A stretch of 38,430 nt of DNA from a virus (Duplodnaviria; Caudoviricetes), in IMG/VR virus record IMGVR_UViG_3300005058_000013, positions 1-38,430 of that record. One strand, given 5' to 3'. Position numbers and translations under genes: made by a program. The notes below the pieces were generated by a model. It was not told where the DNA came from. It searched no databases and worked only from the letters and a program-made list of their open reading frames with translations. The stretch's first letter is position 1, and each line of letters begins with the position of its first letter. Below are positions 1-38,430 of this stretch, piece after piece.

Positions 1-378
1 GGTGACGGTTTTGAAAGCCTTGCTACCCTCGACGATTCCCGCAGTGTCAACAGTGAACGCCGGAAGATCCTCGGTAATCACTTCATCAGCATAGTTCGTG
101 CCAGTGATCTTGACCTGAACAGCCTTGATACTGCCGGCAGTCCCGCCAGCAGTTGCAGTGATGTTGCGCGGGACGGCCGGGTTGGTGAATCCCGTCGTGA
201 TTACGGTGGCGGCTGTAGACGTGGCTGCGGCCGCAAGAACGCCAGCTGCCGCAGCAGCCACCGCGTTCGCAGCACTCACCTGGAAATGGGCCATGAAGGC
301 GTGGTCAACACTCACGCCTTCAACTGCAGTTTGCATTACCTGCCCCAATTTGGGGTTAAACGGATAAAATCCGCCCAT
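1..378 (-). CDS. Capsid-associated/head decoration-like protein, 3' end cut by window edge
   Basis: Not in the ORF track. ATG at 378 after an AAGGATG RBS; open frame MGGFYPFNPKLGQVMQTAVEG...TNPAVPRNITATAGG...GTNYADEVITED runs to position 1; lies directly downstream of the major capsid gene. Confidence 0.6.
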   Translation of the reverse strand, partial: MGGFYPFNPKLGQVMQTAVEGVSVDHAFMAHFQVSAANAVAAAAAGVLAAAATSTAATVITTGFTNPAVPRNITATAGGTAGSIKAVQVKITGTNYADEVITEDLPAFTVDTAGIVEGSKAFKTVT

Positions 379-414
379 CTTACATCATCCTTTCGTTTTT
401 AATTTTTCGAGCGA

Positions 415-1350
415 TTACTTCGGCAGGTAGACTGAGAACGGGTACCGATTCGCCTCGACCTGCTTGCGGGCATTGATCGGGTTCGGCAGCTGCCAGGCAA
501 GACGCATCACGCAGCGCAGAGCAACCATGTCCTGCTGGGCAAGGTTGTAAACGATCGCGCCGGCGTTATCCTGGATAACTGCCTGGTCCAGCACTTTATA
601 GGTCACGTCTTGGCGCACAGCGTATACGGCCTGGCTGAAATCGCCGGCAATCAGTTTGGCTTTGGTGTTATCCCAGTAACCAAGCTTGTTGTACTGGATC
701 GGCTGGCCGAACAGGGTGCTCGGGGTACCGGCCGTCACGCTCGGCACGAAGATCATGCCGCCGTTGGCGTCACGCAGGCCACGGAACTTGCCTTTCATGG
801 TGATGTCGCCAACAAATCCGGTCACGTCGAATCCGCAGTCCTCAACAGCGGACATCAGCAAGTTCGTATCATCGACCAGATCAGCGCCGGCCCCTTCGGT
901 CACTTTGATTCCGGCTGCCGTAGCTCCGGCAACGATATCGGTCGGCCACGCAGCAGGCTTGTTCACGCCGAACAGAACGGCGCCGTCGATGACGTTGGCG
1001 AACGCTTCCTGGATCCGCGGTTTGATTTCGCCGAAGATGTCGTAGTCGGCATCGTCAAGGACCGCTTCAGGAATCGGCACGATACAGGCAATTTCTTCGG
1101 CTTCCAGGTATTTGTTGTCCCAGGAAACTTTCGTGGTCTGTTTCAGCCCGGTGTCACCGGTCACGAAATAAGCCGTCGGCAGGCTGGACAGCACAGGCAT
1201 CCGGGTTTTGTTGCTCGGCATGTTGGGCAATTTGCGGAACAGTTGCAAAACCTTGCTCTGCTCGGTCACGCCCTGGATAATTTCGCGGCTTACCGCTTCG
1301 GGAATCAGTGCACCTGCATCGGTGCGGGAAATCAAGCTGTTATATGGCAT
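415..1350 (-). CDS. Major capsid protein (HK97 fold)
   Basis: 311 aa; GALIPE, AYFVTG, EEIACIVPIPE, LFGQPI, GDFSQ and AQQDMVALR motifs typical of phage MCPs; follows the scaffold gene. Confidence 0.93.
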   Translation of the reverse strand: MPYNSLISRTDAGALIPEAVSREIIQGVTEQSKVLQLFRKLPNMPSNKTRMPVLSSLPTAYFVTGDTGLKQTTKVSWDNKYLEAEEIACIVPIPEAVLDDADYDIFGEIKPRIQEAFANVIDGAVLFGVNKPAAWPTDIVAGATAAGIKVTEGAGADLVDDTNLLMSAVEDCGFDVTGFVGDITMKGKFRGLRDANGGMIFVPSVTAGTPSTLFGQPIQYNKLGYWDNTKAKLIAGDFSQAVYAVRQDVTYKVLDQAVIQDNAGAIVYNLAQQDMVALRCVMRLAWQLPNPINARKQVEANRYPFSVYLPK

Positions 1351-1377
1351 TTGTCATTCCTCCATCGTTTTTATTTT

Positions 1378-1992
1378 TTATCGTCCGGCCGCGCGCCGGA
1401 TAAAGGCGTTCATTCCTCCGTTAGCAGCTCCGCCGCCGGGAGGTTGCCCCCCCATGTTCAGCCCACCAGGGCCTCCGGCCTTCAGTTCCGGCAAGTCCTT
1501 CAGCACCGCTTCGATGGCCTGCTTGACCACCTTTTCATTGACGGTTCCTTTTTCGTCGACATCCGCAGCCGACAGGTCTGCCAGTTTAAGCAGATGCGGG
1601 ATTTTTTCCGGTTTCACCCCAAGCGCAAGCGCTTGCGCTTTTGCTTCGGCCGTCACCAACCGCTGATTGGCCAGTTCAACTGCAGCCTTACCTTTTTTTT
1701 CGGCTTCTTCGGCAGCAGCTTTGAGCTTTTCCTGATCGGTCATAGCGGCCTTTTTCTTTTCTTCCTCGACTTTAGCTTCCCAGGCTTTCTGCTCGCGAGA
1801 CAGCCTTTTGGTCAGGATCGCGTCAAGTTCGTCCTGGGTGAAAGTCTTGCCGGCATCTCGGTTGCCGTCTCCCCCGCCGCCTTTATCGGCAGCGCCCCCT
1901 TTCCCGCCTTTGTCGGCGCCTTCACCGCCCCCGGCTCCGGCATCCGCATCGAAAAAGGGTAGACTAAACAGTTTTCGTTGGAATAGTTTCAT
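1378..1992 (-). CDS. Capsid scaffold protein (DUF4355-like)
   Basis: GGGAGG RBS before ATG 1992; Gly-rich N-terminus, KTFTQDELDAILTKRLSRE motif, coiled coil; immediately upstream of MCP. Confidence 0.88.
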   Translation of the reverse strand: MKLFQRKLFSLPFFDADAGAGGGEGADKGGKGGAADKGGGGDGNRDAGKTFTQDELDAILTKRLSREQKAWEAKVEEEKKKAAMTDQEKLKAAAEEAEKKGKAAVELANQRLVTAEAKAQALALGVKPEKIPHLLKLADLSAADVDEKGTVNEKVVKQAIEAVLKDLPELKAGGPGGLNMGGQPPGGGAANGGMNAFIRRAAGR

Positions 1993-2060
1993 GATTACCT
2001 CCCGTTTATTGGCCGTCGCCATTATCCAGCCGTTTAACGTCAGCCTGTAGGACGTGAAAA

Positions 2061-2318
2061 TTATTCGTCTTCGTTGTCGATCCCATTAATAACTATCATT
2101 CGATAGGATAAGAGGTTATTCAGACGGTCATATACGCGTTCTTCGATGGACACGCGACCAATTGCATCAGCATGATCTTTTTCCGTTAACTCTTTAACAA
2201 AATCAGGATCGAACACAAGTTGTCTGAGAACATGCGACATATACTCAATTTCAGTTTCTGTCGCTTTTAGAGTCTGCCTGATTTCGTTGAACCTTTCAGC
2301 ACTTATCGGTTTTATCAC
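2061..2318 (-). CDS. Hypothetical protein
   Basis: 85-aa ORF filling the gap between minor head and scaffold genes; GAGGGGG RBS; visibly more AT-rich than neighbours. Confidence 0.65.
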   Translation of the reverse strand: MIKPISAERFNEIRQTLKATETEIEYMSHVLRQLVFDPDFVKELTEKDHADAIGRVSIEERVYDRLNNLLSYRMIVINGIDNEDE

Positions 2319-2320
2319 GT

Positions 2321-3187
2321 CTACCCCCTCGCTCTCATAACAAACTCTTCCGCAGTCTCCATGATGTCTTCGGTCCCGCAGTTGCAGTTTGAGTGATACG
2401 GCGGCTGGTCGGCCAGAATGGCAAGATCGTCGCCGTTCGCTTTGTAGTATTCCTTGAAATCGTCACCTCCATGTTCAAAGCAGATATCACAGGTGTCTGA
2501 CGCCGGGCCAAACATCCCGCGCACGATCCGGATTCCCATTACAAAATTGACATCCATGCTGATCGCTGCGCGGGCCGCTTCATAGGTCATGTTCGTCGTG
2601 TGAGCAGCCAGCCGAAACGCCGCCTTGGCTTCAATCCCCTCCGCAACAAAATGGGCGTCCAGCAGGTTCATCATATCGACAGCGCTTTTCCCCTCGGCAA
2701 TCCCCTGGCGGATTACCTTTTCGGCGAAGTCGGCCGCCTTCACGGATAGCCGCTGGATTCGCTGATCGACGTTTAGCGCATCCGGCCAGACTTTGTTCCA
2801 GACTTTCCCGATCACCTGCTCATCAAGCCCGCCGCCAAAGTAGGCAGATACACGTACAAGCGAGGTTACCCTCTCGATTTCTGCCGCCGACGCTCCCGAT
2901 GATCTCAAAATCCTTTTGGCGCCGGACAATATCGGCGCGTATTCGCTCGCCTTGGACTCTTTTGCCAGTTCCAATGATTGCTGCGTTGCGCCGGCAATCG
3001 TCTTGGCCAGCGTTTCCGTCAGCGAGTCCCGGGCGCCGCGCAACAGCGACGCCGTATCGATCGGCCGATTCAGCCCGCCACCGACAGCCTTGAGATAGGT
3101 CGCAAAGCTGGCAACGATTTTCCGGTTCAAGTCCTTCTGCAGTTTATTCCTGGCCGCCCTGGCTGCCAGCTGCTCCTTGGTCGGCAT
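2321..3187 (-). CDS. Minor head protein (SPP1 gp7/MuF-like)
   Basis: Follows the portal gene; C-terminal TCDIC...PPYHSNCNC matches the MuF Cys/His signature. Confidence 0.8.
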   Translation of the reverse strand: MPTKEQLAARAARNKLQKDLNRKIVASFATYLKAVGGGLNRPIDTASLLRGARDSLTETLAKTIAGATQQSLELAKESKASEYAPILSGAKRILRSSGASAAEIERVTSLVRVSAYFGGGLDEQVIGKVWNKVWPDALNVDQRIQRLSVKAADFAEKVIRQGIAEGKSAVDMMNLLDAHFVAEGIEAKAAFRLAAHTTNMTYEAARAAISMDVNFVMGIRIVRGMFGPASDTCDICFEHGGDDFKEYYKANGDDLAILADQPPYHSNCNCGTEDIMETAEEFVMRARG

Positions 3188-4674
3188 TATTCATCAGCGT
3201 CCTTACTCATCGTAGATTCCGTCCCCGTCGCGGTCTCGCCCCCCCCACCGTCAAAAGAAAAGCTGTGTCCGATGAGTTCCGCTGCAGCAGCTTCCTGTTC
3301 TGCCTTGATGTCTTTTTGCATTTCGGCAATTTCTTCTTCGGTGTATCCCTCATCCTGCTGCCACCGTTTGGCGCTGATCACTCTGTTTTGCTTGAGGATT
3401 TGCTTGCGCTGGGCCTCGAAAAGTTTTTCCTGCGGCGAATCGCTGGTCAGGTTCGCCCAAAGGATAGATGTCTCGGCAGGTTCCCCTTTTTCGAGCACCC
3501 CGTGATATTGCATCTGAATGATCAGCAGTTTGTTGATGTCCTCATAGGCATTGCCGAAGCTGACCTGCTTCTCCTTGATCTTGCTGATCAGCGGCGCTTC
3601 CACCTTGGCCAAGGCGAATCCGCTGGACGCGGTCCCCTGGCTGTCCTGCAGGCAGGTTCGCGGTGTCTGCGTGATACTGCATAAGTGATCTACCAGGGAG
3701 TTGATTGAATTCAAAATGCCGGTCGGATCCGTTTCGGCAAGTTCACCGACCACCGTTTCCTGCTTGTCCCCTTCGAACCGCCATACATCACCCGGGTTAC
3801 AGGCAAGTTCTCGCTTGCCTGTTTCGGCATTGATAGGGATTTCATTCTCGCCGACGCCCAATATGTATCTTTGCTTGAACGCTTGAAAATCACTCGTACG
3901 AAGCAGGTTGATGATTTGCTTGTTGATCGCGTCCTGGATCGGGATGGCGTTCTGCAGTTCCGAAGAGCCAAACGGCGATTCATCCTCCATGTTTCGGAAA
4001 TGAATCACAGGCGTGATACCATAGGGATTTTCGACAACTGCAGGGAATCCGTCTGTGTCGTCCGGCATCCAGTTGATGCGGAAGTAGTCGGCGACTGACA
4101 TCGACATCGTTGATTTCGGCAGAATGAAATAAAAGCGCTCGATCTTGTCCGGATAGAACAGCCATTTATGAGCGACCGGAACTCCGTTGATGTCGAATGA
4201 AATCCACTGTTTGCGAAGGAACAGCATGCTTTCAGCATCGTCTGTCGCATAGACGGGAAGGCAGATTTCCGGGCTGAGAAACTTGATTTCATATCGGTCC
4301 GGAGTCGTGCTGCCCGCAGGGAAATGCGGCCACACCTGGGCGAAGCAGTCGCCTTTCTTCACGGCGTTCCGGTGAAGCTTGATGCATTTGGCGTCCATCC
4401 GGTTGTATTTCCAGATATTCGTCAGCGCATCCAGCGTCTGTTTGTCCTGGCAATCGATGCCGTCAATCTTCAGCCGCGCCACCGGCGCGTTGACGATTGC
4501 ATCGCAGTAGTTTGCCCGGACGCCATACACTGACTCAATGATGCCCCGATATTTTTCAGGCACGCGCAACTTGTGCTTGCCTTCGTAGTAATTCTGATAT
4601 CTGGCGTAGGCATCCATTCGCGCCTGCTCTTCTTGTAGCAGCCACTGCGAAAAAGATTGGTTGATCGGATCCAA
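3187..4674 (-). CDS. Portal protein (SPP1 gp6-like)
   Basis: 495 aa after TerL; YYEGKH, NYCDAIV, WKYNRMD, NPYGITPVIHFRN and IPIQDAINK motifs. Confidence 0.92.
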   Translation of the reverse strand: MDPINQSFSQWLLQEEQARMDAYARYQNYYEGKHKLRVPEKYRGIIESVYGVRANYCDAIVNAPVARLKIDGIDCQDKQTLDALTNIWKYNRMDAKCIKLHRNAVKKGDCFAQVWPHFPAGSTTPDRYEIKFLSPEICLPVYATDDAESMLFLRKQWISFDINGVPVAHKWLFYPDKIERFYFILPKSTMSMSVADYFRINWMPDDTDGFPAVVENPYGITPVIHFRNMEDESPFGSSELQNAIPIQDAINKQIINLLRTSDFQAFKQRYILGVGENEIPINAETGKRELACNPGDVWRFEGDKQETVVGELAETDPTGILNSINSLVDHLCSITQTPRTCLQDSQGTASSGFALAKVEAPLISKIKEKQVSFGNAYEDINKLLIIQMQYHGVLEKGEPAETSILWANLTSDSPQEKLFEAQRKQILKQNRVISAKRWQQDEGYTEEEIAEMQKDIKAEQEAAAAELIGHSFSFDGGGGETATGTESTMSKDADE

Positions 4675-4685
4675 GCGAGCACCTC

Positions 4686-5969
4686 CTAATAGACTGACAT
4701 GGGGTTCTTGTTGCGGTTGGTATACAGGCCGTAGCGCTCAGTGTCGCTGGCGTGGTCGTTCTGCTTGACCGGTTTGTCTTCGCCGCGGTCCTGCGCCTTT
4801 TCGTCCCAGATGTAGGCTGATTTTTCCTTGATCGTGTTTATGCAGGTATTGACGATGAAATATTTCCCTTCCGACAGCAGAGACGCCACCCAGCGAATTC
4901 CATCGAGCACGCTGTTCTGCGCGTTCTTGACGGTGAACCCGTCTTTGCGCAGCTGAGCGATGAAAGATGCGGCGCTTGGGTCTACGATGACCGACGGCCG
5001 CTTTCCGTGTAGGTAATCATTGTTCGCGGCAATAAACGCGGCCATGTCGGCCGAATACTCGGCGTCGGTCTTTTGCCGGCCTGTTTTTCGGCTATCGTAG
5101 TAGTATTCCGAAATCGTGAAAAACTTGTCGCCGGACCGTCCCTGCAGCAGGAAAACGGTGGCATTCCCGGTGCCGTAGTCGACCGCCACCCATAACCGGT
5201 CGAAAGACTTCGGCAGCTGATCGGCGCGGATTACATGCTGCTCTTCGCTGAACATGTCATAGATGGCGCCGGCGGCCATGACCCAAAGGCCCAGAATATA
5301 TCGCTTGAAGAATACGCCTGAGAACATTCGTCGATAACGATCTTTAATCTCTTCCGACAGGCTGAGGTTGTCATCCATCGTGAAGTGAAGATAAACCGCG
5401 TTCAATTTCTCCAGCTTGTCGATAAACTCTGCTTTGAACCAGTGATATGGCCCTGCCGGGTTGCAGTTGAACCATAGCTTAGCGCCGGTGACGGAACAGC
5501 GGGCGATTGCCTGGTTGACGAATGACTGTGGCATCAAGGCAACTTCATCGAACAGCATGCCGGCGAGCGTGATGCCCTGGATCAGGTCCTGGCTGCGCTC
5601 GTCCTTGCCACCGAAAATATAATAAAAATTCACCCGGCCATTCTTGCTGATTTCCAGCATGTTATCGGCCCGGTGATCTTTGACCTTGTATTTCAGCGCC
5701 TTGAGAATGCGCTTCAGCGGGGCTAGTACGTTTCGGCGAAATGATCCAATTGTTTTCCCTGATAATCCAAGATTCTCGCCTTCGAACGTATCCATCGACC
5801 ATTGCACGTAGGAAATCGACATTGATGTCGTTTTCCCTGACCTTACAGATCCGTCGGCAATGATTATGTCGCGTGCTCGGACCGGTGAGTTGGGCAGCCA
5901 CCAGGTGAGCACCTGCAGTTGCTTGCGGGAAAACGGCTCGAACTTAAACGGAGCTATCTTCAGAGCCAT
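4686..5969 (-). CDS. terL: Terminase large subunit (PBSX family)
   Basis: Walker A GSVRSGKT, Walker [18 protein letters not shown], nuclease motifs VDYG, VDPSA and DHASD. Confidence 0.96.
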
Positions 5970-6837
5970 CGCCCCACACCTCCGGCACCTTGCCCATCAA
6001 CGCGTCCTTGAAGTTTTCCGAACCTACATCGTCCCCGTCACCATCTCCCTTGATCTTGGCAATCTCGGCTTTCATTTTCTCAAGCCGCAGCCGCTGCTCT
6101 TCCTCGGTTAATTTCCGCTGCCACTTGTCAGGCAGCCAGTCGAAATACTTGACCAGCTGCTCCCAGGCCCATTTCTTGTCGGTCAGTTTTATGCTTACCC
6201 CGTCGCGCCCCTGCTTAATTTCGGCTATTACCGATGTGTCCAGCATATTGCTGTCGCCAAGATCAATGGAGTTTACTTTTTGGGTTATTGGCTTCTTGGT
6301 TTTTTTGTCGATAACCGGGCCAAACGGACCCATGACTTCGATGTCTTTTTGCCCGAATGCAATATAGTCCCCAATATCGGCGCCAACAACCTTTAAGCAA
6401 AACTCTAAAAAGTCCTGGATGTCAACGTGAAGTTCTTGCCGAAACAATGACCGCAGCCGATCCAGTTCCTGTTTTACCCGGGGACGTTGCAGTAGGTTGC
6501 AGCCGATAGCCTTGGCGCTATTCTTATTTGTGCCGTAACTAGCGAGCAAGGCGGCCTGCGTCGCGTTCCAGGTCCGGATGTAGTGATAGCAGAAGAGCTG
6601 CTCTTTATCGTTCAGCTCTTCTGTAGACTCATCTTTTTTCTGCACCCCTTTGCACCCTTTTTCACTTTTTAGGGGTGCAATGGGTGCAGTTTTTTTTACT
6701 GGCTTGTCTCGTTCCCATTGATGACGTTTTTTCCACGATTTAACCGTTTCGACTGAAACATTATATTTTCCCGCTATGTCCTGGTATTTCATTCCAAGAA
6801 CATAGTCGCGTTCAGCCAGTTCGTAGTTTTTTGACAC
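5944..6837 (-). CDS. terS: Terminase small subunit
   Basis: N-terminal HTH (YQDIAGKY...[11 protein letters not shown]), [28 protein letters not shown] start after GGTGGTG RBS; overlaps terL. Confidence 0.9.
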
Positions 6838-7411
6838 TATCACCACCCGCCAATATATCCGGCACGTCTTGGCCGAATCCATCCCAATCTATGCCGTACT
6901 TGCTGATTATGCTGGTGAAATCTTCAATGTCGTGAGGTTCTACCCGTAATCCTTTGGGACCAATCCCGACATGTTTCAACTCGTGCAGCATGAGGATTTT
7001 TTTCTGGTTATCGGTCATGTAATGGGTGTTGGGGAAATAGAACGTGATTACAAAATCAAAAGGCAAGAAGGCTCGATAAAGCGGGATAACCTTCCGGCAA
7101 TCGGCATGGACTATCCTGCCGTCCTGCTTTTTGCCTTTATAGCTGACAACGTAGCCGATTTTGATATTATTCAGCGCGATATATAAAAGCTCCGGCTTGC
7201 CGGCGATGATCATCTCTCCAAGCTGCTGCAGTTCTTCGGATACTTCACACTCAAAGACATCAAGTTCTTTTGCATAATCACGGGTTAACTCTTCCCGCCG
7301 TTGCAAGTCTTGCTCTTCGCCGATCCGATATAACGACCGCAGCGCCCCACATATCCAGCCTTCGTGTTGGCACATATTTTTATTAATACAGCCTGCGCAG
7401 ATGTCATTCAT
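6812..7411 (-). CDS. Putative phage metallopeptidase
   Basis: DFVITFY...[10 protein letters not shown]...PHDIEDF..II.KYG matches the HExxH phage metallopeptidase pattern; GGAGG RBS before ATG 7411. Confidence 0.8.
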
Positions 7412-7424
7412 ATCGCCACCTCCG

Positions 7425-7628
7425 TCATCGGTACCCTTTGTTTCGGTTCTCGGCCCAACGGCCGCGCTTTTTGTGTCCGGGCTGAACAAAATCGTGCACG
7501 ACATTCGATCGCGGGACCGGATCGTAGCACTGAACCTGGCCGACCCCGTCGATGCCAATGCGCTTGGCTATGCAAATATCGCGGCCATGTTTGGAACAAT
7601 CGGTAAGTTTGCAGTCTACTGTTGGCAT
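7425..7628 (-). CDS. Small Cys-rich hypothetical protein (DUF1540-like)
   Basis: AAGGAGG RBS; VDCKLTDCSKH...CIAKRIGI....C pattern. Confidence 0.6.
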   Translation of the reverse strand: MPTVDCKLTDCSKHGRDICIAKRIGIDGVGQVQCYDPVPRSNVVHDFVQPGHKKRGRWAENRNKGYR

Positions 7629-7650
7629 CGGGCACCTCCTTGCGGGCATG

Positions 7651-7678
7651 AAAAAACCGCCTCGATTTCGAAGCGGCC
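7651..7678 (-). terminator. Rho-independent terminator
   Basis: CCGCTTCGA-AA-TCGAGGCGG inverted repeat followed by T6 on the minus strand. Confidence 0.7.
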
Positions 7679-7701
7679 TGTTGTGATACTTCCACGTCCT
7701 C

Positions 7702-7745
7702 AATATACCACACTTTTAGCCAAAAATAGTCTCACAAAAGTCTCA
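7702..7745 (-). promoter_or_regulatory. Putative activator-dependent late promoter
   Basis: Extended -10 TGG-TATATT (7702-7710), no good -35; direct repeat TGAGACT x2 (7728-7734, 7739-7745) with 11-bp spacing directly after the late activator gene. Confidence 0.6.
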
Positions 7746-8231
7746 TTTTTTTCTGAACCGGGATGGCAACACATCGCAGATAAAATTCAAGGCCAAAACC
7801 AACGTCCTGTAGAACGTCGGTTTTGCGCAGAACAAATCCCCATAAATCTTCTCATCCGGCGCCGTCTTCTTCCGATACTTCGCATGTATGATACTATTTG
7901 CCAGCGCCCCCCACTTCTCGTCTAAAACCATCTTCTCCATCGCCGATTCATAATCGGTGATGTTGCGCTGGTACTCCGCCCGCAGCACCAGCAGATAATC
8001 TATCCGCTCCTGATCTCCGTTGTACCCGGCCTCCGCCATGGCCCCCTCCTCGGCCGGTCGGCTGATATTTGAATTTGTGCAATAGATGCTATCGTAGGTT
8101 GTTGCCTGTATCCGCCCCTGGGAAAGTCGGCGCTCGATCTCGTCGATTGATCGGTCGAGATCGATGATCGCCCACTCCACCCGGTTTAAACTATATAGCC
8201 ACGACGAAACTGCCCTCTGTTCAGGTGTCAT
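7743..8231 (-). CDS. Late transcriptional activator (ArpU/RinA-like)
   Basis: Last early gene before the packaging module; C-terminal II.AKY...D..IY..L...KPTFYR....AL HTH pattern. Confidence 0.75.
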   Translation of the reverse strand: MTPEQRAVSSWLYSLNRVEWAIIDLDRSIDEIERRLSQGRIQATTYDSIYCTNSNISRPAEEGAMAEAGYNGDQERIDYLLVLRAEYQRNITDYESAMEKMVLDEKWGALANSIIHAKYRKKTAPDEKIYGDLFCAKPTFYRTLVLALNFICDVLPSRFRKK

Positions 8232-8251
8232 CCGCCGAATACCTCCCCGCC

Positions 8252-8355
8252 TTGACTCGCTACCCGCTATGGGTTATATTTTGGGTGAAAGCTCTCTCCT
8301 CTGGCCTATGTCGTCACCGGTTTCGGTGGCTTGACTCGCCAGGAGAGAGTTTTTA
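8252..8355 (+). ncRNA. Candidate antisense small RNA with its own sigma-A promoter
   Basis: TTGACT(8252-8257)-17 bp-TATATT(8275-8280), then a ~60-nt hairpin CTCTCTC..CTGGC...GCCAG-GAGAGAG ending in TTTTT. Confidence 0.55.
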
Positions 8356-8357
8356 AC

Positions 8358-9428
8358 TTACCCCGCCTTCTTGGCTTCCTGGCAGATCCGGAAAATCACC
8401 AGATCCGGCCTCGCTGTTTCAACGACATACTGCACCGGTCCGCCAACCAATGCATGAATCCGTTCGACCGCGGCCTTGCAGGTGATCCGGACGCAGCGCT
8501 CCTTTTTGGTAACCATGGCGCCGGAATCGGTCTTTCGCAGCGCCACCTGTTGACCGTCCGGCTTGACCATGATTGCGCAGAATCCCCAGTTTCGAATAAA
8601 GTCGACATCTTTGCCGACATAGAAGTCTTTTGACACCGACAGCCGGTTGCCAAGCGATTGAAAGCGGCTGATGCCGCCTTGGAATTCATCCCAGCCGGTG
8701 AGGTCGAACGCTGCCGGGGCATCATCGGCGCGGAACACGTCTTCGAGTTCAGCGTTCGTCGGTGCGTGAATTCCGAGATTGTGTCGGTCCTGGTAATTCA
8801 GCCCGTCTTCGTCTTCGCCTGGTCCTGGCTTATCCGGAATAATTTCTGTTGATTTTGGGGAATAATTTTCGCCAGTTTTGCAGCCGAGCTCAGTGAGCCG
8901 CTTGTCGATTTGATCAAGCTCAGCGTCCAGCTGCTTCTCTGTCCGAATTGCCTGGTCCAGATTCATCCCGTCTGTTTTGCTCCGGATCTCCGCCAACCTA
9001 GCTGCCCGAGCTTTGCCAGGCGCGGTGTCGTGGTAGCTGCGCGAAAGATCAATTGGTGGTTTTTCTGGCGGCGCTACCGGTTCAAAGTTTCCTGACCGAA
9101 GCGCCTTTTTCTTGCCGCCTGGCGTTGCCGGCGGAAGCCCCCATTTCTTCAACTGCGGGAAAAACGCATTGGCATAGCAGTGGAACAACTGCATGATCTC
9201 CGTTCGGGTCAAACCGTACTCATCGAGTTGAATGAACAGTTCTTTTGTCAGATCAGCCGGCCGCATCCTCTGGACTTTGTCTTCCCACGGCAGTTTGATC
9301 TTTAGCGCCAATGCCTCGGCCGGTGTCGGCTTCGGCAGGGTTTTGCAGGGTTCCGGTGGCTCATGTTTCGAGGATACTTTTACCGGGTCGATAAATCCGC
9401 TTTTGTGTGTTTTCCCATCAGTGTTCAT
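8358..9428 (-). CDS. Hypothetical protein with possible HTH-like segment
   Basis: 356-aa ORF in operon, GAGGGA RBS; DLTKELFIQL..GLTRTEI...LKKWGL segment. Confidence 0.75.
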   Translation of the reverse strand: MNTDGKTHKSGFIDPVKVSSKHEPPEPCKTLPKPTPAEALALKIKLPWEDKVQRMRPADLTKELFIQLDEYGLTRTEIMQLFHCYANAFFPQLKKWGLPPATPGGKKKALRSGNFEPVAPPEKPPIDLSRSYHDTAPGKARAARLAEIRSKTDGMNLDQAIRTEKQLDAELDQIDKRLTELGCKTGENYSPKSTEIIPDKPGPGEDEDGLNYQDRHNLGIHAPTNAELEDVFRADDAPAAFDLTGWDEFQGGISRFQSLGNRLSVSKDFYVGKDVDFIRNWGFCAIMVKPDGQQVALRKTDSGAMVTKKERCVRITCKAAVERIHALVGGPVQYVVETARPDLVIFRICQEAKKAG

Positions 9429-9431
9429 GTC

Positions 9432-9692
9432 CTATCCCTCGCTTTCTTGAATTGTTCTTCTCTGTGGCGGCGGTGGCGCAGGCCGCGGTGATGATGGAGG
9501 AAGATTAATGCCACGCCGGTATGGCGGCTCGTTCATCGGCCGTGGAGGCGGTGATCTGCGCAGGTAACATCCGCCACCTTTCCGCACGCTTACTTTACAT
9601 CCCACCATGACCACTATCCCGACGCAGCAGCCAACGCTCATGCTGGCCAGCACGATCATGAACAGCATTCCCAAACTTACAAACATCATCAT
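9432..9692 (-). CDS. Small membrane protein with Pro/Arg-rich tail
   Basis: GGGAGG RBS; hydrophobic N-terminal ~30 aa. Confidence 0.6.
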   Translation of the reverse strand: MMMFVSLGMLFMIVLASMSVGCCVGIVVMVGCKVSVRKGGGCYLRRSPPPRPMNEPPYRRGINLPPSSPRPAPPPPQRRTIQESEG

Positions 9693-9701
9693 CGCCTCCC
9701 A

Positions 9702-9920
9702 TCAGTGCCTATAAACCGGCGGTGCCGCAGCATTCATCCTGAAACAGTGGCACGCCTTGCGGTTCGGCTTTACCTCGACCGCCACCGGCTTGCCGTCAAT
9801 TTTTTCAAGGTCGTAGCACACTGGTTTGCCGGGACCGTAGGCTTTGACGTTCATTCCCAAACACTCGCGGCAGGTCAGTACCGGGTCGTTCTTTCCTCTT
9901 CTTGGGCTTAATCCGAACAT
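9702..9920 (-). CDS. Small Cys-rich hypothetical protein
   Basis: AGGAGGTG RBS before ATG 9920; TCRECL...C...ACHCF. Confidence 0.65.
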   Translation of the reverse strand: MFGLSPRRGKNDPVLTCRECLGMNVKAYGPGKPVCYDLEKIDGKPVAVEVKPNRKACHCFRMNAAAPPVYRH

Positions 9921-9986
9921 GGTGGCACCTCCTGTTATTTTTCTCACCCTCGTCACGCGCACGCGCGAGGGGAAAGTAAACAATTG

Positions 9987-10340
9987 TCAAGTCAAAATAG
10001 CCGCAATATCAATAATAGTTCTCCGTTCGTTCCCCTTGACGATATGCCATTTCACGTCCACCCAGTCATTCCGGTCATCCTGAATGATTCCGGCATTTAC
10101 CAGCCCGTCCAGAATCATCTTCGGCGCGTAGTTGTCGATGTCTCGCCGGCGCACGACCGGAAATATTAGCGTAATGTCGACCCTAGCCAGGTGATACCGA
10201 GGCTGTCCGGCCTTGGCCGACAAGCAGGCCGCCTTAATCAGCCATGCCCATTCGTGATTCATTGCCTGCCGCACCGTCCAGTGCTGCCGCATCCACTTGT
10301 TCAGACTGGGCGGAGTCCCCGCGATTTCAAGGCGGATCAT
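9987..10340 (-). CDS. rusA: RusA-family Holliday junction resolvase
   Basis: PPSLN, RRRDIDNY..K.ILDGLV.AGIIQDD catalytic pattern. Confidence 0.88.
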   Translation of the reverse strand: MIRLEIAGTPPSLNKWMRQHWTVRQAMNHEWAWLIKAACLSAKAGQPRYHLARVDITLIFPVVRRRDIDNYAPKMILDGLVNAGIIQDDRNDWVDVKWHIVKGNERRTIIDIAAILT

Positions 10341-10903
10341 GCGCTCATCCCTGAAGCCAGAGCCTTCACGACATCTGCCATGCCGGACAGTTCCAAAGCC
10401 TTGTTTAATTCCTGACTTTCGCGGTGTTTGCTGCGCATTGACTCATAAATCCGCATAAAATGGGCACGATCTGCTTCAGGATTCTCGCTCACACAAAGCT
10501 GCCGCCACCCGATGGCCCGCACTGCTTTCTGCACCGTATCGCAGCTGAACGTTGGCGCCCGGTATATTCCTGCATCGCAAACCTGCTGAGTTACTTCTGC
10601 CCAGGCTTCAGCTGCCGTTGGTAGTTTCGGATTGCGCGGATCCAGTTCATGAGCCGCCGCCACCAGCATCGCCACCGAGGGAAAGAACTCCGATTCGCGG
10701 CAAACCTTGACGATGGCCGCCTTCAGAATCTCAACCGGAATGTCCCGCATCATCATCGCCCATGACTTGGCAATCGGCTCCGGATCCTTCGCCTGCATGG
10801 CCGGATATGAACTGGCAGCCAACGCCACCAATACCAGCATTTGTTTTTCCGCCACCGTAAGTCTTGGCCTAGTTGATTCACTGGTCATCATCATTCTCAC
10901 CAT
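10337..10903 (-). CDS. Replicative helicase loader/inhibitor (SPP1 G39P-like)
   Basis: SYP...W.MMMRDIP...A.....SEFFPSVA, PTAAEAWAEV, AIGWRQLC..EN...RAHF; follows the initiator gene; start may be ATG 10894. Confidence 0.8.
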   Translation of the reverse strand: MVRMMMTSESTRPRLTVAEKQMLVLVALAASSYPAMQAKDPEPIAKSWAMMMRDIPVEILKAAIVKVCRESEFFPSVAMLVAAAHELDPRNPKLPTAAEAWAEVTQQVCDAGIYRAPTFSCDTVQKAVRAIGWRQLCVSENPEADRAHFMRIYESMRSKHRESQELNKALELSGMADVVKALASGMSA

Positions 10904-11687
10904 CCCGCAAAAGATCTTCCGCTTTCTCCATCAGTGTCTTGGGCCGATCTCGCAACTGTCGCTGCCGATCAATCTCCCACGGTCTCTGATCCAATCGATA
11001 CTTTGACACCCACGTTTGTAGAATTTTGTCGACGTACTTGATCGAATGGGCCTTCGACAGCGCAGCCTGCTTTATCGCTTCAAGTATCCAGTCCCTCGGC
11101 ATCGTTTCGATCCAGTCCCGAATCATATCCGCCTCGACTTGGTTACTCACCGGACAAATATCCCTCGAAAGTGATTCAACAACATCATCAAAAACTGACC
11201 TGTGGATAACTTCTGGTTCAACTTCCTCGTTGGGGGGTAAGGGGGATGATGTTGTTTCTGACTCTGGTATCTGGTTTCTGGTATCTGGTATCTGGTATGG
11301 TTGGGCATCCGCTGGATATTCGTTTAACGGTTGCTCAACGTCCGTTGAACGTCCGTTCAATCTTCGTTGGGCAGAAGCGATTCCGGCCGCTTTTGCCTGC
11401 TCAGATTTGGTGGAAAATCGATTTAATTCTTTTTCAATTCGTTTATGGACCCAGTTCGTTCCGTCGTCTGTAAAAAATTCTGCCAACGTATCGCGAACGG
11501 ACGTCCATTCTTCGTTGGACATCCGTGCAATGCGCGCTAAACGTCCGTTGGAATTTGGCAAGGGTTTTCCGCTTTGCCAATAATGCATGATCAGCAGCAT
11601 ATAGGCACCATGCTCGAGTGTGGAAAGATGAGCGGTATCGCCCAGGTAATCACCGATGTAAAGCTGCATATATGGTTTACTCGACAC
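10878..11687 (-). CDS. Replication initiator: DUF1376 (YdaU-like) N-terminus plus DnaD-like C-terminus
   Basis: PYMQLYIGDYLGDTAHLSTLEHGAYMLL (DUF1376) and ILEAIKQA.....SIKYVDKILQTW (DnaD); GTG start after GAGGGTG. Confidence 0.88.
   Translation of the reverse strand: MSSKPYMQLYIGDYLGDTAHLSTLEHGAYMLLIMHYWQSGKPLPNSNGRLARIARMSNEEWTSVRDTLAEFFTDDGTNWVHKRIEKELNRFSTKSEQAKAAGIASAQRRLNGRSTDVEQPLNEYPADAQPYQIPDTRNQIPESETTSSPLPPNEEVEPEVIHRSVFDDVVESLSRDICPVSNQVEADMIRDWIETMPRDWILEAIKQAALSKAHSIKYVDKILQTWVSKYRLDQRPWEIDRQRQLRDRPKTLMEKAEDLLRDGENDDDQ
11263..11550. repeat. Iteron-like repeats inside the initiator gene (putative origin)
   Basis: TCTGGT(A/T) x5 in tandem at 11263-11297; AACGTCCGTT twice in tandem near 11337-11357, again near 11540, and inverted (AACGGACGT) near 11496. 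Confidence 0.6.
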
Positions 11688-11721
11688 GTTTTCACCCTCA
11701 TTCAAAAACGTTTAGGCACTA

Positions 11722-12606
11722 TCATCCCAATCGGTCGGACATTCTCCCAAGAAGGCCAACAACGGCGCTTTTATACTTCGCATGCAAGGCTTCGTCAGAT
11801 TCACCGATCTCGGTCAGGTCAGCCAGAAGACTATTGAATCCCGCCACCAGCGCTTCGAAATGGACCCCGAACTTCAGCGTTGCTGGATTCACTGCAGGTA
11901 CGGATTCGGCCGCTTTCCTGCGAAGCTCTGCCAGCTCCTGTTCGATCGCTTCCGGGATCTTCTCCACGACTACCGGTTCAACCGTTACCGGTTTTGCAAG
12001 TTCAGCATTCAGTGTGGCGACCTGCCCTTGTGCATCATTAAGCTGCTGCTCGAGCTCTTTCACCCGGTCCTGACTGCCAGATATCTTGGCCAACGCCAGG
12101 TCAGCGGACAACTTGTCCATTTTCGCTCTGATCGCTTCCTTATCAGCTTCAGCCTTGGAAGCTTTTCGCTCTGATTCTGCCAGCTTGCGCTGCGCTTCAT
12201 CCCGTTCCTTGATCGCCTGCTGCAGTTCACGGGTCGTCATTTCCTTCACATTGTTTTCAGCGATGAACGCTTCCCTATCTTCAGCCGGAACTCCGAGCAA
12301 CGCAACTGCCTGGGTATAAGTCAAATCCGCAATCGCTTGCGTTTTTGCGTTGTTACCGAACAGCGGGATCTGGTCGGCACCATATTCCTCAAAAATCTTC
12401 ATAAGGTTCTGCGCGGTCCGGATCGAATAATCGACTGATGTTTCGATCCATTCACCCCACTTGCCAGGCTCAACCATTCCCTTTGCCTCGACCAGGCGCC
12501 GGCCGATTTCGATCGAGCTGCATAACAGGATGGTTCTGGTTTGGGCTTTTATGCCGTTGATTTCGGCCGCAATGACGTCGGCCGTTCGGGTTGATATTGC
12601 GTTCAT
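11722..12606 (-). CDS. DUF3102 domain protein
   Basis: RT..VIAAEIN.IK, IEIGRRL.EAK..V..G.WG.W, YS.RTAQNLMKIFEEYG, LTYTQAVALL. Confidence 0.88.
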   Translation of the reverse strand: MNAISTRTADVIAAEINGIKAQTRTILLCSSIEIGRRLVEAKGMVEPGKWGEWIETSVDYSIRTAQNLMKIFEEYGADQIPLFGNNAKTQAIADLTYTQAVALLGVPAEDREAFIAENNVKEMTTRELQQAIKERDEAQRKLAESERKASKAEADKEAIRAKMDKLSADLALAKISGSQDRVKELEQQLNDAQGQVATLNAELAKPVTVEPVVVEKIPEAIEQELAELRRKAAESVPAVNPATLKFGVHFEALVAGFNSLLADLTEIGESDEALHAKYKSAVVGLLGRMSDRLG

Positions 12607-12626
12607 TCAGGTTTCCCCCTTTGTTT

Positions 12627-14528
12627 TTATGAAGCTACCTTTTCTGCCGGCGACAAACGTCGCAGGAACTCATTAGCGAACTTACTGACATCGGCCGGTG
12701 CGGAGCAATTGCAAAACCCATGCAGCTGCACTATTTTTAGTTTCCGCAGATCGATCTCCATTGTAAAAAACGGTTTACTAGGTTCTTCCAGCTGGCGTAT
12801 AAAGAACACCATGCGCTCGCCCTTTAAATGGTTTTTGTAATAAGTGTCGCCGCCTACGCAATGCTTCAACGATTGTCCTTCGGTTATGAAATCACTGCGC
12901 GTTTTCGGGAAAACAATCCCATATTTCCCCCTGGCATATTCCTTCATGCCTGCGTACAGTTTTTCTCTTGCCTGGGCAAAATTATCGTCCTCAATCTTGT
13001 GTTTGACCTTGTTAAACCTTTCCAGAATAACGTCATGGGCTGTCTTGATGTTCGCGGGGAAGCGTACGGATTTGCGCGTGATATCGACCCCAAGAGAACC
13101 ACACATACTGATGTAGTCTTTGTACCATATGAGCAGTTCGGCGCTATTCGCCCTGCCGATTGCCTTTTTCTGTTTTGTAAAATAGTTGGCAAAGCGTTCA
13201 AAGCTCATTTGCTCCAAAATATCAGTGATTGCGGCCATGTGGCCGGCAAGGTGTAGCGCCCTGAATTTCAAAAAGCTTTCCTCGTCAACCCATGTTTTTG
13301 AAGCCTTCACAATCTCATGCTCAAACTGGGTAATGTTGAATTTCCGGTATAAAGGCAGATATTGCTTACTGACTCCTAAGACATCGGTAAAACTTTTTCC
13401 GTGTAATTTTTCCAAATACCCGCCGGACGTGCTCACTAACTGAGTAAGTCCAAGCTTGAAAAGATACTCTGCAAATGGAATGTTTTTTAGGTTGTCGAGC
13501 AGCCGCGCAAAGGATATCTCTCCTGCGTCGCGCAATCCTTCTTCCAGATTCACGCGGTAATACGACTCGCCAAATACATCCTTGAGGTTGTTGGTATACA
13601 GGTGCGCTGCTTTGTAATTGACTTCCCCGTTGTTTTTGCGATACCAGTTATACCCCCATCCCATATTCGGCTGGTAAGCATACGCATATATCACACGGCC
13701 CGACGCGTTATTGAGGTGAAGATTATAATAATAATCATCAAAGGTATATTGGCAACGGGGATCTCCGTCCGCGAAGATACGATTCGCGTTTGCCCACCGA
13801 ACAAGCAATTGACCATCTACCTTATGTGCAATACAGATTTGCTTTTTATCGGCAATGGTTGACTTTATCCATGAGCCTCGGTATCTTGCCATTATGCCGC
13901 ACTTCGGGCACGTTCCTGTTTCCCCGGACCTTTTCCCCTTATCCGTCATGAAGTGCTCGCGGCAATGGCCACACACGCAGTGACGGGTTCCCTTTACTAG
14001 CGGATCCATAAAAATATAACTGTGATCAAAGACATGCTGCTCGCAATAATCCGGTAAATCGGCAGGTAAATCTGGATACATGGCAAAGTGATCTTGCATC
14101 TTTGCGTATTTCCGGTCCATGGCATTCTGCCGCTTTTTCGAGTAAATATCATGAATAAACCCGTATAGTACAGAGCCAAGGCTGAAAATTCCGCCATAGC
14201 AATTGCCGTGAAGAAAATCCCGAGCAATAGTCATATCCTCTTCCGTGCCATAAATATTCCCGTAACCAAAAGTCGAAGACGGAAGTCTCATAAACCAATT
14301 TTCTGTCGGCCATTCTTCACAGAGCAGTACGTTCTTCCCGTCAGAGCAAAAGCGCAGCTTCAACATACGTTCATTTTTATCAAATACGTCCGCAACAAAT
14401 ACATTGCCACTGCGCGGTAAATTAACGATTTTCACAACGCCGACAAAAGAGAAGTTCTTGACAGCCTCATTTTTAAATTGTGGATATGCCAGCGCCGGGA
14501 TCCCGTTCAGTTCACTTTTCACAAGCAC
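12627..14528 (-). CDS. PcfJ-like domain protein
   Basis: Zn ribbon CGHC..CPKCG; YKDYISM....G.D......FP.N...AHD; EGQSLKHCVG; FFIR....P.KPFFTME; VQLHGF.N. Confidence 0.88.
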   Translation of the reverse strand: MLVKSELNGIPALAYPQFKNEAVKNFSFVGVVKIVNLPRSGNVFVADVFDKNERMLKLRFCSDGKNVLLCEEWPTENWFMRLPSSTFGYGNIYGTEEDMTIARDFLHGNCYGGIFSLGSVLYGFIHDIYSKKRQNAMDRKYAKMQDHFAMYPDLPADLPDYCEQHVFDHSYIFMDPLVKGTRHCVCGHCREHFMTDKGKRSGETGTCPKCGIMARYRGSWIKSTIADKKQICIAHKVDGQLLVRWANANRIFADGDPRCQYTFDDYYYNLHLNNASGRVIYAYAYQPNMGWGYNWYRKNNGEVNYKAAHLYTNNLKDVFGESYYRVNLEEGLRDAGEISFARLLDNLKNIPFAEYLFKLGLTQLVSTSGGYLEKLHGKSFTDVLGVSKQYLPLYRKFNITQFEHEIVKASKTWVDEESFLKFRALHLAGHMAAITDILEQMSFERFANYFTKQKKAIGRANSAELLIWYKDYISMCGSLGVDITRKSVRFPANIKTAHDVILERFNKVKHKIEDDNFAQAREKLYAGMKEYARGKYGIVFPKTRSDFITEGQSLKHCVGGDTYYKNHLKGERMVFFIRQLEEPSKPFFTMEIDLRKLKIVQLHGFCNCSAPADVSKFANEFLRRLSPAEKVAS

Positions 14529-14540
14529 GCGAACCGCCCC

Positions 14541-14930
14541 CTATTTCAACAATTCATCAAGGCTGACATTAAAATCTGCTGACTTGATTACCGCAGCCGG
14601 CTTGACTGTATCCGGCGTTACCGCAATCGTCTCGCTGGGCCCTCCAAATGTCGGCGGCACATAGCCAGTGATGCCGAAGTATTTCAGGATAATCGCCAAT
14701 CCTTCTTGCGGTGCGATCACGGCGACATTGTTGACCTTGTTTTTCGATGCTTCGGTACGCATGGCTTCCAGGCTTTTGGCGATCGTTTTGTCAGCTGCAG
14801 ACACCTGGTGCGCAGCTGACGGGTTTTTCTCGACATACGCGAGCAGGAACGATCCAACGGCCTGAATATACCCGTTGGTTATATTGGCATCCATTTCGGC
14901 TTTGATTTTTGCAATGGCTGTATCTTTCAT
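14541..14930 (-). CDS. PcfK-like protein (AcrIIA9-family-like)
   Basis: AIAKIKAEM...YIQAVG.FL...KTI..SL..M..EA.K......AV.....G..I..KYFG pattern, acidic SLDELL end; directly upstream of PcfJ. Confidence 0.65.
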   Translation of the reverse strand: MKDTAIAKIKAEMDANITNGYIQAVGSFLLAYVEKNPSAAHQVSAADKTIAKSLEAMRTEASKNKVNNVAVIAPQEGLAIILKYFGITGYVPPTFGGPSETIAVTPDTVKPAAVIKSADFNVSLDELLK

Positions 14931-14951
14931 TGTCTTCAACTCCTTTCAAAT

Positions 14952-15036
14952 CTCTGGGGCCGGGATTCGAACCCGGTTGCAAAGTACTTTATGCCAGGTT
15001 TGGAGCCCTCTCGTGTTCCCACCACAACGCCCCAGA
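14952..15036 (-). tRNA. Atypical tRNA-like element, anticodon CCA (Trp), long variable region, no encoded CCA end
   Basis: Acceptor stem TCTGGGG/CCCCAGA plus G73, D-arm, anticodon loop CTCCAAA, perfect T-arm CCGGG-TTCGAAT-CCCGG; intergenic. Confidence 0.6.
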
Positions 15037-15039
15037 TTG

Positions 15040-15210
15040 TCACGCCGATTTCTTTTTCGCCTTCTTCGGCGGCGGATCAAACAGGCTGATGCAAAACTTT
15101 TCAACATAGTCCTGGTGCTTTCGGTAACAAACCTTACCGAAGCCTCTGGCAACAGATTCTGGATCTTTCAGCTTGCGGTTGCACCGGTCGCAGCGCGGGA
15201 TATCAGCCAT
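15040..15210 (-). CDS. DUF6011-like small Zn-binding protein (56 aa, not in ORF track)
   Basis: Manual translation MADIPRCDRCNRKLKDPESVARGFGKVCYRK...; GGGAGG RBS; overlaps the end of the upstream gene. Confidence 0.8.
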   Translation of the reverse strand: MADIPRCDRCNRKLKDPESVARGFGKVCYRKHQDYVEKFCISLFDPPPKKAKKKSA

Positions 15211-15688
15211 GATCTTTCCCTCCCGACAACATCGGCAGCATTGCCGGCATTTGTCCTGTCATGTACGCCTCGAGGATCTGCGGCTGCATCATCTGCCCAA
15301 CCGTCTGCCCGTTCGGTAACAGCGTGTGTGCTTCAAACGCTTCCTCAAATGTCACAATACCAGACTCAACAGCTTCAAGAGTTGCCTTAACGTAAAGTGC
15401 CAATGCTCGCCATTTCTGTTTGCAAGCCTGCTCCCATGCAACGAGCGCCTGCCCTGGTGAGCGGAGCGTCCCGCGCTCCGGGGTATGCGTGAACTCGCGG
15501 CTCTTTTTGTCCGGTAGCGGCAACAGGAATCTGATGTGCCGGCCGTTGGCGACGAAGCCGATCACCGCCGCGTCATCTTCCCACCCATACATGAACTTTG
15601 TGGCGCCATATCGCACCAAGGTCTTTTCAATTTCCGACCGGGACCGATCGGCAGGAACGTCGGTGTTGGCTGCGTACTTTCCGCTCAC
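15203..15688 (-). CDS. Phage hypothetical protein
   Basis: 161 aa, GTGA-coupled to sbcC; YA..T.V...RSR.EIE..L.RYGA...WRAL.L.VKA.LEAVESGI.TFEEAF pattern recalled from other phage proteins. Confidence 0.8.
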   Translation of the reverse strand: MSGKYAANTDVPADRSRSEIEKTLVRYGATKFMYGWEDDAAVIGFVANGRHIRFLLPLPDKKSREFTHTPERGTLRSPGQALVAWEQACKQKWRALALYVKATLEAVESGIVTFEEAFEAHTLLPNGQTVGQMMQPQILEAYMTGQMPAMLPMLSGGKDHG

Positions 15689-18240
15689 GCCACCTTCACC
15701 TCCACCGACTCACCATCCGGCCGGAACTGGATCGTCTGCTCGAACGCCTCCTGCACCTGCTTCACGTGGCTGATCACCAGGACCATGCCAAACCGGCTTG
15801 AAACAGCCTTCACTGCATCCAGCACCAGCGGCAGAAACTCGTCGCTCTGACTGCCAAAGCCTTCGTCGATGCAGAGGAAATCGATCCGGCTGCCGGCACG
15901 TCTGGCCAGTAGTTCAGCCAAGGCAAACCTGATGGCAAAGTCAATGCGCAGCTGCTCACCGCCGCTGAATGTTTCATAGATCCGCTCGCCTGCCCAGTCG
16001 CCGACAATGATGTCCAGGGTCTCGGTCATGCCGGACTTCGACTTCAGTTCCCGCTGCGTTTCAAACCGAAGGTTGTGCCGTCCACCCGACATCTGACCAA
16101 GAATATCGTTCGCAATTCGTTCCAGTTCCGGTACCGCATTTTCAATGATCAGCGCCGGGATCCCGTCTCGGCCGAACGCCTTGACCAGCGTTTGCCACCG
16201 TGCGAGTTCCTTGGCCAGCGGTGCCATGCGGGAGACAATCTCTTCCCGCTCGGCAGCGTCCTTGTCCATGGCTTCGAGTTTGGCCTGCAGGGATCCGATG
16301 CGGATATTGACCGCAATAATGTCCTGGCGGATATTGTCCAGTTCCAGCTGCCTCTCCGCTAGCGCTTCCTGCCATTGGAACATCAGTCCACCCTCGGGGG
16401 CCGTATCAAGATACTGCTGATTCAGTTCGGCTATTCGATTTTTCAGCGATTCAATTTCGGCATCGAGGGAAGCAATCAGTTCTTGCGCTGATTTCTGCTG
16501 TTCCCGAATCGCCGGCAGCATCTCACGCTGCTTGACGAACCGTTCCAGCTTGGCCAGCCGTTCCGACAGCGCCGGCAACTCGGCCAGTTCATCACGAAGC
16601 CGTTTGTATTCTTCCCGCAGCTGGTGACGCCGCTCAGTCAGTGCCGCCTGTCTGGTTTCAAGATCGGTGCGCTGCGCGGTCACCGTGGCGAGCAGCTGTT
16701 CGTCGCCGGCAGTCGCCAGCAGTTTCTGCTGCGCTGCATAGGAAGTGTCAAACTGCAGCTTCACCTTGCTATGCTCTTCCGGGTCATAGGCCAGTTCAGC
16801 AAGCATTTTTTCAGTAGCGGCCTGGGCGGCAACATGCTCGGCCAGCTCGGCATCCTTCTCCAGCTTCCATGCAGCAAAGGTCTTTTGCAGTTCAGGAATT
16901 TTCGCTCGGGCTTCCTTTGCGTCGGCTAAAAACCGGCACTCTGCCCGTTCGATATCAATGCACTTCGCATCAGAAAGCATGGCCGCCCTGTTTTCGTATC
17001 GGGCAATTTCGTCTTGTCGGGTTTTGGTTTCCAGCTCAATGAAGGATTTCTTGTTGGCAATGGATTTGTTGGCATCAGCCAACTGCAGCTGAGCCAGGTC
17101 ATGATTCAGCTTTTTCTCTTCCTGAGCGGTCAACTTTTGCGCATTGTCGGCGTGCGACCGGGCGGCCAGTTCCAGTTCCGGACGTTTGGCCAATTGCTGA
17201 TCGTAAATACTGATATCCAGGTGGACCTTTTTCAGCTGGCTTTCAATCCGTTCTAGGTCAATAGTGATCTGCTCTCCATCTCGGGCCAGCGATTTTCGCT
17301 GATCGTCTTTCGCTTGAAGCGCAGTCACCTGATCGCGGATCCTGTCATAGTCGGCAGCGGCAGTTAGGATGCCCTGCTCGTCCTGCAGATATGCATTGGC
17401 CTTGTCAAGCCGGTCCTGCTGAACCGTGCGGGCCTTTTCCTTCTGCCCGAGGTCAGTTTGCAGCGTTGCGGATTGTTTCAGCAACCCTTCGGCCTGCTCT
17501 TGTCGCAGTACCAGTTTTGCCAGTTCTTCCCGGCCGAAAGCGATTCCAGCTTCAGCTTTCTTTTCAAGCTCAACAGTATCCGCCAGCAGCATATTGGCCG
17601 AAACCAGCTCGTCTTGCATCGCCGACCGGTCGGCCAACCTGATATCGATGGCGGTCAGCATCGCCTTGTCGCGCTCGAGGGAAATATTTGTCGCCGACAC
17701 CTTGGCCCGGGCCGCGTCCTGTAGTGATTCATACTGGTCCAGCTGCAGCACCTGGGCAAGGATCGCCTTGCGCTGTCCGGCCGGTCGGCTGGTGAATTCA
17801 TTAGCCCGTCCTTGCAGAATCATGCTCGAGGAGGAAAATGTCTCTTCATCAAGTCCGAGCAGGTCGACAATCTTTTTCTGCGTCTCGGCGATCGATGCGC
17901 CGGATTCACTAGCCCATAGTTCACCAGACTGCCGCTGTAGTTCCAGAGTTGACTTTCCCTTGCCTTTGGTCGACCGGGTCCGGATCACGCGCCACACGCT
18001 GCCCTGGTGGTCAAAATCAAAGGTGACAGCGGCTTCGCTGGTGCCAGTCTTGACCATGTCGTCAGCGCTGGTTCCGGCCTTTGTGGTACCAAACAGGGCA
18101 AACATCGGGGCAATCGTAAAGGCAGTCGACTTGCCGGCACCGTTTGGCCCCGCGATTGCGGCGCATGTTACGCCAGTCAGGTCAATGTCGGCCGCCGGGA
18201 TGGCGCCGAAGTTTTTAATTGCAATCCGTAAAGGTTTCAT
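15685..18240 (-). CDS. sbcC: SbcC/Rad50-like SMC ATPase
   Basis: Walker A GPNGAGKS, Q-loop ILQG, long coiled coil with central C(6x)C hook-like pair, signature FSGGE, Walker B IDEGFG, ISH; start ATG 18240 after GGAGGTG. Confidence 0.93.
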   Translation of the reverse strand: MKPLRIAIKNFGAIPAADIDLTGVTCAAIAGPNGAGKSTAFTIAPMFALFGTTKAGTSADDMVKTGTSEAAVTFDFDHQGSVWRVIRTRSTKGKGKSTLELQRQSGELWASESGASIAETQKKIVDLLGLDEETFSSSSMILQGRANEFTSRPAGQRKAILAQVLQLDQYESLQDAARAKVSATNISLERDKAMLTAIDIRLADRSAMQDELVSANMLLADTVELEKKAEAGIAFGREELAKLVLRQEQAEGLLKQSATLQTDLGQKEKARTVQQDRLDKANAYLQDEQGILTAAADYDRIRDQVTALQAKDDQRKSLARDGEQITIDLERIESQLKKVHLDISIYDQQLAKRPELELAARSHADNAQKLTAQEEKKLNHDLAQLQLADANKSIANKKSFIELETKTRQDEIARYENRAAMLSDAKCIDIERAECRFLADAKEARAKIPELQKTFAAWKLEKDAELAEHVAAQAATEKMLAELAYDPEEHSKVKLQFDTSYAAQQKLLATAGDEQLLATVTAQRTDLETRQAALTERRHQLREEYKRLRDELAELPALSERLAKLERFVKQREMLPAIREQQKSAQELIASLDAEIESLKNRIAELNQQYLDTAPEGGLMFQWQEALAERQLELDNIRQDIIAVNIRIGSLQAKLEAMDKDAAEREEIVSRMAPLAKELARWQTLVKAFGRDGIPALIIENAVPELERIANDILGQMSGGRHNLRFETQRELKSKSGMTETLDIIVGDWAGERIYETFSGGEQLRIDFAIRFALAELLARRAGSRIDFLCIDEGFGSQSDEFLPLVLDAVKAVSSRFGMVLVISHVKQVQEAFEQTIQFRPDGESVEVKVA

Positions 18241-18247
18241 CGGCCGC

Positions 18248-18466
18248 TCACCTCCACGCCGCTTCGCGGGCATCAAAATTTGCACTTTCTTTTCGCATCT
18301 GGTCCAGGATTCCGAACCGGTTCGCGGTAATTCCCAGGCATTTGGCCGCATGTAAGCGGCTGGAGTCGGAAGCATCGACCACCGAAAGCGTTGCCGCCAG
18401 AACACTCAGCAGAAGCATTTTTGCATCGTGCTCGGTCAGGGTTTCAACCATGTCTCTTGCGTTCAT
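18248..18466 (-). CDS. Hypothetical protein
   Basis: 72 aa, GGAGGTG RBS, fills the gap before sbcC. Confidence 0.6.
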   Translation of the reverse strand: MNARDMVETLTEHDAKMLLLSVLAATLSVVDASDSSRLHAAKCLGITANRFGILDQMRKESANFDAREAAWR

Positions 18467-18467
18467 C

Positions 18468-18833
18468 CTACGCCACCTCCCAAATATGGACCACCGTAAA
18501 CACTTCAGACTGCGTTTGAGTGATGCAGATGCTTCCGCTTCCGACGGGTCCAATTCCCAACAATTCGATAATCCTTGCCTTCACGGTGTCCTGTTTCTTT
18601 TGCATAAAAACTCGGTGCGCGTCCCATTCCTCTTGTGTTTTATAGCAATCTCGGGAATTGGATGTGATAGACAAAAGCCATGCATTTAGCGCCACCCAGT
18701 TTAAGCGCACTACCGTCGTTTCGACCAAATACGTTTTGCCATGATTCGAATTGCTATCAACAAAAGCGCCTTTTGCGATGATTTGCAATTCAAACTGCTG
18801 ATTTTGTGACGTAGTAGTACGGGTCCCTCTCAT
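18468..18833 (-). CDS. Hypothetical protein
   Basis: 121 aa, GGAGGTG RBS, AT-richer than flanks. Confidence 0.6.
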   Translation of the reverse strand: MRGTRTTTSQNQQFELQIIAKGAFVDSNSNHGKTYLVETTVVRLNWVALNAWLLSITSNSRDCYKTQEEWDAHRVFMQKKQDTVKARIIELLGIGPVGSGSICITQTQSEVFTVVHIWEVA

Positions 18834-18835
18834 CC

Positions 18836-20017
18836 CTACGCCACCTCCATCAGTTGCGCGGTCATGGCCGCCAGTTCGTCAATTTCCTCGTCCGGAATCT
18901 CCTGGTTGCCAGCCCATTTCCTGATAGCCTCGATCGGGCCGAGCTGCTCGGTCACCTCGGCGTCACGCTGCCGGTCGGCGCGGGCGATGTCTCCCCGGAT
19001 TTCGGACACAAAAAATGCGCCTGCATCATAGAGCGACCTTTCCATGGCGCGGCGATCCAATTGTTTGTTCAGCGCATCGTCGCAAGCGTACACAACCCGG
19101 ACAATAGCGTTTCGAATATTGGCGATATCGTTCGCAAAAACGTGATTTCCGTTCACAAAGCTGGCAATATCGTCATTTTTTAAAGAAATAGTGAGATATT
19201 TTCGCGCCGGTGTGTCAACGAATTTTGACGCAAACTTTCCATCCCACTCGTTCAACTCGTGAATCCAGAACCCGGCCTCCTGCTTCTCATCATTGAACGA
19301 CAATCTTTCGGGGCTGCCGCTGTAGAATACAGCCCCGTTTTGCTGTGGCCGGTGGATATGCCCGAGGCATACCAAATCATAGCCATGGATAGCCTCCTGC
19401 GTTAAAATCGCCTCGTTCTGCATCAGAACATCTTCGAACCCCGTGTCGGCGAGGTCATAGGTCAGGTGGCCGACCAGAATGGCCGGCGTGAATGTTGCAG
19501 TTGCCAATAGCCGCTGACAAGCCTCGGTGATTTGTTCCGTCATCATCTGGTGCATGACGTGCGCCGGCAGTCCTCGGAAATCGTCTCTGTTTGCAAATGT
19601 CGACCGGTCCATGCCAGGCAGGCAGGCGATCGACACCGCGGCATGAGCGGTCTCAAAATCAATCATGTCCGTTCCGGTGACAATCCGCACGCCCGGCAGT
19701 TCAAACGCCTTCAGCAGTTCATAGGCGCTGATCGGGTCATGCGACGGCGTGCCGCTGATCACCAGCACTTCAATGCCGGCAGCCGAAAGTTTTTTCAACC
19801 AGGCCGCCGCGGCTATGATTTCCCGGCTGGCTTTATCCAGCGAAATATCTGCTTTACGGAACATGTCGCCGGCGACCAGCACCAGGTCAACTTGCTCGGC
19901 GATCATCCGATCGGCGGCCCAGTTCATGACATGGCAGATATCATCGAAGCGAGCGGATTGGCAGGGGCCTGGGTAACCAAGACCCCAATGAATGTCGGCG
20001 ATGTGCCCAATCTTCAT
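18836..20017 (-). CDS. sbcD: SbcD/Mre11-like metallophosphoesterase nuclease
   Basis: HIADIH, VAGDMF, SGTPSHD, LGHIH, YSGSPERLSF. Confidence 0.93.
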   Translation of the reverse strand: MKIGHIADIHWGLGYPGPCQSARFDDICHVMNWAADRMIAEQVDLVLVAGDMFRKADISLDKASREIIAAAAWLKKLSAAGIEVLVISGTPSHDPISAYELLKAFELPGVRIVTGTDMIDFETAHAAVSIACLPGMDRSTFANRDDFRGLPAHVMHQMMTEQITEACQRLLATATFTPAILVGHLTYDLADTGFEDVLMQNEAILTQEAIHGYDLVCLGHIHRPQQNGAVFYSGSPERLSFNDEKQEAGFWIHELNEWDGKFASKFVDTPARKYLTISLKNDDIASFVNGNHVFANDIANIRNAIVRVVYACDDALNKQLDRRAMERSLYDAGAFFVSEIRGDIARADRQRDAEVTEQLGPIEAIRKWAGNQEIPDEEIDELAAMTAQLMEVA

Positions 20018-20982
20018 CGTTTGTCACCGTCCATCGCCAAGTCAATGACCAAGTCTTGCAGATCCGCTTCGCTGACTTTGCTTAGCCAGTCGATGACCGC
20101 AGACGCTTCCGCCTTGGTCAGTTCGGAAATCGGCTTTTTCTTTTCCGCCAGGATAATGGCCTCGATGTCTGCGGCCTTGACGTTCTTTTTCTCGGCGTCA
20201 TATTGAATCTTGTTCTTCTGGGCAATGGTGATCATGCCGCCAGAGGCAGTCGGGTTAAAGGCATGTTTCTCGTCGGCCGCAGTCGGGACGCCTTTTTGCT
20301 TTTTAAGCTTTTGCAGGCGGCCGTCATCCTCTTTACCCATCCAGTCATCCATTTCATCAACGGTCTGGTTAAATATCCCGCTTGTTCCGGTTGCGGTAAG
20401 CGTTGCATCAACCAAGGCTCGTTTCTTCGCCATTTTCAGCACAGTATTCCATTGGTCAATAAGGTCGACATTGTCAACGCGGTACTTGGTGTACTCAACT
20501 TTTTGGCCATTTTTGGTTGTTTCCCATGTTTTAGCAACCAGTCCTGTCTTGTCGGTTCCCTTCGGCAGTTCATTTTCAAACAGCCAGCGATACCGGTATT
20601 TTGACTCGAAGCTGCTGCACTCCCCGACCCCTTCAGTGATAATGGCGCCGGTACCGCGGTGAATGATCTGCATGGTGACTTCTGCCAGGTAATACCCGGT
20701 ATTGAGGTCGCGAGTTTCCCGCTTATCTTTGACTAAAGATGAAAACCCGTAAACCGAAAGCAGTTTCTCCGCGCCAGGCTTGAATAGGCAAGGCTTGTCC
20801 GTCCCTGGGATCGTGTCATAGTCAAACCCTTTGTCCATGATGTCCTGCATGAAATTTTTGATCATAGACAGTTTCATTTTCATCTCGTTCAGCCGCGCGG
20901 CCATCTCGCCGGTCATGCCGCCGCTCATATCCATAATGCCACCAGACTTCTGTTCCGTAGTGGCCATTGCTCCGTTTGCCAT
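20014..20982 (-). CDS. Conserved phage protein, putative DNA annealing/recombination protein
   Basis: DY..IPGTDKP.L.KPGAEKL, EG.G.CSS.E.KY, NT.LKMA.KRALVDA motifs; sits in the usual annealing-protein slot upstream of SbcCD; function is inferred. Confidence 0.6.
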   Translation of the reverse strand: MANGAMATTEQKSGGIMDMSGGMTGEMAARLNEMKMKLSMIKNFMQDIMDKGFDYDTIPGTDKPCLFKPGAEKLLSVYGFSSLVKDKRETRDLNTGYYLAEVTMQIIHRGTGAIITEGVGECSSFESKYRYRWLFENELPKGTDKTGLVAKTWETTKNGQKVEYTKYRVDNVDLIDQWNTVLKMAKKRALVDATLTATGTSGIFNQTVDEMDDWMGKEDDGRLQKLKKQKGVPTAADEKHAFNPTASGGMITIAQKNKIQYDAEKKNVKAADIEAIILAEKKKPISELTKAEASAVIDWLSKVSEADLQDLVIDLAMDGDKR

Positions 20983-21015
20983 GAACAAACCCTCCTCGTT
21001 GTACTTTCTTTGGTA

Positions 21016-21105
21016 TTGACGATATCAACCGTGCTTGATACACTTTTAGTGGTGGTTCTTTCCTTAGCGGCTTCTGTGTGACAGCACAGGAGCTGCTTCT
21101 TTTTG
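21016..21105 (+). ncRNA. Candidate OOP-like antisense RNA (promoter, ~55 nt, terminator)
   Basis: TTGACG(21016-21021)-17 bp-TACACT(21039-21044) with TGn extension; 13-bp hairpin AGCGGCTTCTGTG/CACAGGAGCTGCT followed by TCTTTTT; overlaps the 3' end of the XRE gene. Confidence 0.65.
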
Positions 21106-21504
21106 TGCCTGGTCGGCTGCAATCATCATTGCGAATATGGACCTGGCTACATCGGCAAGTTCACTGACCAACGCTGGATCCAAATCTCCGTCGCATGAAT
21201 CTTGCAGCAAACTTGCCTGGATTGCGTTTGCCTCTCCCTGTTCTTTCAGGTACCGGACTACAGTTCCGGCCAACCCGTCTCGGGGAACTTCCCATCCGCA
21301 TTTACGACCGATAGGGCATCTTTGTGCGCAGTATCGCAGTATCAGGTTCGGTTGCCTGTACACGTGGGCCATCGCCATTATCAGCGTTTGTTCCAACGGC
21401 GTTGTATTTTGCTCAATCCTGGCCAGCGTCCGCCGGTCCATGTGCAGATGATACGCCGCCATTTCCTGCGACAATCCGGCCTGTTCCCGGGCTTCTCTTA
21501 GCAT
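21064..21504 (-). CDS. XRE-family HTH regulator (CII-like position)
   Basis: LREAREQAGLSQE.AA..L....RTL.RIE HTH; YCAQRCPIG motif; GAGGGGGTG RBS; co-directional with the lytic genes. Confidence 0.85.
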   Translation of the reverse strand: MLREAREQAGLSQEMAAYHLHMDRRTLARIEQNTTPLEQTLIMAMAHVYRQPNLILRYCAQRCPIGRKCGWEVPRDGLAGTVVRYLKEQGEANAIQASLLQDSCDGDLDPALVSELADVARSIFAMMIAADQAQKEAAPVLSHRSR

Positions 21505-21536
21505 CGTTTTTCACCCCCTCTCGCTGTATGATGTTG

Positions 21537-21725
21537 TCAAGGAAGAAGAATCAGTATCAAGAAGAACGCCAGGATGGATGCCGCCGCGATGATCGCAAGT
21601 TTTCGCATGGTTTTCGGCCTGTAGCAGTTCGTGTTCAGCCGATGTTCCATGCAAATCGAACAGGGCTTCTGGTCCGGCGGCGTTTCAAAGTAATGGCATG
21701 ACAGACAATCTCTCGCTTCGCTCAT
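21537..21725 (-). CDS. Small Cys-rich protein with C-terminal TM helix
   Basis: MSEARDCLSCHY...PCSIC...LAIIAAASILAFFLILILLP; ATGA overlap with the upstream stop. Confidence 0.65.
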   Translation of the reverse strand: MSEARDCLSCHYFETPPDQKPCSICMEHRLNTNCYRPKTMRKLAIIAAASILAFFLILILLP

Positions 21726-21949
21726 TTCAGCAACGCCACCCATCCAGCAATCAGGCTCATACCGATCATGACGCCGATCGAGTTTTCAATCATCTTGCGC
21801 GGCGCTTTGCCTTTGCGGAAGCCGGGGATAGTGACCTGTTGCGCCAGTTTCTGATAAGCCCGATCAAAGCCTTTGTTTACCTCTTCGACCGGAAGTTCGA
21901 TCACCAATTCGGTAATATTGTGTTCCTTTTTTTCAACTGTAACTTTCAC
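21722..21949 (-). pseudogene. tig: Truncated host trigger factor (N-terminal ~59 aa) fused to a hydrophobic 16-aa tail
   Basis: MKVTVEKKEHN..EL.IE....V.K..DRAY.KLA.QV.IPGFRKGKAPR is the trigger factor ribosome-binding signature; AAAGGAGG RBS; similarity stops near 21773. Confidence 0.92.
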
Positions 21950-22021
21950 TTAATGTCCTCCTTTGAATCCTGCAGGAACTTTTCGGCAAGGAGCCGAAAA
22001 CAGCCCTTTGCATTGAATTTT

Positions 22022-22050
22022 ATTTTAACATTCTTGACAATAAAAAACAA
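22022..22050 (-). promoter_or_regulatory. Putative host tig sigma-A promoter
   Basis: TTGTTT(22050-22045)-17 bp-TAAAAT(22027-22022) with TGn extended -10. Confidence 0.6.
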
Positions 22051-22055
22051 TCGAC

Positions 22056-22084
22056 AAAGAAAAAGCCGGCAGTAATCTGCCGGA
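22056..22084 (-). terminator. Terminator after tRNA-Gly
   Basis: CCGGCAG-ATTA-CTGCCGG followed by CTTTTTCTTT. Confidence 0.75.
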
Positions 22085-22095
22085 ACATAATTTTC

Positions 22096-22170
22096 TGGAG
22101 CGGAAAACGAGATTCGAACTCGCGACCCTCGCCTTGGCAAGGCGATGCTCTACCGCTGAGCTACTTCCGC
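22096..22170 (-). tRNA. tRNA-Gly(GCC)
   Basis: GCGGAAGTAGCTCAGCGGTAGAGCATCGCCTTGCCAAGGCGAGGGTCGCGAGTTCGAATCTCGTTTTCCGCTCCA: canonical cloverleaf with encoded CCA. Confidence 0.97.
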
Positions 22171-22185
22171 ATCGTGACAGAGATT

Positions 22186-22215
22186 ATTTTAACTCCGGGT
22201 CGTTTTGTTTGTCAA
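22186..22215 (-). promoter_or_regulatory. tRNA-Gly promoter
   Basis: TTGACA(22215-22210)-18 bp-TAAAAT(22191-22186), ending 15 bp upstream of the tRNA. Confidence 0.7.
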
Positions 22216-22322
22216 GACCATAGCCACTGCACCAGCAATACGAGTCCTGCCAGGACCCATATCAGCATTCATGGGCTACAGTAATTAGAAAAGAACGACT
22301 TAATCCGGCTGAACATATGCAA
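22212..22322 (-). pseudogene. Small membrane peptide ORF with an in-frame TGA
   Basis: AAGGAGG (22330-22336), then TTG-H-MFSRIKSFFSNYCSP-TGA-MLIWVLAGLVLLVQWLWS-TGA, all in one frame. Confidence 0.45.
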
Positions 22323-22375
22323 GCAGCAACCTCCTTGCCAACGATTCACCCTGCCATTCAAAACTTTGTTTGATT

Positions 22376-22388
22376 TGGTGCGGGCGAG
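22376..22388 (-). other. tRNA 3'-end remnant, candidate att (attR-like) core
   Basis: CTCGCCCGCACCA resembles the acceptor 3' strand plus CCA of a tRNA starting GCGGGCG (Leu-like); lies at the boundary between phage-like and host-like DNA. Confidence 0.5.
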
Positions 22389-22530
22389 CCGGACCAACCT
22401 CTGCGCCAACTAATTAGCGAGTCTGTAATCTATGAATACCGCACTGGTATTGTGTCGCAGCAGCGCTTCATTGTCAGCAACAAGGAAAAACAATAATATG
22501 CGCTGGCAGGTTCCCTTCCTCTAAATATAT

Positions 22531-22566
22531 AAATAAAAAAAAGCCGCCTGCCGAAGCAAGGGGCTG
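22531..22566 (-). terminator. Rho-independent terminator
   Basis: AGCCCCTTGC-TTCG-GCAGGCGGCT followed by a T-run. Confidence 0.7.
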
Positions 22567-22733
22567 ACATTCGGGAATCCATTCACTTGACAAAAACACG
22601 CAAAAGTGTCACTTTACTTTCAAGAGTCTCTTTGAAAGTGATTTGATTGACTTTTACGGTCATCCAATATAATTCACTTGACCAAATCAGGTCAAGCAAC
22701 ATCGGTATTTTGCGAGAAAAAGTCAAGCAAAAC

Positions 22734-22765
22734 AAAAAAGCCCCGCCGGCCGAAACCGACGGGGT
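22734..22765 (-). terminator. Terminator of the late/lysis operon
   Basis: CCCCGTCGGT-TTCG-GCCGGCGGGG followed by CTTTTTTG. Confidence 0.8.
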
Positions 22766-22779
22766 AACCTATGGGGCTA

Positions 22780-23364
22780 TTACATTCGCGTCAACATGAT
22801 TCCGATTTTTGACTGTTCCGGTTTTTTCAGGTCAGCAACGCCCCATGCACCAAGATACCATCGTTTTGTTTTTGTTTTGGCTATCTGCCAATTCGCGCTA
22901 GCCAGCACAGCATCTGGGCCAAAGCCGACCTGCTGAAAATCTTTCGGATACGCCTTAATGTTATATACATTTAGATTTACCGGCTCATCCTTTTTGGGAG
23001 CCGGTTTTTCATTGGGACGCTTCGGATCCGTGACCATAACCATATCGGCGCCAGATTGCTTTCGAATCTTTTCAGCCATCTTTTCCCACGCAGACCCGGT
23101 TGTTTGCACAATCTGGTCAGGTGGTTTTGTTGCCGATCGCTCAACCGCTTGCGCAAGCTCTGCTGCCTGATACGAACTCAGCGGAACCTTAGCTGCCACC
23201 GCAGCCTGCTGCACTCCCTGCACAGTTTGAGCAGATTGCTGGGTGACTGCCACGACCGGCGGAGCTCTGAATTTGTCTGCAGCCCAGTGGTAAGCCATCA
23301 CTACAGCGACAACGCACAGCGTGACTGTCAGTATGCGGGCATGGATTTTAACTTCGCTGCTCAT
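22780..23364 (-). CDS. Membrane-anchored lysis-cassette protein (candidate spanin equivalent)
   Basis: N-terminal TM helix, Ala/Gln-rich helical middle, C-terminal alternating beta-strand pattern; last gene of the cassette. Confidence 0.6.
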   Translation of the reverse strand: MSSEVKIHARILTVTLCVVAVVMAYHWAADKFRAPPVVAVTQQSAQTVQGVQQAAVAAKVPLSSYQAAELAQAVERSATKPPDQIVQTTGSAWEKMAEKIRKQSGADMVMVTDPKRPNEKPAPKKDEPVNLNVYNIKAYPKDFQQVGFGPDAVLASANWQIAKTKTKRWYLGAWGVADLKKPEQSKIGIMLTRM

Positions 23365-23540
23365 TTGACCAGCAGGCCGACTGCCACGCCCAGGGCAAAC
23401 GCCACAAGAATTGTTTTGCGGACAGCAGCGTTATAGGCGCTGAATTTTTCCTTGATTTCTTTGTCCTGCTGCTCCAGCCAATCTGCCTTGCCGGTGAAAA
23501 ATTCTCCGATATGTTTCATTTGATTTGCAAGCCAGTTCAT
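23361..23540 (-). CDS. Small protein with C-terminal TM helix
   Basis: GAGGAGG RBS; MNWLANQ...TILVAFALGVAVGLLVK; ATGA-coupled to the next gene. Confidence 0.75.
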   Translation of the reverse strand: MNWLANQMKHIGEFFTGKADWLEQQDKEIKEKFSAYNAAVRKTILVAFALGVAVGLLVK

Positions 23541-23553
23541 GCTTTTATCCTCC

Positions 23554-24057
23554 TCACGTCTCCTTAAAATATTCCTGGGCATACTGCCGAGCCGCCTCTG
23601 GCGTGACCGTGCTGACATTGACCCCTGCCATGTATCCGGGGAACGCTTCCCGCACCAGCAGCGTCTGCAGGCCGCTACAATTGAACGATTCATCGTTGTT
23701 GATAAACCGATCAAAAATCGCAGCCACTTTGCCACCCAGCACGTCATGAGCGCCACCGATGATGCAATCATCAACGCCATAAGGTTGCCCGGCAAGCCAT
23801 AGCGCTTTGGCCGCCACCGCCTTGCGCTGTTCTTCGGTGATCTCCACCGATATGATGGATAACTCTGTTGCGTCATTGAACAGGTCTGGCGGCGAGAACC
23901 TCACTGCCGGCCGGACCGCTTCGACGATCATGCGGCTACCGTCGACATCGATCGCCAGCGCCGCGTGAGCGAATCTTGACTTTGTTGCTTTGCGGATCAG
24001 TGCCTCCGTTTCCGGATGCCGGCCACTTGATACATATATCAGATCCATTTTAGGCAT
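23554..24057 (-). CDS. Permuted NlpC/P60 (YiiX/YebB-like, peptidase C92) protein
   Basis: His before Cys: SRFAHAAL...IVEA...A..LAGQPYG...FNCSGL...VTPE. Confidence 0.8.
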   Translation of the reverse strand: MPKMDLIYVSSGRHPETEALIRKATKSRFAHAALAIDVDGSRMIVEAVRPAVRFSPPDLFNDATELSIISVEITEEQRKAVAAKALWLAGQPYGVDDCIIGGAHDVLGGKVAAIFDRFINNDESFNCSGLQTLLVREAFPGYMAGVNVSTVTPEAARQYAQEYFKET

Positions 24058-24650
24058 TACAGTTCCTCCCCTCTCAATAACCGAATTGCGTCTTGCTTTT
24101 CGTTTTCCCATCTTGCGAACAAACCGGGCCGCAGTGTCGGCGCTCCGCTCGACCAATCCGGATCATTGATTTTCGTGTCATATATATTCCGAATCCACAT
24201 TGCTGGATCTTCGTCATACGATTCGGCCAGCAATTCGCCAGCAGTCCCCGGTCCGTGCTGGATGGCGTTGCTGAACAAAACCGCATGTAGAGCAAAAGGC
24301 AGATTGTCCATGTCGACGCCCATTTTGCGAGCAGTCTTGGCAGCAGTTTCATAGTATCTGGGTATTACATACTGCTCTTGCATATCGCCAAACGCCGAAT
24401 CATTCTCTGCCAGCCAAAGCCATTGGCTTGAGAATTCCAGACTGCCGGGTTCCGACCGACTCAGCATGGCACCGAACGAAGATCCTCGATCATTCCGTTG
24501 CTGAAGCCATTTGACAAACTGATGTACGCTGCCGGTGTTGGTTGCCAGTTGGTATGTTCCATAACTGATACCGCCGGAATCTCCTTTACCTGTGCTGATC
24601 GTAGCCGGGCCACTGCCCTCGTATTTTTCCGACAAGATCCCCAGTCTCAT
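24057..24650 (-). CDS. Lysozyme-like endolysin (VgrG3 C-terminal-like muramidase)
   Basis: LG.LSEKYE...P.TISTG.GD.GG.SYG.YQL, W...A.....F...Q, S.AIQHG, GL..R..NEK.DA. Confidence 0.8.
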   Translation of the reverse strand: MRLGILSEKYEGSGPATISTGKGDSGGISYGTYQLATNTGSVHQFVKWLQQRNDRGSSFGAMLSRSEPGSLEFSSQWLWLAENDSAFGDMQEQYVIPRYYETAAKTARKMGVDMDNLPFALHAVLFSNAIQHGPGTAGELLAESYDEDPAMWIRNIYDTKINDPDWSSGAPTLRPGLFARWENEKQDAIRLLRGEEL

Positions 24651-25042
24651 TCCCTTACCTCCAGCGGCACAGCATTGCCGGCGTCGATGATCAGCCGCGA
24701 CAGCGCCTGCCCATCTTCGTTCTGCATCCGGATGCAGCCAAGCGTCGGATACCAGCCCTGCCGGGGCAGTTTCGGCTCATCCAGACCAGACCCGCCGCCG
24801 TGGATGTCCCTGCCCCTGTAATCACCGGTTGAAATGTAAAAAGTTCCGTATTCGTCGGAGTCTTCCGCTGGCGGCTCATCGGCCACCGCTGTATAACTCC
24901 CGACAGGCAGCGATTCATAGGGCTGGCCTTCGGTGTTTCGGCCACTGAAATAAGCATGCCTAGCTTCGTAGCTGGCGACAACTTCCTCACCGTCATAAGC
25001 GGTTATTCGCTGATCAGTGCGGCTAAATACAAGAGTTAACAT
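24647..25042 (-). CDS. L,D-transpeptidase (YkuD)-like catalytic domain protein
   Basis: LP.G.Y, RGRDIHGGG...PTLGCIRMQNED matches the YkuD His/Cys motif; alternative start GTG 25051. Confidence 0.8.
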   Translation of the reverse strand: MLTLVFSRTDQRITAYDGEEVVASYEARHAYFSGRNTEGQPYESLPVGSYTAVADEPPAEDSDEYGTFYISTGDYRGRDIHGGGSGLDEPKLPRQGWYPTLGCIRMQNEDGQALSRLIIDAGNAVPLEVRE

Positions 25043-25047
25043 GAGTG

Positions 25048-25254
25048 TCACCTCTCCAACATATCTTTGATGGTTTTTACATCACGGCCATCGCGGTCGC
25101 GGAGTTCACGATTGATTTGCCGTAGCTGCTCATTGGCTGCAGCCAGTTCCGGCGCATCGGGAGTTTGTTCCACCGCCACCGGTTCATGATCGCCAAACAG
25201 CTTGTCCGATACTGCCGGCAGCGGGATCTCGACTTTGATGTTGATAGGCTTCAT
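25048..25254 (-). CDS. Hypothetical protein
   Basis: 68 aa, AAGGAGG RBS, ATGA-coupled to the holin. Confidence 0.65.
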   Translation of the reverse strand: MKPINIKVEIPLPAVSDKLFGDHEPVAVEQTPDAPELAAANEQLRQINRELRDRDGRDVKTIKDMLER

Positions 25255-25820
25255 TTTGGCGCCTCCTTTGGCATGACTACCTGCCCAATATCACCGGTCA
25301 TTTTCTCCCTGCGCCTACATATCCACTGACTAAGTGGTGTCAGTCCGGTCATACCGCACTCGACAAGGTTTTCAATAATAGATTGCAGTTCAACAAACGC
25401 CAGCCATGTTGATATAAATGTGTTCGGGATGCCGTCGATATTTTGACCCAGCACCGTATCCGGAATCACCCGATCAAGAAGATTAAACCCAATCAACAGA
25501 ATCAAGTAGGCAACCGCCTTGGTTTGGAATTGCCCGCGCATCGCTTCACTATTGATCTTTTTCTCAATAAAAGCCATGAAAACCCCGGACCAAATTGACC
25601 CGTGCAGATTATTGTCCGTCATGTACTTACGCCCGATCGCCAGCCACCTGGTGAACGTGTCAATCATGACCAGTGCCCCAAGTGCCAAAAATGGTGCCGA
25701 GGTGAAGTCACCGAGCAAAAAAGTAAGGCAGGAGATTGCTCCTGCCATCGCTGATTTGATTTGCCAGCAGTCTATGATTCGCTGCCAGAACACGCTAAGT
25801 TGCTGCCACAGTTCCTGCAT
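25251..25820 (-). CDS. Holin (phage holin 4-like)
   Basis: 3-4 TM segments; LV.IDT.T, KINSE.MR, VELQSIIENL...G pattern; GGAGGTG RBS. Confidence 0.8.
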   Translation of the reverse strand: MQELWQQLSVFWQRIIDCWQIKSAMAGAISCLTFLLGDFTSAPFLALGALVMIDTFTRWLAIGRKYMTDNNLHGSIWSGVFMAFIEKKINSEAMRGQFQTKAVAYLILLIGFNLLDRVIPDTVLGQNIDGIPNTFISTWLAFVELQSIIENLVECGMTGLTPLSQWICRRREKMTGDIGQVVMPKEAPK

Positions 25821-25821
25821 T

Positions 25822-26394
25822 TTACACCTCCGCCTGAGCGGCCCAACCGGCCTGCTTGCACGCTCCGATGTGCAGTGCCAGATCTTCGAGCAGCAAGTCC
25901 ATTTGATCGACGTCCAGATACAAAATGACTTTTTCTGCCTCGCCTTCTGGTACAGCCCGAATTGGGATCTTGCCTTGGTAAATTGGATGCGCTGCAAACC
26001 TGGGCGAGTGAGCGACGGCCTGCATTAATTTCAGGTTGTCCTGGTCGTTGTCGTCGCTATCATAGCGATGCGGCAATCCGGACGCCGACGACATGAATCC
26101 GCCGACGATTGCTGCGCGGGTGTTGGCATCGATCGCGGCAAGTGCAATAGCCTTATTCTTTGCGCCGATTTCCGACTGCAATCCGGCAATAAACGATTCA
26201 ACATCCGCCCAGTTTTGCGGCTGCCGGCAAACATAATGCGCGTCATTGAATTCGGCCACGACAACAGACGGGAACGCGCTGATATACGGGTAACGTTGCA
26301 CGCAGTCTGGATATTCCATGATCTCGTTCCCAGCGCCGTGAGCAGCAACAAAATCGCGGCTTGCCTTATCTAATGGGTTATGCAAAATAATCAT
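25822..26394 (-). CDS. Tail fibre assembly-like protein (DUF4376-like)
   Basis: AI.GGF.S.A.G.PH.YDSD..DQ.NL pattern; directly after the fibre gene. Confidence 0.7.
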   Translation of the reverse strand: MIILHNPLDKASRDFVAAHGAGNEIMEYPDCVQRYPYISAFPSVVVAEFNDAHYVCRQPQNWADVESFIAGLQSEIGAKNKAIALAAIDANTRAAIVGGFMSSASGLPHRYDSDDNDQDNLKLMQAVAHSPRFAAHPIYQGKIPIRAVPEGEAEKVILYLDVDQMDLLLEDLALHIGACKQAGWAAQAEV

Positions 26395-26404
26395 TCCCAA
26401 CACC

Positions 26405-27973
26405 TCACGCCGCAATTTTTACGATTCTTGTTGTTCCTGCGCCGCCATTGCCGCCGGTATAAGTGCCCTGCGACCCTCCAGCGCCACCATTGGCCCGCAC
26501 AGTTCCGCTATTCGATAAAGTCCCGGCATAGAAAATATTGACCGAACCACCACCAGAACCGCCGCCTGCGGAGTTCACGCCGCCACCACCAGCTGACCCG
26601 TCTGCCGAAATAAGCCCTGCTGCGCCGATTGTTAGGTTTCCACTTACAAACAACAATATCAAACCACCCGTTCCATTACCGGCACTGCCATATAGCCCGC
26701 CGGGGTTCCCTGCGCCGCCGCCAGCTGTGCTATCAGTTCCGTTACCACCAGCGCCGCCATAAGCAGCCCCAGAACTTCCCGTACCGATATAAGCGCCACC
26801 ACCAGCAGAACCGCCAGAATACGAAGTCCCTGCCGTACCGCTGCCGCCCCCGCTGCCGCTTGGGTGAACCAATCCACTGCCGCCGCCGCCGGTTTGACCA
26901 TTTGCTCCGGCAGTTCCATTTGTTTTTGTCCACGAAGATGTGGTTCCGGCCCCGCCGGCGCCTCCGACAGCCGGGATTGGATACGCTTGCAGGTAGCTAT
27001 CATCCGGGTTGGTTGCATGAGGAATAAACCGATTGACTTGGCAGTCATCGCCTCCCGCATAAGCCCCGCGCGCGGTCATGGTCAATGTTCCGTTTATTTC
27101 GCAATCGCCGGTTGCATAGATAGCCAATCCTTTGCAACGCGCAGCAGGAACGACCGTCACCCCGCTATTGATTACCAAATCAGTATAGTTTTTGATAATC
27201 GCCGGCCCGTCCCACTTGCAGCAAGTAGCATCCGCATTGATCTCTGCGGTTTCAGCAACATCCGCATTTGTTTTGGAAAATGTGAACGTCTTTGCCCCGG
27301 TTACTGTGATTGTGTAATAATGGGTTCCCGCCGAGAAAGAGCCGGTTGCCGGAGGAACGGTATTATTGAGCGCAGATAAAGTGCATTGCTGAATCGAAAC
27401 TTTATCGCTTGTGCTGAATCCGTGGTCAGTTTTTGTCGTGATTGTCACGACGTTTGACGCTACCGCATATTTATCGATTGCCGCATGACCGAGGTAAGTT
27501 GTTGCAGCAAAGGTTTTGGCACCATCGATACCGCTGCCGAAATAGTTGGCTCCATTTCCTGCGCCACCGCTACCACGCCCCTGCATTACCAATCTGCCAG
27601 AAGCAGTGCAGACGCCGATAAATGTAGCCGTTTCGGTCGTGCCGAGCGTCCCATCTGGCTGGCAGTAATAGGCCGTGTTATCGGCCAGCGTGTCATCCAG
27701 ATATACGCCTGCGACTCGCACGCCGCCAGATGTATCCGGCGACCCTACATACTCGACAATACCGATCATGGTCGTGGCTTCCGGCGCTACAGTGCCGTCG
27801 TAGAGTTCCCACCGGCTATTCGCAGTTGACCACGTGACTATTTTCCCACGCGTTAGGCCGGTGATCAGCACAGCAGCATCGTTCAGCGCCCGGTTGAGTT
27901 TGTCGTTTTCCCATATCTGTGAAAGCATCAAAGCGAAGTTGTCACCGCCGGCAGGCGTTTCTGTTTTAAACAT
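26405..27973 (-). CDS. Gly-rich tail fibre/receptor-binding protein
   Basis: 522 aa; YFGSG.DG, YT.L.INSGVT, ING.L.M.ARG and GGGSGGGS.....A repeats; inserted beta domain VTITT...HGF.T.D.V.I. Confidence 0.75.
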   Translation of the reverse strand: MFKTETPAGGDNFALMLSQIWENDKLNRALNDAAVLITGLTRGKIVTWSTANSRWELYDGTVAPEATTMIGIVEYVGSPDTSGGVRVAGVYLDDTLADNTAYYCQPDGTLGTTETATFIGVCTASGRLVMQGRGSGGAGNGANYFGSGIDGAKTFAATTYLGHAAIDKYAVASNVVTITTKTDHGFSTSDKVSIQQCTLSALNNTVPPATGSFSAGTHYYTITVTGAKTFTFSKTNADVAETAEINADATCCKWDGPAIIKNYTDLVINSGVTVVPAARCKGLAIYATGDCEINGTLTMTARGAYAGGDDCQVNRFIPHATNPDDSYLQAYPIPAVGGAGGAGTTSSWTKTNGTAGANGQTGGGGSGLVHPSGSGGGSGTAGTSYSGGSAGGGAYIGTGSSGAAYGGAGGNGTDSTAGGGAGNPGGLYGSAGNGTGGLILLFVSGNLTIGAAGLISADGSAGGGGVNSAGGGSGGGSVNIFYAGTLSNSGTVRANGGAGGSQGTYTGGNGGAGTTRIVKIAA

Positions 27974-27986
27974 TCATGTCCCTCCT

Positions 27987-30900
27987 TTAAAACCCGTTGA
28001 TGATTACGTCGGCGGTTTCCCCGTCAACATGGCTGCCGCTTTGTTTTAACTTCAACGTAGCATTCGAGCGTGTTACGCTGATTTTGTCTGCAGTCAGGTC
28101 TGCTCCGTTCGGCGACACGATAAATGCCGGTTCATTGACAAACGGCTGTGGGAACTCAAAGGTATAGCCGGCAAGTGGAATAACCATGTCGCGCCATGAA
28201 TATGTCTGCATTGGTGCTGTGATATGGACATTGCAAGTCCGCAGCGCACCAGGTCGGCTCTGCCCATTAATGGATCCGCGCAGTTTGATATAACGAGCAT
28301 TTACCTGCCCTGTCGGCAGCAGTTTCCAATCCGAGTATGTGACATCATCGGTACTTGTCTGAATTTCATAGATTGTCGGCTTATCAGGCACAACGTCCCA
28401 AACTTCTTCGATGGCAATTTGCACGCTGGCCACCTTGCCGATATCGATTGCCGAACCTTCGAATATGACTGTTCCGGCGCCAAGCCCCAACAGCTGTGTA
28501 AACGTCATGTCCGCCATGTCACTGTAAACCATGTCTTTCAGCACGTTGTAATTCAGCGTCGAGTCTTGGTAGATAACACCCTCAACTCGCTGTCCGGACC
28601 CGCTGACCGTTGCCGATTCTTCAAAGTTAACCTGGTCAATTACAGCATATTTTTGCGGTAAGGAATCGATGGATATTGTATCTGATACCGGCGTCAATGC
28701 GTAGCCAAACCCATTGTACGGGCATGCCCAGTAACGCACCGTCCCGATCATGGCCGGCACCGCAGCGGAGTCTTTTGCATCGCCGGTTATTTTTGCCGCG
28801 ACCTGGCCGCTCTCCCAAGTATCACCGCGGCGATATTCGACGCCATCAGCATTTATTCCGCCGGATTTGGCGCAGGTCAAAAGCACTTGGTCACCGCTAA
28901 TTGATGCCGACAGATACTCGAGAGATTCCGGCACATAAGCTGAGTTGTCGATTGTTATCGATGATTGTCCTGTCGCAATGAGCCCGCCGAACGCGTCAAC
29001 GATATCGACCTTGATAAACCATGTCGCATTGGCATTCAGCGTGATGATAGTCCCGATTAGGTCGCCTATTCCGACATCGGTAATTCGCGCAAACGCCCCT
29101 GCTGTTTTCCCCGCGTAAATGATTGCTTTTGCGTTTCGGCTATCCCTTGGCCAGATCCACGACACGGATATTCTGCCCGTTCCGTCTGCCGGACGAGGAA
29201 GAGTTTCGTTTACGGTGACTACCAGAGGTTTCACCGCATAGTCGCCATAATTGACCACCGGTGCATCAAGCGACTCCTCATATATCGCCTCAACATATTC
29301 AATTGCCGATATCGTTGCGCGTTTATCATCATCTCTTTCGACATCAATGACGATAAATGGTTTGGCGATCTTATTGATCGGGCCAAACGAATACAGGTCG
29401 TGTTCTTGCGGCACGCTTTCAAAAGCACTAGCGACTGTTATAGTGTCGGTTTCACCAGGTTGCGTGACGACTGGCTTGGTAACTAAGGTATCATTGCTCA
29501 ACCGCACGATTACCCCGTATGATTCACCCTCAACCATAGCAACCTTTCGGTCTAGTTTCAGCGTAAGCGTCGCTGCTTCCTTTATGCGACCTCCCTCACC
29601 CCACCGCGGCACATCATGCTGCACCAACACCTGGTCGCCGTACTGGCAGCCAATAGCGTCAATGTCAGCTTTTAGAGTGATGGTTCTAAGGATAAGCTTG
29701 TTCACCCGAAGCAGATATTTACCGTGCTGATAAGCTTGCGCGTAGGATACACATCCCGCAAGGGTGATCTGGGTTGGACTCTTAATCACTCCGTCGATAT
29801 CATAGTCTTCGGAATAGACGACAAATGTATCTTTAGTGTAGTTTTTCGCCGCATTCACAAACGAAATTTCGACTGCGTTCGCCCGATCGGTGATTGGCAA
29901 AATATCCTTGGAATAGCCTTCGTTGGCGATATTGCCAACCGTGAACAGCTGCACCGGAACCCCCGGCTTGTCACAAGTGCATCCGAATTTGGTCCCGCGC
30001 TGGATAACCTTGCCGCGCCCGAATAGTTCGGGAATCTTAAGCGCGTCCCAAAGATCAGTCGCTTCGGTGAAGATATGGTTGAAGGAAATCCCCAACGAAT
30101 CGCAATGGTCAGCCCATGATTCAAAATCGGCAAAAATAAATCGTGATGCGGCGATGTTTCCGACAACATATTCCATCAACCCTGTGTTGATGTTTTTCAG
30201 TCGCCGACAACCATGAAGCATATCATAGGCAACCCAGGCAGGATTCGTCGCTGGCTTGCTAACATAAGCAGATCCGTTCCAAACCGGCACCGTCGACCTG
30301 GTCTGCAACCATGTCACATTAATTGAGCTGCCCGACAGCTGGGATGTTGCAAGAGCTTTGATACCAACTAAAATCTTCCCCGGCCGGATAAAATCGTCAT
30401 ATATGATTGTGGTTACCTGCGTCCAGAATAATCTCGTCGAAAATCTCGTGCTGGTCCCGCTTTTGGCGGTGCATTGGGCGCGAACTTCATATTGTCCGGG
30501 CGCAAGATTATCGAGTCGTTGGACGCTTCGAACCGCTGACGATTCAGCTCCGCTGATCGTGAACGTGCCCCAATCTTGCCATGCTCCGCCGGCTAGCCGG
30601 TACTGCAGCTGATATGTCACCGATGCCGTAGCCAGGCTCGAATCATCGTTCATATAGTAAAGCCCGTTCGAGCATTCCAGCGTCATTTCAAGCCCTTGGG
30701 TTGCATTGCCGCCGGTCAGTTGCGTGGAATATCCACCGGATAATTCGAGTTCGTATGCCAACCCTTCGTCAGCAAAAGAATCATTAAAGTTGGCAATTAC
30801 CGTTTGATCGTTTGTTCCGAGCCGAGTTTCAACAACAACCCCGTCATAATTGCCAATCGGATTGTCATTGATCCGGATGTCAGATATCGAATCGATAGGG

Positions 30901-31592
30901 CCTTCTCCGCCGGTCAGCAGGATGTTAAGATATTGATTCTTCCCGTCGGTCGTGACATGCCGGGAAAGAATCGTCCCGCTGGTTTTCATGGTTCCGTAAG
31001 TTTTGGCCAGTGCGCCGCCTTGCTCAGTTTGTGAATCAATATTCCCCCATGTATATAGAGGATCAGACTGCTTTATATCGATCGTTGTATCGGCGGTCTG
31101 CGGCGGGCAGAGCATGTTGATTAACGCGCCGCCGATCAGCATGACCGCGGCTTGGATAACACCGGCCATAAAACTACCGGCTGTTGCGCCTAGAAACCCT
31201 ACCGTTCCGGCTTCGCCATACAGCCCTCCGGTAAACACCATCAGCCCAACGGTGAGAATTGTGCTTAAAATGTTTTTCCCGACCACCGGGCAAATCGTAA
31301 TGAAATCTCCATTGTTGGGAACCGTATCACCATCGACTACTTTTCCGTTCAACCCATAAACAAAATCGATTTCCGGATCTGCGTAAGGCGCGCAGTACTC
31401 AGAAATCGACTTGCCGGCCCGATGTTCAATGCGATGCGTTTCCCTGCCTTCGCAATTGAATGGGTTTTTCTTGATGGTCAGAGTAATATATTGATGCTTA
31501 TAAGCGCATATTGCTTTTTTTTGGGGGGAGCGCTGTTTTTTTTCAAGGCGCTTTGTCTTCCTGTTTTTGTAATGGCCATCATTTCTTCCCAT
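27987..31592 (-). CDS. Tail tip/central fibre protein (lambda gpI+gpJ-like fusion)
   Basis: 1201 aa; KNPF, ubiquitin-like N-domain then hydrophobic helix, YG, GEGPIDSI, G..DQ, AL.QLSG, NPAW..YD, GD.V.VQHD.P.WG.GGRI. Confidence 0.9.
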   Translation of the reverse strand: MGRNDGHYKNRKTKRLEKKQRSPQKKAICAYKHQYITLTIKKNPFNCEGRETHRIEHRAGKSISEYCAPYADPEIDFVYGLNGKVVDGDTVPNNGDFITICPVVGKNILSTILTVGLMVFTGGLYGEAGTVGFLGATAGSFMAGVIQAAVMLIGGALINMLCPPQTADTTIDIKQSDPLYTWGNIDSQTEQGGALAKTYGTMKTSGTILSRHVTTDGKNQYLNILLTGGEGPIDSISDIRINDNPIGNYDGVVVETRLGTNDQTVIANFNDSFADEGLAYELELSGGYSTQLTGGNATQGLEMTLECSNGLYYMNDDSSLATASVTYQLQYRLAGGAWQDWGTFTISGAESSAVRSVQRLDNLAPGQYEVRAQCTAKSGTSTRFSTRLFWTQVTTIIYDDFIRPGKILVGIKALATSQLSGSSINVTWLQTRSTVPVWNGSAYVSKPATNPAWVAYDMLHGCRRLKNINTGLMEYVVGNIAASRFIFADFESWADHCDSLGISFNHIFTEATDLWDALKIPELFGRGKVIQRGTKFGCTCDKPGVPVQLFTVGNIANEGYSKDILPITDRANAVEISFVNAAKNYTKDTFVVYSEDYDIDGVIKSPTQITLAGCVSYAQAYQHGKYLLRVNKLILRTITLKADIDAIGCQYGDQVLVQHDVPRWGEGGRIKEAATLTLKLDRKVAMVEGESYGVIVRLSNDTLVTKPVVTQPGETDTITVASAFESVPQEHDLYSFGPINKIAKPFIVIDVERDDDKRATISAIEYVEAIYEESLDAPVVNYGDYAVKPLVVTVNETLPRPADGTGRISVSWIWPRDSRNAKAIIYAGKTAGAFARITDVGIGDLIGTIITLNANATWFIKVDIVDAFGGLIATGQSSITIDNSAYVPESLEYLSASISGDQVLLTCAKSGGINADGVEYRRGDTWESGQVAAKITGDAKDSAAVPAMIGTVRYWACPYNGFGYALTPVSDTISIDSLPQKYAVIDQVNFEESATVSGSGQRVEGVIYQDSTLNYNVLKDMVYSDMADMTFTQLLGLGAGTVIFEGSAIDIGKVASVQIAIEEVWDVVPDKPTIYEIQTSTDDVTYSDWKLLPTGQVNARYIKLRGSINGQSRPGALRTCNVHITAPMQTYSWRDMVIPLAGYTFEFPQPFVNEPAFIVSPNGADLTADKISVTRSNATLKLKQSGSHVDGETADVIINGF

Positions 31593-31595
31593 GTT

Positions 31596-31979
31596 TCACC
31601 ACCCCGGCTTATAGTAGCCTTCAATCCTTTTTCGCCAGTTTGGGTCGTCAATTCTGGCAATATTGGCGCCGATCTTGTCGCGCGTATGCATGAATTTCCC
31701 CTCGCCGATATAGACGCCAACATGATTGATAAACGCCACTCCCATTTTCATGACTACCAGGCAGGGGATGGTCGGCGCTTCGATTTTCAGCCATGCCGGG
31801 CGCTGCGTCTCCATCTCCTGGTTGATTCGCGGCGCGTCTTCGCAGCATATCTTGTAATCTGGAAGCTCTTTGCCGAACCGGCGATATACTTCGCTGGCCA
31901 GGCCCCAACAGTCGTATCCATCCGGACCACGTCCGCCGTCGACAAAAGGCTTGCCAATCAGGTCAGCTATTTGATGCAT
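31596..31979 (-). CDS. NlpC/P60 tail tip protein (lambda gpK-like)
   Basis: LIGKPF.DGGRGPD.YDCWGL...HVGVYIG.GKF.H; GGAGG RBS. Confidence 0.9.
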   Translation of the reverse strand: MHQIADLIGKPFVDGGRGPDGYDCWGLASEVYRRFGKELPDYKICCEDAPRINQEMETQRPAWLKIEAPTIPCLVVMKMGVAFINHVGVYIGEGKFMHTRDKIGANIARIDDPNWRKRIEGYYKPGW

Positions 31980-32613
31980 AGATACCTCCATAACCAATGG
32001 CCGGCTCTCCGCCAAATCTCACCGAATTTCCACGTTCCCGGCAGCCAAGCAATGTTCGCGGGCACGACGTAAAGCTAGATCCGGAATATCCGCACTCGAT
32101 CTTGCCAAACTCGAACGGGCAAAAATCTTTCAGGATCCGCCGAATCGGGAATCGCTGCATAACCGGCAGCGCTCCGCCTAGGTTGAACGTCGCCCATACT
32201 GCATCCGAGGAAACCGAATGGACGGCAAATGTTTCTTCAACTACAGCGTCTGTTGTGACCACAATATTCCCGTTTTCATCCTCGGTAGCCCCGGCAGTAT
32301 TGATGATTCGCAATATTCCAGTATCACCGATAAATCCGTCATACTGCTCAATATATTGCTCAATCACGCCGGATATGTTGCTGATTTTCACAGGAACCTT
32401 CGGCAGCTCGGTCTTTGATTGCTTGACGGACGGAATGTCAAAGGGGAATGCGATCCACTCACGACCGCCCCAGATAACGTTCCTGTTCGAGCAGACGAGA
32501 GGGATGCTGCCGCCATCAACACGACTGTCTTGAATCTCCAGAAGCGTCAACCATGCCGATTGCTGCCAAACTTTGTTCTTTTCAAGAATTGCGGCCATTG
32601 CCAACGGCAACAT
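31963..32613 (-). CDS. Minor tail protein (lambda gpL-like)
   Basis: W.G..W.AFPF, P.....ISN, C-terminal C.F.F...CGY....C.RTL..C....N..RFGG Cys motif. Confidence 0.85.
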   Translation of the reverse strand: MLPLAMAAILEKNKVWQQSAWLTLLEIQDSRVDGGSIPLVCSNRNVIWGGREWIAFPFDIPSVKQSKTELPKVPVKISNISGVIEQYIEQYDGFIGDTGILRIINTAGATEDENGNIVVTTDAVVEETFAVHSVSSDAVWATFNLGGALPVMQRFPIRRILKDFCPFEFGKIECGYSGSSFTSCPRTLLGCRERGNSVRFGGEPAIGYGGIYASNS

Positions 32614-32615
32614 GA

Positions 32616-32954
32616 TTATGCCTCCTCAAATGTACACTGGACGTGCCACTTACCACCAACGTAAGTTCTTTTGGGCGGTTCCAAAAAAGTCACCTTTTTT
32701 GTCACGCTACGGGTACGCGTGTAATAGGTGAAGTTAAACGGCAGCGCAGTATTATCTGCGTAAAAGCCCATAAGCGATTCATAGTCATCCTCATTCAGAT
32801 GCCAAGTGAACGGCCCCATGGACTTTTCACGCATTGTGGGAAACCGCAGCCGCTTAATAACAACGCCGTTTGTCTGGTCCGACCGAAGAACATTATCTTC
32901 CTGGAGCAATTCAAACGGAACAATCGGTCGTTGAGCTATTGGCCAAATATTCAT
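32616..32954 (-). CDS. Distal tail protein (lambda gpM-like)
   Basis: 112 aa after TMP; V.RS....G....R.RF, F.W, L..FY, V.F..PP, terminal FEEA. Confidence 0.7.
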   Translation of the reverse strand: MNIWPIAQRPIVPFELLQEDNVLRSDQTNGVVIKRLRFPTMREKSMGPFTWHLNEDDYESLMGFYADNTALPFNFTYYTRTRSVTKKVTFLEPPKRTYVGGKWHVQCTFEEA

Positions 32955-35446
32955 GATGTCCTCGCCAACCCTTTTATCATCGTTCTTGTTCCCATCACAT
33001 CGCGATGAGCAGCATCCAGGAACACTGTAATAATCCTTTTATCAAGGTCAAACGAGGTCGAAACCGACGGGGTCGCTTGCACCCCTGTATTGTTTATGAC
33101 ATTGACCTCTACAGGCAGATTGTTCCCAGCGGCGCCCGCCATGGCCGCCCGTGCATCAGGTAGGATTGTCCCGCTCGTCGTCGGCACAAAGATTTCCGGC
33201 CTCTGTTCCCCAACAAGATATGCTCGCCCTGCATCAACGGGTCCGCCGCTGGCGCGTGGAATAAAAGAGTATGTTTTGTCACCTAGTCCCGACCCACTGA
33301 TACCGCTGCTACCAGCTGCGCCGCCAACACCACCAAACAAGCTGCCGATAATGCTATCCACGATGTTGGTCACTTTGTTAATCGTCAGCAGTTTCTCAAT
33401 TACCTTCTGAACAAAGTCGGTCCATAGTTGCTGCATGATATCCTGCCCGGTCGAAGTTCCGGTGATCATGTCGGCGATCATCTTCGAATACTCGGATGCT
33501 GTTTGCCGCTGAAGTTCCGCCTTTTGCTCTTCCAGCCGGTTGGCAGCTTTCAACGAGTCGGCATTGTATTTTGATTCGAGAAGCTCTTTTTCCGCCAACA
33601 AGGCTTTCATTGCAGCCTTTTCTTCCTCGTTGCCAGTTTTTTGCAAAGCTATTCTTTTGTTAATTGCATCAAGATTGTTTTGGTACGATTTGTCCAACAA
33701 TCTCTTCTCTTCCGCGGCATTCCTTTCCAGTTGGTTTTCAGTCATTCCGATGGCGCCAATCGCCTGCATGCGCTGCTGGTGGCGGACCTGCTCCTGCTCA
33801 ATTGCAATTTCGGCCGCTCTAAGCTGCTGCAGTTGGCTAATAATGGCCAATGATCTGGATTTTTGCTTGTTATACTGTTCATCTTCGAGGGATATGAGCT
33901 GACGTTTCAACGATAAGTTCTTTTCTGACCCCTCTGTAGTTTGCACGATTTCATCTCTCAGATGCTGCATCTTTTTTTCATAGTATGCGTTTTCAGTGAT
34001 GGTGTTCTGCGCAAACTCCAACTCCGTGGCCGCCCGCCGTTCGGCGATCAATGCTAATTCAGCTTGCCGCATCAAGCTCTTTAGGTCATAAATGCCGCGC
34101 TCTTTTGACAGGCGCTCATCTTCACCGACGTTGATCGCTTCAAGTCCGGCCAGCTGCTCTTTCAGCAAATCGCGAAACTGTGTTTGGCTGATTTGGCCAA
34201 GTTCAATCTGCCGAGCCCAGATATCTTTATAAGCAGCCAGGTTGTCGAGGTATTTCTCAAGTTCTGTTTTTGCAGAGCCGCCGGCATTGCCGTCATAAGT
34301 AATTCCTTGACTTTTTTCAGATGACGTTACAGGAACCTTGTCAGACATTGCGCCAAATTTTTTCACTTCCCGATCATGCTCTTCTGGGCTGATTGTCAAC
34401 CCCCGCATCCGGTTTAACTGCGCAATGTTATATTCGCGCAATCGTTGCCCTGCCAAAAATATTGCGCCAGCTAATGCAATCCATGGCGCAGCCGCCGGTA
34501 TTGCCGCAGCTAATTTGACCGCTCCAAACGCTGCGGCAACAGCGCCCAGTGCTCCAGTAACCTTTGTGACAGCGTAAGAAAGAATTCCTACTTCAGCTGC
34601 ATATTGAACAATTCCAATAATGTTTTTTCTCGTTCCGGCGTCTAAGCTGACAAAAGCCTTTGTGGCATCCTGCACCGCAGAAAGCAATTCCTTCAATTTC
34701 GGCATCAGTTCATTGCCTACGGTAATTCCGATCGCGGTCAGCGTTCCCTTGGCTCCGCTGACATCACGCGAAAACTTTTCCCATGCGGCGGCCTGCTCAC
34801 TGGACATCACTAACCCGAGAGCACGGCCCTTTTCAATAACGGCCTGCATTTCAGTTTCAGTCATATTCAGCATGTCGTGCATGGCGGCGCCGGATCTGCC
34901 GAACAGTTCCATTTCCATGGCGGTCTTTTGCAGGCCGTCAGGGAGCTCCATAATCGCATTTTTAACTTCGCTGTACAGTTCGGCTGTATCTTTTAGAGTG
35001 CCATCTGACTTGGTCAGGGTAATGCCTAGCCGTGAATATACATCGGTGGACTTCTTGCCCTGGGCAGCGGCATCTGCTTGTGCCTGCGCCGCCGTGTGCG
35101 CGCTGCGGGCAAGCTTGGCAAACATGCCGCCTGCCTCTTCGACGCCAATATTAACCCGCTTCGCGATCAGCAGCAACTCCGAAGATTTTTCGCCAGCCAG
35201 CCCAGTTTTATCACTTAGGTCGTCGACGGCGTTGCCCCAATTCATGGCAGATTTTATTGCAGTCGCGCTAAAGGTTGCAAACGCAGCGCCAACTATCGTC
35301 AGCGTTTTCCCTACCCCTTCGAGGTTTTTCGATACCTTGGCGGCTGTAGATTCTGTTTTGCTTTGCATCTGATCCAGCTTGGTTATGTAGTCAGACAGGT
35401 CTGCTTTTATCGCTACAATCAAGCCATCAATGTTTTCATCGGCCAT
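32951..35446 (-). CDS. Tail tape measure protein
   Basis: Long helical protein between chaperone and Dit; AMELFGRSG, TM-like segment, C-terminal RASGGPV..G..YLVGE.RPE.FVP; ATG 35446 after GAGGTG. Confidence 0.92.
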   Translation of the reverse strand: MADENIDGLIVAIKADLSDYITKLDQMQSKTESTAAKVSKNLEGVGKTLTIVGAAFATFSATAIKSAMNWGNAVDDLSDKTGLAGEKSSELLLIAKRVNIGVEEAGGMFAKLARSAHTAAQAQADAAAQGKKSTDVYSRLGITLTKSDGTLKDTAELYSEVKNAIMELPDGLQKTAMEMELFGRSGAAMHDMLNMTETEMQAVIEKGRALGLVMSSEQAAAWEKFSRDVSGAKGTLTAIGITVGNELMPKLKELLSAVQDATKAFVSLDAGTRKNIIGIVQYAAEVGILSYAVTKVTGALGAVAAAFGAVKLAAAIPAAAPWIALAGAIFLAGQRLREYNIAQLNRMRGLTISPEEHDREVKKFGAMSDKVPVTSSEKSQGITYDGNAGGSAKTELEKYLDNLAAYKDIWARQIELGQISQTQFRDLLKEQLAGLEAINVGEDERLSKERGIYDLKSLMRQAELALIAERRAATELEFAQNTITENAYYEKKMQHLRDEIVQTTEGSEKNLSLKRQLISLEDEQYNKQKSRSLAIISQLQQLRAAEIAIEQEQVRHQQRMQAIGAIGMTENQLERNAAEEKRLLDKSYQNNLDAINKRIALQKTGNEEEKAAMKALLAEKELLESKYNADSLKAANRLEEQKAELQRQTASEYSKMIADMITGTSTGQDIMQQLWTDFVQKVIEKLLTINKVTNIVDSIIGSLFGGVGGAAGSSGISGSGLGDKTYSFIPRASGGPVDAGRAYLVGEQRPEIFVPTTSGTILPDARAAMAGAAGNNLPVEVNVINNTGVQATPSVSTSFDLDKRIITVFLDAAHRDVMGTRTMIKGLARTS

Positions 35447-35456
35447 GCTGGTCACC

Positions 35457-35636
35457 TCACTTTAGAAACTCTGCAATATCGTCCCACTCGGTCTGAGCGC
35501 CGTTAGATTCTTGATACCCCAGGTTGATAGCAATCAATTCGCGCTCGGTAGCATTCAGGTACTCTTCTCGGCTGAGTCCGCACTGGCATCGGTAGAAGCT
35601 GTATTCTGCTCCATAATCGCGGCCTGAGCCTTTTTT
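35457..35636 (-). CDS. Tail assembly chaperone, -1 frameshift extension (gpGT-like)
   Basis: Slippery A AAA AAG (35636-35630); the -1 frame reads GSGRDYGAEYSFYRCQCGLSREEYLNATERELIAINLGY...EFLK and stops at 35457, just before the TMP start. Confidence 0.8.
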   Translation of the reverse strand, partial: KKGSGRDYGAEYSFYRCQCGLSREEYLNATERELIAINLGYQESNGAQTEWDDIAEFLK

Positions 35637-36016
35637 TTTGCCTGCGCAGCCAGAACTTCCAGTTTGTCAATCTGCTCTTCCGTCAACCTGGCGTTCGTGA
35701 TTGCAACAAACGCTGCAGAGCAGTAATCGTCAAACCGCTTTAGGTCCAACATATCAATAAAATCTTCCTTGCTCGGAAATTCCTTTGCGAGCATGGCGTG
35801 CAGCACATTGATCAGGTCGGCCGCTTTCACGCCGGTTAGCATCGATTCGATGACTTTATTTACGCGTGTCGGGGTTTCAATGGTCTTCCCGTCGACGGTG
35901 ATATCCGGATAATCACGCTCAAGCCGCAATACGGCGCGCGTGTTGTATACCAATTCATATTCTTTTCCTTCAATGGTAATCTTCGGCTCAACAGGAAACA
36001 GCTCACTTAGTTTCAT
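35555..36016 (-). CDS. Tail assembly chaperone (gpG-like)
   Basis: Between tail tube and TMP genes; ITIEGKEYELVYN..A...LE pattern; AGGAGG RBS. Confidence 0.85.
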   Translation of the reverse strand: MKLSELFPVEPKITIEGKEYELVYNTRAVLRLERDYPDITVDGKTIETPTRVNKVIESMLTGVKAADLINVLHAMLAKEFPSKEDFIDMLDLKRFDDYCSAAFVAITNARLTEEQIDKLEVLAAQAKKKAQAAIMEQNTASTDASADSAEKST

Positions 36017-36038
36017 ACAACTATCCTCCTAAACATAA

Positions 36039-36062
36039 GGAGGGACGATTCCTCGTCCCTCC
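36039..36062 (-). terminator. Hairpin/terminator after the tail tube gene
   Basis: Perfect 10-bp stem GGAGGGACGA/TCGTCCCTCC followed by TTATGTTT. Confidence 0.6.
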
Positions 36063-36089
36063 ACGTCTGATTTTGTATTGCCGGATAAA

Positions 36090-37016
36090 TTAGGTTGGCA
36101 ACTGCCCTGCCGTTGTATTGGCGGAAGTGGCTGCAGGCGTCAGGCCTGCGCAAGTGCCGTTGGTGGACGCGATATTGAGAGTCGCGTCGTTTGCCGCCGC
36201 CGCTTTCGCGGTCAAAATGAGGTTTGCTCCGCTCGCAGCAACATCATACAGCGCGGTAACCGCTGCATCAGCGCCGATAACTTCAGCTGCCTTGAGAGCT
36301 ACAACAGCAGCCGAATCACCAAGCGCCACCGGTACAGAGATAGCTTTCGGGCTGCCGGTGATGCCAGAACCGGTTACGGTGAACGTAGCGTTGCCGGCAG
36401 TGGTAATCGTACCGACTACGGTCGCGGTTTCAACCTGTTTGACGGCGCCAGCGCCAAAAGAAACAGCTCCGGATGAGTAGATCAGTTTGCGATACGGAGC
36501 CACAACGCCTTCGATCGTTCCCAGGCAGGCAAGAGCTTTGCCCTTGAACGAGCTGTTGGCGTATCCTTCGCCGACCATATCATAGGTTAATGTGCCGCGG
36601 ACTTTGTAAATCTGCACGCCAACCTGCTTGACGCCATTGGTTCCCTTTTTCGATTTGCAACGAATTTGGAAATAGTTGCTGATATCATCGCCGGATTCAA
36701 TGATACTGTTGGTTTCCGGAGACCCTGGGGCGTTGACAGGCGTCTGAGTCCCTCCGATCGCTGCAATAACATCCATCGAAACTCTTTCGTTGTCCCACGA
36801 TACGTCCAGATACTGAAACACCTCTTCAGTGTCCAGCACCTTTTCATCGCCGCGCGATTCGGCTTCCTTTACGTTTTTCGCCATTTTCAGCGATTTGATT
36901 CCAGGTGCGGCAATTGCCGCATCAAATGTCGGCGCCTGTCCAGCGACATCGGAAAGCAATTTTAAGATTTCCAGATCTTTAACGCCAAAGATCCCTGAGT
37001 CTTTTGGTAGCGTCAT
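36090..37016 (-). CDS. Major tail (tube) protein with C-terminal Ala/Thr-rich accessory domain
   Basis: FGV..L.I..L..D, PG.K.L, RGD pattern; extra ~115-aa domain from KQVETATVVGTIT; AGGAGGAG RBS. Confidence 0.8.
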   Translation of the reverse strand: MTLPKDSGIFGVKDLEILKLLSDVAGQAPTFDAAIAAPGIKSLKMAKNVKEAESRGDEKVLDTEEVFQYLDVSWDNERVSMDVIAAIGGTQTPVNAPGSPETNSIIESGDDISNYFQIRCKSKKGTNGVKQVGVQIYKVRGTLTYDMVGEGYANSSFKGKALACLGTIEGVVAPYRKLIYSSGAVSFGAGAVKQVETATVVGTITTAGNATFTVTGSGITGSPKAISVPVALGDSAAVVALKAAEVIGADAAVTALYDVAASGANLILTAKAAAANDATLNIASTNGTCAGLTPAATSANTTAGQLPT

Positions 37017-37043
37017 AGTTTCACTCCTCCTTCTTGTAGCATG

Positions 37044-37066
37044 AAAAAAGAGCCTTGCGGCTCTTT
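37044..37066 (-). terminator. Rho-independent terminator
   Basis: AAAGAGCC-GCAA-GGCTCTTT stem running into a T-tract. Confidence 0.7.
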
Positions 37067-37080
37067 ACTGCAAATTGTAT

Positions 37081-37443
37081 TTACGATTGTATCCGGTATC
37101 TGAGCACCTTGTGAAATATCAGCGTATCCTGCTCGAACAGGTCCGGGCCATGCTCTGCCGTCACGATCCAGTCCAGCGTGTTCATCGCCGCGTCGATCGC
37201 GAGTTCCATATCTTCCGTCGCCAGCATGGTCTTAGCAAAACAGTCGATCGAGTATAGTTCGTCGACTCGTTCCGACATTTTCCCGTCTGCCTGGCCACGC
37301 TGGGCAAATACCCGATAAAAACAGCAACATGGCAGCTGCGCCTGCTTGGGAATCCATCCTGGGTGAATGTTCGTCCCGACTATCGCGCCCAATGCAGCCG
37401 AGGCTTTTAACGCATTGTTGATATCGATCTTGACGTTCTTCAC
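37081..37443 (-). CDS. Tail terminator/completion protein
   Basis: 120 aa upstream of tail tube; P.....P, SIDCF, ID..M, DL.E.DT...HKVLRY pattern. Confidence 0.8.
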   Translation of the reverse strand: MKNVKIDINNALKASAALGAIVGTNIHPGWIPKQAQLPCCCFYRVFAQRGQADGKMSERVDELYSIDCFAKTMLATEDMELAIDAAMNTLDWIVTAEHGPDLFEQDTLIFHKVLRYRIQS

Positions 37444-37841
37444 TCCGGACGCACCGCCTTAATTACCTGCTGCGCACGCTTTACGCAAGCCGCAACGGTT
37501 TTGTTGAGGTTCTCCTGGTTTGCCTTGACTGCTGGATTAAGATACGGATAAGCTGCGGAATGAGATGTTCCATATTCAACGTGGGGAGCGTATTCTTCTC
37601 CCGCCTGCACATATCCTGTCACTTCATCGCCATCAATCTTGGGTGGCAGTTCGTGAATCGACGCTTCAAGGTTTCCGGTCTGGTTTTGGAACGGGTGTGT
37701 AGCTTTAGCATACTCCGCTATTTCTTTACTGACAACGGCAACTCCTGCCGCCGCAACAATCGATCTGGTGCTATTTTTGCACACATCGATGTTCCGAAGT
37801 AGGTCATTTACACCTTTGACCTTTACTTCAATCTTGGCCAT
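37440..37841 (-). CDS. HK97 gp10-like neck protein
   Basis: AK...P...TGNL.ASI, EYAPHVEYGT....A.PYL.PA. Confidence 0.88.
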   Translation of the reverse strand: MAKIEVKVKGVNDLLRNIDVCKNSTRSIVAAAGVAVVSKEIAEYAKATHPFQNQTGNLEASIHELPPKIDGDEVTGYVQAGEEYAPHVEYGTSHSAAYPYLNPAVKANQENLNKTVAACVKRAQQVIKAVRPE

Positions 37842-37842
37842 G

Positions 37843-38145
37843 CTACACCTCCCGCAGAATGGCTTCCGTGTGCGTTCCCCATTCTTGTCGGTACTGCACA
37901 ATATAGGTTTTCGTCCCGTCCACCAACTGGTCGTTTATCGCAACTAGGCCGGGCGTTTCGATAAACGCCTTATGGGTACTGGTATCGACAATACCCATGA
38001 CGCCCCTGGCAGCATTGGCCGTGAGTGGCCATATCTCCCCGCGGACAGTCGACGAACCGGCGTATGAATTAACCGGCTCGCCAATTTCGTTTTCCGTTGC
38101 TGTCGGCTTCTTAATCGTCAGCGGCCGGCTGTATGGGAACCTCAT
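37843..38145 (-). CDS. Head closure/head-tail adaptor protein
   Basis: 100 aa; NEIGEP, TH..F, D..VDG..Y.V, HTE..L pattern and synteny. Confidence 0.75.
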   Translation of the reverse strand: MRFPYSRPLTIKKPTATENEIGEPVNSYAGSSTVRGEIWPLTANAARGVMGIVDTSTHKAFIETPGLVAINDQLVDGTKTYIVQYRQEWGTHTEAILREV

Positions 38146-38417
38146 CGCAAACTCACCATCCCTGCTGTAGCGAACTGCCGGCGGATTCTCATAAAATCGG
38201 GGCGGGTCATGGAGACGCCGCCCCTGGACATGCTGTTGAATTCGGTCGTTGCCGCAGAAGTCAAAGCATCATAGATCGCACCACGTATATCGACCGTCGA
38301 CACGGTATCGACAACAGTGGTGCGATCATCAACAAATGCCTGCAGTTCTTCATCGGTGAAGCAGTCACCCAGCACATGGCAGAGCCGCTTCATCTTTTGA
38401 ATATTCGTTTCAGCCAT
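38142..38417 (-). CDS. Head-tail connector-like protein
   Basis: 91 aa; FTDEELQAF.D and S.S.GGVS motifs; first neck gene; GGAG RBS. Confidence 0.65.
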   Translation of the reverse strand: MAETNIQKMKRLCHVLGDCFTDEELQAFVDDRTTVVDTVSTVDIRGAIYDALTSAATTEFNSMSRGGVSMTRPDFMRIRRQFATAGMVSLR

Positions 38418-38430
38418 GCGCTGTCACTCC

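Follow-up and report, generated by a model that had tools for sequence, protein, structure and literature searches.

A Sporomusaceae siphovirus genome carrying a host tRNA-Gly and trigger factor gene stub in its lysogeny slot, likely formed by lambda-bio-type aberrant excision

The virus record IMGVR_UViG_3300005058_000013, a single contig of 38,430 bp that we analysed over its whole length (the window), is a Sporomusaceae siphovirus genome. In the slot that holds the lysogeny module in related prophages, it carries a short piece of host chromosome ending inside the trigger factor gene, tig. We conclude that the record is likely a circle produced by aberrant excision of the lambda-bio type, in which a prophage joined its early region to the neighbouring tig gene.

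The recognised genes of the record are all on the minus strand. A PHROGs scan of 48 ORFs returned a siphovirus set (terminase, portal, scaffold, capsid, connectors, tail, holin and RusA), as well as a replication initiator with its loader and an SbcCD-like pair. The replication, terminase, head, tail and lysis genes are all retained. The record is classed as linear and 81% complete, and the following genes mark its two ends and its replication module:

1..378, minus strand: capsid-decoration-type gene, cut at the left end of the record after codon 126; homologues mostly run 78 aa further
10337..11705, minus strand: replication initiator (DnaD domain) and helicase loader, both retained
38142..38417, minus strand: head-tail gene at the right end of the record, located 3' of the capsid module in relatives (L097)

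In the relative L097, whose capsid gene is 80% identical, homologues of both end genes come after the capsid gene, and the record can therefore be read as one circularly permuted genome. Eight of the ten window proteins searched were each found on two contigs, as was the tig fusion protein described below, the longest of these contigs being 38,667 bp. This length exceeds the window by 237 bp, equal to 78 codons plus a stop and thus to the missing end of the cut decoration gene. A remainder of 78 aa is present in 37 of 65 decoration homologues and in 23 of the best 25, many of which are redundant. Judged by two distant phages, the gap would instead be near 320 or 380 bp, and the decoration-gene remainder of the longer contig was absent among 48 matches. 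The 237-bp arithmetic makes it probable that the genome closes into a circle of about 38.67 kb, leaving no room for an integrase. An integrase in unseen DNA is unlikely because the longer contig adds just 237 bp.

Several other features of the phage were observed. A near-palindromic 10-mer occurs in three exact copies at 11337, 11348 and 11540, all within the replication initiator gene; the rest of the record has none. These repeats (11337-11549) appear iteron-like and would likely mark the origin. The phage-encoded SbcC-/SbcD-like pair at 15685-20017 (minus strand) is an end-processing nuclease, and one may speculate that it could itself favour microhomology joins. The lysis region at 23554-25051 (minus strand) holds three candidate wall enzymes in succession: a YkuD L,D-transpeptidase-like protein at 24647-25051, a protein with a VgrG3-like C-terminal domain at 24057-24650 and, below cut-off, a Peptidase_C92-like frame at 23554-24156. 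No named phage matched the early region.

Between the lysis module and the early genes, the following features were identified:

21782..22388, minus strand: host segment of 607 bp
22096..22170, minus strand: intact host tRNA-Gly(GCC), the only tRNA called in the window
22376..22388, minus strand: last 13 nt of host tRNA-Leu(TAG), probable attR core
22389..22779, no strand assigned: non-coding phage DNA by the probable attachment core, with no match to the host tRNA locus and a 48-bp piece in common with the prophage of G004
22741..22764: terminator-like hairpin after the lysis gene at 22780..23364, in a region 92% like a prophage in G010
22780..23364, minus strand: gene that closes the phage lysis module, encoding 194 aa and assigned to no family

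We aligned the segment from 22388 to 21782 with a Sporomusaceae metagenome-assembled genome (G001, locus L001), the best tig match in the genome collection searched, and found 605 of 607 bases identical. A further genome, G014, carries the window's base at both sites that differ from G001. Since G014 holds both differing alleles, the captured DNA has no demonstrable private change. This zero divergence makes the event recent and carries no sign of long propagation. The segment comprises the end of tRNA-Leu(TAG), tRNA-Gly(GCC) and tig codons 1-56, and these are contiguous in the host, where the order tRNA-His, Gln, Gln, Lys, Leu(TAG), Gly(GCC), tig, clpP, clpX, lon runs on one strand throughout (the names clpP, clpX and lon were assigned by reading translations). 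Host contigs from wastewater runs, four of which were aligned, stop matching the window at 21782/21783 and at 22388. Their loose end at 22388 continues into tRNA-Leu in three of the four runs (X1-X3). An earlier note, made from the letters of this DNA without database searches, had proposed that the slot holds a tRNA 3'-end remnant, a full tRNA-Gly(GCC) and other DNA of host origin; the remnant is now assigned to tRNA-Leu(TAG), the tRNA-Gly is intact and the comparison with host chromosomes that the note called for agrees with its proposal. A tRNA moron carried by the phage was considered and rejected, as the segment is host-identical and contains a tig stub.

Trigger factor fragments also turn up elsewhere. 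One is P0032, a 108-aa fragment, 78% identical, on a 25.8-kb contig and with an aberrant start and end. In the phage collection, 22 records match the tig N-terminus, of which the 20 listed (H1-H20) are unannotated and mostly short; these matches may be host contamination. In a separate protein search that gave 22 matches, five of which were read, we recognised no other tig-stub fusion.

At its inner end, the host segment runs into a small phage gene:

21537..21725, minus strand: phage gene, 62 aa, whose ATG overlaps the TGA of the fusion, likewise in a related prophage
21722..21949, minus strand: 75-aa fusion ORF, in which tig codons 1-56 run into the 19 final codons of a phage gene for a 33-aa membrane-type protein
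21782..21791, minus strand: crossover zone, a 10-bp microhomology covering codons I-E-N that the parental phage gene has in common with host tig

The Trigger_N profile matches residues 1-60 of the fusion. A search of short proteins for fusion residues 36-75 gave one match from one candidate: P0101, a 33-aa protein found on five contigs that is identical to fusion residues 54-75 at 21 of 22 positions and has the residues I-E-N in common with tig (aa 54-56). A 292-nt contig of parental type from run X1 matches 21633-21791 with seven differences, its remaining 133 nt being unaligned. Host and phage contigs thus overlap exactly at 21782-21791, by 10 bp and in the same frame. Because the parental 33-aa gene and tig both encode I-E-N, the crossover lies within these 10 bp.

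This position revises the earlier reading, in which about 59 codons of tig switched near ATCGGC (21773-21778) to a 16-aa tail. The contig ends and the comparison with P0101 exclude that breakpoint and set the crossover about 10 bp upstream of it; ATCGGC, about 10 bp past the crossover, is a second match of 5 bp that follows three phage-type bases. The start of tig was correctly recognised, its length is reduced to 56 codons and the purely phage tail is 19 aa long. The ATGA overlap of the fusion stop with the next gene can be read in the sequence as described, and the in-frame joint preserves the ATGA coupling that is present in the prophage of G001.

With the related prophage of G001 as a stand-in for the parent, 89 of 6.8e7 position pairs between the lysogeny module and the host flank have a 10-mer in common. 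On this count, an overlap of 10 bp at the joint is well beyond chance, though many other joints were possible. Another 33-aa protein, P0102, encoded on a 5,462-bp contig, was considered as the leftover module of the exact parent and set aside, since it differs from the window at three of 22 residues. Back-translated patterns of the small gene gave no match in one search and 13 in another, all unlike the window, and the exact joint pattern had no match in viral contigs.

The earlier note had seen no integrase, excisionase or divergent repressor in the record, and profile searches agree. In six-frame searches of the record, the Phage_integrase, Resolvase, Recombinase, Peptidase_S24 and HTH_17 families had no match each (E<=1). 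As positive controls, tyrosine integrase, resolvase, serine recombinase, S24 and HTH_17 were detected in 14, 13, 6, 12 and 14 of 14 genomes, respectively. In two related prophages, those of G001 (contig C17) and G004 (IMGVR_UViG_3300033406_000008), int, CI, Cro and xis occupy the slot upstream of the same early genes. Both have the early-gene order of the window at 66-89% nucleotide identity over matched stretches, and in both a tyrosine integrase adjoins the 3' end of a tRNA. Unlike the window, they keep int, CI, Cro and the HTH_17 gene, and their sites are tRNA-Arg(TCT) and tRNA-Ala(GGC). The G001 prophage is 72-89% identical over most matched stretches of window positions 7435-21764, whereas its structural genes have no match to those of the window. 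Upstream of the shared early genes, it carries the HTH_17 gene, Cro, a divergent HTH-S24 repressor, accessory genes and an integrase beside tRNA-Arg. Beside that integrase, a gene with an NYN domain was also observed (L174:7676-8200). The G004 prophage follows the same plan, with a 47-bp attachment repeat in tRNA-Ala at both ends. The stretch absent from the window amounts to about 6.3 kb in G001; for G004, the coordinates give about 5.3 kb.

One candidate regulator of the early region remains in the window:

21064..21504, minus strand: the only remaining XRE-type HTH protein (HTH_3), 146 aa, putative early-operon regulator

This protein is not the divergent repressor, because its gene is co-oriented with the early genes and its orthologues in G001 and G004 (66% and 60%) lie downstream of Cro. 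A CII-like role is possible. A fold search with its model (mean pLDDT 76) gave no match at E<=0.001; Foldseek returned a full-length but weak row to the CII of phage 186 (6VLI, E 0.42, TM 0.34), and rows to Stl repressors were equal. Sequence matches are confined to the HTH part, and the search found no relatives in viral contigs and two weak, unrelated loci in metagenome contigs. Relatives of the protein have a DG-R/K-ID motif in common, a motif of phage 186 CII-like proteins. At the end of the HTH gene, an antisense promoter-like site with a TG motif and a 14-pair hairpin (21016-21097, plus strand) was also noted, which could modulate early expression.

From its position at the border of phage and host DNA, the 13-nt tRNA-Leu(TAG) end is the probable attR core. 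The parental prophage that the earlier note expected next to tRNA-Gly and tig, complete with integrase and repressor, did not appear: the attachment core was present twice in none of 13 genomes, no integrase lay beside tRNA-Leu(TAG) in five genomes and no relative with an element integrated at tRNA-Leu(TAG) was found. A search for the attachment-arm pattern gave six matches in viral contigs, none resembling the window and none with a tRNA, and two matches in 401 genomes of the class, equal to the reversed control (two) and neither similar to the window. A search of C17:1-18000 did not reveal the attR of the G001 prophage. Among host relatives (L003, L293-L302), the spacer between tRNA-Leu(TAG) and tRNA-Gly varies from about 0.2 kb to at least 1.4 kb, which suggests an insertion-prone site, though one without an adjoining integrase.

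The captured segment brings host expression signals with it:

22186..22215, minus strand: strong sigma-70-type promoter-like site before tRNA-Gly, agreeing with the consensus at 11 of 12 positions, with a -35 hexamer invariant in seven of seven aligned sequences
22066..22083, minus strand: terminator-like hairpin with a T run after tRNA-Gly, conserved in relatives
22022..22050, minus strand: predicted tig promoter with a weak -35, a 17-bp spacer and an extended -10 (TG-n-TA[A/C]AAT)
21956..21961, minus strand: tig ribosome-binding site GGAGGA, invariant in aligned sequences

The predicted tig promoter was not listed by a consensus promoter scan, but its pattern, TTGTTT-17-TA[A/C]AAT with the extended -10, lies between the tRNA-Gly hairpin and tig in all seven aligned sequences. 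It points into the early operon, and no terminator-like site was found on the minus strand from 22056 to 12341. Over 5900-21000, terminator-like sites are no commoner than in shuffled sequence (21 versus 19.7). It is plausible that the early genes are read from the captured tig promoter and that the phage is thereby virulent. As tig, clpP, clpX and lon are all co-oriented, promoter capture is the default outcome of right-flank joints at this locus, and for this reason orientation alone does not show selection. The capture is therefore less of a coincidence than the earlier note suggested.

Taken together, the host origin of the segment, the parental gene, the in-frame microhomology and the relatives with an intact lysogeny module give the aberrant-excision geometry proposed in the earlier note support at the level of base pairs. 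We suggest the following sequence of events. The parental prophage probably occupied the 3' end of tRNA-Leu(TAG), which would place tRNA-Gly and tig, in the order found in the host, just outside attR. A break was likely joined through the I-E-N codons common to tig and the 33-aa early gene. If the two relatives are a guide to size, the join would have dropped about 5.3-6.3 kb, containing int, CI, Cro and the xis-like gene as well as the repressible early promoter. From then on, the fusion would be expressed from the predicted tig promoter and ribosome-binding site and, by way of the retained ATGA overlap, so would the early operon. Lacking operators, the variant would escape the immunity of the parent lysogen and multiply, and such multiplication would explain how a rare event became the assembler's path. 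We give even weight for and against the proposal that the molecule is a self-propagating, lytic-only variant blind to the parental repressor; loss of Cro feedback can cripple lytic growth in lambda.

We consider it likely that the joint represents a real molecule. The first alternative, which we regard as unlikely but deserving of attention, is that the joint is a chimera of library preparation or assembly. A template switch within the 10-bp match would have linked tig to the early gene in a normal lysogen, and the assembler would have followed the chimeric path owing to amplification or low depth. The fusion protein is a one-member cluster from one source, and its two contigs may be one assembly filed twice. 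Six public runs were listed, no RNA run among them, each with 0.05-0.06 of the window's words; when four of the six were aligned, none of the 32 pieces listed (of 204) bridged the joint. The captured DNA lacks private changes, and the record is unclosed, as it would be at low depth. Chimeras made by multiple displacement amplification (MDA) prime at matches of 2-21 nt (PMC1855051). However, direct joints more than 10 kb apart make up just 58 of 475 such chimeras and mostly lack paired bases, 27.6% of them having at least two (PMC1855051). A random partner of tig would also rarely land in the first 6 kb of the adjacent prophage, and a lone chimera should carry less weight than the true tig and int paths. 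The break in the record falls in the head region rather than at the joint, so the assembler would have passed both branch points, and the joint lies at the place expected of aberrant excision. Moreover, 10 bp of overlap would not let a de Bruijn assembler make the join unless reads spanned it.

A real but defective circle is a second alternative that we hold to be rather improbable. This would be a by-product of the specialised-transducing kind, transient or copied and packaged only with the help of the induced parent, in which expression of the early genes from tig lacks strength, comes at the wrong time or, with Cro missing, escapes regulation. Helper dependence is found in many specialised transducing phages. 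The phage here has lost Cro and its early promoter and retains the origin-like repeats in cis, and the tig promoter has a poor -35 and was missed by the consensus scan. On the other hand, the extended -10 is conserved in seven of seven sequences, the genes for replication, packaging and lysis are all kept and one would not expect an assembly to be dominated by a product that is rare and unamplified.

A tandem duplication in the lysogen chromosome, comprising the right 38 kb of the prophage with tRNA-Gly and the tig stub and collapsed by assembly into an apparent circle, is in our view very improbable. Microhomology-mediated duplications are common in bacteria and would give the identical joint sequence, and closure of the circle follows only from lengths. 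Yet the intact int-CI and tig-clpP paths should be at least as deep as the joint and break the contig there, and with read-through from the tig promoter, the second copy would be freed from repression and the lineage would die. A further candidate, two different prophages flanking tRNA-Gly and tig, is rejected, as the left-end head and right-end connector genes adjoin in L097 and the early half starts mid-gene.

We then compared the preferred reading, aberrant excision of the parental prophage, with known systems. Lambda-bio specialised transducing phages, studied with the Spi- assay, form by illegitimate recombination when prophage and flanking DNA are joined at a microhomology of about 9 bp, so that phage genes by the attachment site are swapped for adjacent host DNA (PMC11372144); the joint here is of the same kind, at 10 bp. 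The window shares with them host DNA from beside the prophage (607 bp, contiguous from the tRNA-Leu end to tig), loss of phage genes from the opposite end (the int, CI and xis-like families, absent here and present in G001 and G004) and a novel joint at a short microhomology (21782-21791). As in a virulent derivative, the genes for lysogenisation, integrase and repressor, are absent and one HTH_3 protein remains. Whereas lambda-bio loses red and gam, the window loses the whole switch, Cro and the early promoter; lambda-bio keeps its own rightward early promoter. The host piece of the window also differs in being a tRNA and a promoter-bearing gene stub with an in-frame fusion joint, and the window is known as an environmental assembly, lambda-bio as isolates.

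Promoters outside repressor control that drive early or replication genes have precedents in the lambda c17 and ri-c mutants and in lambda-trp fusions, although the former are laboratory point mutants and the latter constructed fusions, neither being a natural excision joint. In Lactobacillus casei, the insertion element that gave rise to the virulent phage phiFSV reportedly brought a new promoter with it. The source on phiFSV describes a natural one-step change to virulence of the prophage phiFSW by host DNA and, unlike the window, an element that moved into an otherwise whole phage with no excision of the lysogeny module (PMC10893365). Streptococcus thermophilus phage TP-778L, in the parts of its description covered here, is a lytically propagated, plaque-purified phage from aberrant excision with a truncated integrase; unlike the window, it arose by recombination between complete and truncated integrase genes because attR was absent, and those parts do not describe promoter capture (PMC3952083). 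General background on specialised transduction is given in sections of a further source (PMC13195806). In the literature searched (titles and abstract openings, with classical phage genetics thinly covered), natural capture of a housekeeping promoter by aberrant excision was not found. We conclude that the joint is a well-resolved, recent aberrant excision of a known type, unusual in its reach through the whole switch. Of the individual readings weighed, virulence gained through promoter capture would be the likeliest.

The value of the finding is bounded by its source in a single unconfirmed assembly, and aberrant excision is itself a textbook process. Lytic phages related to temperate ones are common, and the events that founded them have mostly been blurred by erosion; in the present case, the two parents of the joint are readable and the mechanism of the event is legible. 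Tentatively, and against our own leaning, the record might be a natural snapshot of a one-step conversion from temperate to virulent, able to sweep lysogens immune to the parent. A single microhomology join would then have deleted the whole switch and plugged the lytic operon in frame into a host promoter and ribosome-binding site, a possibility that we hold with equal reserve. When a metagenomic phage is called 'lytic' because it has no integrase, what lies behind the call can be a recent excision error or a chimera. An attR remnant, a host promoter and a gene stub in the lysogeny slot form a signature with which virus catalogues can be scanned. Genes downstream of tRNA attachment sites often face as the prophage early operon does, and captures of this kind could be a general, searchable route to lytic lineages.
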